Positions 1-64,000 of a DNA stretch of 64,000 nucleotides are shown here, in pieces. The translations under genes and the position numbers were made by a program. The stretch covers positions 1,956,627-2,020,626 of the forward strand of contig MU004230.1 in NCBI GenBank assembly GCA_010405405.1. The letters are read 5' to 3'. The notes under the pieces were generated by a model. The model was not told the origin of the DNA. It searched no databases and saw only the letters and a program-made list of their open reading frames with translations. Within the stretch, counting starts at the first letter, position 1. The number at the start of each line of letters is the position of its first letter. This DNA is from Microthyrium microscopicum. Taxonomy: Eukaryota.

Positions 1-1286
1 AGAAGGTTTGCTACTGACATATTGTGCTGCACACGAGCTATATCTGCAGGGTTAGACGGAAAGCTCGAGCCAGACGCGGTATTAGAGCCAGAAGCAGAGC
101 CAGAAGCAAAACCAGGAGCAGAGCCAGGGAGAGAGCTGGAGCTGGAGCGAGAAGCCGAGTTGGATGCTGGACGAGACGAAGCGCTGGGTCCTGGGCCAGG
201 TGCGGAGCCAGACGCAACTGGTGGTCGCGTGCTATCCTTTCTCTTGATAACTCTTGCGCGTTTAGCACGAGAGTCGTCTTCTCCCTCATCATTGACTTCT
301 GGTGACTGTCGCTTTCGTGACTTTGGGGCTGGTTTTCGCTGTGTCCGCACTGAACGTCCCTCCTCTTCCACCGAGGCATCCACGCTTGTTGATATTCTTG
401 ATCGTTTTTTGGCATGTAGCTCTTCCTTTGAATTTCGCTTTCGATTCATGGTAACATTGTGTGTGCGTTTTCTCGCTTTTCGAAGATTCTCAGAGGATTC
501 AGACGAGGAAGCAGAGGAAGGAGTGCCATGATGATGGTGAGCCTGGTCCTCAGCGGCCTCAGTCTCATCGTTATCGTGTATATCTTCGTCTTCGAGCTCA
601 TCTTCGTAGGTATGATTTGCTGCGGGACGTGCATGTACGACAGGAGCCCGAGGAGCCATTACAAGTGGTGCAATGGGTGCTTGCGCAGTTACTGGAGCAT
701 TAATCGGAACAAAACGAGCATCAGTAGCTGAATTCTGAATATCTGGGGCTGGAGCAGGTAGGGAAGCAGTGGCAGCAGGACGAGCAGGCGCGGCGGCAGC
801 AACAGCCGATGTAGGAGCAGTGTTGACAGGACCAGGAGTGACTGCAGGCCCAGCAACAGGAGGAGCTCCAGGGTTACGGGGAGGCACAAAGCCAGGAGGC
901 CATTTGTCATGGCGTGTTTGAAAGTGAGGAAGCAAGCCATTTCCAACATTTCTAAGGTTGTAACTGGAAGCTGGGACTGTGGGATTCGCTTGCAACCAGT
1001 TCGCAAATGTCGACGTCAAACTACTGCGGTAATGCGCGAAAGTCCAACCCACTGGGAGTCGTGGAAACGGCTTTGTGTCTTGTTGTCCTCGCTCGCCAAG
1101 CTCGCCTTGCAGACGATTTATTTTGGTGTTGACTGTTGTGTATGGGAGTGTTTTGCTCCCAGGACGGACAACAGTGAGTCGACCTAGGTATCGAGCGATA
1201 TCTTGATGGATAATACCATTGTGCCTAAGCTCTAATGCGATGGCTTCTTCATACGGTGTCCATGGGCGAGGTCGAGTAGGCTCCAT
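1..1286 (-). CDS. Hypothetical protein (partial, runs off window start); N-terminal Myb/HTH-like segment followed by Pro/Ala-rich, acidic and basic low-complexity tracts
   Basis: Manual reading of the minus strand gives one open frame from ATG at 1286 (MEPTRPRPWTPYEEAIALELRHNGIIHQDIARYLGR...) to base 1 with no stop. It is missing from the ORF track because it is truncated. The listed small ORFs here are alternative frames. Confidence 0.7.
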   Translation of the reverse strand, partial: MEPTRPRPWTPYEEAIALELRHNGIIHQDIARYLGRLTVVRPGSKTLPYTTVNTKINRLQGELGERGQQDTKPFPRLPVGWTFAHYRSSLTSTFANWLQANPTVPASSYNLRNVGNGLLPHFQTRHDKWPPGFVPPRNPGAPPVAGPAVTPGPVNTAPTSAVAAAAPARPAATASLPAPAPDIQNSATDARFVPINAPVTAQAPIAPLVMAPRAPVVHARPAANHTYEDELEDEDIHDNDETEAAEDQAHHHHGTPSSASSSESSENLRKARKRTHNVTMNRKRNSKEELHAKKRSRISTSVDASVEEEGRSVRTQRKPAPKSRKRQSPEVNDEGEDDSRAKRARVIKRKDSTRPPVASGSAPGPGPSASSRPASNSASRSSSSSLPGSAPGFASGSASGSNTASGSSFPSNPADIARVQHNMSVANL

Positions 1287-2050
1287 TTTGAAGTAAACTG
1301 ATGTTTGTATAGAAAGAGAGGTGAGTGGTGTTAAAGATGGAAGAAGAAGAAGCGATTGTAATCAGCCAAATCAACTATCTGTGCAGGAGATGATGATTGC
1401 GAACAAGCTATTATGTTAGCGCAAGAAAGACGAAAGGGAGGAGGCGGTTACCGGCAGTCAAGAGATGTGCATGTTGCGAATCTGCTTTTGTGCCGAAAGA
1501 ATAGTGGTGAGCGATCAAGAAGAATGGACTCTTAGTTGATGGTAAAGCCGCAGATTTTTGCGTTGGAGGAGGGTGCAGATATGAATGAAGATAGTGTTGC
1601 AGAGTGATGGAATGGTGGATGATGGAGGTATGGTTATATATTGAGGAGATTGTTGTAAAGGAGCAGGTCGACAGCAGTTAGTGCTAACCCAAAGACCCAC
1701 CGTTGTACCGAGTTCGAGGTGTTATGAACGCTTCAGGTGCTTTAAGTGAACGGAAAGCACGAGTCGATCTCGTTAAGGTGGTGGTTGTACCGTGGTGGCT
1801 CCACAGTATGCTTTTCAGGTTGATCTAGAGAATCTCTTGAGGTAGGGACATGCCAGGCCGGTGGAAAGTGCATTAAAGCTTGCGAAATTATTCGTTATTC
1901 TTTCCAGTGTTATAGGTGACGACGACATTGTTTTGTAAAGTACTTTGAAGACTTTACGTAGTAGTCTTGAGCGGAGTCGGAAAGTAGCCCAATCTTTGGT
2001 ACAGATCTTTAAGTATTTGGTAAACAAGGGATTCTGGGAAGTCACCATCC

Positions 2051-2146
2051 AGCAAAACTTTGGTTCAGCAAAACTTTGGTTCAGCAAAACTTTGGTTCAG
2101 CAAAACTTTGGTTCAGCAAAACTTTGGTTCAGCAAAACTTTGGTTC
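2051..2146. repeat. Perfect minisatellite, 6 x 16 bp (AGCAAAACTTTGGTTC)
   Basis: Six identical tandem copies read directly, followed by an A-run. Lies about 100 bp past the COQ7 stop. Confidence 0.97.
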
Positions 2147-2250
2147 AGAAAAAAAATAGGACCGAAGAATGGCCAAGCATCGCAACATGAATATCATAAT
2201 GATTTAGCGATAGAAAACAAGGAGTATAAGTGATTGGGTGTAAAGGTTCA

Positions 2251-3066
2251 TTATACCCGCTCGCTGATCCATATTGCTGCTCTGCAGCCAGTTCTTATAA
2301 CGCCGGTTAAAGCCTCATACGGTCTGGCTTCTTTGGCATCGTTTTCGACAGCGTGGTCAAGATGCTCTAATTCCTCGTCTCTGATTCGCCGTAGCGTACC
2401 GAGCAGCTCTTTCATCTCACCACTGACTTGTCCGCCCTTGGCTTCAACGTCCTGGGCCCATTTGAATAGCGTCTGCACTTGTCGGTTGTAGTGCTCGCCG
2501 ATCTCAGTCTCTACGGCTTCAGTGCAAGCCATGGCGGCCTCGCGGCCCATGACTGCGGTTGACCATCCAAGCGCGGTAGCCGCAACTCGCCACACTGGAT
2601 ACATGAGCGTGGGTCGAATGCGATGCTTTGCTACCAGCTCATTGAAAGTTTGGAAGTGGTTGGCTTCTTGATCGTACATGTGCTTCATGAGATCTTTGAG
2701 TTGAGGATTTTGCCGGACAATGGGGGGCGTCTGGGCGTCATATATAAGCACAGCGGCAAGCTCACCGGCTTGATTGACACGTAACTGCAAATGATCAGAA
2801 CCAAGTGACTCTATTTGAAGCAAAAATTACTGTCATACCGCTCTATCGAGGAATTCTTGTTGCGCCAGGCTGAGTGGTTTTTGAGATGAACTTTGCATCC
2901 GCCGTGGCTGAGAAGTGGAGATGTACCGAATTCCAAGCTTTTTTGTACTCATACAGGTCCTTGAGGACATCAATCTAATTCTACATAGTTTTGGAGAGGA
3001 GTGGGTATTAAAATTTACAAGAGAACAAAGGGGTTTGAAGGAGTGACGTGAAAAAGAAGCGGCCAT
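2251..3066 (-). CDS. COQ7: 5-demethoxyubiquinone hydroxylase (ubiquinone biosynthesis, di-iron), 2 exons
   Basis: Motifs LRVNQAGELAA, MYDQEANH, AMACTEAVETEIGEHYN, IRDEELEHLDHAV. Basic N-terminal presequence. Intron about 2785-2838. Confidence 0.95.
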
Positions 3067-3819
3067 TCTGAAATTGGAGTAGCAGTTATGCAAGGAGCAT
3101 GCAAAGGCTACGCATCATTTGATATAGGATTCTAATAAAGGAGAGGCATGACTAGCACCTTATCCCATATTTGATTTGCTTGAGTCGGGTGCTGGCGGAT
3201 AGAAGGACTGATCATTGATCTGATAAAACTTTTAATAGCCAAATGCGGAATCAGGCCGAGACGCGCGCCTGCCGCGGTTGCCAGCGCGTCGTAGTTTCCT
3301 TGAACGTGCAGGTACACTGACAGCTGGGTGGTTCTCCCCAGCTTATCCAACTTCACACTCTTGACACTCAACCTGAACATCTCCCACTTTCCAACAGCTC
3401 CCCATCAGCTTTCAATTCTACCGTGTATTGCTTCTATATCCCTTATTTCTGCTATTTTTGTTATCTATCCAGGAACCACACTCCCAAAGCCCTGCGCCAG
3501 ACGACTTATACCGTCAACTCGAGCTCCTTCGTGCTTGCATACGTACATAGACAGACGCCTTTCACCCATCAGTTGTGACCAATATTTCATCTGATCTCCA
3601 TCGCCGAGCTCTTCGCGCTCCTTAGATCTATATTCCGCATAAATTGGATTTCTACTACGAGACCCGTCGCACCTGCACCTTCCCTCTACAATCAGCAGCC
3701 ACTGCTCATTAAAGAAGGCACGACCCCTTTTTTAAGAACTGTCAGGAGTGCTCCTTCCTATCCTATCTTCTGGGTCGCTATTGCCATTTAGTTGCTTTAA
3801 CTCCGAAAACTCAGTGACT

Positions 3820-5535
3820 ATGTCCGGTCTCACCTTGGACGATGAGCTGCTCATGCTCGCCGCTGGAGGTGATGAGTCTGCCGAAGAGGGGGAAGCTTCA
3901 CCACAAGATCACCACCATTCCGGTCACTCAAGGTCTCCATCTCGGTCACCTTCTCGATCTCTTTCTCGCTCTAGGCCTAGGTCACTCTCAAAGTCGAGAT
4001 CCCGTACCCTTTCGCGCTCTCCTCCACCTGCTTCGGCCTCACACCACCCAAAATCTCCAGGTTCCCCTTCGAACTCCAAGATGCCTGCATCACGAAGCGA
4101 TAGTAGACCGCGAAAGGACGATTCAGAGGAGGAAGGCGAGGCGTAAGTCTTCTTTCATTTATCCATGAGTAAGTCGCTAAAACTCTGCAGTTCTGATGGC
4201 GCTGGCTCGCCTGGATCTCTTGGTTCCGGCGCTATGGATGAGTCAGACTCTGAAGGTTCTGACGGCGACGATTTTACCCGTCCGATTGAAGGAGAGACTG
4301 CATTCGAGCGCGAGAAACGACTAGCTGAGCAGGCTGAGCGCGATGAAGAGCGACTAAAATCGGCAAAACTGAAGGCTTTGCTCAACGATCGAGCTCCTCG
4401 CCCTGATATCTCCAAGTCTACTAAACGCAAGGCTGTTGATATAGACGACGATGATTTCGGACGTCGGCCCTCTCGTCAGCGCGCAAAGAAGGATGACGAT
4501 GATGATGAATATACTGGTCGACGTGGCAACCGCCGCCGAGATGATGTATCAGATTCCCCGGAGCGCAACTCTTATGTCAAGGAGAGCAAACCGAAACGTG
4601 ACGACGGAAAGCAACCCGGCTCGCTTCAGGAATACGAGCGCGTGCGAGTAGGTCGTTCCAATTTCCATCAAATCTGCTTCTATCCTGGATTCGAGGACAC
4701 TTTTAGAGGATGCTTTGTCCGGGTTGCAGCCCATCTCGATCCAGTTACTGGTCAAAACCAATATCGCATGTGTCAGATCAAGGGTAAGCTCAATGCTTTG
4801 ACATAATTCATCAAATCTCTAATCTGAACAGGCTTCAAGACTGGAAAACCGTACAAGATAATGGGAGCTAACAACCGAGCCTACATGACGGACACTATGC
4901 TGATAACCTCGTATGGTCCGATCGACAAGGACTATCCATTCTCAGCCTGCTCCGACTCTGCTTTCACGGAGGAAGAATTCCTTCGCCGCAATCAGATGTT
5001 GGACAGCAAGAGCATATCACAGTCGACCTCCATATCCCTTCAGAGCAAGTGCAAAGCCATCAATGAATTCCTTGAACGCAACTGGACTTCAGCTCAGATT
5101 AGTGAGAAAGTCGCCAACCAATTCCGCCTCAATCATCTTCTGAACAATGGACAATCTAATGGCATGGCCGGAGCACCTAAGCTTGAAGATCGTGATGCTG
5201 GCTTGGCTCGTCGCAATGCTGAGAACCGACGTTTGAACCAAGAGCAAGTACGCAAAGCTCTTACAGACGAGCGGCGAAAGCGTCAGAAGGCCGGCGAGCA
5301 AGCGGCGCGTAAGCAGAAAGAGGAAGAGGAGCGGAAGCAAAAGGCCGAACTTGACGACCTGTTTGGCGATGATGACGCAGAAGAGAAGAAGTCGGAATCT
5401 CCAAAGGCAAAGCCAGTCTCGAAGTACGTGGTTCGTGACTACAAGAAAGGTGTATCAGAGTTCACTCGCCTCAAGACGGATGACGAGATCATTGCGTCTA
5501 TGGATTTGGATATTGATATCGATATTGATATTTAG
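3820..5535 (+). CDS. RTF1: Paf1 complex subunit Rtf1 (Plus3 domain), 3 exons
   Basis: LDDELLMLAAG N-terminus, ETAFEREKRLAE segment, Plus3 domain (RVRVGRSNF...FYPGFEDTFRGCFVRV...YRMCQIKG...ACSDSAFTEEEF). Introns about 4143-4191 and 4784-4830. Confidence 0.88.
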
Positions 5536-5678
5536 TCTTCTCAACAGCAGTACCTGACCATCACGAGGTATTTAAATATGAACTAGCCGCATTGCGTGGA
5601 ATTTCGGATCAGAGGTCGGTGAGAACTGTCATAACACTGGGAATAATGCACTAAATAGAAAATATTGTCAATGGGCAA

Positions 5679-6915
5679 TCACCTGCCCATCTCTTTGACA
5701 TCCAAATTCCGATATCCTTTACTTTCCTCATCCCATGGCGGCGGTCGTGAGAAGCGCAACGCCGGTCCCAACTTCGTAAGTTTCGTTACTGAACCCGTAT
5801 CCTCAGGCGTTGGCGAAAAGCCTTCAATAACATCCGACTCTCTACTCCGCGATGACGAACTGCGTAAGAATGTACTCCACCCAAACACCTTTCTTAATAA
5901 CGGCCACCAACACATGAGATTCGCCACATAAACAGCCACACTCGTCTCTCGTACATCCCATATCATGTACACAGTACTATTCGCGCTCGTAAAATTATAG
6001 TACTTTGCCAGCACCGCCGCCAGCACCACAAAGCTTCCAAGGCTGAATATGCCAACGAGCAATGCGCGTTTCAGAGGCGGCACTTTCGCACCGACGACGA
6101 ATGGTGTGGGTATGCCTAGCATCAGCAGATCGGAGGAGACGTTAAATACCATCTGAATGATGCAGTAGTCGAAATATGTCGCACATTGCGTGTTGTTTGG
6201 CGGCATGGCCCAGTATTGTGAGAATGGGCGGCATAGGATGAAGAAGTAGGGTACTTCGATGGCTATGAGGCCGAATATCACGTATCCGATGACTATTTTG
6301 ACGTATGTGTGGTTGACGGTGTCACGACTGGAATTCCGTTAGCAAACTTCTTGCTATCGCTTCCCCTGAATTATGGGATCGCTACTCACGTCATTCGATA
6401 ACTAAAAGGTAACACAGTTAGTATATACTCTTTACCAGGAACCACTGATACTCAACGAGGAAGAGGAACTTACTACAACATCAACAAACAAGCCTTAACC
6501 CCCCAAAGCGTAAGCAAATACGCCTGATTCGAACCAACCACAATCTTACTCCCATAAATCCGATCCTTTACATCTTGCGGGTTCGCTAATATACCATCCA
6601 ATTCACCAGGATGGAACTCATTGGTCGCATAGCGGGATGAGAATTGAAGTAGAATGAGCAGTGATGTGTACAGACTGAATGTGCCCATCATCATGTAATC
6701 GTCGGCCTGTAGCTTCTTCCATGAGCCGCGCAGAATAGCGCGAGACCATCTAGCAGGCAGGACGGGTTAGTTGGGTTTCTATTACTCGATTGCTTCAATG
6801 GTGATTGGACACAGCAGCGGAAGACTTACAGGCGTCCGAGGAGGAGAAAAAGGCCGATGGTCCAGAAAGCGATGGATTCGGTTAGGAGTTGCGAGTTTGT
6901 TGGAGATGAGACCAT
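5679..6915 (-). CDS. PTH11-like (fungal rhodopsin-domain, non-CFEM) integral membrane protein, multi-exon
   Basis: Spliced reading MVSSPTNSQLLTESIAFWTIGLFLLLGRL/WSRAIL...KLQADDYMM, SKIVV...LWGVKACLL, CRPFSQYW, NVSSDLLML.IP, RETSVAVYVANL. These are typical PTH11-family motifs. Confidence 0.85.
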
Positions 6916-7661
6916 TGTTGCTAGTTAGACGGGTTTCGAGCACCGGGTTGGTGGGTTTTTTGGTCGTGATAGTCACATTTATGGATGGCTTTCTAGATAT
7001 CTCCTGCTATTGATACGTTGGCAAGGCTTGCGGGGAGCGGTTGTGGAATATATGTGACTCGCATCGACGCCTTTAGTGAGTGTACTGAATATTATGAGAG
7101 CACCGAGATTGAGATGATTTACGTTGTGAAAGGGAGTTCTTTTACTATTATTACAGTTTCTACTTTCTTGGCCGAGGAGGCGAGTAGTGAGATAAGCAGT
7201 TCATGCATGAGTGGTCCATTTCCTTGCCACGGATTTAGCTTAGGTGTCCGATATCATGGCGATGCAGTTTCTGGGCATTTTGCACCGCAGTGGAGGACGG
7301 AAACTGGTGGGGGTGGAAGTAAAAACAGGTTCCAACCTCTACAAGATAAAGAGGCATAAGAATAAAAACTAACCAAATAAATGGCTGTTAATTCTAGAAT
7401 TTGTTTGGGGTTTGTTTGTGTGTGGCTTGAATGCTTGTGCCAACGGGTGGAGCTCCCACATCGGAGCCGGCCGACGTGCGTGGAGGATCATCGTCTTTTG
7501 CTTCTATTCAGCTTCCATTTAAGTCAAGTATCGTCAGCGTGGCTTCTAGCTCCTGAGAAAGAAACGCCTGGGTTATGTCGCAAGGACGTGGTCGTGTGAA
7601 AGACTCCCACGGAGGCGGATATCATTGCATCCAAAGATATCAACTTGCCATTGATCATATC

Positions 7662-9272
7662 TTAATTGCGAGACTTCTCAATGATTTCCATGCCATCCAT
7701 ATATTTCCACAGACACTGTGGGATGCGCACGAGCTTCTTTTCTTCGTCCCAGTTGTTTTCCAACAATGCCGCCAGGACTCGGGGGACCGCCAGAGCGGTC
7801 CCATTCAGCGTGTATGGGAATGCAAGTCCTTTCTGCTGCCCAGGCACATGCATGCGAGTACTCAGCCGACGCGTTTGATAGTCCGTGCAATTGGACAGTG
7901 ATGAGAGCTCTCCCCATGGTGCATGCGTTCGCGACGGGAAGTACCCCTCGATGTCGTATTTTATTGTCGCTGAAGCGCCAAGGTCGTTCGATGGTTGATT
8001 CAGGATGCGCAGGGGAATGTTGAGGGGACTCAAGATAGCACGCTGGATAGATAGCATGGAGTTGAACATTTCTTCTGACGGCGATAATGTCGATGTTGGG
8101 GAGAAGCGGTTCAGATTGGCCCCTATTTCTTGCTCTGACGATCCAGGACCAGCTTGAAGGTTATCAGGGGCTGTCCATGCAAAGAGCTCTACTTTGGTAA
8201 ACTCATGGACTCGATAAAGACCCTTGGTGTCTTTTCCACGACTTCCTGCTTCTGCTCTGTAGCATCGACTAACACCAACGCGCTTGAGAGGCAAGTCTTC
8301 TGGTCGGAATTTGTGGTCCATGTACATTCCAGCTAGTGGTATCTCAGAAGTTCCGGTCAATGCAAGCTGGGGTTTGACATGGCCATCTTCTGGATCTTCT
8401 TCTTCCAGCAGGTAAACTTGCTTATTACCGCCCTCATCTCGCGGTTGGAAACCACAGGCCCAAGCCGCGTAGTTGTACACGAGGGAGGGTGGTATGACTG
8501 GAACAAATCCAGCCGCACGTGCGATTGATTGAGCATGCTGCACGAGAGCTTGTTCTAAGAGAGCTCCGGCTCCTATGAGATAGTAGAACCCCCATCCAGA
8601 AAGTGATGCTGCAGCTTCTCTATCGAATATGCCAAGGCTGGTGCCAATTTCCTCGTGACTGATCGCGTGAGTAGCTGTCACCTCTCCTATCTCCTCAATC
8701 GTCTCTGGTTCGTCGCCAATTGGAGTTTGAGTGGATGTCAGATTCGGCTGTTCCAAAGCCAAAGCCGAGATTTTGGCCTGCATTTCTTTCTCAAGAACCT
8801 GCCTTTCTTCTACCATACTTTGAATAGTTCGCTTCGATGATATTGCCAATGCTTCATCCTTTTGTAAAGTTCCTAATGTGATATTCCGTGAATTCCCATC
8901 TGTCGTAGAAGCAGCGGCCCAATTCTCTACTATCGATGCATCCAGCTCTCTTTTTTGACTTGCCAGTCGTTTGATTGTTCGGTCCAACTCATTCAACTCT
9001 TTTCGAAAAGATAGGAGCCCATTTTGAAGTTCGTGGAGTTGATTTGACAGCTCGAGTAGCTGCCACGGTCCGCGTGAAAGGGAAGGATAATTTCGTTGTA
9101 TACAATTCAGTTCGTAGAGGCCGGGGTTCTGGCGGATATGCTTGATGTCAACATTTGGTTTTGGCATACGCGGTGGTCGCGGACCGAGATCCGTGGAGTA
9201 AGGACGGCCACATGGTCGAGTTAGTCGGAGACGAGCTATTCTGATCGCGCATGAGGTGCATATTAAAGGCAT
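7662..9272 (-). CDS. DIA4: Seryl-tRNA synthetase, probably mitochondrial (Dia4-like), intronless
   Basis: LTGTSEIPLAG, SRCYRAEAGSRGKDTKGLYRVHEFTKVELF, ELSSLSNCTDYQTRRL, TLNGTALAVPR. Arg-rich presequence from the Met at 9272 (ORF track starts upstream at 9344). Confidence 0.9.
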   Translation of the reverse strand: MPLICTSCAIRIARLRLTRPCGRPYSTDLGPRPPRMPKPNVDIKHIRQNPGLYELNCIQRNYPSLSRGPWQLLELSNQLHELQNGLLSFRKELNELDRTIKRLASQKRELDASIVENWAAASTTDGNSRNITLGTLQKDEALAISSKRTIQSMVEERQVLEKEMQAKISALALEQPNLTSTQTPIGDEPETIEEIGEVTATHAISHEEIGTSLGIFDREAAASLSGWGFYYLIGAGALLEQALVQHAQSIARAAGFVPVIPPSLVYNYAAWACGFQPRDEGGNKQVYLLEEEDPEDGHVKPQLALTGTSEIPLAGMYMDHKFRPEDLPLKRVGVSRCYRAEAGSRGKDTKGLYRVHEFTKVELFAWTAPDNLQAGPGSSEQEIGANLNRFSPTSTLSPSEEMFNSMLSIQRAILSPLNIPLRILNQPSNDLGASATIKYDIEGYFPSRTHAPWGELSSLSNCTDYQTRRLSTRMHVPGQQKGLAFPYTLNGTALAVPRVLAALLENNWDEEKKLVRIPQCLWKYMDGMEIIEKSRN

Positions 9273-9588
9273 TGGGATATGAAAGAATGGATAGAACAGC
9301 AGTTGAACTTTTAAGATGTCGATCAACTCCATGAGGCCGCCCACCTAGATCGAGCAGGGGCCACCAAGACATGACCAAACACTTTACGACGACCATCTCA
9401 ACTTCATCTCATGAACTTCTGACATTTTTACGACTCCATAGAAATAACGTAATCGCACTGATCTTCGACAAGTAATGACTACTTTGAAACCAATGCTCTG
9501 TACTTAGATCAAGGTCATGATGCGCTGCACGTTGTATTTCATTGACTCATTCTTCCATCGATGTTTTACTTCAAAGCTTTTCCATCCC

Positions 9589-10711
9589 TCACTCGCTACA
9601 GAATTTCAAAATGTATTTTCCTTTGGCCCCTTTTCCGACCGCTTCGTATGCCTCCACAACTTCACGCTCGTTCTCATACCCAACCTCTTGAATAGCTGAG
9701 ACTGGAGGAGCTGAAAGGTACCCGTCTTCAAATCCAACTTTCAACGAACTCATAAGCTCCATACTTTCTAGGAAAGTGATATTGAGCGAATTGACTCCAA
9801 TAAGAGTTCTGTCTGCGCGGTATAACTCAAGGGCATCAAACGAGAGCTGCCTTTCTGCTGATCTTGGGGCCGTAATGATGACACTAATAAATGATTAATA
9901 TCTAGAGACAGCAGATGTTCTGTGAACTCACTATTTGCCTCTGTTCTTCAAGGTGGATAGAGCTTTCTTGAATAAAGCTGGATCTGACACCGTATCAAGG
10001 ACGACATCAACTCCCGCTCCGTTGGTCAAGCTGTCAGTCTGAGGTACTAAGCTTTCAGCAGTAGTATTCACAGCTCCCTGTTTCTCAGCACGAGCACTTT
10101 CAATTGGAGTGGCTCCAAGGCGCTTCAATATCTGCACAGCAGAGCCCCCAACTGCACCTGACGATCCTAGGATCCTGTAAGCGTACAGGCTACATGTCTG
10201 TGAAGCTTGTACTCACCGAGAACGAGAACAAATTGACCGTTGCCAACACCAGCTCTGCTTATCATTGAATCCGCGGTGAGAAAGCCAACTCCACAAGAAG
10301 CTGCTTGTGAAAAGCTTATGTTCTTTGGCTTCTCGCTCAATCCAGCAGTTGGAACAACTATGTATCTGCAAAAGATGTTAACTTTGATCTCTAAATATGA
10401 CACTCTTCAAGGGAAGTTTACTGGGCATGTGAACCATTGCGATGGAATCCATTGTCGCCACCAGTTCCCCAAACATGTAGGCCGTCGTTCTCGCCTCCCT
10501 CTACAATACCAGCAAAGTCTCTGCCTGGTACTCGAGGAAGAGTTGTGTGTGGGAATGCTCCCATTACATTTTTGACATCGGACGGGTTGATAGCTGCGGC
10601 TATAATACGAACCAACGTCTCATCTGGACCTGGCTTTGGAGTCTCGATGTCCTCAAGTTTGAGGTTTTCGGAAACCGGTCCCATTTCCGCAAAGCTGTAG
10701 CCCTTCATCAT
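9589..10711 (-). CDS. Medium-chain dehydrogenase/reductase (zinc-type ADH / quinone oxidoreductase-like), 4 exons
   Basis: AAAINPSDVKNVMGAFPHTTLPRVPGRDFAGIV, GSHAQ/YIVVP, KPKNISFSQAASCGV, Rossmann LVLG/SSGAVGGSA, GVDVVLDTV. Ends AYEAVGKGAKGKYILKFCSE*. Confidence 0.88.
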
Positions 10712-11266
10712 GAATTGTTGATTGTGTGTTCTTGCGATGATGACTGTATGATAGTTGAGCAACCACCTGGAAATGGAGGCCTGAAAATATAATGAGCTTA
10801 GACTGTCGAACTTGACACTTATTGCGATTGGATTCTAGCACTAGCGAGACGTTTCACTTGGACGTGCGTGTTGATTTCATACCTATTCTCAATTGTCGTC
10901 AAGAAGTGCTCGGCATGAAGATATAAACATTGGATAATGCAGGGAATAAATTCCGCTCTCCAAGCTCGACCAAGCTACGATAGCTTTCCGCATCCCCGCA
11001 GAGTAATGATTATTCATTTTTAACCCTTGCGGAATGAAACGGGCAGGGCATTTGTAAGGCGGGCTTTCCCGTCACTTTTCATAACATTCAATTGCATATA
11101 ATTCTACGAGCGGACAAAAGTAAAAACATAATCTCATACCGAAATAGGACAAAACTCTATCTATTCTCCGTCTCCGCCTTCCACAAGCACTGTGCCTGTG
11201 TAGCTGCCCATAAAACCTGTCAATCTTGTGATGAATGGATGCTACATTACATGACATGTTACTCTA

Positions 11267-11791
11267 TTATAACTTCGAAGAACAACATGGAGAACATGTT
11301 TTTGTCTTTGACCCTTCCAGTTCAACATTATCTTCCTCCTGAATTCTCTTGGCAATGTCTTTCCTATTCTCTAGCAACTCTTCCCATCCTGTAAAAAGTT
11401 CCAATGCTCCATAAGTACGCTTGATCGATCTCAAAGACCAGAGGCGAGTAGCTTCAAACCCTGGGAAGACATCATAGTCAATATCAAACAATTCTGAGCG
11501 ATAAGGGTCATCCCAGGGACACTGGCAACTATCCTGAACTTCAGAAAGCTTGAGGCAAAGCTGACAGTGCCAGCAATGAGCACAGTGGGTCAGTCCATTG
11601 AACTCGTCATTTTTGCAAGGCCGGCACACTCGATCAGGACATGGCTGTCGCCTGGTCATGATAATATTATACGCAGCTTCAAACCCTCGCTCGGCGTATG
11701 ATTCGGCTGGGGGCGATCCATCAAATTCCCGCCATTGCATCACCTTAGCTTGCATCAAGCTACGTGTTTCTTTAGATAGAGTTTTTGCCAT
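11267..11791 (-). CDS. Hypothetical 174-aa protein with Cys/His cluster
   Basis: Single ATG-initiated ORF containing CPDRVCRPC...HCAHCWHCQLC...CQCP. No recognised family. Confidence 0.5.
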   Translation of the reverse strand: MAKTLSKETRSLMQAKVMQWREFDGSPPAESYAERGFEAAYNIIMTRRQPCPDRVCRPCKNDEFNGLTHCAHCWHCQLCLKLSEVQDSCQCPWDDPYRSELFDIDYDVFPGFEATRLWSLRSIKRTYGALELFTGWEELLENRKDIAKRIQEEDNVELEGSKTKTCSPCCSSKL

Positions 11792-13616
11792 TATGCTGTA
11801 GATGTAGTTTCGGGAGTTTGAGAATCTTTATGCTTGCTGATTGTTAGTATGATTAGTACACAAACTTTGAAAAGAAAGGAAAGAGGTGAGACTTGTATTT
11901 ATGGGACTTCACACATGAAGTTATGACTTATACCAGGACCCGACTCAACACCAATACCTCTAAGTGCAACTGATCGAGACACCACTGGCCCGAATCTGGA
12001 GCGGTCCGTCGATGGGTAGGGATACTGGAGGCCTTGAAATGGCTAAAATGAGCTAACCATGCGAGGTTGTTGTTCTACAATTGTACCATTAATCCACTGA
12101 GGCTAGCACTCAGTTTTTACAGATTGTTTTGTTTGCATGAACTGTGAACCTCACTGAGAGACTGGTCACTCAAAATTGGATTCTATACCGTGATAGCTTG
12201 GATTTTCATATATTTTAATCGCAGGTAGAGCAGACTTCAATCATACACCCATCACTGATAATCAAACTGGCGCAATTGGTCTACCATAGTGAACATCCTC
12301 ATTTGCTGCAGACTAAATTTGTATGACAAACTGGCCCAGACAGAGCCACTCTACCCGGAGGTTGAAGCAGTTTGAGACAAGTTGCTAACCAGTTGGCTTG
12401 GTGGCTGCGGAGGGAAGACATCCACATGTTGGTCTCTTGTTCCAGGCCGATAGTTACGCCAATTTCGAATTGGGTTTGTCCTACTGAAGGCCACTGACCA
12501 TAGCGGCACCGTTTTCTTCGACACTGGACCTTCATAACCATTAGTACCATATTTTGCATATTGAATATTTGGTGGACCTACATTTCCCTTGTGCGTCTAC
12601 GGTCCTTTCGTGATTTGGACAGTAGTACTTGGCGTTGAATATCCAGAAAGAAGACCAACTTTGCTGATGTTTATGATGCTTGTGATAGGAATTGACTGAT
12701 TCGAGCCTGATGCGCCAGGTGAGACGATTAACAACATAGGCTAACAAGAATGTTATCAATGCCGCGCCAAGTAAAGAACTGAATATCGGAACCCATAGCT
12801 CAACTTCATGATGCTGTTGGCCAGTGGAAATTCCTTCTGGTAGTTCCCCTTGACTGCTATTTGCTCCTTGGGACTGTTGTACATTTGCTGGGCTAATTCA
12901 GATATCTATTCAGAACATGATCGCTACTGTGTACGTACCTGGAACGTATTGCTGGGCTCCGAAGGGAACAGGAATGACTGCGACTTATATTAGACTTTTC
13001 TTAGCAGCGTAAAGCTGTTCCAAGGGTCGAGAATTTACCACTGGGTAGATTTGTCGCAGGCTGGATGACAAACAAACGATTGCTATTCATGAGATATGTA
13101 CCAGATATCGTCGCCGTGATAGTTGCTATGGAGTAAGTCGCCATGTTTGAGGCTGTAGCTCTAGGGCACCCCGATCAGATGCGACTGAGCTTGTCACGTC
13201 TCATATGTGCTTTACGAGGTTGAGGAGGACTGCCTGCTTTCCGAGGAAGTAGAGCAACCAGTTTTACCTTCGTGTTTAACTTACACCGATTCCAGCAGGC
13301 TGTCGTGCAAAGTTATTTTGGATGATTGATAAGGTTTAGTGCCAAGGCAGAATCGAATGGGGAGGCAGTAAGGGTGAGGAAGCAACAGATTCGATTAATT
13401 GGTTGGCAATGAAGCGGCGCTCTTGGCTGGCTGAACGGTGAGGCATCTTCAAGAGATAGTACAGCGAGCCCACATGCAGGAGAATAAGCAAAATTGGGCA
13501 TACCTACAAGCCTCACTGCCTCAGCCTGATGCTCATACTGAGTGCAGACGTGAACTATAACTCCCGTACCTAGGTCCCAGAAGAATTCCGTTTTGTTCTA
13601 TCACATAATCTGAAGC

Positions 13617-14633
13617 ATGATGTCAGCCACTTTAGTTCTTGCTTTACTATTTCCACCTTCGACAGCCTTCTCTATCAACGCCGGTGACTTCTGGACTGTG
13701 ATTCAAGATACCAGTGCCTATCAGAGTCTGGATAGCTGCTCCCGGGACTGCATTCTAAAGGAAAACAACAACCTTACCAGCCAGAATACGCCGTGCATAT
13801 CATACGGTTGTGTCTGTACTGGTACAACAGATGGCCTGAATTACTTGCAGGCTCTTGCCGATGTCAAAGAGTGTGCTATCAATGCAAAATGTGCTGATCC
13901 GAACCTGGCCACCACAGGACTTGCGGATGTTTGCGCTGTATATGCTGCGGGTATTGCACAACCAGTAGTACCAACAGGTTTGGACCCTGGGATTGCTTGA
14001 TAGTCCTTTGTACTGAACGTTATCAGGCCCCAATTTTCTTCAGATAACTGGTCCAGGATATGATGGCCTGACAAACTGTGGTAAATGGTGTCTGAACGGC
14101 TGTCGTGATGCTAGTGGAATTCAAAATGAACAAAACTGTGGGACCACCTTCTTCCCACCATACTGGGGAGATTACAGAGGGCTTGCAGATAGCCAAAACT
14201 GCGCAACAGTAGACTGCCTTTGCGGCAACGCCAAATTTGACTCGGTTGTGACAAAGCTCATTGAATCCAGTCAAGAGTTTTGCGGCATGCCGATTTCGAC
14301 TATACAAGCGCCGTATCCACCATACGATAACATGCAAAACGTTCTTGTCAACTTCTGCTTGAGAGCGGGTTATCCACATCACAACTTTTCATCAGTGATT
14401 GTAGGCGCAGCTCCAACTGGAAACTCAAGTATCTCAAACTCTACAAACAGCAGCAGTAACACCAAGAGTAAGTTGATAACACAACAAAGTATAGATGTCA
14501 TTGCTCAAGATACCTAGGTTGGTCTTCACCAGAAAAAGCGTCGATCATAGTCTCCGCCCTTGCTTGCGTCTTTGCTTTTGGGTCCTTTGCTATAGAGCTA
14601 CTAAAGTTCAAGGGCGCACGAGGAGACACCTGA
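13617..14633 (+). CDS. Secreted/cell-surface protein with two Cys-rich CFEM-like modules, Ser/Thr/Asn stalk and C-terminal hydrophobic anchor, 3 exons
   Basis: Signal peptide MMSATLVLALLFPPSTA. Introns about 13978-14026 and 14468-14517 join two modules (YQSLDSCSRDC...CISYGCVC...C and YDGLTNCGKWC...CATVDCLC...FC). Last exon WSSPEKASIIVSALACVFAFGSFAIELLKFKGARGDT*. Confidence 0.75.
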
Positions 14634-14922
14634 GGACATCTAAGCCTGTTGTAGGCGGCTTAATTCGGGATCATGGAGAAAATCAGGCTTGGGCAAAGCA
14701 ACTGGGTTCTGTATTTCGTATACTTGTCAGTTGAGTAGCAAGAAGTTAATGAAGTCTTTTGTTCTATGGGATCCTTCCACGATAGACCTCAACAGTCCTT
14801 GGTCAAGAGCTCAATCTGACACCAGTACAATTCCCGGTCATGTACAAGTTTTAAAATGGCCTCAACGATCAAGGACTATACAATTGTATGCCAGTAAGGT
14901 ATTGTGAACAGCACTCAAGTCG

Positions 14923-16176
14923 CTAAGCGATTGATCGCAAGCTTTGAGCCCTGTTGGCAAAGATTTGGAGCCTAAGATACAAAGAGCTTTGCCCTAGCTC
15001 TTTTGACACCTCATGCAAAGGATCATCGGTGAGTTGCTGGATAATTGAAGCTTTGTTGAGTTCCCAATTGGTGGTGCCGTAACCTAGGGATCTTGCGATG
15101 GCGCCACCATTTGGGTAAGTTTCGTTTACGGCTTCATGATTTATGAACAGGTTGATCAAGGTTCGGTGATCTGGTCCAGGTAAGAGCTTTTGGTAAGCTT
15201 CAGTCAAGATAGGCCACGTCAGGCCACGATGCGTACTGGTACGATGTGACATCCAGTCTTGCAAGCTTTTGGCGATATAATTGCATTCCGCCAGTGGGCA
15301 GGTAAAATACCCAGGACTCGTTGGACTTTTGAAGTAGAAGGCGCCTATTGCATCGTGGACAAGCTTTAGCTTCGCGTAGCCCTCCAACGGATACAAAGAA
15401 TGGTTGAAATGCATGATTTTGGAACACTGTCCCACAATTCCATTTGCTATTTTGCTTGGCATTAAGATCTTGTTCGGAAGCCAATTCTCCCGAATCACTT
15501 CCCATCGAATCTCAGTGGAGTCCTGGGACTGATGTGGCTTCCAAAGAGTGATAGGCTCCACATCAAGTTGGCTTCCTGGAGAGATGGCAAAATATATGTC
15601 TATACCATCAGGTTGTGAGTTCAAAGCCTCGTTAAAGCATTGTAGCTTATCTGTAGACATATGTTCTGGCTCTTGAGCACGAAAGACAAGACGTTTGACG
15701 CGGGGGAAATGGTGCCGGAAAGTTGTCCACCACCAATTATTGCTCTCTGAATGTTGGTGGCTTTCGAATTTCGCGTAGAGCCAAAGAGGGTTGTCGCATA
15801 TGCAAACCTGATATTCGACTTGCTCGACACGCGTTGCAAAGTCAGGGCAATGATGCGATTCCCCCTGATATGCTTGATGACCTATGAACCATCTACCATC
15901 GAATTCATACCACGGTTCGGGGTGTGCCCAAAAGTAACTTTGGCATTCATACCTAGTCTGAGAAGTGGTATGCATTAGAGCCCACAGGGAGGAAGGGTCG
16001 CATTGCTCATATATAAGGTGCCGTATTTCGGGTGGAAGTTGAAGGAAGAAGTAGGGAACAGGCCCAGTAGCAGGATATCCCGTAGGAGAGACGAGGAAGT
16101 AGAAAGGAGTGAGGTGGTGGCCCCAACGATCGTAGAAGCGAAGCGTGTGCTGTTTAGTAAGACGATTCGCTGTCAT
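14923..16176 (-). CDS. F-box-like domain protein with a C2H2-like motif, 417 aa, intronless
   Basis: FFLQLPPEIRHLIYEQCDPSSLWALMHTT is an F-box-like motif. CPLAECNYIAKSLQDWMSHRTSTH resembles a C2H2 finger. Confidence 0.7.
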   Translation of the reverse strand: MTANRLTKQHTLRFYDRWGHHLTPFYFLVSPTGYPATGPVPYFFLQLPPEIRHLIYEQCDPSSLWALMHTTSQTRYECQSYFWAHPEPWYEFDGRWFIGHQAYQGESHHCPDFATRVEQVEYQVCICDNPLWLYAKFESHQHSESNNWWWTTFRHHFPRVKRLVFRAQEPEHMSTDKLQCFNEALNSQPDGIDIYFAISPGSQLDVEPITLWKPHQSQDSTEIRWEVIRENWLPNKILMPSKIANGIVGQCSKIMHFNHSLYPLEGYAKLKLVHDAIGAFYFKSPTSPGYFTCPLAECNYIAKSLQDWMSHRTSTHRGLTWPILTEAYQKLLPGPDHRTLINLFINHEAVNETYPNGGAIARSLGYGTTNWELNKASIIQQLTDDPLHEVSKELGQSSLYLRLQIFANRAQSLRSIA

Positions 16177-16583
16177 TTTGGTTGAAGGCGAGAATGCAAA
16201 AAGTTATAGAGCGATCGAAGAGGGCCTGAGCGGGTATGACAAGCTAGGCAAAAGCAGTTCAATCCTAAATGAAGCACGGCTTTGACTGGCAACTGATTAG
16301 CAGGGACAACTGGAAGACTTGAGATGCGGCGCAGGTCACTAAATTCTGAAGCGGCGAGGGAGACCGAGGCACAGTAACATAGCTTTTATTTGAGGGCGCT
16401 GGGCGATTGATGGAGTGAAGTTGGAGCCGGTCCACTGATTGGTCAGGGCTTGTGGGCTTGACAACAGTGAAGTTCATCATCAAGTTCAGACTACTTGACT
16501 ACCTACTGGAAAGCTTCATCAAACCTAATCTTTCTTCAACAACACCATCGAAACCATTCCCACTTCACTAAATCCCAGCAAAA

Positions 16584-16934
16584 ATGGCCTCTCAGCCTCT
16601 CCATCTCAAGATGTGTTCTCTCTACCGTCAAATTCTCCGCGAACTCCCAGCACGACCAACGAACCGCCTCCTCTCCAAGCCTACGCCCATCCATACACGC
16701 ATACGCAACAGCTTCGCGTCAGCACCCGCATCTCAACGTCCAGATTCGCAAGAGAAGCATATTCAACAGAGGATAGAAGAAGGCGAACAGCTTGTTGCCT
16801 ACCTGAAAGCTCAGCGAGTCTACACCACACTGTTGGAACGATATAATCCAGGCATGGGCATGGATGAGGCTGAACGAGTCCGATTATCAGCGAGGAGGGT
16901 TGGAATGAATTTGCCGGTGGAGTTTAAAGATTGA
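16584..16934 (+). CDS. FMC1: Mitochondrial ATP synthase assembly factor Fmc1 (LYR family)
   Basis: SLYRQILRELP LYR motif. C-terminal YLKAQRVYTTLLERYNPGMGMDEAERVRLSARRVGMNLP. Confidence 0.85.
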   Translation: MASQPLHLKMCSLYRQILRELPARPTNRLLSKPTPIHTRIRNSFASAPASQRPDSQEKHIQQRIEEGEQLVAYLKAQRVYTTLLERYNPGMGMDEAERVRLSARRVGMNLPVEFKD

Positions 16935-17537
16935 ATGAATGGCAAAGCAAAATCAGCTCGCCCTGCAATGGGCTAATGGAGGACGCAATCATCATAAAAC
17001 TTTCCAACGTCGCTCTATTGAAACTGGAGCTATAGGCTAACATCCAACCTTTGAATGATATTTCAAATTCTGGAAGTCAATCAAAATTATGCTCTCTTCC
17101 TCCATAAGACCATATCAACCAGATTGACTATGGCGCGGCAGGGGTCCTCCAATTCGATGTACCTCGAAGACTGGTCAATTCGAAGAATGGATATCCAAAC
17201 AGACCGTCGTGTCCGAACAGCTCCGGCTGTGCCTTGACAAGTTTAGTTCAAGCTCAAATGGCCTCGACCAGTACGGCTAGCAAGAAGCCAAGGATAGTTT
17301 AGAGCAATTTACTATTAGATATAGAACTCGATGTATCATCAATTAAGAACAGAAGAAACAGGTTGTCAAGAAATTTGCCACGACAATGACAATAAATTGG
17401 CCCTCTACAGCCATTTAGAAATTTCGAATAAAACTTACTCCGCGCTCTCCAAAAGGTAGAAACAAGCGAAAGTCGGGTATCATATACTGCAACAACAACC
17501 CCCAAAAACCTCAAATGTATAAATCGCCAATGCTAAA

Positions 17538-20500
17538 TCACTCCCTTAAACTCTCATCCCACCCGCCCGTCTCTCTTAGCGACCACTCAACCCGCTCCAA
17601 GCACGCACTCAACGAGCTGCCCAGCGCCTCCTTCCACTGACTCTCCACCTCATTCACGCGGTCCTTGAGCTGTCTCGACAGCTGCTCCTCTTCATACACC
17701 GCCATCTCCTTCATCTCCGCATCCAACTCCTCATCATCGCGCTCTCGATCTTCTTCCACGCAGCGCTCCGCCCGTACCACCGTCAATGAGGCGCGCATGA
17801 CTGAGAGGCTGACTTCATTGTGTAAACACCAGAGTCCTACTTGATTCTCAATGAATTGGTACGTCGCTTTCTCAGCATGCCCGAGTAGCGAGAAGAGATA
17901 TTGCAGCGGCCAATTACTATAGCTTGGATTTTCCTGAATCTCTGCATGTGGTACGCTGACACGCAATCCGGCAAGTATCGAGCTATCGCCGGGAATTTTC
18001 TTGACGAGTTCGAGAAGACCGGGACAGATATCCCAGAACGCGCTGAGTTGATCCTGCACTCCGCGGTTTACGTGCGCTTCGACGACACTTTGCAGTGTTT
18101 CCACACGACTTCGCGCCGCACGCTCAAACTCTGCCCAGCGAGACCGCGCGTCCGAGGCGAAGAAGCGTTGGGCGTTGGCTATTTCGGCGCTGTCGGTGAG
18201 TTCGGCGGCAATGAGATCGCGATATTTGTCACAGCGCTCTGCGTCGAGGATGAAGAGTTCGCGGTGGAGGACTTCGCGGGACTCGACGAGCCATTTGAGG
18301 AGTTTGAGCTTTTCGAGGAGTTCGGGGCGTTCATCGCCTTCTTCCATGGGTGCGTCTGGGCTGGCTTCTGTTGCGCCGGTGGTGAGACTGTCTCGTAGAC
18401 TGTTGATTGCTTCGGTTGCTTTGGCGATGCGTGTGGTGAGGAGGGCGGTTAGAGGGGCGATGACTTTGGGTTTGAAGTCTTCGAATTCTTTGCGTAAGGC
18501 GGCGTGTTTGGAGGCTGCTTCGGAGGCGTGGAAGCGGTCTTCGGCGGCGGCGGCATCGGTGTAGGAGAGTGTGCCTTGGCGAATTTGCTCGGCGATGGAG
18601 TGTCGCATTTGAGCGACGCGGGCGGCATCTTCTTGGGCTTGTACGGCGCGTTGGTGGCTGATTTTGTTGGTGTAGGATGTCTTTTTCTCGGAGATCTCGT
18701 TGAGATCGTTAAGCATACGGCGTGTGGCGCGGTAGTCGGAGAGATCTGGATGCGCGTTGCTGAGAGCTGGGTAGTGGCGAGGGTAAGGAGGAGGGAGAGT
18801 GACGAGACGGGAGACATCCAGGCCATACGTCGCAGACGGAGTATTTGGAATAGAATATGGTGGTGCGGACAGTGGTTCATGTTGAGAAGAGTCGTGCCAT
18901 CCAACCTTTTCAGGAGGATATTCGCCAGTCGATGGTCCTGCTCGACCCGTTCCAGGGGTACTGGCCATTGCTGGTGAAGGCTCGTTCTCATATTGCAGAT
19001 TGTATCTTGCTTCTCGATGGAGACCCATATACTTTGACTCGCGCTTCGTTCGCTCAACCTGTCGGCCGTTTCCAACTGATCCTTGCTCGGACTCCCACCA
19101 ACGACTTGAGCTACGGCCGCGAGGCTCATCACCATCAAGAACTGTGCTCATTGCCATGCTTAGAATAGGAGATAGAACAGGCTTATAGTTGCGTGCTTGG
19201 CTGTCTCGAGCGTCAGCACTTTTTATACTCGACGGTGATGCGGAATCAGTTCGGGGAGTAAAATTTGCACCGCCAGACATTGGGCTGGTATTTTGTGTTT
19301 CAAAAGACCCCTGTCTTGATAGTTGCTCAGGCCGTGGTTGTGGAGTTGAGGTTCCTCCGGTTCGTACTACAGAGTTTGTGGAAGTGGTGGAATGCATTGA
19401 TGCTGCTGTGGTCGGAGTTGGAACAGGTAATTGAGTTGGACGCCACAAATCTCTGGTCAAATCCAGAATATCACCAGCCATTCCAGAAAAGGCAGTGGAA
19501 TACCGATCGCGACGGAGCCGTGATTCCATGACAATGTACTCAGCAAAGAGCTCCAACCGTTCTCGGTCAGATCTTGCGACACGTTCCTTTTCTATGAAAG
19601 TTTGATGGCGTTCTACAGATTCTCTGGTGAAAGTATCGGCTTCTGGATCTCCAGATGGCTCGTTCCAGGCCAACGCTCGTCTCTTCCCAGCAGCGCTACT
19701 TTGCCTAATCTGAGGGCTTGGATTTGTCGATGCTATGCTTCGATCAGTAGGTGGAGGAGTGGGTAATGATTTAGGCGGGATCGAGTGAACTGATGCTGCA
19801 CTTTGAGGCTGCGTAGTTGAGTTTGGAGGAGACAAGATTGCAGTGTCCCTCCTATTCCCAACAGTAGATCTGTTCATTGGTGGTGCCTCTTTTGGCGACA
19901 TGGACGCTCTTGATTTCTTGACAGCTCCTTGCCTGTTCAAATTTGAAGTGGCCAGATTCAAAGTGAGATCTGCCAACTGATTTTCCAGTGGATTTCCAAC
20001 GATTTCACCATCTGGGCTGAGTATCCGATCTCTTGCAGCTCGACTCTCACTTCGACGTTCCCGCAGACCTTTCACTGTGCTATCTCGGCGTTCGTGGCTT
20101 CGGAAACTGTGTCCAGACTCATCCCGTCTCGATATTCTCTCATCTGAGCTTGACTCACTTGGAGTATCGTCATATTCTGACTGTGAGCTAGTACTTGTAT
20201 TTGGTGATGGTATCCGTGGCATCGGCGGAGCTATATCATTGGTCTCAGTCCAGCCCGCAGGCGTAGGTGGCACTGGTCCCAAATTGGAGATGTTGGTTCG
20301 TACTCGGCCAGGTCTTCGAGTTGGCATAGACAGGATAGGTACTAAATCGTTACCCAGTTGGATAGATCCGTTCCTATGATGTGTTTCTCCATGAGCTGTC
20401 CTTGGACCTGGTGGTGGAGGACCCGGTGGAGGTGGTGGTAGTCCTTGCTCATAACTTGGAGGCTGGTCTGATGGCATGATTTGATGACCAGCTGAGCCAG

Positions 20501-21695
20501 CAGACGCTGATCTCCTGGCACTTGGTGGTTCAATGACAGGTTGCGTTGGCTGAACGTATACAGACATACGATTAGCAGCTCCATTCACGCGGCTAGAAAC
20601 AGTCAGTCTTGTTCTATAATGATCACTTGTAAAGCTTACCCTGGTGCTGGTCGAGGCCGCGCAATAGCCACTGGTGGTGGCTCCGGTGTATGTGATGGAG
20701 TGGATCGATCCTGTGAAATACCTCTCGCCAAAGCCGATAATCCAAATCTTGACCGCGATCTTGAAGTCGATCTATCTCTTCCTCCAGCCTGAGGAGGAGG
20801 CGGAAAGTTCATTGGTTGACTTCCTACTGAACTTACTGGAGTCAACATGCTTCCCGGGCTCATCACATTGCGTAACATGCTCGACGCGGGAGAGATCATG
20901 GTACTAGCACTCATTGGAGGTGGAGAAGTCATGCTGCCGAGAGATGATGGTGGAGTTGGTACTGATGTTTGGAGATATGGCAGACGCGGTCGAAACGACT
21001 GACTGGAAGACGCCGGTGGTGTATTCGAAGCTCCTTGTCCATGAGCTGGAGTATAAGGGGGAGGAGGGCTTGGAACTAGAATAGTTTAGTCACTGTCTCT
21101 TTCTAGCAATTGCAAAGTTTGGGAGATATGATTTGATATAGGACATGGAGCACATATTTCACAGTGATCGGCGAGCTCTTGACCGTATAAAATGTCGATC
21201 TGATTGTAGTATAAAAGAAAATAGAAACTTACGCCCATCTTCAGGGTTTGCCTGTCTCGTATTCGTGAGAGCAGAGTGAGGAATGAAAGCACCCGCACCA
21301 GTTTGTCCCCGACTACCCCATTGCTGAGGATTATACTCAACCACCATTGACGGACCGGCTCTCATAGCCATTCTAGGCGAATGAGTCTGAGGAGACAGAG
21401 TTCCAGGCGGCGACCGGGGTGAATTGATAGCAGAGGATACACCCCCAGACAGCGGTGGTGGGCTCACAGGATTGGCAGCAATCTGGGCAGAAAGTTGACT
21501 AGAGGAGGACAGTTCGCGATGGGCATATGGGTGATATCTAGGCGGAGGAGGAGCAGAAGCGGCACCCTGAGCAAAGGACAGCACCGATGGACTGGCAGTT
21601 GGGGAATTAAAGTTGGATGGACGACCTGGTTGGCCAGCTAGGGGAGGAGGAGGTGGTGGAAGAAAGGAAGGGGAGAGCTGTGCGTGTGAATTCAT
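17538..21695 (-). CDS. Large (about 1300 aa) uncharacterised protein, Pro/Ser-rich N-terminal half and helical C-terminal half, 3 exons
   Basis: A 1016-aa ORF joins two upstream Pro-rich exons via GT-AG introns (about 21076-21232 and 20593-20639). Contains conserved-looking blocks LELFAEYIVMESRLRRDRY and LDVSRLVTLPPPYPRHYPALSNAHP. Confidence 0.75.
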
Positions 21696-23099
21696 GGTGA
21701 TCTCGAAAACCAGCGGGTTCACGAGTTGCTGGGAGTGGGTTCACACAGTCTGGCGGCCAACAAGACTTGGTGATTGGACAGACACTGGGCCGCCATGGAG
21801 CTGGTTAGAGATCCAGAGGCGGATTAAAGTGTGATGGGCGCTGTGAGAGTGGGCTAAAGAGCAAGACAGGGTGCGGAAGGGCCCTTTTTTGAGGTTGCTG
21901 GGCGCGGTATCTGGTTCGTGGATTGAAGGATTTGGGATCAGTCTGGCAGTGGCAGGAATCCAAAGACAGGTTGTTGGAGCGCCATCTTTGGGCGTGTGGA
22001 GGAACGAGTGTGCGACTTGAGGAGGCGTGCGCAGGACAAGCTCCCAGTGGTCTGGTCTGTACATGATGCTATTCTTGCTGGCCAATTGCGAAGCAGCTAC
22101 GACTTGAGATGCTTGCTCTGTGTCGATAATCCTGGTGGATTTTGGTGTTGAGGACCTGATCATGGCGTTTCCTGCCCGCAAAGGGTCTAGTTTTCAAAGC
22201 CTGCATCCATGAGGGCGCTTAAATGAGGGTTAATTTGGTCTATCGTCTTCCCTGTTGTTATCTGTTTTCTCCTCGTTGCTTGCATAAAGCCGGTCAATTA
22301 GGCCCGCTATCAACTCCATTTTGCTCCCATTTTGATCCATTTCGGTCCTTTTTGGATCCTTCGTGCAGATGATAGCAAATCGTGTGGCTTTATCTTGCTT
22401 CCAGATTTCTCCCTCTTTTATGCAAATTTGCGGCCAAATGCTTTCCTTTCAGACCCATCAAACGGCCTTTGGATAGAATACCCGAAATGCGATCGCCAAC
22501 ACTTCCCCTCGTGACTTCAACTCGGCTCTTTTCTCTCCTTTTCCTTCGTATCGGTCTTGCCAGCGGCCAAACTGTCAAGGCTAAATGCTTGTCTTGGATC
22601 CGCTCCCCAGAAACGGCTACTCCCGTGCTGACCACTTTGGATTCGAAATATCGTCGTGATCGACACCCGTTGCTTCTATTCCTGGTTCTTCAACATGAAC
22701 TACACTTTTTGCAGGTCTCGTGAAGCATAATCTTGTGTATTCTCATCCGTCAAACATCCATGAGCCGGGTAACCGGTTTCTGGCCCCCAGCTGTGAACCT
22801 TCCATCTGCATCACGTCTCGAGCTACATTGTACCATATCGCGATGGCCCATGAGCTCGTCTATGCATGGCAGCCTGGGCAGACTCGAATAAGCTTCATGT
22901 GTTGCGTTGAACAAGGCTAGAAACATTGCAGCGGCGGCACTCGGCAATTGACATGCATATTTATTCTTGATATTGGACCGTTGCGAAAGGCCTGGTTGGC
23001 TCAGTCTCAAATGCAGACCGTATGTACTCTACACGACTGCCGCAATTTTTATGCCATGACTCCCCTTTCCAAAATCCTTCCTTCCTCCTATCCTGTCAC

Positions 23100-24318
23100 C
23101 TATGCAGCATGCTTTTTGTGGATATCGATAACCTTTTGCACCTCATCGTAGCTACCAAGGAAAATACCAGAGCGATCATGAATATGTTCAGGCACCACAT
23201 CAATCATGCGCCTCATGTTTGAATCAACCGCCTGACCACCAGCTATTGCATTCTGTTAGCCCCCATTCTGCAAACCAAAAGAGTAACTTACCATTCTCGA
23301 AAACCTGCGCCATGGGAGCACATTCGTACAGAATCCGCAATTTACCCTTTGGACTCTTCTTATCCGCCGGATACGCAAAGATGCCACCATACAGCAACGT
23401 ACGATACGCATCCGCCACCATACTTCCAATATATCTCGCACTATACGGCTTCCCACCATTCGCCTCCGGATCCTTCAAACTCTCCACCCACTTCTTAACC
23501 GGCTCCTCCCAATAGCAACTATTCCCCTCATTCACGCTATAAATCGCCCTACTTTTCGGGATCCGCATATTCGGATGCGTCAAAATAAACTCGCCCAACG
23601 CATTATCTAGCGTAAACCCATTAACATTCCCACCCTTCATCGTAATCACCAACATCGCCGAGGCACCATACATAGTGAATCCGCTCGCCACCAACTCCGT
23701 GCCAGGTTTCAACATGTCTTCCTTGGTGCCGGTGGCGGCGTCGGACAGTTTGTAGATGCCAAAGATTGTGCCGACGGACACGCCGGCGTCGAGGTTGGAG
23801 GAGCCGTCGATGGGATCGCAGACGACGGCGTAGCGTGCGTCGGGGTGGTCGAAGATTATGGCTTCTTCTTCTTCTTCGGAGACGAGGAGACGTACGCGGC
23901 CGGAGGAACGCATGGCGGCTATGAAGAGGTCGTTGCTGATTACGTCGAGTTTCTTTTGGTCGTCGCCGGTTTCGTTGACGGAGCCGGCGAGGCCGGTGAG
24001 CTATAAGGTGTGTTAGTATTTCGAGGGGTCTGAGAGGTTGGATGGTGGGTACGTACGTTGATGAGAGTGGCTCGGCGGATGTAGTATGCGATTTGCTTGA
24101 ATGCGAATTGCAGGGCGTGGCAGAGAAGACTTGATAGTGATCAGTATCGTGCTAGCGAAGCGTGTAGAGGCTGCTTACGTGAAATCTCCGGTGGCTTCCT
24201 TGTGTCGTGCTTGCTCTTCGGTAAGGAAGCGCGTTAATGTCACGATATCAGTGTTGATGTACTCTGATCCCGAAACACCACCTTCAGCCATATGACCATT
24301 GGAAGTTGCCGTTGCCAT
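23100..24318 (-). CDS. FBP1: Fructose-1,6-bisphosphatase, multi-exon
   Basis: INTDIVTLTRFLTEEQ, GDDQKKLDV, VCDPIDGSSNLDAGVSVGTIFGI, SARYIGSMVADAYRTLLYGG, GKLRILYECAPMA. Confidence 0.97.
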
Positions 24319-25111
24319 GATTGCAGATATTGTTTTAGTCAATGGATCTCTTGTGTATATGGTTTGTAGACAATTGAACGTAGCAGTCAAGGGATGAGTT
24401 GAGATGGTTGTGGTGAAAGGCAGAGTTTGGTAGAAAGAAGGTCAATTATCCAGCCGCACAGTGCACAGTTATCATGTCTTGTCCCGATCACGTCCGGTAT
24501 CCTTTATTTCGTGCCCGGAGATGCGGATCTCAGGTACCAGGCTTGCCCTTGGAAGCTATACGCCTCGGCAAATGAAAGGCTGGCGGGAGAGCAAGGCTGA
24601 GGATCAAAGAAAACGTCACTGAGCAATTGTATCGTCCTAAAACATGCAATAGCTGATCTACTGCTTCTTATGCGGCCGGTCGACTTCAGTTTACACGGTC
24701 ACGATGTCAATTTGCACACCGATATTTGCTCACGCTGAGAACAGAGATGTGCTCAATGCTTCATAAGTGGAGGCACATGACGGTAGCTACAAGAGTTGGC
24801 GGGGCGTCAATGCCCGATGGCAACCGACGCTGGAGGGGCATTGGTCGGGATATTTCGGACGGATATATATTGTGCCACTGTAAAGATGATAGTTATGACG
24901 ACCGATTGTAGTCATTGTTTACATTTGTTATTTGGGAGGTCTAAATATGCAAGCTTTCTTTGTCACGATGCGTGACACAAAGCTAAAGAGGAACGCCGAG
25001 TAGATGCAAAAAGTATCGCCATTAAATTTCGCCCTCCAAATTCCAGGCATAACCAGAAGTCAAGCCGCCCGCTAATGCAGTAAAATAACAGCCCATCTGC
25101 AAGAATGGCTC

Positions 25112-26583
25112 TTAAGCAAATATCCGCACATTTTGATCAATGCTTGCTGTTGCAAGCACACATCGTATGGACGTCTTACCACCAGGGTCGTCTTTCTTCA
25201 CACCATTCGTTGCGGCCCCATTCGCGCCATTGGTTTGTGGCTCCCGTACAATACTAGGTGCCCAGCGCATGTCTGCAATGAAATGATCATGGGCACCTGT
25301 AATGGTCTTGACGCATTTGCCTTCCTGTGAAAGATCCCAGCAGCGAATGGTCTTATCCTCAGAGCATGAGAGGAGATATTTGCCGCCAGGGTGAAACACC
25401 AGAGCTCGAATCCAGTTATCATGGCCAACAAGGGTCTTAATCAGTGTCCCTCTACCATCCCAAAGCTTGATGAGCTTGTCGCGACCGGCTGTAGCAGCAA
25501 ATTCTGCTGTACTACTCATGGGTGGAGGCTTCTTCATACCCGCAAGAACAGCGAAATGTTCGTAGGATACCGGTGGTGCTAATGCAGCGCATAAGATTTC
25601 GTGTTCATGCCCGACGAAGACAGCCTTCTGTTCGGAAGTTGTAGAATCCCATAATCTAGCGGTTTGGTCTTTTCCTGCGCTAAAGAGCCAACGTCCGTCC
25701 ACTGATGGAGTGACAGCGCGAACCCAATCGCCATGCCCTCGTATTGTCTTCACACAAAAGCCAGTTGTGACATCCCATATCTTCAAGGTCTTATCTCTAG
25801 ACGCTGATACCAACAAATTTCCTGATGCCGGGCTTCCTGCTGCGCCAGAGGGTATAAATCGGATGGATGATACTGAATGGTCGTGTCCGGGTAATGTTCG
25901 AATGTTCTTGTAGTCGTCACTTGGGTCCCAGAGTTTGATAGTGAGATCAGAACTACAAGAGGCCAGTAAAGTTGCGCCTCGTGGTCCTCCAAAGTCAATA
26001 TCCAAGACGCCTTTGGTATGACCTTTCAGGGTACGTTCCAGCTCGCCAAGTTCCCAATCCCATACTTTAATTGTAGTATCTTCCGATCCGCTCGCGACTG
26101 ATGTGAAAAGAGGGTGAAATGCGACACAAGTGACTGGTAATCTATGCGACGGAAGAACGTGTCGAGCAGGAGAGTGTGGGAGCCAGCTGACTGGATCTTG
26201 GTTTTTGCTTCGAAGTGACGTTGGGGTAGCTGAGTCGAGCTCATTTTGTAGACTTGCGTTTCGAGCTTCGAGTTCGTGTACCTAAGCGCATTAGTCGGAT
26301 ATACTGCAAGTCTAGTCACAATGTAATACCTTTTTCTGTAGGCGCACTACACTGGTCCATTTCTTTTCCAGTAAACTCGAGTATTGTTTCTTTGTGGCAT
26401 CGTCAAATTCGGCAACTCCTTTTTCATCGCGTAGCGCTGCAGCGGCATTGGGAAAGCCGTTTATAGACAGGTAGGATATTATAGATTTGTGCCTGGAGAC
26501 AGTTAGCAATTCTATTCGCGACGCATTCTTGTAGCTTGAGAAACGTACAATTCGTCAGCCTGACGTGGCAGGAGCGAGGACAT
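25112..26583 (-). CDS. PAC1: LIS1 / nuclear distribution protein NudF (LisH + WD40 dynein regulator), 3 exons
   Basis: [20 protein letters not shown] Lis[16 protein letters not shown] coiled coil, then WD40 repeats ([35 protein letters not shown]). Confidence 0.95.
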
Positions 26584-27361
26584 GGTTATGAAGGCAGCAT
26601 CCAGCGTCTGAAAGACCCAAGGACGGCCAGTTATAGGAGAGAGACGCGATCAGAAAAGGAGCGCAAAAGCAGGACTTGTGTGCGTGTGGAAAGTTATGCC
26701 GTTAGAGGAGGTGGCGCTCAATTCGATGTTGGACTGTTGGCGGGCTTGAAAGTGGCGGCGAAGGAGAGCGGGGTGGACGCGAAATGCAGGAGAATAATTC
26801 GGCAGGTTAGAGCGATGGTTCTGCGCAAGATGTGGGATTTGTTTGGAGGAGCGATAATGGGGATTGTTGTAGTGAGGATTGGTATGGTGGTGATGATAAT
26901 AGTGAGAGTGCATATGGTGCAGTGCTGAGTGGATGCAGAAAGGCCCGAGAATGACAGGGTTGTTGCTGCGGGTTGCTCTTTCCCAAAGATTTGTTGTTGT
27001 TCACTTGTTCAGATGTGCCTGCCCTTGTTGGCCATGTGCTCTCCTCTGCACCTGCCTTGCCAGCGTCACCAAAGCGGTTTTTGTTGATGCGCCCCTTCCA
27101 CATTTCGACCAACCTCAAATCTCACAACCCAACTCTGTCCTTCTCCCAAAACATCAACACTCCCTGATCAATACCCTATTTTGACTTCCTATTGTCTCCC
27201 AGAATCCGTCTGTTACCTTGAATATCCGTGTTGGCTTGTCACCTGCACTCCATTTGGTATGTCGCGTCTAAACCCATCCCCTTGCAACCGTTGCTATGGT
27301 CCGACTAACCATCACCATAGACTTGAAGAGACCTTTTAAAAGCCTAAACTGCCTTGTCGAC

Positions 27362-30175
27362 ATGGCTGACGGCGAAGAAGACTTTTCCTCCTTGCCGCTC
27401 TCCGACCGATGGGTCCATAAAGTATGGAAAGTGCGAAAGGAGGCCTACGAAGCGGGCGCAAAAGCTTTTGATGCCGCGCAAAGCGAAAATGACCCCTTAG
27501 TGCGCCAGTTCACCAATGATTCAAGTTTATGGAAAGGCGCTGTTGCCGATTCAAATGTTGCCGCACAACAAGAGGGTCTTGGAGCTCTCATATCCTTCCT
27601 ACAAATCGCTGGCAAAGATGGCTGCGTGAGGTAAGCTGGCCTGCTCACTACTTGTGTTGAAATGCTAAAACTTGATTTCGCAGAACACGAGGATCAACTA
27701 TCGCTCCCATTGTTGAGAAAGGCTTAGCAGCCACTCGACCAGCAGCCAAGCAGAAAGCGCTCGAAGCCATCCTTCTCTACATCGAACTTGACAAAGCTGA
27801 GCCAATCATCGAAGAACTGCTACCATTCATGTCACATAAACAACCAAAAATCATCGCTGCGACCCTTGGCGCCGTTACACAAATATATCACGCCTACGGA
27901 TGTAAAACAGTTGAGCCAAAGGCTGTCCTCAAAATCCTTCCAAAAGTTTTCGGACATGCAGACAAAAATGTTAGAGCAGAGTCACAGAAACTTGCTGTTG
28001 AGTTTTATCGCTGGTTGAAAGAAGCAATGAAGCCACTATTCTGGGGCGATCTCAAGCCTGTGCAACAACAAGACCTCGAGAAGCTATTTGACCAGGTCAA
28101 AGACGAGCCACCACCAAAACAAGAGCGCCTATTACGGTCTCAGCAAGCAAAGGTCGAGCAAGCAGCTGCAACAGGTGGAGGCGAAGAAGACGATGAAGTC
28201 GAAGATGAGGCCGAAGTTGAGATTGATCTCGATTCTGTTTATGAAGCTGTCAATGTTTTTCCAAAGATCCCTAGTGATCTCCAGGAAAGACTGGCATCCT
28301 CGAAATGGAAGGACCGTAAAGAGGGGCTAGAAGATCTCCAAAAAGCCATCAATCATCCGCGAATTGCTGAAGGTCAATTCGACGAAATCCTTAGAGGTCT
28401 TGCGAAATGTATGAAAGATGCCAATATCCAGGTTGTCATAATTGCAGCCAATTGCATAGAGCTTCTTGCGACTGGTCTAAAAAAGAGCTTTTCTAGGTAC
28501 CGTGGAACAGTTATGAGCCCAATCATGGAACGACTCAAGGAGAAGAAACAATCCGTTACTGATGCTCTTGGTGCTGCTCTTGATGCAGTGTTCGCGAGCA
28601 CAAGTCTGAGCGATTGTCTAGAGGACATTCTAGAATGTCTCAAGCACAAAAATCCCCAGGTCAAACTAGAGTCTACCCGGTTCTTAACGCGATGTCTCAA
28701 AACGACCCGAGACGCTCCACAGCCGCCAGAGGTCAAAGCCATTGCGGATGCATCAATCAAGCTTTTGACCGAATCGCAAGAAGTTCAAAGAAACGCTGGT
28801 GCAGAAGTTCTCGGTACCCTTTGGAAAATAATGGGAGATCGGGCTATGGGACCACATCTCAATGATCTTGATGAAATACGGAAAACTAAAATCAAGGAGT
28901 TCTGCGAGGCAGCCGAAGTCAAGGCAAAGGTCAAACCACCAAAGGCAGCACCGCCTCCCAAAGCACCGCCAGGAAAGCGACCGGTTGGAAAGAAACCAGC
29001 AGCAGCCAAAAAGGCAGCCCCTGCTCCCGCTCCGGCGTATGTTGAACCACCGTCCCCTGCTCCAGTACAGACGCCTCGGCCAGCAGCGAGGCCAATTTCG
29101 AAAATTGGTGGTCCCAAGTCTGGTCTTAAGGCACCAGGAGGTCTTCGTCCACCTGGAGGACTTCAAAAGCGTATTCCCGCTCCTGCACTTTCGTCGCCAG
29201 TCCGCAATCTTGTCTCTTCTGACGACGAGCCGGCACCACCACCTCCTAAGCCTATGGCCAATCGTGGCTTGGCTAGTCGTCCGCTTGGAAAACCTGCTGC
29301 TCAACAACAGCCAGAATCATCTATGACAGTTAGTGGTCTCTCCGGACTGAGCTCAGCAGAGCGTGCTGAATTAGAGGAGCTTCGAATGGAGAATGATCGC
29401 CTACGACGAGAAAATGAAATGATCCGACACGAGAAGCAAAAGCTGTCAAGCCAATACGCCGAGCTGGACGACCACAATAAGGAGCTCATTGAGAAACATA
29501 CTCAAGATCATCTGAGCATCAAAGCCAAGGAGGCACAACTCACTCGTGCCCGCAGTGACGCAGAGGCACTTGAGCAACAAGTCCAAAGCCAACAGCGTGA
29601 GATTGAGCGACTCAAGCGGGAGCTTTCTCGTCAGGTACGCGCATCCAGTCCTGCGCCCATGGACTTAGGCGTCGACAATGCTTTCGCCCCAAGCGGTGCC
29701 GAGTCACCTGGCTTGAACAATGGATATGGTGGTTATCGAAATAGTCGTTCGTATGTCACTAGTCCAACGGCCAAGTCCATGGCATCCGGCTTGGGCTTCA
29801 CGAGTGCCGAAGGTAAGGAAAACTTTGCCCCAAGTGAGCATACCCGCCCTCGTACAGTGCGAGAGGTGCTAACGGACATCACAGGAAACGGAATGGGCGC
29901 CTTTGGCACAGGGAGTCCTCGGTCTAGTCGACTAGGCATGCGCACACCAGACTCTGAATTGCCACCTACAACGCGGCCTTCTCAATCATCGAGTTTGAGC
30001 AGTGGTGCTGGTCGAGGCAATGCGGATGGCGAAAGCTGGAAGCGTGCGGCCGAAGTCACACAGAACCTCAAGGCACGGATAGAACAAATGAAGGTACGTA
30101 CAAGTACCTGCATCCCGTGAGCTAGTTGCTAACCATTCTCAGGCTAAACAAGGCCTCTCCTCGCGACCGCGCTAA
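27362..30175 (+). CDS. STU2: XMAP215/Dis1-family microtubule polymerase (Stu2/Alp14/AlpA), two TOG domains, 3 exons
   Basis: TOG1 DRWVHKVWKVRKEAYE, TOG2 LASSKWKDRKEGLE, basic linker, coiled coil, C-terminal ESWKRAAEVTQNLKARIEQMK/AKQGL. Introns about 27631-27683 and 30093-30142. Confidence 0.93.
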
Positions 30176-31650
30176 AATCCATTCCGCTCTACCATCAATC
30201 GCATGTAATTTTATTAATTCGTTCCCCAAGAAGCGTTCGCGAAATCATCATGGCGTTGTTTTTAGCTTTGCTTTTACCAATGTGCGAGCTCGTTTCTGCT
30301 CAACTGCACTGATTCTTGTCATTCTCCTTGTTATTGATGACAGCCAATACCCACTTTAACCGCGATTCTTTGGGCTGGAAGCTTACGGGTATATAGGATG
30401 CTGTGACATGAGCTTCTTCTGATGCTTGGGTAATGAACTGTTGATGACTTGGAGCATTCCTTTTCCGTGTGACCTTGTGCGATAGTCTCTTGTTCACTTT
30501 CTGACTGTGACATTGTGGTCCAAGGCATCTTGCATAATCGCGGAGATTCGCGCGTGAACCATCGTCGCCTTAGCACATGTCTGGGTACAGTGTCATGGTG
30601 ACAATATGTGATACAAGAACGTGCTTTGAAGATAACTTTAATCGAGTAGTCAACAATGATCTTCGTCGATCAACGGGCACTAGGGGATACTACCAATAGT
30701 GTTATTGCACCATAGAATACCAAGATAACGTTCTAAGTCAAGCTCTGAGACGAAGAGGCTTACGGTAATTAAGGTACCATATACGATATTATGAGTACTT
30801 AGCTATTCATCTATTACCCACTACTTTGAATGCTCTTAGTGTAATACATCTTACTACGGACCTGCTATTCGTATGTACTAGTACTAAGCCTGGTACCTGA
30901 AATGATATCTGCCTTGATATAGGAGGACTTTCTGGTCTGTTCAAAATGATAACGGCGATTAAAGGCAATCCGAACTGACTGTCCTTGCTGCGGAGCTTCT
31001 TGTTCGCGTCACACGCAATAAATAGCATCATTTTGATCTTGTAGGACTACATGTCTTGTGTGTTACACCGCGTTAAGCAGTTGCTCGAACTACTTCCCCT
31101 TACAATACCCTAACGTTCAACCACAGTGTGTGACCCTGCACAACCCTTGAGTCAACCTTGAAACTGTCGAGTCCAAAGTGCCCACAGACACTTTATTTGA
31201 GTTCATGTGGGCTGCTTCCAGGGATGAACACAGATATCCATTCAATGCCAATGTTCTTCTGCACTCAAGGAGGTGATAAGATGGAAACACATCGCGCCTA
31301 GATAGCTCAACCCGCTTTCTGCGCCTAAATAGTAGGGTGCGCAATTGCCGAGAAATGCAATTTGTTGGAAGGGGGGTTTATTTTTTAGCTGACAGTACGG
31401 AAAGGCACGTTATCATCTTTCTTTTTAAATAAAGGCGGACGATAGTACGGGTGGGTGCATTTGTGCGAGCCGAGCTTCTTGGGTGCTTCTTGCCTACATT
31501 AATGATTTATCGGATGCGCTTTCTTGGGACGTGGAGCTTTTAGGTCGTTCGTCTCCGTCATTCGTTTCGAGACTTTCTTACTTAATCTCTGTGGGTGCTT
31601 CGTGAAGTTCGTTGACTGATTTCTCGCACTCACTCTTTCGGATTCACATC

Positions 31651-33660
31651 ATGCTTCTTCAAGGTGTGACAATCGGGCTTCTTACGCTCCTTGCCCAGGC
31701 ATCGCCGGCTTCATTGGGCGAGTTTGCTACTTTTGGGGAGATACATAGCGTTCCGGAAGGATGGACTGAAGTTGGTGCTCCAGCGGCGAGCGCTCCTATC
31801 AACTTCCGTGTCGCATTGAATGAAGTACGTTTGCAACTATTTTTATCTCTAGGAAATTATTGACCATTGAACACAGGAGGATCCCACCGCACTTGAGCGA
31901 ACACTGAGAGAAGTGTCAAGTCCAGATAGCCCGAAATACGGCCAACATCTGAAGCGGGAAGAACTCCAGGATATTGTGAAGCCATCTGAAGCCAGCAAAC
32001 GATCAGTTCAACAATGGCTAAAGCGCTCTGGAGTCAAGAATATCGAGGCGCGCGACAACATGATTCATTTCACGGCTACAGCTGAACAAGCCAATGCCAT
32101 GATGAATACCAAATTCCGCATGTACCGACGGGATGGCCAAACCGCAAACAGCATTCGAACAACGAAGGTTGCTCTGCCACGCAGCGTTCTAGAGCATGTC
32201 AAGATGATCCACCCGACTACGTACTTCTCAACAATTCAGATGGAAAAGAGCACAATTGCTACTTCGCGAATTATGTCAAACATTCCAGATGTCGATTTGG
32301 CAGATGAGACTTGCGCACGCACTGTGACACCTACATGTCTGCGAAGGATATACAACATTCCTTCTATTGAAATCAAGGATCCTTCGAAAACTGGAATTCT
32401 TGGAGTTGCTGGGTTCTTGAATCAGTTGGCTCGTCTTTCAGACTTTGCAACTTTCGCGCCGGACTTTGCGCCATGGGCAACCAGCGCAAAGTTTGATGTC
32501 ATCAGCATCGAAGGTGAGACACTGATAAGTTGATGACAGGCCACTACTGACCACATAATAGGAGGTTCCAAGAGCCGGGTCAAGGGAATTGTCGACCAGC
32601 AATCCTCAGCCAGCTCTGAAGAGGCCAATTTGGACGTCCAGTACAGCATCCCAATCAGCTACCCAGTCACCAACAAATTCTATAGCACCGGAGGAAAAGG
32701 TTTCCTCGTTCCAGACGCCGATCAACCAACAGAGGCAAATAATGACAATGAGCCATATCTTGATTTTTTCCAGTACATCGCTAACGCCACTGAGCTGCCA
32801 CACACCATCACCGTGTCTTACGGCGAGAACGAGCAGAGTGTTCCCAAGGATTATGCCTCTACTGTATGCGACTTGATAGGCCAACTTGGTACTCGTGGCA
32901 CAACAGTCATCTTCGCCAGTGGTGACAGCGGTCCCGGTTCCTCATGCAAGACAAACGATGGTAAAAACACTACTCGTTTCCTTCCAAGCTTCCCCGCGGC
33001 GTGCCCGTACGTTACTGCAGTTGGCGGCACCACAGGCGCCCCAGAGCGCGCTGTTGGTCTTTCATCTGGTGGTTTCTCTGACCGCTGGAAGCGTCCATGG
33101 TACCAGGAGAAGCAAGTGACCAGCTACCTTGCAGCTAATGGCCAGAAATGGAGCGGTCTCTACAATGCCGAGGGCCGTGGTTTCCCAGATATTGCTGCGC
33201 AGGCCACCGGCTACGTTGTTATTGACAAAGGTAGCAGACATAGTATTGGTGGAACCAGTGCCTCGGCACCAGTCATTGCAGGAATCGTCGCGTTGTTGAA
33301 TGCGAAGCGCCTACAAGATGGCCAGCCAACGCTTGGTTTCCTGAACCCATGGATCTATCAGTATGGAGATCAGACATTGAACGATATCAAGATTGGAGCT
33401 TCTTCTGGGTGCTCGAAGAACATCTTCAGTCCTTTGGTACCAGGTGCTTCTTGGGCTGCTGTTGCAGGCTGGGGTAAGCATTTTCCATATTAGTAAAAGT
33501 GCTCGTTGGCTAACATTCATTAGACCCCGTTACTGGTATGGGTACACCGAATGTTGGCAAGATGCTGGAATTCCTTCCCAAGAACGCGACGACTGCGCCG
33601 CCAACATATACTCCTCCACCACCACCGGAATCATATGGGCAGTTCAAGGCTGGATCATAG
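31651..33660 (+). CDS. Secreted tripeptidyl-peptidase / sedolisin (peptidase S53), 4 exons
   Basis: Signal peptide, pro-domain SSPDSPKYGQHL, EANLDVQY, SYGENEQ, FASGDSG, GRGFPDIAAQ, catalytic GGTSASAP, W/DPVTGMGTP. Confidence 0.93.
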
Positions 33661-34172
33661 ACGTAAGCGCTGCTTAGTGGGGGTGTTGTACAGTATTGAA
33701 TAGATATCTAGTAAATGAGAATCAGGTATTTATTGGTCAACGCAAAGACATCGAGTAGCAATGCTTGATGCTACAAAGTGCCGTGAATGCCACCGTTGCA
33801 CAGATAGCTTGGGCAAAGTGCTAGTCTCTATAGAGATAGATATAGAATATTTAGAGTAGAGTACCTAAAGTACTAGAGTATAAGATGTTGAAAGAGTCGC
33901 GACAGGTGGAAGTTAGAGATGTGGCGCTAAATACCCCATGTTCATGGCGCCACAACCGTCATCGCTTCCGTTGGGGAAGTTGCCATGTGGAGCTTGGGTC
34001 TAGACAACATCAAAAGTTCAAAACCAAGGTTCCCTCATAGAACACCAAAGAAAGTGCAAGAATTAACATAAAACTAAACCTTTTCCGCCAACAAAATACA
34101 TCTGGAACGCGCCCTTCCAACTCCTGCAACAGCCACATTTAGACTCATTTCCCTAACAAACACCAGCCCACC

Positions 34173-35282
34173 ATGGCCGAAGAAGAAATGGATCCCACGC
34201 TTCTCAGCGTCCTTGAGCAAAAGACACTACGATGGATCTTCGTCGGAGGCAAAGGAGGTGTCGGCAAAACAACAACCTCCTGCTCTCTAGCTATCCAGCT
34301 AGCCAAATACCGAAAGTCTGTGTTGCTTATCTCCACGGATCCCGCACACAACCTCAGTGACGCATTCAACCAAAAGTTTGGCAAGGATGCTCGCCTTATC
34401 AACGGATTCGATAATCTGAGTGCCATGGAGATTGATCCAAATGGCAGTATCCAGGACTTCATATCGAATGCTGGAGAGAGTGGTGAGGATGCCATGGCAC
34501 AACTCGGAGGAATGGGCAATATGATGCAAGATCTGGCGTTTAGTGTATGTTATCACCCACCCCCACAGACAGAGCATCTTTTGATATGTTTAGGTACCTG
34601 GTATCGATGAAGCTGTATCATTTGCAGAGGTTATGAAACAAGTCAAGTCCCTCGCCTACGACGTCGTCATCTTCGACACGGCGCCAACTGGACATACCCT
34701 GCGATTCCTCCAATTCCCAACAGTTTTGGAAAAAGGTCTAGCCAAGCTGTCACAGTTATCTCAGCAGTTTGGTCCAATGATCAACACCTTTATGGGAGCT
34801 AGAGGTGGACTCCCTGGAGGACAGAACTTTGACGAAATTATGCAGCGAATGGAGTCGATACGGGAAACCATCGCAGAAGTCAACACACAATTCAAGAATC
34901 CGGACATGACAACATTTGTCTGTGTCTGCATATCCGAGTTTCTGTCTCTTTATGAGACGGAACGCATGATTCAAGAGCTGAATGGCTTTGAAATAGACAC
35001 CCATGCCATCGTGGTAAACCAGCTACTATTTCCACAGCCGGGCGACCCATGCGATCGGTGCGGCGCGCGGTGGAAGATGCAGAAGAAATACTTGGATCAA
35101 ATCTCGGAACTGTATGAGGACTTCAATGTTGTGAAAATGCCACTTCTTACCGAAGAAGTAAGAGGCAAGGAGAAGCTAGAAAAGTGAGTTTGATGAGTCC
35201 AACCCCCTAGCCCTGACCTCCTCTGACTGATGGCTTTAGATTCAGCGAGATGTTGGTAAAACCATACCAACCACCAACATAA
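34173..35282 (+). CDS. GET3: Tail-anchored protein targeting ATPase Get3/ASNA1, 3 exons
   Basis: [55 protein letters not shown] zinc motif. Confidence 0.97.
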
Positions 35283-36395
35283 CCACGTGTAGGAAGGAGA
35301 ACCAAGTTAATTCTCACTCGCAATAGAGATCGCTATGGGAATAGAGAAAGTTTAGCACGCATACACGACAACTAGCTCTGAGATTTCGATGGCTGTGCAG
35401 ATCAGCAATGAGTCTTGCAATGACAGGAGCTCCTGCGTGAGCTTCACACCTTTACCTGAGAATGTCTACCGTCTTATTATTTATTCTTACTTGTGCGTGT
35501 GATCTAATACTGCTCAGTTCTGGCTTTGTTTTTGAATGACTCGGCATGCGTCTTACAAGTTAATACGGGAGAGCTCCCGTCAATCTTGCCGCCTAGACCC
35601 TTAGCTCTTAGCTCCCGGGGAAATCGGTATATCAATATCCACCGTCGATACTAAGGCCTGGATCATCGACAAGCCAAGGGGGCGGCGGGTTGCAAAGAGT
35701 TGGACATCTCCAGCCCATGAGACTCTAATTCTGCTTTGCATCTGACCAGTCTCCTTACTAGCCAACCTCCATCTGACCATGTACCTTTAAAAGTACCCGT
35801 CAATGGAAACATGACTTTCTAAGTCGACGATGGCAGTAGAGCCGTCAACGTGCTACCTAATACGTGCCTTGTCAATTACTCAGTCTCGATCTTTCAAGGC
35901 CCACATATCTATGATCGACTGATCCCGTACAATCTCTTCGGTCCTTCCCGGGGCTTATTGCGGGCATCACAAAACATCGCTCACGATCTAATCTATATTC
36001 GGCTGCCAATATAACCGAGAGCTCCCCGATTCAACATGGTGGTCCTTGTACGAGACTGGGGGGCTGGTCGTGATCTTCACCAGGGTTTCTCAACACCAAA
36101 AAAACATCGTACATCCTGTCCAATCACGAACAAGACCGTTGGCACAAGGCTGGATCTTTGAATATGCGGGATGCGTTGGAATGCAGGCCGACCACCTCAA
36201 AGTATGTCCCAACCGTCAAAGTTGTGAGAGCAATGACGGCGCCCCTGCGTTAGAAGTGTGTCTGCACACGAGGTGTTTGAGCTGATGGCATTGGATTGCA
36301 GGATGTAGATGGCGCAAATGGGAGCCTTTAAAAGAGCCGTTTCCTAGATTTGATGTTGATCTTTGGATTCGATATATTGCTGTCGACCAGGAAAC

Positions 36396-37540
36396 ATGAC
36401 ACCTACTACTATATTACTATCTATCTTTGCAGGCCTTGCCTATGCTGGCCCATTATTGCGACGAGCTACTGGTACGTGCTCCAGCAGAGCCTCTCGCATG
36501 TCCGATTATGAGGTTCCATTCATACTGACATTCCTAAAGCAATCAGTGCCCAAGCCTACAGCGAAATCGAGCTCGTCGAGCAATGGGCCGCAGCCTCCTA
36601 CTGCCCAGCCAACGACAACGGCACCGCAGGCGCAGAGATAACCTGCTCCGTCGGTAACTGCCCACTCGTCGACACAGCAAACACCGCCATCGTTATCGGC
36701 GTCCCAACGTAAATGCCTACCCTGCCGCCCATCACTTGATCCCTTTTAAAACATCTTGCTGACACTTTCGTGTGATCAGGACAACGCAGGCTGACACTGC
36801 GTGTTTCGTCGCCCTCGACCACACAAACAAGAAGATCGTAAACTCGTACCGTGGAACAGAGAGTTTCCGCAACTACCTCATCGACGCAGACCTCTCCATG
36901 ACAGACCTCAGCGCCATCTGCACCGGCTGCCGTGGATTCAAAGGCATGTACCGGGGATGGACAGATGTAGCCAGCGTAACGCTCGCAGCGATCAAGAGTG
37001 CCAAGCAGAGCTATCCAGACTACACAGTAACCGTTACGGGCCACTCACTAGGGGGCGGCATTGCAACCTTTGCAACCACCATAATCCGCAATGCCGGAAT
37101 TGCAGCCGACATGGTAAGCTACACACCGAACACCAGCAAGATTATTCGAGGAAGACTAACATGAATGAACCAATCAGGTTACCTTTGGAGCACCACGCGT
37201 TGGCAACGAGGCCTATGTTAATTATACTATGGCGCAGACCCCAGCGCTGGGCACAAATTATCGAGTCACGCACACCTTAGATCCTGTGCCCAATGAGCCA
37301 TCTCTTAACAGCGGGTATTTGCACATCTCGCCGAGCTATTTTATTACGGCGGTTGGAACGGCGGCTGTAGGACCCACGGATGTCGAGTATGTGGTGGGGA
37401 CGGATGTTGAGTATGAGTCGGGATCTACTTCGACAGAACAGACTGTTGCCCATGATAACTACATGGGTTTGCCGATCAGTACTTGCTATCCAGTGAACCC
37501 GGATGGCAGCATACCTTATAGTGTTGGAGGTGGTTTTTGA
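36396..37540 (+). CDS. Secreted class 3 lipase / feruloyl-esterase-like alpha/beta hydrolase, 4 exons
   Basis: Signal peptide, QWAAASYC, YRGTES, VTGHSLGGGIA nucleophile elbow, TFGAPRVGN, YRVTHTLDPVP, HDNY. Confidence 0.92.
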
Positions 37541-37994
37541 GTCTGTTGCGGATTTGGGCTGTTGAGGTTTGGTTATTTCATCAAGCGTTAGCGAGTTATC
37601 TTATTTAATGACAAGGTTTTTGCTCCTGGGCTGGCTGTTCAGGAAGTCTACAAATCCGAGAACATCAACGTGTGATATTTGAACCCTCTGTGTACAGTCA
37701 ATTCGATCTCAAAGCATTGGAGCTGGACTTGACAGTCCAGGAATTTGAGCAATTTGGCGATATCCAGGCCTGGTCGGATGGTCCCATGACTGGACAATGT
37801 TATGTTAATGGTCAGCTGCATCCATGGAATTATAGTACGTGGAAAATCAAAACACCATCATCAAGCTCAGGGTTTGACAAAAGTACAATCAGTGGCATTT
37901 TCTGCTACATAATCTGATTCAGTACTTATTGAACCCACCGGGCGCCAACACCGAATGCAATGAAGCTTTTCAAGTTTTACATGGAAGTTGACGC

Positions 37995-38763
37995 CTATTC
38001 ATCGTCTTCATCCTCCTCCTCGGCTTCGACGGTGGTTTGAGCGATACCTGTATCACAAGTGTTAGTTTGAAGATAGTAACCAGCATCCGGAAACTCGTAC
38101 GGTCCAAATCACGCTGTCCTTGGTCAGTGATGCGTCGTCCGCCCTTGTCTTCGTCTTGCTCAAGCACACCGATCTTCTCTAGCGATTGCATGACCTTTCG
38201 GTCAACAGAGCCGGAAGCATCAACGTGATGACTTGGGGCGGATCCACGGTTCTTGGTGCCGCCATGGGCTTTGCGCATACGGCCAACACCGACGGTCTTG
38301 CGAAGGTAGATGTGGCGGGCGACTGCTGCGGCGCGAACGTAGTACCTAACACACTTGTTAATACTGGCTACACTTGAGATATTGAGAGTGCAAAACATAC
38401 CAATCAGGGTTCTGTGGTGGAAGTTCCTTGGCATGTGAAGTTTTTACGGTATCTACCCAAGCTGTTCGCAGACAATTGAACGCAAGTCAGCAAGCTGGCT
38501 CTGACCAATGCATGTCCCCCAGTTACGGGATTCAAACAGCAAGGGAGAAGTGTGTGTACTAACGAGGAATTGGTAGACGGCCTTGTCGCTTCAAGAAGTC
38601 GGCTGCGCGGTATGTAAGTAGGAATCTCGTGCGATATCGAAGGAAGTCAAGTACCATAGGCGTTGATGAACTTGGCAGCCTACAAGTTTGTTAGCAGATG
38701 GTTGAAGGATGAGCGGAAGAGAGAGGAGCGTACATCGACATCTCGAACAGTTACGCCTCCCAT
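37995..38763 (-). CDS. RPS19: 40S ribosomal protein S19 (eS19), several short exons
   Basis: MGGVTVRDVD, WVDTVKTSHAKELPPQNPDW, YYVRAAAVARHIYLRKTVGVG, GGRRITDQGQRDLDR. Confidence 0.96.
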
Positions 38764-39343
38764 GATTGCGGTGTTTGTGGATGGAAGAAAGTTGAAGTGT
38801 AGTAACAAAGTTTGGCGATGGCTTTGGTGGATGATTTGGTGCAAGAAATTCAAAGTGCAATGTGGGTGCACGGACCTCGGAGATACGGCAAACTCCGGGT
38901 TGCGCTTGGGCCAACTATTCTTCAGCCTTATGCCAAATGGTTTAAGATGGCGACATTTAAGCCTACGATTAACAGCTACAAGACATATTTGGTTTTAAAC
39001 AAATTCGAGCGCTCGACAATGAAGATAGAAAGTGCCTCACGGCTTCTGAATCAGATGCTCAGGCTGCCAACGATTTCACCTTGTATGAGAGCCTCAAAGC
39101 TTGCGTTGACGATTAACAAGTCCCAAACTTTGATATGGTAAGTGATGGATTTCTAATCAGTAGTGGCTAGGTGTATATGTATACTCGTGTACAGTGGTGG
39201 TATTGCGGCAGCTGTTGACTACCAATGTTCGATCAACAAGTCGCTCATTACCCTCCACCACTTGAGTTCCCTCCGAGCCAAACCCATTAGCTTATGCCAA
39301 TTGAGATAACGGTCTGCCCAAACCAAACGGGCGATGATATGGC

Positions 39344-40048
39344 TCATTTGAGTACACGGTCGAAGGTATCACCTCTCACAGATCCTCCACCCATGGCTTG
39401 TCGCACATTGCGAACGAAGCCTTGTCGGTCTGTCTTGAGGTTCTCAGCGGCTTCTTTGTTCAGAGGATCGGATGCGTTAGGCTCGAGGAACAGCAGCTGT
39501 AACAGTCATATTAATATCCAAGTGGAGCACGAAAATAAGATTGTTGATCGTACCTGTAATCCAACTATGACCGCATTCAGGTTCAGAACGGGTTTCCATT
39601 CCTCTCGAAGGATGTTTAGACACACGTTGCCTTGAGTATCGATGTTGGGATGGTAAATCTTTTGCTTGCATTTCACCTTTGGCGGGTCGTGTGGGAAGTT
39701 TTGGTTGATTGCGAAGGTGAACACGAAACGACCACCCTTGTACATGCCCTCGTCGGGCTCGATGGTGAGGAGGAAGTTAAGGATATCGTCAGCATCGGGA
39801 AAGTCGACTTTCATGGTAGAGGGAAGGGAGAGTTCTGAGAGATCTATTGTTGTCAGTTTCGGCGCAGAAGAATCCAACGAAGGCTGAGCAAACCATTCTG
39901 TACTCGCAACTGAGCGGCTGTAACCTTCTTCTTCTTGCCGACAACAGCATTCTCAGCCTGCTGCTGCTCCTTTTTCTAATTTTGAGTTAGTCCTGAGTCT
40001 TACGCTAGCCAAAGCTTATAACCCTACCATAGACCATATCTTTAGCAT
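39344..40048 (-). CDS. UBC12: NEDD8-conjugating enzyme Ubc12, 4 exons
   Basis: MLKIWSM/KK N-terminal extension, [60 protein letters not shown]. Confidence 0.95.
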
Positions 40049-40771
40049 CTTGGCTATCGCACGGTTTCTCGACGGAGTGGATTACGATACGCTGGGACGA
40101 TAGTAGGACCCAAAAGTAGCGGCTTGATACCCTAGATGCCCGTATTGACTATCTAGACAGATTTGCCCTTCTATTCAATCAGGTATACAAGGAAAATGTG
40201 CAATCGTCGCGTTGGGCTTCGTAGAGATTATGGGTGCGGCGGGGTTTTGTTGGTGGCGAACTGTTTGACACAACGGAATAAAAAGTGAGTAAGTGGGAGA
40301 CTAGGCAGATAGAGCCTGGGGAGTCAAGCGTTCGAAGTGACAGCGTATTAGGTGGAAGAGACTCCGGAATTGAGAGTCTTGGTGGTGAGGGAAAGGTCAA
40401 GTTTCACTGTTAGCGAGCCTGGAATCTTCTTCGTAAACTTGCGGAATTAGGTACCAACCGGGGTCTAAAGCCATGTGGCGATTTCGGGAAGGAACGCCAC
40501 ATATCCATCCTAGCGCTATCAAACCTCCTCGATAGAAAAGTCGTTGTATCATGTACTCTACTCAACCTCAAAGCCAGTAATTAATTGTTCAAAGTCCCGG
40601 GTATCGATTGTTAGAGTTTGACTCTTCTATCTCATTGCTACCTTCGATGTGCATCAGTCAATCGCAAGATGCTCCACAATTTACATCCCGATTCCCGTCC
40701 TCAAGGAGTCAACCACTTTTCCTGAGAAGTATGTTATTCTAAAGCCCAACTCTGGACTTGCATACCACTCG

Positions 40772-41737
40772 CTATTTGTAGAATACAAACGCTCGAACTT
40801 CTATGCTCTCCCTAGGCTCTTTGTCTTCATGCTGTGAGTCATGGAAGGCAGAGTGTGGAACTCGCCGGGCAACCGAGTCAACCGTATCAAAGCATTTGAT
40901 CAGCATCACCTCATTGGGCTTCTGTTCATACTTAAAGTACCAGTTATGAGCTGGATTGGGTTTGATCGTCCACGTCTCGCGTTGGTGATCCGGATAGATG
41001 ACTTTTGCAGCGACGAGATCCGCTTCAGAGATGGACTTAGCGTCCGCTACAGCCAGAGGGTCTTTGTAGATGGTGCGAATTGGACGCCAGGCCTGGGCTA
41101 AACATCAGCATTGATGCGAAAAGCCAGAGGAAGCAAATCTAGAAGCGATTGTTACCACGTACGTTGATAATCTGCCAGCGCTTCTTGAGCAGGTCTTCTG
41201 CTTCATCTGGAAAGAAGCGGCGGACCAGAAACTCTGCGCCCTCGTATGATTGATCGATATGAACTCGATGAAGGGGTCCACGCTTCGATGAGTTGTTGGG
41301 GCCAAGTTTGTGCCAATCCGACGGCCCTCTACGGACTTTGTGGTCGAATATAAAAGTTCGTTCTGCACCAGTGACAGCCTTCAGGAGTTCCTCGCACTCC
41401 GCAAAGTATTCTTTCTTGATCTGCTGTACATCTTGATATCCTTCTTCTATGCATTTGGTCCTGGGCTCATGATGGACGAGTTGAAAGCCGTAGCTGTCAA
41501 GTGTGTACTTTTGTTCCTCGTTGCTGATATCCAATACCTTTACTTCTGTAGAGATTGCTGCCCTTTCATTTTTCACTGAAGTCCTCCATACTATTAGTTT
41601 GATAGAGAGTAATATGCTAGAAAGGATATGACCTACCCGCCTACAACTACTGGTGCTGGGGGTGAGCCATCACCAGGATCATCATAGTAATTTAGCGCTG
41701 TAGCAACAACACGCTGTGCCTTCTTATTAGTATTCAT
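40772..41737 (-). CDS. CmcJ/NvfI/AsaB-like oxidoreductase (cephem-methoxylase P8-chain family), 3 exons
   Basis: LNYYDDPGDGSPP, YTLDSYGFQLVHH, TGAERTFIFDHKVRR, GPLHRVHIDQS, RWQIIN/AWRPI, RVPHSAF, RESIEVRAFVF. Confidence 0.85.
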
Positions 41738-42076
41738 GTGGATCCTACCAGCGAAGGTCGGTTTTCAAGGAATATAACAGTGATTTCAACCAGATGGGTT
41801 TTGTTATATGGATGCTGGAAAGAATTATGATGGTAAGGATGTTGCAAATTACCCTGAACCGGCAGTTGACATGATCCAATTATCTCTTCTGTCTCTTCTG
41901 GGTTAGCTTATTCGGCATCTTGTCTTTTGACAACGCAAACAATGGAATCACAAATGTTATTTGTCCTGTATACATGCGAATTCTAACGGTTTATTGAATG
42001 CAATGGGATATATAGCATTTTCTGATAACATCGAGGTATTATAGTACAGCATCATGCATGTGAGCACATCTTTCAA

Positions 42077-43718
42077 TCAAGCCAGCCACCCTTTGATAAT
42101 TTCTGTAATCGTATTTTGAACCTAGATGTTCGTTAGATCAAGTTGCAATACCGGAATTTCAGGCTCATACCAGATCAAGCTCAGAATTAAAGCCTACCGG
42201 CTCCCCAATATTCGAGAAAAAGTCTTCTGTATGGCTCAACCCAGGCATAAAGACAATTCTAGTCGAGTTGGAAGATGTCGGCATGTCAAAAGTTGGAGGT
42301 CCATAAGCTGTAGTTGGGTCATAGCCCTGTTGTGTAATCAAAAGCCTTCCGACACTCTCCAATCTTTCCTTAGATACATCGAAGGTGTTGATCCAGTATT
42401 GACTTGACTCGTTGAAGTGTGGGCCCGTCCATTCAGGAACAGCACATGTCACTGGTACGTTCTGTGGCGGGAACATGCTTCCATTGCGGACTGAAAAGAT
42501 GTTATAAATCATGTAATTGCATTCAATCCATTCCCAGCTTTTCATTGCGACGTCAGCAACAGCTCCACCAGTGATGTTCGGAGATTTCCAGTCTAGACAC
42601 TGGCTTTGGTTGAGTTGCCAGTTTAGAAGCATTGCTGGAATCCGGAGAATGCTTCCGGTGTCGTTGACTTGAAGAGTCTGGTTTAAAATGTGCTGTAGAG
42701 GAAGACTTATTGGAAATGAAGTTGGTATGCGACTGTTGAACTGTGTGGCGTAGGTATAGGCCGATTCAACTGCAGAATAGAGTTCTAGCCATTCTGTGGA
42801 ATTGGCAGGCTGCGGACCACAGAGATGAAACTTGCCAGAAATCGAATTGCATGCTTCTTCTAATATTTGTAAGTGATGAATACAGTGAAGTCTTGGTCTA
42901 ATACTTACCACTTATAGCACACGACTCAAAATCGTACATTGCTTTACTAATCTTCGTGGAGGCTTCAAAAGACTGGTCTTGAAAGACTCTCGAGATCTGT
43001 TTACTTCCATTAGAACTAAGTATTTTGCTCGGATGCTTTACTTGCATAATCCCAGCGATTGAATCTATCCGGATTATCTGCTTGAGAGCCAAATGCCGAC
43101 AAAGGTGGAGCAGAAGCCCAGGCTGCATAGAACGTCTCTGGATGTTGAGTCCTTGCTACAGTTGCTAGAAAGCCACCATATGAGCCTTGCGCCAGGTAGT
43201 CAGCAAATGATTAGTAGAAACAATTCAAGTCTTCCAGTCAGCCTACCTCCATTTATAACAACTTTGGCATTTGAAGCGCCTGCGACAGTTTGCTTGACCC
43301 AATTCACAAAGTTTACAGCGTCCAACAGTACGTTTTCCAAAGTCAACACCGCAAAGTCTTTTGCAGTGACATTTGCAATTCCGACCCCAGCAGGGAAGCT
43401 GTCACCAAAAAAGCGATGTTCCAGGCCAGCGACAATGGCCCCCAGCTCTCCTGCTATGTCATCGAAATGGTTGTATTCAAGACAGTTGATTTGTGAACTT
43501 TCGGCGCCTTGGTAGAATAGAATCGGACCGCCAGGTTTGTACCGAGATGTGTCTAGTTGATAGCTTTGATGGAAGGTCGTTTTGTTGGTAGAGTTGTGAT
43601 CCAACAGCTGGGCGAACTGGCGTACTACATATTTGGGACATTGCGCTGCAGAGACTTTTGCTAAAAGCTGCATTACCGTGCAGAGAAAGACAAAGAAACG
43701 AAGTGTAGTAGTCCGCAT
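42077..43718 (-). CDS. Secreted serine peptidase family S28 (prolylcarboxypeptidase-like), 4 exons
   Basis: Signal peptide, QLLDHN, YKPGGPILFYQGAE, LEHRFFGDSFP, spliced GG/SYGG nucleophile motif, GYDP, LSHTED. Confidence 0.9.
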
Positions 43719-44116
43719 ATTGTGGTAAGTTTGTCAAGTTCAATCGGATGGTTGAAGTGTTTTGCGACATCCTCAACACGAGAGTCTAGAGAGTATTTTA
43801 TAGCTTCTTGGTCGAGCCATGACGTTGAAACAATCAACAATTCATTGTGATGATAATGGTAAATTCTTTTCGAGCTCCGCGGTGATGCCATGGTGAGTCG
43901 TCCATGATTTCCTAATCCGGTTGCATGTCGCATTGTGGAACTCCGCCATCCGCCTACCTGCATTGAGGCTCAGCCGCTAATGGATCGACAAGCAGATCAA
44001 CCATCCTGCAGCGGGCGATGATAGACAACACTGCCTTATTTATCGCAAGATGCCTCCCGACTTGGTAGAAAACACAGCTCCCGATGTTCATCGTCGAGTA
44101 TAATGGTTGGAGTTCG

Positions 44117-44298
44117 TATGACGGCTCATAACGGCCACCCTAGCCAGTTTAGCAAAACCAAAAAGTACAAAGCTCTACATTTTATAAATACAATATTCCT
44201 ATACCCATTTCCCTATTTTAGCGCTTTAGATAAATTCTAAAAGAGATATTCAAAAATTACATATTTTTTAATACCTAAATTAAGGTAATTAGTAATAA
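44117..44298 (+). repeat. Left terminal inverted repeat (182 bp)
   Basis: TATGACGGCTCATAACGGCCACCCTAG...TAAGGTAATTAGTAATAA aligns without gaps to the reverse complement of 55345-55526 (about 16 mismatches by eye). Confidence 0.96.
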
Positions 44299-44317
44299 TA
44301 ACTATAATATAGCAATA

Positions 44318-44593
44318 GTATAGCTATATTAGTAGGTAAAGTATAGCTATATTAGTAAGCAAAGTATAGCTACGTTAATAAAAAAGGGTAAGATAAGTAT
44401 AGCTACGTTAGTAAGTAAGGTATAGCTACGTTAGTAGGCAAGATATAGCTACGTTAGTAGACAAGGTATAACTATATTAGTAAGTAAGGTATAATTACGT
44501 TAGTAAGTAAGGCGCTAAGAAAGATATAGCTATATTAACAATAAAGGTAACAAGAAAGATATAGCTACATTAACGAGAAAGGTATAGCTATAT
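44318..44593. repeat. Subterminal tandem array of about 11 degenerate 23-bp units (GTATAGCTACGTTAGTAAGTAAG-like)
   Basis: Units read directly just inside the left TIR. Differences between units are mostly C/T and G/A. Confidence 0.9.
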
Positions 44594-44749
44594 ATTATTA
44601 ATTAAGGTAATATAATTAGTATATATATAGATTAGTAATAAAAATTAATTAAGAAAGGCTTTTAATTCTTAACGATATACTAATAGGTAGAAGTTAACTA
44701 TTATTATAAAATCTAATATAAAGTATAGTATTTTTCTCTTCTTCTTTAG

Positions 44750-46480
44750 TATTAGTTATACCTCCTAGGCAACTTTCATTATACTAAATACTTATATTAA
44801 TTTAATTATATACTAAGCCTCTATTAAGAGCTTAGTATTAACTAAAGGCTATACTAATACTAAGGTTTATAAATAGCTTCTTAATAAATATAGTATAGAG
44901 GTTTCTATTCAAACTATTTATTAAAGAATTAATAAATAGGGGATTTAAAGAAGAACTATATAGCTTAATAAAAATTTAAAGAACGTAATAAAAGCTTTGT
45001 TTTACGTCTTTAATAGCAATAAGAGGGAGATAATATATACCCTATAAGATTATAGGTATAAACTTTCCTAAAAGACTTTATAATAATATTACTAAAGGCT
45101 TAGAATATCTTATTAATAAGACTATAGATTATATTAAGAGTTCTACAAAGTATACTTTAAGGATAATTATAATACAATTTAGTATAAGCTTTAATAATCC
45201 TATCTTAGTATTATAAATTATAGATACTATATATTAGCAATAAGAATTAGAGCTTAGAGACGTAATATACCTCTAAGAAATATTCATTTTATCTAACAAT
45301 AATTAGATCTAGAAGCTACTACTACTTAATAGAAATAAGTATATTAAAAATAGGGCAAATATAAAGTTAAAAGTCTAGATTATATTTAGTCTATTAATAA
45401 GTATAATAAACTAAAGCAATTTAGCTTTAAGATTTATAGCTATATTAACGCCTACTTAAGACATCTTAACTATTATAATATTAGTATATTAAATAAGATA
45501 AGTATTAGTTATCTCTACTAATACTTAGATTATTTAGAAAGTAGATTAATTTAGCTATAATTTATTTAATTAGACTAAGGTAGTGAAATAATTATACTTG
45601 CTAATACTTATTATAAATTCTTACTTACTTATAAACTTAACCTTTATTTTAAGGACTATTTCTTATATAGGATAAGTATTACTAACTAATAGATAGAACG
45701 TTAATAAGGAAATCTTAGTAAATCTATACTAAATAAATAGAGAGTAAGTTTTATCTTATTAAAGTAATACTAATATATATTCTAAAAGATATACTAATTC
45801 CCTATAGAAGTTTTTTAAGTAGCTTTAAAGAGATAGCAAATTTTTATAAGATAGACTTACTAATTATATTATAATACTAGCTATATTTATACTTATCTTA
45901 TAAGATATTATTACTAGATACGTTTATAACTAGAATAATTATAAGTTAACTAATACTAAGAAAAGGCGCCCTAATACTATTAATAGAAAGCTATAGCACC
46001 TATATAATTATCCTTAGAACGTAGAGAAGATTAGCTTACTAATTAATCTTAAACTTATCTACATAGTAAAGTAATAAGCTAGTAACTAGAATAAAGATAC
46101 CTATCTATCTAAAAAAACCCTCTAATAATACTAATAAGAACTATAGTAGATAGGGTTTAATCCCTCTATAGATTCTTTTAGCAACGCCTAAAATTACTAA
46201 AGAAAGACTAATCTATTTAGAAGCATTTACTTAATTCTAAAGAGTATACTAAATAAATATATTCTTAGTAAATAGTTACTAATTATGTATCTTTTAGTAA
46301 TACTAAGCAATAGAGAGAATTAGATTAAAGCTAATCCTAGTTAGCTTACTATAGTTGTACTAGCTAATATAGAATAAGATAAAGTTAGGAAATTTATTAA
46401 AGTAAAGATAGCTAAGTTCTATACTATATTAGATATAGTAAGGATAGACTACTTTTATATAGAGTAAGCTCTATATTCTA
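44750..46480 (+). pseudogene. RIP-mutated DDE transposase (IS3/IS481 integrase-core, IS3EU-like); outer boundaries approximate
   Basis: In one frame, reversing only C>T/G>A changes gives NYGYRML, LDPEA, Y.VKGPDYIWSIDGYDKLKQFGFEIYGCIDAYSR, FIRSDRGSET, LYGTSVANQRIERWW. After a probable intron it gives YVHNWNNH and GKPWHLYNYP. Catalytic codons at 45396, 45573 and 45696. Confidence 0.85.
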
Positions 46481-49400
46481 ATAATAAGTCTTAGCTTACT
46501 TATTATAATACTTTACTATAAATAACGCTTTTCTAGTAGATAGATAATATATTTCTTAATTACTCTTTATCTAAGAAACTTAATTCTATTATATAAGAAC
46601 TTACTCTCTACTAATATATATATTAGGTTAATACTTATTTATTTCTTTAATATTTATACTCTTATATTTTTAATTTTATATTTATTATATTAGCTTTAGG
46701 CTCCTTTCGTAGACTTACTTAGATACTTAACTCCTAACTAAAAGGCATACTATGTCTAGCTTACTAGGATATAGATATAGCTTAGTAAAGAAGTTATAAT
46801 TAGAATATAGGTATAGAGTATTCTTTTTACTTCTAAGAAACTAGTATTTACTAAGTAAAGAGAATACCTTAACTAATAGAGAAGTAATTAAAAAAGAATC
46901 CTTAACTCTAAGTTAGATTACTACTAGAATTAGTAGTAATTAAAGAAGAAACTATTATTTATAATATTAAGTTATATCTATCGCCTACCTAATAAGTTTC
47001 TATAATTAAGACTAAATAATTTAGGTCTATAGGTAGTAGCCCTATATCCTTACTTAATTTATATATTTAAATAAAGGATTATTAGGATAGAGAAGAAGAT
47101 ATGCTAATATAAATAGAGTCTAAAGCTTTTATTACCTAGTTAGCTCCTTACCTAAACCTAGTATTAGTTAGGAATATAAAAATAGGTTAGCTTTAAAGTA
47201 TTAAAGATAATTTAAGTTTAATATATTAAAGCGCTAAAAAGACTTAAACTAAATAGCTTTATAATTTTAATACTTAGAAGCTTTTTTATAATAATATACT
47301 ACTAGATAGTAAAGAGATATTCTAAAAAGTAGCCTAAATAAGTAAGTTTACTAACTTACTAATAGAATATAGACTATTAGCTAATAAGAGCTAGGTTTTT
47401 TTAGTAGTATTATCTATTAGAGTAATATAGATAGTATTTTATACTTTATTATAAAGATCTTATTTAAGCATCTAGACTAGGATATTATTAAATAGTTTTA
47501 GGTATTATATAATAAGAGCAAAGGTATAAAGTCCTATATCTTCTTTTATAACGATATAGAGGATACCTAAGGAGGTATAGATAAAACTAAAAAAAAAGAA
47601 CTAAGGTTTAATAAGGTTAGTAAAATATACAACGAACCTTAGAGCTTAGAAGATTTTTTTAAGAATAGGCTATTTAAGCTAAAGAAGAAAAAGGGGACAA
47701 GTAAAGCATAATTTAATATTAACCTCGTCTTTTAGATTATAAGAATAAATTATAAGGCTTAGGTAGATTACTATAAGTAACTTAATAACTTAGAAACCCT
47801 AATTTTAAGAGAATAAGGATAACTTAGTAAAATAATACTAAGGCCTAAATATTTAAACACTATATTACCTATACTACTTTTAATTTAAAGTATTAAAAAG
47901 GAGAATAAGCTTAGTAGTACTATTACTATAGTTAATCCTAATACTTTTTAAAAGATTAAGAAAGAGTTTAAGCTAGCTATAATTAATCCTAAGGCTTTCC
48001 TTAACTTAACTAGATAAGGTAATGATAAAGATAAAGTTTCTAGCGAATTTAGTAATTCTAATAATAATAGAGAGCTACTAGAGGATAAAGAGCTACTAAA
48101 GGAAACTAAAGGTAATAATAACTATAAACTATACTTAGAGCTAATAAAGAAAATTCTTACTAAAAAGAAAAAGAAAGGTAATAATATAGAAAAGTTAAAG
48201 CTATAAACTAATAAGGCGCCCTATAAACGTAACGCCTTTAATACTAAGCTATTTAATTAAACCTTTTAAAAGTATAGAAAAGAGCTAGCAGTAAGCCTAA
48301 AATAAAAATAGAAGGAAGTAGAGGCTTAATAAGTTATATAGCTTACTACTAAGAAAGGTCTATAAGGTAGCTTAGGTAGGAAAAAAAAAAAAGGACGTAG
48401 TAATACTAATGAGTAAGATAAATATAGTAATACTACTAGTAGAAACTAATTTATCTTTATATCTCTTTACTAGTACTCTCTAGTTCTTCCTTTAGGTAGT
48501 TTTACTTTATATTACTAATAATATTACTTTTAGGTCTTATCTTTATTTTAATTTATAATATAATAATGCTACTAAGTAGAGCTTACTAAAAGAGGATAGG
48601 CCTAGCGCCTAGCTAGTTAAATAAAATAATATTAGTTTATAAATATAAAATAGCTTCTTATTAATTATTTAAAACGCTAGAGCACTTTAGCCTTAGGCCT
48701 TAGCTTTTACTAGGAATACTAACTAGGAATACTATATAGATAGTAATGCTATCCTTAAGAAGTAGACTATACTAGGCTATGCTAGACCTACTAAAAACTA
48801 GCTACTTTTTATTATTAGATATAGTGTTAATTTCTTTAATTCCTTAAAAAAAATTAATTATTTATTATTCCTTTAAGGCTTTAAGTAAAGAGAATTAAGC
48901 CTTTACGCCGCTTATATAGGCTTTAACTTATATAAGACTAAATAGTTAGGAAAGACTAATGCTTTGTCTTAAATAAGGACTACGTAATCTAACGATATAT
49001 CCTTATAAGGCTATATGTATATTACTAAATAATAAGTAACTAGCTTATTAAACTATAATGCCTTATCTTTATATTACTAAACTAAGCCCCTCTAAATCCT
49101 TAAGTAGTTTATTAACTTATAAGTCAAACCTAAGTAAACGTTAGTAAGTATAGTAATTAATATGACTTAGTAAAAAGAAGTTATAAAGTAGGATATAAAA
49201 AACTAGTATATAATAATAAAAAAAGTAAATAATAAGCTTAAGGGTAAGTAATATATAATATTTTTATAAACACGCTAGAAACAAAACCTAAATTAATAAC
49301 TAAATTAATTAAAAGCTATACTAAACTAAGAATCTAAATACTAAGGAGTTATTAGTTAAGTATTAATATAATTCTATAAAAAAATTAGTTATGTTTCTAT

Positions 49401-52400
49401 CTAATAATATTAACTACTTACTAAGAAATATAATAATAGTAGTTAAGCTCTAACTCTAATTCTAAAAAGACTTTTATAGCCTACTAATCTATAGAAGAGT
49501 TATAGTCTTGTTTAAGATAGATATAATATTAATTAATAGGAAATAACTTAAGAAGAGTTAATAAAGTTAATTATTAAGCCACTAGGTACTTAAAAATATA
49601 GATAGTAAGTCTTTTAATATCTAGACTATATCTTTCTAAGACTTTTTAATTAAGAGTAACTCTATTTTTTTCCTTATATATAATATAGTTATCTATATCC
49701 TTATTATTAAATTTATAATAGCACTCTAATAACCTCTTGCTATTATATTTATAAAAAGAGTAGCCTTTATTAAAGTTAACCTCCTAAACTAATTACTTAT
49801 TCTCTCCTTATTCTTTCTTAATCTTTACTCTATTTATCTCTTTTAAAGCTCTTAAAGATATATTAATTTTTTTAGCATTATTTAAAATATAAATAAGCTA
49901 ATAGTACTCTTTTTATTTAGTACTATCTATCTAAATAAAGCTTACCTTAGCCTTACTTATATTTTTAAGAATTCTTCTTACTTGCTTATATAATCTTTAT
50001 AATCTACTTTAAAAACGTATTAATAATATTAATACGCCCTTACCTTCTAAAAGATTTAAGTTACTAAACTTAACTAATAAGCCTATCGTATTACTATTGC
50101 GATCTATATATATCTTTATTTCTTCTACTTTTAAACGTACCCTAAAAATATTTAACTTCTCTTTACTATCTATATAGCGCTAAAGGTCTTTATAGAAGAG
50201 CTCTAAGTAAAATTCTTTAATTTAATATTATATTATATTAATTTATATCTAGTTATTAGTATTAAGGACTTAATTAAATCTATAACCCTTAAAGTAAATA
50301 TTATTAAGATAATATATAGGACGAAATAAAGCTTATAATTCCTTAGCTACCCCCTAGTAAACTAAGAAAGTAGCTAGAAATGTATAAGCTTTATTTATTT
50401 TAAGGACTTTTTAGCTAAATCTTTCTATATTAGAATATCTTATAAAGTAGCAACTTTAACTATAGAGTAAGATCTAAAGAAAGTTATACCTATATTAACT
50501 TATAATTTTAATCTACTCTTTGTCCTAGATGATATACTACTAAAAGATATACTATATTAAAAGAAAGTTAAATATAACTTATATATACTTCCCTTAGTAT
50601 TTTTAAGTCTTTATCTTTTAATATTAGACCCTAACTACTCCTTAGGTAAATTAAGAAAATAATTAGGGTTTAATATAGCTCTAGAAGAGCTAATACCTAC
50701 CTAAATTAGGATTTTTATTAGTCTAATATTAAGTTAGTATTTTTTTTAATAGTAGAAGAAAGTAGATAAATTCTTACCTATTAGTTATCTTGTTACTAAT
50801 ATATATTTCTTCTACGTAAAGTACTGCCTTAATTAATAATATAGTAGGTAGAGATCTAGTACTTTATTAGTATATATATAATAAAGTCCTTAGTAGAGAT
50901 ATACTATTATGTTAGATATAACTATCTTTCTAAAAAGAAGCACTATTAGCTATACTCTAATTAATATCTATAATATATATCTAAGTTTATAATTAGCTTT
51001 AACTTATTAATATAATACTATCCCTATAGATAGAAGACTTCCTAAAAAAATAAAAGAACTAAATATATAATAAGTATCTAAGGTAAGTAAAGTAGTATAC
51101 TTACTTTACTATCTTAGGCGTAATAATAATAAGTAAAAGTAAATGTATTAAAAAATAACTATTAAAATAAATAAAAATACTAAAGGTAATCTCTACTATC
51201 TTAAAGCAGATTAGTAGATAATAGAATAAATTTAGGACTTACTTAAAGCGTATATTATAAGCTTAAATTTAGCGAAGGATAGCTTATAATATACTTTTTA
51301 TATTTTTATTTTTATTAGTTATAATATATAAAATATAAGCTTACTATTTTATACCCCTAGATATTCTAAATAAATCCTTAGTTTATTCTTAAAGCTATTA
51401 ATTATTACTAGGTAATGAGGTAGATAGATACATAAGCCCTATAAGTTAAAAGTTTAACTACTTAGATTTTATAACATTCCTTTATAAATAAGCGTAACGA
51501 CTAATTAGTAACTACTATAGCTAGTAATATATTTTTAAATATTAGCTAACTCTAAGCTACTCTTTTACTATTTAATTATCTAGTATTTAGATATATACTA
51601 TAGTTACTACTTCTACCTACTAGGGACTAGCACTTTTTAACTTAAGAAGAACGCTACTTAAATAAAGATATTTAGAAATAGTTAATTAGCTTGCCTCTAT
51701 ATATTAATAAACTAATAATAATATTTATTAATATCTATTTACGTTATCTAGTATATATTAATAGAAAGTATATCTCTACCTTTCTTATAATATACTACTA
51801 ATTATATACTAAGTAATAAAGTTTCTCTATTTTTTTAGAGGCTTCTATATCTATATTCTTTTAATAATAATATTTACTACTTTAGATTAATAATATATAC
51901 TAAGATTTTTATCTAAGGAAAAATTAGGTATATTTAAAGTATAACTATTAGTTAATAAATAATATAGTTAAATTACCTTAATAAGGCTACCTAGAGTCCT
52001 TACCTAATAAACTTAACCTTCTTAGAAAAGATATATACTTTATATTAAAGTAAAGAGTATAACCTTTATTATACGTTAGGGCTAATATATTAGATATACT
52101 TATTAATACTAGATTAAGGTAGAATTACTTTTTATAAATAGAAATACTCTTAGTAAAATTAAGAGCCTATAGTTTATATAGGTTAATAATCCTATAACTT
52201 ACTTATACTATTTATATTATTCCTAATATAGTACTTATGCTTCCTAAGGATATAGAGTACTATATAGAATTATCTCTATATATAATAATAATAAAGCTAT
52301 AATAATATTAAAAAGTCTTTATATAGCCTAGTTTAAATGAAAATTATAGTAGAAAATTATAATAGTTAGCTTTAGTTTTTAGGCTTTACCTTCCTCTTAA

Positions 52401-55055
52401 TTGCTAACTTACTAGTATTTAGTTTAGATAGTATTTAAATAATATACTAGTTTTTAACTAACTTTCCTCTATATTATAAAATATAAGCTTCTTTAATATA
52501 TAGAATAACCTAATTACTATACCCTAGACTAGAGTATAACTACTACGTAAGCATAATAGGTTATATAGAACTATAACCTTAGGAAAGTATTATTAGTAAA
52601 ATAAGTAAAGGAAGAATAAGATTAGACTTAAAAAGTATACTAGAATTATTCTATTATAACTAGTAAGCCTATCTATAAAATAAAATTTCTAAATAAAGAA
52701 GTAATTAGTTATTATTAATAAGCCTATTATAGATAGTAGTCTATAGTAGGCTATAACTAATAAAGGGTAGTAATATTATTTATATTCTATATATAATATC
52801 TCTAAGTAGTAAGTAGTTATAGTATTTAGTATAACTAAAATACTAATTAATTAATAGTTAAAAACTACTTATATTATTATAAATTAACCTAGCGCGATAT
52901 AATATATTAATATAGAACGTATTAATATTAAAAATGTTAAGACTTTTTTTTAAAAGAAAAAAATTAATATAAAAAATACCTTACTATTTTAATCTTTTCT
53001 AGAAAGCATATTAGAAAAGAGCAACTAATAAAGTATAATAAGACATTTCTAATAATAAATACTAAAGCATAAATAGTTATAAAGATTATTATAATATTAT
53101 TACTTTAAAAGGGTCTTAATATTAATTAAGATCTATTAAGATGCTCTTATAGTAATTTTACTAAGTATTAGTATAAATATACTACTTAATAAGCTTTATT
53201 ATAGAAAGCTCTGCTTACTTAAGTAATACGTAGTATTAAATACTACTACTTAGTAATAGAAAGGCTTTATAGCTATCCTAGCTAGTTAATACTTATATAT
53301 TTAGAAAACTAGACTAAGTTATAAAGATAGGTTAGACTAGTAATCTCTACTAGTTTTAGCTACCTTAAAGCTAAGTAATTATTAAATAGTACTTTAAAAA
53401 GTAACTATAAGTTATTCTTTTTATTTTACTAAAATAAATATATATAATAAGTAAAATAATATCTTAATTCTTTAATAATATCTCAATTCCTTATATAATA
53501 AGTAAAATAATATCTTAATCCTTTATGTAAGATATTTCTTTATAAAGAGTAGATACCTTAATATATTTTAATAAGTTGTCTATAGAGTACGCGCTATAAA
53601 TAAAATACTAAGCATTTTATTATGAGGTATCTTACTATATATATTCTCTTAAGTAGTCTCTAAGGAGGAATAGTATAGTAAGCTTTATAATTAATTTTAT
53701 ATATATAAAAGTATACTATACTAAAGAGTATAGGATTAAGAGTAAAGAAAGCCTTTTAGCTAAGAAAGCTTACTCTATAGTAATAGGATATTATTCCTAA
53801 AGTAATACTTACTACTAGATTATTATAGTAAGACTATATAGGTATAAAACTACTATATAGTATAAGCTTAATATTATTATAGATTCTATGTGATTTTTAA
53901 TATTATATATTAGAATTTACTAAGATTTTACCTCTTTTTTTCTATAAAAGAGCTAAAAATCTATTATTACTTTACTTACTTAGCTCTTAATATAGCTATA
54001 AAGAAACTTAGTAAGACTTAGGTACGTATACTACTTGCTATATAAACTAGCTTAGCGCTACTTAGATATAATAGCTAAATTAGAGTTATAGTCTCTTTCT
54101 TACTTAATACTAAAAAATTTTACTTTATTAAACCTTCTCTACTATAATTTTATTACTTAATTATATTAGTTATACTTAATTTAATAAAGGAATATAAACT
54201 TATATACAATTTAGCTCTATAAGATTATTATATAGTAGTACTAACTATCTTAGTACTAATCTTACGCTATTTCCTTACTTTTTTTACGTTCTTATAAGCA
54301 TAGTATTCTATAATAGTAGGCTAGCCCCTTAAATATTTAAATATAGATACGTTTTATAAGATAATTAGTATTTATAAAGAATACTTACGCCTCTAGCGTT
54401 AGTAGTTCTACTAATTAGTAAGCTAAATAGTATATATAATAGTTTAGTACGTAAGCTAAGAAATATAGGCCTACTAAAACGTAACTTTACTTTATATAAT
54501 ATAAATAGAGAAGTCTAAAATACTCTATATTAATGTCTTAAAGCTTACGTAATTATATTAAAAGCTAGAAATTACTTTTAGGAATGTAAATTAGTAGTAA
54601 AGGAGTATTAAAAGATATCGTAACTAAAAGGATAAAAGTTTTTAGTAACTTAGACTTACTAAAAGTTAGTAAAGTGATTATAAGTAAAAAGGATAATGCG
54701 CTAGAATAATATTATTTAATAAGGAATTATGCCCTTCTTGCTATTAAGATATAATACTTAACCTAAAGGGATAATATATAAAGGAATAACTTAAGAACCT
54801 ATAAAAGGGATAATATCCTAAAAGGAATATTATAGCTAAGGCTTACTTATAAGCTAATTTAGTAAGGAACTACTACTACTAAGCTTTACTAAACTTTACT
54901 ATAGTTATAAATCTATAACCTTACTTTTATCCTTTTAAGAAAGGAGCCCTATAGTGCTAGCCCTAATTAAAATCCTTATATAGAGTTATTTTATTTATTA
55001 AAACTATTTTAGGGAAGATATTATAAGTATAGTCCTCCTAAAGAATATTCTCTTA

Positions 55056-55322
55056 CTAAATTTAGTAAGCTTTTCTACGAACTAATATCTTTGCTTATAA
55101 TATATCCTTATAACTATACTAAAATCTACCTATAGCTTATAGCTTTTAACTTATAAGAATATCTTCTAGAGGCGCTTTTTCCTAAATTTAGTAAGCTTTT
55201 TTATAAATTAACATCTTTACTTATAATATACTCTTATAACTATACTAAAATCTACCTATAGCTTATAGCCTTTAACCTATAAGAATATCTTCTAGAGGCG
55301 CTTCTTCCTAAATTTAGTAAGC
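55056..55322. repeat. 126-bp tandem repeat (2 full copies plus start of a third) just inside the right TIR
   Basis: CTAAATTTAGTAAGC recurs at 55056, 55182 and 55308, and the intervening sequences align. Confidence 0.9.
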
Positions 55323-55344
55323 CTCTAACTAATATCTATATTAG

Positions 55345-55526
55345 TTATTACTAATTACCTTAATTTAGGTATTAAAAAATACATAATTTTTAAATATCTC
55401 TTTTAGAATTTATCTAAAGCACTAAAATAGGGAAATAGGTATAGGAATATTGCATTTATAAAATGTAGATATTTGGACCTTTTGGTTTTGGTGAAGTAGC
55501 CAGGGTGGCCATTATGAGCCGTCATA
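55345..55526 (-). repeat. Right terminal inverted repeat (182 bp)
   Basis: Ends ...CAGGGTGGCCATTATGAGCCGTCATA, the reverse complement of the left end. Confidence 0.96.
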
Positions 55527-57947
55527 GTTCGAAAGAGCAACGGTTGCTTGACCTGCCGAAAAAGCAAGATCAAGGTCAGTCCCAGGCTCCCAGCGCCCAC
55601 ATTTCTGAGCACAACCACGTCAACCTGTAGGCAAAATAACCTAGCCCTATCGTATCCTTCCAATTATCCAAACTGTGATGATCGCCTTTCTGCATTATTG
55701 AATGGCAGGCAACGGAGTAGAGAGGACCAAGCACGGCCGTCATTTCGTTGACGACCTGTCCTGCTCAACCACAGGAAAAGAGCCAGGGATCCAGGCTAAC
55801 AAATGATAGTGCGACGAGACAATTCCTACATGTACGAGATGCGAAAGACGCGGAACTCAATGTCGCTACCCGGAGAAGTTCTCGTTCGTCAAGAGCAACG
55901 AAAGCTCTCGATCCATTTCGACCAAGGACAGCCATGATGTTACGATACCTGTCAAAACAGGCGAATATACCTTCACCACTGAGAGATTCACTGAAAGTGG
56001 AGCACTGATTCAAAAGTGGCATCGCTCCAGAATTAGCTGCCAGCCAGCCCTTGCGCAGGTTGAAAGGCAATCAATCGAGCTGATAAGGTGCCTGGATCAA
56101 GGTCGCATAGGAGCTCGAATGAACTGGTTTGGCGAGTGGGTGTCCCTAGTACCACAGCGGATAGGAACATCGGATGCACTGGATCAAGCTGTGAAGGTTA
56201 TGGCTTTGGCTTATCAAGCAATTATACGCAATGATTGCCCTTCAACTTGGATCGATCCACGCGCTTATGCTCGTGCTTTGAAAAGCTTACGACGAGCTCT
56301 CACAGATGAGACCGATTGCTGGTCTTGCGAGACCTTGACGGCCGTCACTATACTATATTATCTCGAAGTAAGTGCAGATTCCATGTGGGAGGTCTAGACC
56401 AGTTTCTGACTCGAAATGTGCAGGCCATCTTGGGCAACCCAAATGAATTCAACGCGGTCCAGCATGCCGGAGGCATTGTCCGCCTACTTGAAGTTCGAGG
56501 CCCACCACCCAATCCTTCGAGATTCGAAACATCAATCACTGCCCATTTACGTGGTCCTGTGGTAATGAAGACACTCGCTTTGATCCCAGTGTCTTAAGCT
56601 AACAACGAGAAGGTTATGAAGGCAATACAGTTTGGTGTGCCTTGCTTCTTCACATCTCCAAAATGGAGCTCGATTCTAGAGGCTGAGGAGGCGTCCGCGG
56701 CAACTCCTCCTTGGGCCCAAAGGCTAATACAGCAGTTCTTGTGGTGGAACGAGCTGATTGTGGAAGTTCGTGGGTATCTCAATGGTCAGCTTTCGATAAC
56801 AAAAATTGGAGATCTCCAGAACAGACTTTCAGCCACAAAAATGATCTTGGATTCAATCAACGAGGACATTGAAGAAGAGCTTGCCAACGAGGAGCATATC
56901 AAGTCAGTGATTAATGCCAAAGCCGATTCAGCGTTTGAAAAAGCATTTAGTCCAAAGAGTTATGCCTTTTCAAGTCTGAGCATGATACATGCTGGCTTCT
57001 CATTTGCGATCGACAGAATGCTATTTCTAACAAACCGAAGCAATGTAACACCATGCTTCCCAGGCGTCGATAGACCATGGACTATTCAAAAGCCGCAGAT
57101 TTTCGCTAGAATGTGGCAGACCCACCAATACGCATTAAAATTACGACCTGTCGGAGCATCGTTTATGCATCTACCACTTATGCTAGCATTCATGCATGCG
57201 GAATCTGACGAAACCAAAGCTCTTATTCTCGATGCCATAAACCAAATTAACGAACATCGGCTGGAACAGGGACAACGATTTGTAGCTGCCTCGGTGGCAT
57301 ACATAGCAAAGTTATATACAGGCGAAGTGCCGCCAATACCAGCCGCGTCATGATTTATGCTTATACCAGACTCAAAGCAAATAGTGGTCTCCAAGGCCCG
57401 GCACAATTATTGTTCAAAATTTCGATGGCTAGATTAGAATCCAGATAGAATGCAGAACTAGAGTAACGTCGTATCCTTGAGCGCCAGAAATCCAACTCTT
57501 AAAAGTTTGACGTCACGCTGTATTTGAGGTAATTGTTCAAAGTCGGCATCTTCAGCCTTGTAAATCGTTATGCAGCTGGGTTGCGACTCCGTGGAGGCAA
57601 CTCGAGCGCAAGTTTAAACTTATCTCAAAATTTCCTCTTTCGGAATCATCCTGCGACACTGCATAAGATCGGCACCTGTCACTTAGTGGCGATTTCTACT
57701 GCTTTCTGAGCCACAAATGTCATTCTTGACTTGGTAGTCGTAGAGGAATATTTCATAGGCCTATTCTGGTCCAAAAATAGCCGAAAACAAGATATAAGAC
57801 TCGAGCCTGCAGACCTTTTGTGCTGAAATGCAACACAGCACCTTTGCATCCGACTTCCAATACCCTCACCAGCACCTCGGGTTTAACGCAACATCAAAAC
57901 AATTTCTCTTGCGAATCCTTCCGATTCATTAATTACTAAACCTCAAC

Positions 57948-58169
57948 ATGTGCCTCTCTTTACGCACCCGTCCCCAAGACATGACAAATCAAGGACCTCT
58001 CAAGGAGCAAGGCCCCCATCCCGTCAACGTTCCAGTCTATCACCAACCTGTGAGAAGCAGAATCATGGGGCCTAAACTAGAGCGCCTTTATCGGGACGAT
58101 GTAGCTCAATATGGCGTGGAAACTGCAGAAGATATGCATCGCCAGAGACTAAGACGTCTGAAAATGTAA
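57948..58169 (+). CDS. Possible small hypothetical protein (73 aa, or first exon of a longer gene)
   Basis: ATG in CTCAAC context with a TATA-like element and pyrimidine-rich leader upstream. Ends at a GTAAGT that could be a splice donor. No recognised family. Confidence 0.3.
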   Translation: MCLSLRTRPQDMTNQGPLKEQGPHPVNVPVYHQPVRSRIMGPKLERLYRDDVAQYGVETAEDMHRQRLRRLKM

Positions 58170-59477
58170 GTGACCGACATTGCAAACATTTATCTGGGGA
58201 GAAATCGCTAACTGCGTTGCAGAGGCGCCATGGCTAGTGCTTGCGCTTGAAGATGTTCTTGCTTGTCTGAGTAATCTTGTGATAGTAGTTGGTTGGAGTA
58301 GTCTCCTGATAATGGTTGGTTTGCGGTTTTGCTGTCCTGTCGCCATCTTCCAGTTCATGTTAGACGATTACCTTAGAACAAATCTGAACAATTACTTCAA
58401 GTATACCCAAGAACAATAGCGGTTCGCCTTGTAAGGTGCCCCCCAAATCAACTATTGCCATATCTGGATTGTTGAGTGGCAATTGCTCGATCCGCTTCGC
58501 AGTGTCTGCATAGGGTAAATCCTCCTGATGGTCGCTTACTTTCCCAAGTTCCACCAAACGGAAATTTGAACTTCAATGTGCCTGGTAGTCCGTATTTTGA
58601 TAGAATCACACTTTGAAGTCCCTAGGACATGTGAACAGTTGGTAGAGCATATACAAGTTCTTCAACTTCAAGCCTGAATCTCTCCTGTCCTCCAGATCGA
58701 AGCATATGAGTTCTCTGATGTATTGAATAATAGCATGTTTGAGATCTCTTGTATGATCTGAACAACAAGAGGTAGGCAATACCGTATTCCCATTCTCAGT
58801 TTTTAGCTTAGCAATGCTTCATAAGTTCATATGGGAGTTGGTGACCAGGTTACCGTATGTTGTGCTGTGCGCGATAGCTCCCGAGGCCACGGCCCGCAGG
58901 TTTGCGAGCAACAATATCGTTTCTATATTGTGCGTGTTGGCAGCCGTCTGCTGGTTATAAAGATATCAGAGCGTTCCATGCTCTTGCGCGTGCTCGTTGG
59001 CTTTGTATCAAGTAGTTGTAGTCTGTAGAGATGTCCATAGCGTTCAAATGTTTACCTTCAGTTCCTGTCGACCACCAGTACCAGGGGGTCCAACGTAGAT
59101 CCTCCGATCTAACTGTATCCAATCATCTAACAACCAAATCTAAGCCAAGCAAGTCCAACCTTATAGCGCACGGTCTCGGCTTTGAAGCGATTATTTTCCT
59201 GCCACGCCTGCTCTAACGCGCGCTACCTTTTTGGGTCTGCCAAGTCTCCTTGTGTCTTATTCTCGACACCAACGCCCTCCACCTTCACGTCAACCTTTTA
59301 CCCACTCCTTATCAACATTCAATTGTCTGTCCACAATCACACTTGACAATCATCCTCCATCATCTAAACCTATCACTCATCAACTCCAAGCTTATTATAG
59401 GCCTCGTTTGAGCTTCTTTATCCTTGCCTGTCCCGTTTTATATCCACGACACGACCTTTCGCAAGCAGGCTACCATT

Positions 59478-62400
59478 ATGGCGCCTGCTCGCGCGTCCAA
59501 CAGCGGCTCTGAGGCTTCCTCATCCGCTGACGTGTCTATGACCGACGCGCTTCCTGGCGCGTCGCGTAATAATGGCACATATCTTACTGTAGTAAGTTTC
59601 CAGCCTTGGCGCGTCGCATTGAACTTTAAGAAGAAAATCAGTCTTCTATCTGTTATGTAACGCCTGCTAACTAGCTATTGCTACAGGATGCACAAGAAAC
59701 TCCAGATTACACGGTATGTACCCTTATAAGTGGCGGTTTTCAGGCTGAAATGCTGACTTGGACAGGACTCGGACACCAACCCAAACACCACAGCTAGCAG
59801 CGTTGCTGGTGATCGCCCGGATGGCCGCAAACGACGATCTGAAGCGCATCAACTTCGAAAGAACATGTTTGGCAAGAAGTTGAACCAACTCGATCAATCC
59901 AAGGTAGATCATGACTCTCCTTAGCAACATTGAAACGCGATGCTTACACAAACTTAGGAAGCCGATTCCATAAGACGATTTCGCTATCTGCTTGGACTAA
60001 CCGATCTGTTCCGCCATTTCATCGAGACCAATCCAAATCCTAGAATTCGCGAGATTGTGGAGGAGATCGATCGCCAAGATCACGAAGAGGAAGAAAAGGC
60101 AAAACGAAGCCATGCGCGTAAAGGCGGAGCCAATGTCGAGCGCCGTCGTCGTACTGAGCAAGAAGAGGATGCCGAACTCATTAGAGATGAGAAGCGGGGT
60201 CAAAATGCCACAACCTCTTTTAGAGAGTCACCAGGCTGGATTCATGGTGGAAAGATGCGAGACTATCAAGTCGCGGGCCTGAACTGGCTTGTGTCTCTTC
60301 ACGAGAATGGTATTTCTGGTATCTTGGCCGACGAAATGGGTCTTGGAAAAACTCTGCAGACGATCTCTTTCCTCGGCTATTTGCGCTACAACTGCGGTAT
60401 TAATGGTCCACATCTGATTGGTGTACCAAAGTCAACGTTGGACAACTGGAAGCGCGAATGCAACAAATGGATTCCCGACATTGACGTTCTGGTTCTCACC
60501 GGTGCCAAGGAGGAGCGTCACAAGCTCATTCAAGATCGCCTGGTCGATGAGAAGTTTGATGTTTGTATCACAAGCTACGAAATGATTCTACGCGAAAAAT
60601 CGGCCTTGAACAAGCATGCTTGGGAGTACATTATCATTGATGAAGCTCATCGTATCAAGAACGAGGAGTCATCTTTGGCTCAAATCATCCGCGGATTCAA
60701 TTCTCGCAACCGCCTCTTGATCACAGGTACACCGCTACAGAACAACCTTCACGAGTTGTGGGCATTGCTCAACTTTTTGCTCCCAGATGTGTTTGGTGAT
60801 TCTGAAGCGTTCGACTCATGGTTCAAGGGCCGCAATGAGGAGGAGGATACCATTGTACAACAACTTCATCGAGTATTGCGTCCGTTTTTACTTCGGCGTG
60901 TCAAGATCGATGTCGAGAAGGCTCTGCTACCAAAGCAAGAAACCAATCTCTACGTTCCTATGTCTGAGATGCAGCGCAAATGGTATCGTAAGATCCTGGA
61001 AAAGGACATCGACGCTGTCAATGGCGCTGGTGGAAAGAAAGAATCAAAAACACGACTTCTCAACATTGTCATGCAACTTCGCAAATGCTGCAACCATCCA
61101 TATCTTTTCGAGGGAGCCGAGCCTGGTCCACCTTATACAACTGATGAGCATTTGGTCGACAATGCTAAGAAGATGGTGATTCTTGACAAACTTCTCACTC
61201 GTCTTCAGGGCGAAGGCAGCCGCGTTCTCATTTTCTCTCAGATGAGTCGTATGCTGGACATTCTTGAAGATTATTCAGTCATGCGCGGCTTTCAATATTG
61301 TCGTATTGATGGTTCTACGGCTCACGAGGATCGTATCAACGCCATTGATGAATACAACGCACCAAACTCGAAAAAATTCCTGTTCCTCCTCACCACTCGC
61401 GCTGGTGGACTTGGTATAAACCTGACCAGTGCCGATATTGTTGTCTTGTATGACAGTGATTGGAATCCACAGGCCGATCTCCAAGCTATGGATCGTGCTC
61501 ATCGTATTGGTCAGACTAAGCAAGTCAAGGTTTACCGGTTCATCACTGAGCATGCCATTGAAGAAAAAGTCCTGGAACGTGCTGCTCAAAAGCTTCGTCT
61601 TGACCAACTGGTCATCCAACAAGGACGTGCCCAACAACAAGCAAAGCAAGCTGCATCTAAAGACGAATTGCTCAACATGATTCAGCATGGAGCAGCGGCT
61701 GTTTTCAACGAAGCTGATGCCGAGAAGGACGATCAAGAGGGAGAAGACCAAGACACGATTGAGGCTCTTCTTGCCAAAGGACAAGAGCGAACAGCTCGAC
61801 TAAATCAAAAGTACGAAACCCTTGGTATCGACGACCTTCAAAACTTCAAATCGGAATCGGCATATGAATGGAATGGCGAGAAGTTCATTCCTTCGAAAAA
61901 GGAAGCCGTTTCACTTGCATGGATCTACCCACAAAAGCGCGAGCGGAAGAAGGAGACATATTCTATTGACAAGGCATATCGTACTATGCTCCATACCGGT
62001 GGTCGAACTGCAGATACCCGTGTGAGAATTCCACGAGCACCGAAACAGCTGAATGTGCACGACTATCAATTCTTCGATCCTCGTCTTTCTGAAATATATG
62101 AGAAGGAAACCGCATTCTACCGCAAGGAGAATAACATCAAGGCGCCGCTAGAAGAGGGCACCGAGGAAGATTTGGACGAGCGCACTGCTACTCAAGAGTC
62201 TCAACAAGAAGAGATTGACAACGCCGTTCCACTCACTGAAGAGGAGCAGGCAGAAAAGGAGCAGTTGGAGACTCAAGGCTTCGAATTATGGAACAAGCGT
62301 GACTTTCAACAGTTTGTCAACGGTAGCGCCAAATACGGCCGAGACAACTGGGAGGGCATTTCAAAAGAGGTCGACAGCAAAACTCCAGCCCAGATCAAAA

Positions 62401-63119
62401 AGTATGCCGCAACCTTCTGGAAAAAGTACACCACCCTTGCCAACTACGAAAAGTATATTGCCATCATTGACGAGGGCGAAGAACGTACTCGCAAGATCAG
62501 CAATCAGCAAAAGATGCTGCGCAAGAAACTAGGCATGTATCGTGTCCCTCTTCAGCAGATGAAACTCAATTACACCGTCTCAACTACGAACAAGAAGGTG
62601 TATACCGAAGATGAAGATCGCTTCATTCTCATCATGCTTGACAAGTATGGCATCGATACTGATGGTATCTATGACAAGATTCGGGATGAAATCCGCGAGT
62701 CGCCTGTCTTCCGCTTTGATTGGTTCTTTCTGAGCCGTACTGCCGTGGAGATCTCTCGTCGTTGCACCACTCTGCTCAACACTGTGGTCAAGGAGTTTGA
62801 GACTTCGAGCTCGAATGGAAAGATTGCTGCCCCTGCTACCAATGGCAAACGCAAGGCGGTCGAGGAGCCGTCCGATGAGGAGGAGGAGCAGCCGGCCAAG
62901 AAGAAGAGCAAAGGTGCTGCCAAGGTAAGTCCTGCATCATTTCAGTCTATGATAGTATATACTAACATGTTACAGAACAAAACTCTTGATGTGATTAAGG
63001 GTGGAAAAGGTAGCGGAAAGGGTAGTAAAGCTACATCAGCATCATCTTCACGAGCAGCCAGCGTCAGCTCTGCTGCGCCTACCAAAAAGTCTGCCAAGGG
63101 TCGAAAAAGCAAAGGCTAG
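59478..63119 (+). CDS. ISW2: ISWI chromatin-remodelling ATPase (SNF2 helicase + HAND-SANT-SLIDE), about 5 exons
   Basis: GILADEMGLGKTLQTISF, IIDEAHRIKNE, MQLRKCCNHPYLF, DWNPQADLQAMDRAHRIGQ, SLIDE KVYTEDEDRF...FRFDWFFLSRT. Small 5' exons from MAPARASNSG. Last intron about 62924-62975. Confidence 0.95.
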
Positions 63120-63570
63120 AGATGTGAAGGCTTGCGTTGCGAATATGAGACTCTTTTGAGGGCTTATTGTTCGACTACTACGATTGCATGTGCATGGCGT
63201 TCTTGGTTAGTCGGGGACTCCACAGAAGGCATGGTTATGGGACTTTATAGACACGGAAATGTAAAAGTAGCGAAAATGATCACTGAATCGAGTATATGTA
63301 TTAATCCAAGATTGATTGAAACTTGGCGCTTGAATCGACTATGCCTGGCTACAATAAGCCTAATAGAGTGTCCTGCCTGAAATTAGCTCTCTCTAAGAGA
63401 ATATGGAAAATGCAGAAAGCCAAGATGCAAAAGTGCTTCAGTAATCAAAATTCTCGATCATTATTTTATCAGCCCCGTCTTGAAACATTTGGAAATTGAT
63501 AAGATCATCATTCACACGTGAATTGGAAGGGAGAGTTCGCTGACCTTTTAATCAAGTCTCATAGCCCATG

Positions 63571-64000
63571 CTAATCAAGACTAATCTTCTTACCAGTCGC
63601 CTTGACCAAAGCGCCTGATGCTTTGGCTGGCTTTGGACCCATTGTTGCATGACGTCTGCCTGTCTCCCAGGAGTTACCGCCAACAGGTCTCTCTTTGTCG
63701 TCTCGCCGTTTCTCTCGCCGCCGTTCATGTGCAGATGTATCTTTCTTCTTCACGAACTCCACCTTAGCAGCACCCTCACCAGCATCTTGCTCTCCATCCT
63801 CGCGTTTAGTCCCTTGACCAAAACGGCGCTTATAACGCACCGACGCATCCTCAGCAAACTCGCACCGTAGTGTCCGGCCTTCTAGCTTATTGACCATCTT
63901 CCGTGTTTTAGACCTTGTTTTCGGGGCTTCGTCCTCGTCCTCATTCTCCACGCTAATCCACCCACGCACTGCCGCCGATGAAGCCTCAAGCTCAGCAAAT
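63571..64000 (-). CDS. C-terminal part of an RRM RNA-binding protein (Nop13/Rnp24-like nucleolar protein), partial
   Basis: End of an RRM (LEGRTLRCEFAEDASVRYKRRFG) and a basic tail ending SGALVKATGKKISLD*. Confidence 0.65.
   Translation of the reverse strand, partial: FAELEASSAAVRGWISVENEDEDEAPKTRSKTRKMVNKLEGRTLRCEFAEDASVRYKRRFGQGTKREDGEQDAGEGAAKVEFVKKKDTSAHERRREKRRDDKERPVGGNSWETGRRHATMGPKPAKASGALVKATGKKISLD

Follow-up and report, generated by a model that had tools for sequence, protein, structure and literature searches.

Class II transposons are well known to break genes of fungi and to undergo repeat-induced point mutation (RIP) afterwards. In such cases, terminal inverted repeats and a target-site duplication lie inside a coding exon, and the repeat shows a RIP-type composition and has many copies that differ by transitions. 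All of these features are shared by a zinc-cluster gene of Microthyrium microscopicum, a fungus of leaf litter, in which an insertion disrupts the DNA-binding domain. This disruption is real and does not differ in kind from the described cases; its particulars are the position in codon 5, the stranded ATG, a gene body that is still transcribed and flanks that show no RIP leakage within 100 nt. The locus lies in a stretch of 64,000 nucleotides (the window), and its features are listed in Table 1.

The closest counterparts of the gene itself are the Gal4-type Zn(II)2Cys6 factors, in particular a subgroup starting with MVG, with which it shares the spacing of the six cysteines. Among the 28 relatives collected (P0002-P0029), the six-cysteine motif is present in three (P0026, P0028 and P0029). 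These three proteins align with the gene from end to end, start with MVG without exception and have their first cysteine at residue 10, as does the protein read through across the element. The first-pass annotation had named deviating orthologue N-termini as evidence against its reading, and these relatives give no such evidence. The gene differs from the subgroup in that, in this strain, no start codon serves the first two cysteines; its identity to these nearest full-length relatives is 23-27%. When exon 4 was searched exhaustively, 27 hits were obtained, 23 of which are pieces of 47-303 aa lacking the N-terminal domain; the others are a 2,076-aa protein without the motif, the public protein of the gene itself and two full-length relatives. 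Word-based searches (exon 2 among longer proteins, the public protein, and a profile of 4 sequences) returned the public protein itself and one relative.

Table 1. Features of the disrupted zinc-cluster locus, in window positions.
Feature	Position	Strand	Length	Remarks
Intergenic stretch	43739-44102	+		between the stranded ATG and the divergent gene for an S28 serine carboxypeptidase
Stranded start codon and 11 nt	44103-44116	+		M V G V plus bases 1 and 2 of an Arg codon
Target-site duplication, left copy	44112-44116		5 bp	GTTCG
Element	44117-55526		11,410 bp	starts 14 nt past ATG 44103, in the fifth codon
Left terminal inverted repeat	44117-44306		190 nt	90% complementary to the right arm
Subterminal tandem array	44298-44584			~23-nt units on the inner side of the left inverted repeat
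Subterminal tandem repeat	55051-55322		126 nt (unit)	2.2 copies, 91% matches
Right terminal inverted repeat	55337-55526		190 nt	contains an in-frame TGA (55515) and an out-of-frame ATG (55514)
First exon of the public model	55514-55618	+		begins in the right inverted repeat, other frame; donor at 55619
Target-site duplication, right copy	55527-55531			GTTCG
Exon 1, remainder	55532-55574	+		encodes K S N G C L T C R K S K I K, with cysteines 1 and 2
Intron 1 (predicted)	55575-55809	+		GTCAGT...TAG; CTAAC near the 3' end
Spliced RNA contig	55625-57471	+	1,742 nt	0 mismatches, no loose end
Exon 2	55810-56367	+		cysteines 3-6, start of the middle region; first in-frame ATG 56119
Intron 2	56368-56423	+		spliced in RNA, joint 56367 to 56424, GT..AG
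Exon 3	56424-56561	+		
Intron 3	56562-56612	+		RNA joint 56560 to 56612; a cut one place rightward fits equally, GT..AG
Exon 4	56613-57353	+		stop codon TGA 57351-57353

At the left junction, the sequence reads ATGGTTGGAGTTCG/TATGACGG, the slash marking the point at which the element begins (44117), and at the right junction it reads CCGTCATA/GTTCG/AAAGAGC, the last base of the element being 55526. The start codon is thereby separated from the zinc-cluster domain by 11,415 bp, and the frame opened by ATG 44103 runs on into the element as an ORF of 45 aa. The first-pass annotation had described an ATG stranded about 11.4 kb upstream by an insertion, with which the junctions, the GTTCG duplication and the inverted repeats agree. 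An assembly artefact is ruled out: an independent set of contigs from a DNA run, likely of the source sample, matches 43400-44145 and 55468-57500 with 0 mismatches. These contigs reach 59 nt into the element at the right junction; at the left junction the contig reaches just 29 nt, the bridging rule being 31 nt. Identical low-depth pieces (43400-43436, 55674-55926 and 56495-56649) occur in a run under another organism label (X6), and a soil run (X8) holds a piece at 56800-57014 with 2 mismatches; the junctions lie outside the pieces of both runs. The data come from one strain. No mismatch to the window occurs in the RNA run, which contains the same element family and probably derives from the same strain. 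The pre-insertion state of this one strain is thus a putative reconstruction from the flanks and not an observed empty site.

The arms of the terminal inverted repeat differ at 19 of 190 positions (12 transitions and 7 transversions), and the element has the termini TA..TA. With at most 3 mismatches allowed, the 24-nt terminal motif is found in the window at just these two sites, where 0 are expected from 100 shuffles. The ends are supported by other copies in RNA contigs, which start or stop at 44117 and 55526: a contig of 566 nt carries both element termini at its extreme ends and represents a short form, and two further contigs run into an inverted-repeat copy at 44115 and 44117. The element contains no stop-to-stop ORF of at least 100 aa, its six frames gave 0 Pfam families (stops as X, E up to 1), and an exact search for the terminal motif in metagenome contigs gave 0 matches; the whole window had 0 matches in Rfam. 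Terminal inverted repeats with a flanking target-site duplication, one hallmark of class II elements, are present, and the other hallmark, a transposase gene or an autonomous partner, did not appear in the ORF list, in Pfam or in the metagenome motif search. Inverted repeats, target-site duplication and copy number are the traits that suggest a cut-and-paste DNA transposon.

The groups hAT5, the CACTA/Mirage/Chapaev/Transib clade and Ginger2/TDD are compatible with the element by the 5-bp length of the duplication alone. Ginger2 has inverted repeats of 50-180 bp, and TDD-4 and TDD-5 make 5-bp duplications, as stated in PMC2836005. The termini given for the CACTA/Mirage/Chapaev/Transib clade are CA..TG, unlike the TA..TA found here, and the element has no readable transposase for comparison. 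It appears unlikely that the element is the relic of an undescribed ascomycete DNA-transposon lineage and that, in addition, DNA at or next to its right end drives transcription of the beheaded gene, giving a useful regulator without a DNA-binding domain. Such a lineage would be described by the 5-bp duplication, inverted repeats of 190 nt, TA..TA termini, subterminal arrays of 23-nt units and the 566-nt short form in transcripts.

The GC content of the element is 0.23, against about 0.48 in the flanks. RIP is indicated by a TpA/ApT ratio above about 0.89, a (CpA+TpG)/(ApC+GpT) ratio below about 1.03 and a positive composite index. The element lies beyond all three thresholds (1.67, 0.14 and +1.52, respectively), in contrast to its flanks (0.57-0.69, 1.25-1.49 and -0.63 to -0.92). 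The signal switches within about 100 nt of each element end, and no leakage into the flanks is visible within 100 nt. The element occurs in many diverged relatives in the same genome. A total of 2,663 contigs of a DNA run (X1) map to this stretch at a likeness of at least 80%, and their summed depth, which is not a copy number, is 595-6,582 over the element versus 101-116 over the flanks. Among 1,400 variant places in these contigs, 1,323 are transitions (C>T 358, G>A 402, A>G 297, T>C 266) and 77 are transversions. Because its family is multi-copy, the element would have been exposed to RIP.

When the stranded start fragment, the remainder of exon 1 and exons 2 to 4 are joined across the element, a frame of 497 codons without an internal stop results. 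The family pattern (PF00172) is C-x2-C-x6-C-x5-12-C-x2-C-x6-8-C near the N-terminus, and the read-through protein conforms to it with C-x2-C-x6-C-x6-C-x2-C-x6-C at residues 10-37. Both the complete six-cysteine cluster, obtained by joining the flanks and splicing out predicted intron 1, and the stop-free downstream exons had been anticipated from the letters alone. Predicted intron 1 has in-frame stops at 55804 and 55807. The match to Zn_clus begins at profile position 2-3 in the three motif-bearing relatives and at position 13 in exon 2 alone (positions 13-35 of 39; 22.3 bits, cut-off 21). The further claim that the ORF list misses the domain entirely holds for its first part, the ORFs listed here being 55810-56397 and 56598-57353. 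For the middle homology region (e.g. PF11951, PF04082), Pfam gave no match up to E 0.1 for exon 2, exon 4 or the public protein (P0002); P0028 and P0029 score 16.2 and 17.4 bits against Fungal_trans_2, below the cut-off of 21.

Past the break, the gene body is open over 478 codons, and it keeps 40 of the 58 columns in which the three relatives agree, a share equal to that of each relative. This lack of decay, with conservation on a par with the relatives, would be compatible with continued usefulness of the gene as well. Between the start of the domain and 56119 there is no in-frame ATG, and the right inverted repeat offers, as already noted in the first-pass annotation, an in-frame TGA and an out-of-frame ATG. 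This strain consequently has no intact, translatable DNA-binding domain.

Transcription of the gene body is documented by a single contig of run X5, which is labelled "RNA?" and is taken as RNA because this contig has two GT..AG joints; none of the runs listed is recorded as RNA. Its blocks (55625-56367, 56424-56560 and 56612-57471) confirm introns 2 and 3. The contig starts within predicted intron 1 and retains 55625-55809; the segment with the first two cysteines (55532-55574) is absent from it. Its longest ORF begins at ATG 56119, behind about 494 nt of leader sequence that contains 8 upstream ATGs, and encodes 375 aa without the zinc cluster, as had been foreseen for a product from this ATG. 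No RNA contig joins 44116 to the gene across the element, and no other upstream exon is seen, this being the sole contig on the gene. The full-length transcript that would have spoken against the first reading therefore does not appear in it, although contigs hide the true 5' end and drop rare isoforms, and a minor full-length mRNA may exist. The X5 contigs cover nothing over 43739-44114 or 55527-55624, which is not counted as evidence. The earlier term "knockout" is appropriate for the DNA-binding domain and not for the gene body, from which a spliced RNA contig still derives.

These observations are very probably explained by a transposon insertion that beheaded the gene, with RIP afterwards and a truncated transcript remaining. 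A DNA transposon of the cut-and-paste type with inverted ends of 190 nt would have entered codon 5 of a Gal4-type Zn(II)2Cys6 gene and duplicated GTTCG, leaving the promoter and the first 14 coding bases 11.4 kb away from the remainder of the gene. Later RIP, acting in place, may have turned the element into a 23%-GC stretch without a readable gene, the single-copy flanks being unaffected. The gene body is still transcribed, presumably from a start past the element and in former intron 1, the assembled mRNA lacking the donor of this intron. Such an mRNA would yield, at best, the 375-aa protein without the zinc cluster, and therefore the sequence-specific DNA binding of the factor would be lost in this strain.

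The junctions also allow the element to be read as a giant intron that is spliced from the pre-mRNA, in which case the factor would still be produced, one residue longer. G44116 with T44117 and A55526 with G55527 form GT..AG, with a donor-like GTATGA and an acceptor TAG. Removal of 44116-55527 would join 13 coding bases (to 44115) to 55528, adding 3 nt and keeping the frame (M V G V L R K S N G C), and the gene is undecayed. In this respect the element resembles introner-like elements, which share the GT..AG boundaries formed by the element and one flanking base on each side, as well as frame-keeping removal. It differs from them in that no splicing across 44116-55527 is seen in the RNA contigs, which can demonstrate the presence of a joint but not its absence. 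Introners are far smaller than 11.4 kb, and a stretch of this size with 23% GC is far beyond the usual fungal intron. In addition, no RNA contig links 44115/44116 to 55527/55528, the sole contig keeps 55625-55809, which is normally spliced out of a full-length mRNA, and, given T...A termini, GT..AG arises by chance in about 1 of 16 cases. Splicing of the whole element is thus extremely improbable.

The same contig bears on the public gene model, BT63DRAFT_474443 (P0002), a protein of 513 aa that is reproduced exactly by its first exon in Table 1 followed by exons 2 to 4. If this model were correct, translation would start at ATG 55514, the donor at 55619 would restore the frame, and the factor would have a transposon-derived N-terminus and 4 of the 6 cysteines. 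The model is present in public databases, its frame is open, and GT..AG is found at 55619 and 55809. However, neither this exon nor this intron is supported by the RNA contig, which begins at 55625 and retains 55625-55809. The protein lacks the first two cysteines and does not match the six-cysteine motif, its Zn_clus match is limited to profile positions 10-35 of 39, and such an N-terminus is found in 0 of the 3 motif-bearing relatives. The model resembles the route of a gene caller to an ATG. It is hardly credible as the true gene structure, and its first exon is judged to be an annotation artefact, the element having misled the gene model.

The intact gene body would also be expected if the insertion were old and fixed and not a young null allele, the gene persisting since the product from ATG 56119 is useful without a DNA-binding domain. 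The 478 codons, the two correctly spliced introns and the conserved columns fit this assumption, as do the very heavy mutation of the element and the differences between its arms, transversions included. RIP, however, can mutate a repeat heavily in a few sexual cycles, and for this reason heavy mutation does not date the insertion. The long leader with its upstream ATGs makes the mRNA a poor template for translation from 56119. An old insertion kept for such a product is very unlikely, and the beheading of the gene with subsequent RIP is preferred.

On the other side of the element, the intergenic stretch presumably served the transcription-factor gene as promoter and 5' leader before the insertion. 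The N-terminus of the divergent neighbour (Peptidase_S28) lies within an ORF at 43200-43733 on the minus strand, and its RNA contig ends at 43738. Further neighbours are a TOG-domain protein, a sedolisin-type peptidase, a Get3/ArsA ATPase, ribosomal protein S19e, an E2 enzyme and an ISWI-type remodeler. A role as pathway-specific regulator of a metabolite cluster is ruled out, the neighbours being housekeeping genes.

Among the matches listed by full-text literature searches, no paper deals with this locus or with transposons in Microthyrium microscopicum. The disruption is biologically ordinary, and since transposon disruption and RIP are well known in fungi, it opens no new question. It has a consequence for the public record: the N-terminus of BT63DRAFT_474443 is translated transposon-end sequence, a third of its DNA-binding motif is missing, and counts or alignments of zinc-cluster factors from the Microthyrium microscopicum genome carry this error onward. 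The locus is also a clean example in three respects. A single insertion beheads a regulator whose gene body is still transcribed and spliced, RIP is confined to the repeat within about 100 nt, and relatives allow a first-exon fragment of five codons to be assigned to its gene over a distance of 11 kb.

The Zn(II)2Cys6 transcription-factor gene is split directly behind its start codon by an 11,410-bp element with terminal inverted repeats. The first-pass annotation had proposed this from the sequence, and it is confirmed by the junctions, the target-site duplication (TSD), the arms of the element and an open reading of the gene across it. The stranded ATG lies in a good context (A at -3, G at +4) and is followed by 11 further bases before the left terminus of the element, which reads TATGACGG. 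The 24-base left terminal motif is present inverted at 55503-55526 with one difference; these are its only two sites in the window at three or fewer mismatches, where chance predicts none. The arms form an inverted repeat spanning 190 nt that is 90% alike, and the TSD GTTCG abuts both ends. An assembly of reads made apart from the deposited genome yields contigs spanning 43400-44145 and 55468-57500 with 0 mismatches. They enter the element by 59 nt at the right junction and by 29 nt at the left, the latter two below the 31-nt rule for bridging. None of the best 15 of 19 contig joints connects 44116 to 55532.

Features of the split gene, the inserted element and the divergent neighbour (window coordinates)
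Feature	Coordinates	Strand	Remark
S28 serine carboxypeptidase	43200-43738	minus	divergent neighbour; RNA contig ends at 43738
Stranded ATG	44103
TSD	44112-44116; 55527-55531
Element	44117-55526
Left arm	44117-44306
Array, ~23-nt units			inside left arm of element
Right arm	55337-55526
126-nt repeat, 2.2 copies			inside right arm of element
Gene read across the element	44103-44116; 55532-55574; 55810-56367; 56424-56561; 56613-57353		497 codons
Public model BT63DRAFT_474443	55514-55618; 55810-56367; 56424-56561; 56613-57353		513 aa

Read across the element, the gene has no internal stop, and all its introns are bounded by GT..AG. The product carries C-x2-C-x6-C-x6-C-x2-C-x6-C at residues 10-37. 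The DNA-binding function of this Zn(II)2Cys6 factor has very probably been disrupted. The stranded ATG now starts a 45-codon ORF (44103-44240) that extends into the left inverted repeat; none of the RNA contigs spans this ORF.

An exhaustive protein search with exon 4 returned 27 proteins, and word-based searches added one. These 28 comprise 23 pieces of 47-303 aa lacking the N-terminal domain, a 2,076-aa protein without the six-cysteine motif, the public model of the gene itself, and three proteins that bear the motif: P0026 (510 aa), P0028 (525 aa) and P0029 (599 aa, from Dendryphion nanum). All three begin with MVG and have their first cysteine at residue 10, like the read-through product, with which they align end to end at 23-27% identity; their match to Pfam Zn_clus starts at profile position 2-3. 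As the three motif-bearing relatives share this beginning, the N-termini of relatives do not contradict the stranded start. Full-length relatives of the factor are few and distant. In the 50%-identity library, the matches to the C-terminal exon (P0003-P0027) are mostly of 47-303 aa without a zinc cluster; prokaryote-style gene finders probably called these as single exons on contigs of fungal origin.

Exon 2 is 100% identical to part of the 'hypothetical protein BT63DRAFT_474443' of Microthyrium microscopicum, which can be rebuilt exactly from the segments in the table. The public model thus starts at ATG 55514, within the right inverted repeat, and a donor at 55619 brings it back into frame. 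The first-pass annotation had correctly described this ATG as out of frame, the right-arm TGA at 55515 as in frame, and 56119 as the next in-frame ATG. A search of the public protein for the six-cysteine motif gave no match, and its match to Zn_clus is limited to profile positions 10-35 of 39.

The gene body is covered by a contig from a run labelled 'RNA?', which was read as RNA on account of the GT..AG joints in this contig. It is 1,742 nt long, with joints at 56367/56424 and 56560/56612 (in the latter, a cut one place rightward fits equally), which confirm introns 2 and 3. It matches the window with 0 mismatches, so the run is probably from the same strain. The contig begins at 55625, in predicted intron 1, and is continuous across 55809/55810; no loose end or upstream join was seen on the gene. 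It thus lends no support to the public intron 55619-55809 or to a full-length mRNA. That the public model is right, with a start in the inverted repeat and the donor at 55619, is very improbable, as the contig keeps 55625-55809. Missing from the assembled transcript are the codons of the first two cysteines and an in-frame start for the zinc cluster: in-frame stops at 55804 and 55807 end the frame just upstream of exon 2, and ATG 56119, the start of the longest ORF (375 aa), comes after eight other ATGs with ORFs of 7-44 codons. The limit of the contig need not mark the start of transcription, and rare forms are lost from contigs.

A full-length zinc-cluster transcript could also arise if the element were spliced from the pre-mRNA as a giant intron, rescuing the protein. 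The flanking base on each side, a G of the TSD, and the T...A termini do form GT..AG (44116-44117, 55526-55527), and excising 44116-55527 would add only one codon and keep the frame, but no RNA contig has a joint across the element, and this explanation is hardly credible. Insertional disruption of the factor, as first read, is supported by both the relatives' N-termini and the RNA contig.

The element is a multi-copy one, degraded by repeat-induced point mutation (RIP). Compared with the flanks, its GC content is 0.23 (0.46-0.49), TpA/ApT 1.67 (0.57-0.69), (CpA+TpG)/(ApC+GpT) 0.14 (1.25-1.49) and the composite RIP index +1.52 (-0.63 to -0.92). In 100-nt steps, the switch falls within the terminal 100 nt of either arm, and the first 100 nt of either flank look free of RIP. 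The element holds no stop-to-stop ORF of at least 100 aa, and a Pfam scan in all frames, with stops read as X, found no match. Of the contigs of the DNA run (the likely source sample), 2,663 matched the stretch with a likeness of at least 80%, with 1,323 of 1,400 variant places being transitions. Each flank is covered by one contig at depth 101-116; summed depth over the element reaches 595-1,668 (44.3 to 49.5 kb) and 2,257-6,582 (49.5 to 55.2 kb), which is not a copy number and indicates only that many diverged relatives exist. The jump lies near 49000-49500; a nested insertion may have made the element composite, or its right half may be common to more abundant deletion derivatives. The two ends of a 566-nt RNA-run contig match 44117-44171 and 55486-55526, which suggests a short non-autonomous (MITE-like) form present in transcripts. 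Two more contigs pass from unrelated sequence into an arm copy at 44115 and 44117, and these contigs fix the termini independently.

Passages of PMC12730594 and PMC2836005 report 5-bp TSDs for hAT5 families and for TDD-4 and TDD-5 of Ginger2, and TSDs of 2-5 bp with CA..TG termini for the CACTA/Mirage/Chapaev/Transib clade. The likeness to hAT5 and to Ginger2 is one of TSD length only, the transposase of the element being unreadable; its TSD falls within the range of the clade, whereas its termini are TA..TA. These points assign the element to no superfamily.

The element probably inserted while still active and was mutated in place afterwards, since one whose GC had already fallen to 23% would have been poorly suited to transposition, although such a copy may have been mobilised in trans. 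The gene body is probably now transcribed from a point at or past the element's right end. That the insertion is old and fixed, and that a product without the DNA-binding domain is useful, would agree with the intact gene body, which keeps 40 of 58 columns agreed by the three relatives (the same share as each relative), and with the 19 differences between the arms over 190 positions, seven of them transversions. This reading is nonetheless improbable, as a long leader with so many upstream ATGs speaks against efficient translation. RIP inflates the divergence between the arms, which is thus no clock; the insertion may reasonably be called young, as in the first-pass annotation.

The neighbours encode a TOG-domain protein, a sedolisin-type peptidase, a Get3/ArsA ATPase, ribosomal protein S19e, an E2 enzyme, the S28 carboxypeptidase and an ISWI-type remodeler. 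As these are housekeeping genes, the factor is not an obvious cluster regulator. The end of the carboxypeptidase RNA contig leaves only ~365 bp before the stranded ATG, a spacing consistent with a bidirectional promoter region common to both genes. A run with a different organism label (X6) holds identical low-depth pieces (43400-43436, 55674-55926, 56495-56649), and a soil metagenome run (X8) a 215-nt piece (56800-57014) with two mismatches; neither has a piece covering a junction. Judging by these pieces, both samples contain this fungus or a very close relative.

As an insertion of a transposon with subsequent RIP, the event is of an ordinary kind. Worth recording are the wrong public gene model, an unclassified element family with a 5-bp TSD, and a beheaded gene that is still transcribed. 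If the old promoter still fires, the stranded ATG would yield just a 45-codon peptide. In the Microthyrium microscopicum strain sequenced, the factor has probably lost DNA binding.

Follow-up and report, generated by a model that had tools for sequence, protein, structure and literature searches.

A structurally complete, RIP-degraded DNA transposon, probably of the IS3EU superfamily, in the first exon of a Microthyrium microscopicum Zn2Cys6 regulator gene

What kind of element is the 11.4-kb AT-rich, ORF-less block that interrupts a gene in Microthyrium microscopicum, and is it complete? The window analysed here, 64,000 nt in length (GCA_010405405.1 MU004230.1:1956627-2020626), contains this block at 44117-55526, and an earlier note had read it as one complete IS3EU-like DNA transposon with TAT...ATA tips, several genes and a 5-bp TSD. 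Our analysis indicates that the locus very probably contains a single copy of an IS3EU-superfamily DNA transposon, complete in structure but no longer functional, which lies in the first exon of a gene for a Zn2Cys6 transcription factor (Table 1).

The block is real and spans 11,410 bp at about 21% GC, with only two stop-free stretches of at least 60 aa (60 and 62 aa) lying fully within it, among 24 listed for 43000-56800. Its composition boundaries are as sharp as had been claimed, the GC content of 1-kb windows being 0.198-0.276 inside versus 0.43-0.57 elsewhere. The junctions read ...GGAGTTCG / TATGACGGCTCATAA... at the left end and ...TTATGAGCCGTCATA / GTTCGAAAG at the right. The gap-free 182-bp TIRs described earlier were recovered (166/182 positions identical, including the first 15 bases) and can be extended to 190 nt at 90% identity, in which the 19 mismatches comprise 12 transitions and 7 transversions. 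This is the longest of 109 inverted pairs in 43800-55900, the second longest being 42 nt at 71%, and a purine/pyrimidine match allowing at most 12/60 mismatches found no further TIR tip elsewhere in the window.

Table 1. Positions in the window of the element, its transposase relic and the interrupted host gene.
Feature	Position	Strand	Description
Host gene start	44103..44116	+	ATG GTT GGA GTT CG; last five bases, 44112-44116, are the left TSD copy GTTCG
Left TIR	44117..44306	+	Tip TATGACGGCTCATAACGGCCACCCTAGCCA; inverted-repeat search and junction divergence in runs X1 and X6
Left-end-only subterminal tandem repeats	44298..44584	+	23-bp unit, about 9 copies, then 35-bp unit
Transposase exon 1	44796..45743	+	Clr5-type N-terminal domain and DDE core; HMM columns 6-324, 101.8 bits, E 1.2e-32
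Transposase intron	45744..45807	+	64 nt, GTAAGT...TACTAAT...TAG
Transposase exon 2	45808..46272	+	Conserved C-terminal region; HMM columns 310-469 of 505, 55.3 bits, E 1.6e-18
RIP-degraded interior	46336..55050	.	About 8.7 kb without recognised protein family; common to other copies in the source's runs
Right-end subterminal tandem repeat	55051..55322	+	126-bp unit, 2.2 copies
Right TIR	55337..55526	-	Inverted-repeat search; includes ATG 55514-55516
Right TSD copy	55527..55531	+	GTTCG
Remainder of host exon 1	55532..55574	+	KSNGCLTCRKSKIK; first half of Zn2Cys6 cluster
Host intron, inferred from zinc-cluster reading	55575..55809	+	GT...AG, 235 nt
Host exon 2	from 55810	+	CDETIPTCTRCERRGTQC...; protein P0001 identical from 55810 onward

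The insertion lies 14 bp downstream of the host ATG, and the GTTCG reported on each flank is present, the chance of such five-base identity being 1/1024. In silico removal of the element and one GTTCG joins MVGVRKSNGCLTCRKSKIK to the sequence of exon 2 and yields a perfect CX2CX6CX6CX2CX6C cluster. The public model of this regulator, P0001, lacks half of the zinc cluster. It begins at the ATG inside the transposon TIR, which is an annotation error; its donor differs and lies further downstream, and the acceptor is the only point that it has in common with the intron inferred here, which no spliced read was seen to cross.

The source's sequencing runs show that the element family is repetitive: 2,739 contigs of X1 and 2,478 of X3 fall on this stretch at 80-100% identity. 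In runs X1 and X6, differently flanked contigs part from the element exactly at its first base, and one 566-nt contig bears both tips. The number of subterminal tandem repeats differs among copies at the left end, where contigs contain a joint that goes back 46, and at the right end, with joints of 107-252 nt. Contig depth is approximately 3-6x flank depth at the left and climbs to 20-30x at the right, which is not a copy number. Interior segments are common to other copies and to the run of a second organism, with internal-deletion joints between the ends (for example, 44487>53898 in X5); uncovered parts of the element in runs X5 and X6 carry no evidential weight, and no RNA run was listed as containing the element.

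RIP is indicated by TpA/ApT above 0.89 and (CpA+TpG)/(ApC+GpT) below 1.03. These indices are 1.67 and 0.14 inside the element, and 0.64-0.73 and 1.27-1.36 in its flanks. Contigs of X1 differ by 1,444 transitions versus 81 transversions; thus both indices and the nearly transition-only divergence among copies identify the element as a RIP-degraded repeat.

A transposase relic of less than 2 kb, for which the earlier note gave no coordinates, was found at 44796-46272 and occupies 1.48 kb with one canonical intron. The gene is single and reads inward, starting some 680 bp inside the left tip. When the X-read frame was compared by phmmer with 1.84 billion proteins, two matches at E ~1e-4 were obtained, one of which contains the Pfam domains rva_4 (E 7e-10) and Clr5 (E 2e-6), the latter a fold named for a fission-yeast heterochromatin factor. 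Of 8,000 candidates scored, 446 proteins fall at E<=0.001 into the family that combines Clr5 with rva_4/rve, which also occurs at 481 metagenome loci; its named members are all fungal among the matches listed, and none of 120 family matches listed (of 446) is a Zymoseptoria or Puccinia protein. An HMM built from 51 family sequences matched the relic colinearly in two forward frames, with -6.5 bits for the best other frame. The single frame change is due to the 64-nt intron, and an interruption of the open frame at the homologous place is seen in the relatives L003, L007, and L029. RIP-aware profile scores are 208 bits for exon 1 and 106.6 bits for exon 2, against 18.5±2.2 (maximum 24.1) for shuffles; exon 2, first detected by phmmer, reaches 46335 in the RIP-aware alignment.

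The relic is 25% identical to the best-matching member of the family, or 49% once RIP-derivable changes are allowed, compared with 5.7% and 17.2% in shifted-pairing controls. It retains its frame and single intron although 54 of its 471 codons are stops; among 49 aligned stops, 27 are opposite R, W, or Q, and the damage is almost wholly of the RIP type (C>T / G>A). The first catalytic D has become N (XSINKY), while the second D (LDXGSE) and the E (NXXIERXX) are kept. The gene encoded a DNA-binding domain of the Clr5 type at the N-terminus of its product, together with an IS3EU-type DDE core that has the RNase-H fold. Candidate catalytic motifs read in a different frame around 45.1 kb proved wrong.

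The multi-gene character attributed to the element was not borne out, as only the transposase was identified and about 9 kb are without assigned content. Pfam searches of six X-read whole frames gave no families at E<=1, and those of 16 segments gave only chance-level bPH_7 (17 bits, below the cut-off) and UBP8 (E 0.2). These segments were chosen by a purine/pyrimidine coding score that is a poor guide; its strongest signal is a K/E-rich stretch at 47313-48443. Neither single ORFs from relatives (phmmer) nor plain HMMs of eight relative ORF clusters matched the element; RIP-aware scans reached a best z of 2.7 with these eight clusters, and with 71 clusters the best score was 25.5 bits, which falls among the maxima obtained with shuffles.

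The assignment to IS3EU draws on the relic and the tips together. Published IS3EU elements have TA..TA ends and a TSD that is "usually 6 bp" (PMC10045372), and the Zymoseptoria element Styx/REP9 has been assigned to the superfamily as a distant member (PMC8232023, PMC10853768), so both of these points in the earlier note are in print. In the supplement alignment of PMC10045372, IS3EU and GingerRoot share the core blocks W.(I/V)D(G/S)..KL, ID(G/A).SR, R.D.G.E, and NQ(R/K)IE..W, with a few rows deviating at one place (e.g. NVKIE). Compared by eye, the Clr5 and rva_4/rve family reads W.IDGY.KL / ID.YSR / SD.GTE / NQRIE.WW, and the blocks are visible in its Aspergillus members and in the relic, whereas the Ginger2 and IS3 rows do not show them. 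For fungal IS3EU, TIRs longer than 30 bp and TAYGG..CCRTA termini are described; here the TIRs are far longer, and the ends, TATGACGG...CCGTCATA, contain TA..TA and TAYG with A rather than G as the fifth base in both arms. The TIR tip matches those of IS3EU-1_PGra and IS3EU-4_PGr at 20/30 ungapped bases each by hand count (binomial p 2e-6 at p=0.25), the comparison covering the initial 400 bases given for some entries in Table S1 of PMC12730594. The IS3EU-like identity proposed earlier is therefore upheld by tips, core signature, and TIR similarity, which support a class II element that is bounded by TIRs and belongs to IS3EU; it appears to be a member of this already known kind and not of one of its own. 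Points that speak against the assignment are the TSD read as 5 bp, the lack of Pfam matches in the relic, the large interior of unassigned content, and the absence of Zymoseptoria and Puccinia proteins among the family matches listed. The suggestion in the earlier note that the family may be undescribed was not supported.

Among catalogued elements, those of rust fungi (IS3EU-1_PGra, IS3EU-4_PGr, IS3EU-7_PSt; Table S1 of PMC12730594 and the supplement of PMC10045372) are similar in their TAYG-type tips, in a subterminal GCCAC..T.GCCA box equally far from the tip, in the DDE core signature (IWS.DG..KL / IDAWSR / TDRGTET / NQKIE in IS3EU-1_PGra1p), and in size, large families of 8.3-12.9 kb being already catalogued. 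The element differs from them in its Dothideomycete host, in its TSD, which reads 5 rather than 6 bp, and in that a search, insensitive after RIP, revealed neither a TET/JBP nor an alpha-kinase relic. Styx/REP9, compared by description only, is likewise a Dothideomycete element that was placed in IS3EU by its rve-type integrase, exceeds a plain transposase gene in size, and is RIP-degraded in some species. As described in PMC8232023 and PMC10853768, it differs in its length of 7.9 kb, TIRs of 36-43 bp, 6-bp TSD, and four genes, two with DUF3716, and is reported from Zymoseptoria only. A RIP-aware scan of low power with a four-sequence profile found no DUF3716 relic in the element (best 17.9 bits, z 1.5). 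The relative L003 holds a DUF3716 gene. GingerRoot, which forms one clade with IS3EU, shares the core signature, falls in the class with 6-bp TSDs, and has TA..TA tips in most cases; it is described from a clubmoss and from animals, and the available part of PMC10045372 reports no Clr5-type N-terminus for it.

Relatives were found in metagenomes; a metagenome scan with the 23-base TIR tip gave no matches. The family gene lies between a TAYRG-tipped TIR pair at 9/58 loci examined (at least 2 kb), representing eight distinct elements; those with both ends span 2.2-7.9 kb, and their tips match that of the element at 11-20 of 30 bases. The most similar tip, TACGGAGGCCCATAACG..., belongs to L048, which has the same transposase family and long TIRs, but is 6.6 kb long with TIRs of about 1.2 kb, 54% GC without RIP, and an exact 6-bp TSD, CGTAAT.

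Tdd/Ginger2 elements have 5-bp TSDs and long TIRs, and the rve fold is common to Ginger2/TDD, Ginger1, and Polinton, so the element could in principle belong to another integrase-type superfamily with a 4-6 bp TSD. We consider this very unlikely, given the TA..TA tips, the presence of Pfam rva_4 and not rve alone in family members, and the absence of polymerase, ATPase, and capsid relics in Pfam searches, which are insensitive after RIP; in addition, NQRIE.WW of the relic and its family is replaced by ...QSQG.VER... in the published Ginger2 rows (PMC10045372). A reading as a Tc1/mariner-type element, with TGACGG...CCGTCA as its ends and TA as the duplication, would account for the TA at both junctions and would make the flanking GTTCG a coincidence of the low chance given above. 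It merits virtually no credence: the TA model produces MVGVRSSKEQ..., in which the zinc cluster is lost and the host frame broken, and the transposase is of the integrase type. The empty-site reading frame and the integrase-type HMM match refute it.

Two further questions concern the IS3EU element itself. Its 11.4 kb may not be a native size, if one or more unrelated RIP-degraded repeats inserted into a smaller element: nothing is recognised across 46.3-55.0 kb, the relatives with both ends are shorter, and the summed contig depth is several-fold apart between the left and right halves, so part of the interior could be foreign. We regard such a composite as rather doubtful, as internal LTR-like direct repeats and extra TIR pairs are absent, IS3EU elements of similar size exist among rusts (Table S1 of PMC12730594), and the interior segments and deletion joints shared with other copies and the second organism are what non-autonomous derivatives of one element yield; these derivatives thus also explain the depth gradient. 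As for the target duplication, it is 5 bp, at most 6 bp. The earlier note held that the host frame fixes it at 5 bp; this did not stand, because GTTCG and AGTTCG give the same empty site, and the frame rules out only 0-, 2-, and 3-bp models. A true family TSD of 6 bp, with the present 5 bp a one-base ambiguity or a one-off event, is a serious possibility, somewhat short of an even chance. An A precedes the left GTTCG and is also the last base of the element, 6 bp is usual in IS3EU (PMC10045372) and found in 33/36 Styx copies (PMC8232023), and the two distinct metagenome relatives with a visible TSD, L048 and L058/L059 (TGTGCC), both show 6 bp. Against this, six bases repeat only if the final A of the element is counted as target, which shortens the right end by one base relative to the left and takes away its terminal TA; only one copy is seen with both flanks, and the metagenome flanks are weak evidence because 6/8 distinct relatives are without an exact TSD.

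The transposase of an intact ancestor would have recognised the TIRs by binding their conserved TAYGR tip and the GCCAC..TAGCCA box, cleaved the DNA at the tips, and inserted the element by way of staggered cuts with a spacing of 5-6 bp. As the family was present in several copies, RIP would later have destroyed the present one, which is probably no longer able to move by itself.

IS3EU is thinly documented, and Styx was the sole Dothideomycete element met in the literature searched; a structurally complete element, with a history dated by RIP, can now be placed in another order of this class. Fungal "hypothetical" proteins with Clr5 and an integrase core are tied to IS3EU by the family described above, which gives annotators a handle on them; no mention of Clr5 together with IS3EU was found in the literature searched. 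A broader interpretation, which we consider improbable as a whole, is that these sequences form an uncatalogued Pezizomycotina-wide IS3EU clade with a Clr5 DNA-binding head, represented in Microthyrium by an unusually large form that bears cargo and has a true 5-bp TSD, and that short derivatives such as the 566-nt contig are spared by RIP and may still be able to transpose. If such a clade exists, fungal Clr5-domain regulators would be candidates for transposase domestication. RIP-aware profile scoring, which roughly doubled the signal of the relic, can be reused on other RIP-degraded elements.

The AT-rich block singled out in the earlier note (44117-55526; 11,410 bp) is borne out as described by its junctions, terminal inverted repeats (TIRs), GC content, and lack of ORFs. 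GC content is 0.20-0.28 within the element and 0.43-0.57 outside, and only two stop-free stretches of at least 60 aa lie wholly within it. Indices of repeat-induced point mutation (RIP) are extreme within the element (TpA/ApT, 1.67; (CpA+TpG)/(ApC+GpT), 0.14) and normal in the flanks. The TIR spans 190 nt at 90% identity, while the runner-up among 109 inverted pairs in the region is 42 nt at 71%. In gap-free alignment the arms are identical at 166 of 182 positions, including all of bases 1-15, and no second copy of the TIR tip occurs elsewhere in the 64-kb window. The subterminal repeats differ between the two ends: the left end (44298-44584) has about nine copies of a 23-bp unit, and the right end (55051-55322) has 2.2 copies of a 126-bp unit.

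Coordinates in the window of the element junctions and of the introns of the transposase relic and the interrupted host gene
Feature	Position	Strand	Sequence	Basis
Left junction of element	44116/44117		...GGAGTTCG|TATGACGG...	Read from window sequence
Right junction of element	55526/55527		...CCGTCATA|GTTCGAAAG...	Read from window sequence
Transposase intron	45744-45807	+	64 nt, canonical GTAAGT...TACTAAT...TAG	Coincides with frame change
Host intron	55575-55809		GT...AG	Inferred from zinc-cluster reading

Pfam scans of the X-read frames of the element identified no family directly. A phmmer search of one such frame (44605-46488) against 1.84 billion proteins returned two weak matches (E ~1e-4), one of them an Aspergillus protein in which Pfam recognizes an rva_4 integrase core (E 7e-10) and a Clr5 domain (E 2e-6). 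Used as a query, this protein retrieved a family of fungal proteins of about 500 aa (12 in the first search), and a profile search scoring 8,000 candidates extended it to 446 proteins at E<=0.001. The 120 listed of these include proteins from Aspergillus, Penicillium, Talaromyces, lichen fungi, and others, with none from Zymoseptoria or Puccinia. A family HMM built from 11 sequences gave colinear matches in two plus-strand frames of the element (68.8 and 50.2 bits). With 51 sequences these rose to 101.8 bits (HMM 6-324) and 55.3 bits (HMM 310-469 of 505), again colinear, and the best of the remaining frames scored -6.5 bits.

The change of frame within this transposase relic coincides with a canonical intron, and the frame is broken at the homologous place in three uncorrupted relatives; the gene therefore carries no frameshift and is inactivated solely through point mutations. 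The spliced relic contains 54 stops in 471 codons, and 27 of the 49 aligned stops stand opposite R, W, or Q. The relic is 25% identical to the best family member, or 49% when changes derivable by C>T or G>A are counted as matches, against 5.7±1.0% and 17.2±1.6% in shifted-pairing controls. A RIP-aware profile score, summed over possible pre-RIP codons, reached 208 and 107 bits for the relic, versus 18.5±2.2 (maximum 24.1) in 10 shuffles and 17-22 for the four other frames. The first catalytic D has become N (XSINKY); the motif LDXGSE retains the second D, and NXXIERXX the E.

The earlier note's placement of the element among IS3EU transposons is supported by the core signature, the TIR tips, and metagenome relatives that have TIRs. 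In the published alignment (Kojima 2023, PMC10045372, supplement part 12), the IS3EU and GingerRoot core rows share W.(I/V)D(G/S)..KL, ID(G/A).SR, R.D.G.E, and NQ(R/K)IE..W, with a few rows deviating at one place (e.g., NVKIE). By eye, these blocks recur in the Aspergillus family (IWSIDGYLKL, IDAYSR, RSDRGTE, NQRIEAWW) and in the relic, whereas the Ginger2 rows (QSQG.VER) and IS3 rows (QNG..ES) of that alignment lack them. Tips were compared by hand count, ungapped from base 1, with the first 400 bases of the fungal IS3EU elements catalogued in Table S1 of Kojima 2025 (PMC12730594). The tip of the element agrees with that of IS3EU-1_PGra in 20 of 30 bases (21 with both arms RIP-corrected) and with that of IS3EU-4_PGr in 20 of 30, including a common GCCAC..T.GCCA box; at p=0.25 the binomial probability of at least 20 matches is 2e-6, and at p=0.35 it is 4e-4. 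Tips of the catalogued families starting with TACGG (IS3EU-2_PGr, -3_PCor, -1_TuIn) are less similar. On the features tested, the element belongs to the IS3EU superfamily and would work like its members.

Scanning metagenomes with the family alignment gave 481 loci that encode relatives, 80 of which were kept. Among the 58 loci of at least 2 kb, 9 have a TIR pair with TAYRG tips enclosing the transposase-family gene; these represent eight distinct elements of 2.2-7.9 kb, whose tips match that of our element at 11-20 of 30 bases. The closest, at 20, is that of locus L048 (L048:4581-11183), which has TIRs of ~1.2 kb that are 85% identical and consist mostly of GC-rich short repeats.

The N-terminal domain of the transposase family is Clr5 (Pfam PF14420), a name derived from a fission-yeast silencing factor. 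Most members of the family (446 in the protein database, 481 as metagenome loci) are labelled hypothetical, Clr5-domain, or integrase-core, and we found no mention of Clr5 together with IS3EU in the literature searched. Judging from sequence, the widespread ascomycete "hypothetical proteins" with Clr5 and an integrase core are IS3EU-type transposases, a recognition that is new here.

The element interrupts a Zn2Cys6 regulator gene 14 bp 3' of its ATG at 44103. Excising the element and one GTTCG in silico gives MVGVRKSNGCLTCRKSKIK, and exon 2, after the GT...AG intron, reads CDETIPTCTRCERRGTQC; the rebuilt reading is a perfect zinc cluster, CX2CX6CX6CX2CX6C. An identical public protein for the host gene (P0001, from Microthyrium microscopicum and named at source as hypothetical Zn(2)-C6) begins MSRHSSKEQ..., at an ATG within the right TIR. 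Because this model starts there and takes exon 1 (55514-55575 in the model) in an incorrect frame, the first three cysteines, and with them the first half of the zinc cluster, are missing from it. In the RNA-like run X6, a spliced contig covers 55625-56526; its start lies inside the inferred old host intron, it is unspliced across 55810, and intron 56368-56423 is removed. The regulator seems to be still transcribed downstream of the insertion, without exon 1. The upstream gene also has a spliced transcript in X6 (minus strand, intron 43185-43245).

The earlier note took the host frame to fix a target-site duplication (TSD) of 5 bp. Duplications of 0, 2 (TA), or 3 bp do disrupt the rebuilt frame, but a 5-bp (GTTCG) and a 6-bp duplication (AGTTCG, counting the element's last A as target) yield the same empty site, so the frame does not choose between them. 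Assuming symmetric ends, this copy has a 5-bp TSD. Of the eight distinct relatives, two have an exact TSD, 6 bp in both (L048, CGTAAT; L058/59, TGTGCC), and none was seen in the other six, perhaps because metagenome contigs over repeats may join unrelated flanks. IS3EU termini are described as always TA..TA with usually 6-bp TSDs (PMC10045372), and fungal IS3EU as having TAYGG..CCRTA ends, TIRs >30 bp, and 6-bp TSDs (PMC12730594); for Styx, 6 bp is reported in 33 of 36 copies (PMC8232023). Given 6 bp in the relatives and Styx, we consider a family-wide 5-bp TSD improbable.

The earlier note also called the element multi-gene. Relatives do have passenger ORFs: a 4.4-kb TACGG-ended relative (L003) has one with DUF3716 near its right end (L003:4163-4633, plus strand; E 1e-10), and L003 and L035 have in common a second gene 3' of the transposase, with no Pfam match. 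In the other 8.7 kb of our element, we found no recognizable content: plain searches with the relatives' passenger ORFs and profiles gave no match, and RIP-aware scans, first with 8 ORF-cluster profiles and then with 71, scored within shuffle range. The multi-gene reading is therefore an extrapolation from size. A composite origin of the element is doubtful; it has neither internal LTR-like repeats nor a second TIR pair. Its strongest purine/pyrimidine coding signal (74 bits over 377 codons) is a K/E/N-rich plus-strand frame at 47313-48443, which has 30 stops and matches no recognizable family; this frame may be what remains of a charged cargo protein.

DUF3716 is also reported in the Styx genes REP9-1 and REP9-2 (PMC8232023; PMC10853768). 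Identity of our element with Styx was rejected because the two differ in size, in TIR length, and in gene content, to the extent that these were comparable. Large size by itself is no novelty, as Table S1 of PMC12730594 catalogues rust IS3EU families of 8.3-12.9 kb. What is new is the host lineage for IS3EU, the great length of the TIRs together with subterminal repeats specific to each end, and possibly the 5-bp TSD.

Other copies are evident in the sequencing runs. Four runs of one sample contain 40-66% of the element's sampled words; X5, from another organism, sample, and study, contains 14%, with 132 contigs at 80-99% identity and transition-type differences. Contigs matching the stretch at >=80% identity number 2,739 in run X1 (636 at >=99%, 790 at 95-99%, 955 at 90-95%, and 358 below 90%) and 2,478 in run X3, and nearly all differences from the element are transitions. 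Summed contig depth, which is not a copy number, is ~3-6x that of the flank over 44.5-49.4 kb and up to 20-30x near the right end. Contigs with unlike flanks diverge at exactly 44117, and both subterminal repeats vary in repeat number among copies. A 566-nt X6 contig has the left tip (44117-44171) at its start and the right tip (55486-55526) at its end, and looks like a short, MITE-like derivative. X5 contains joints from ~44.49-44.51 kb to 53.9 kb (44487>53898 and 44510>53899), with 39-40 filler bases between the joined segments. Both the contig and the joints have the form expected of non-autonomous derivatives produced by internal deletion. In two further long X6 contigs, a TIR tip adjoins unrelated sequence.
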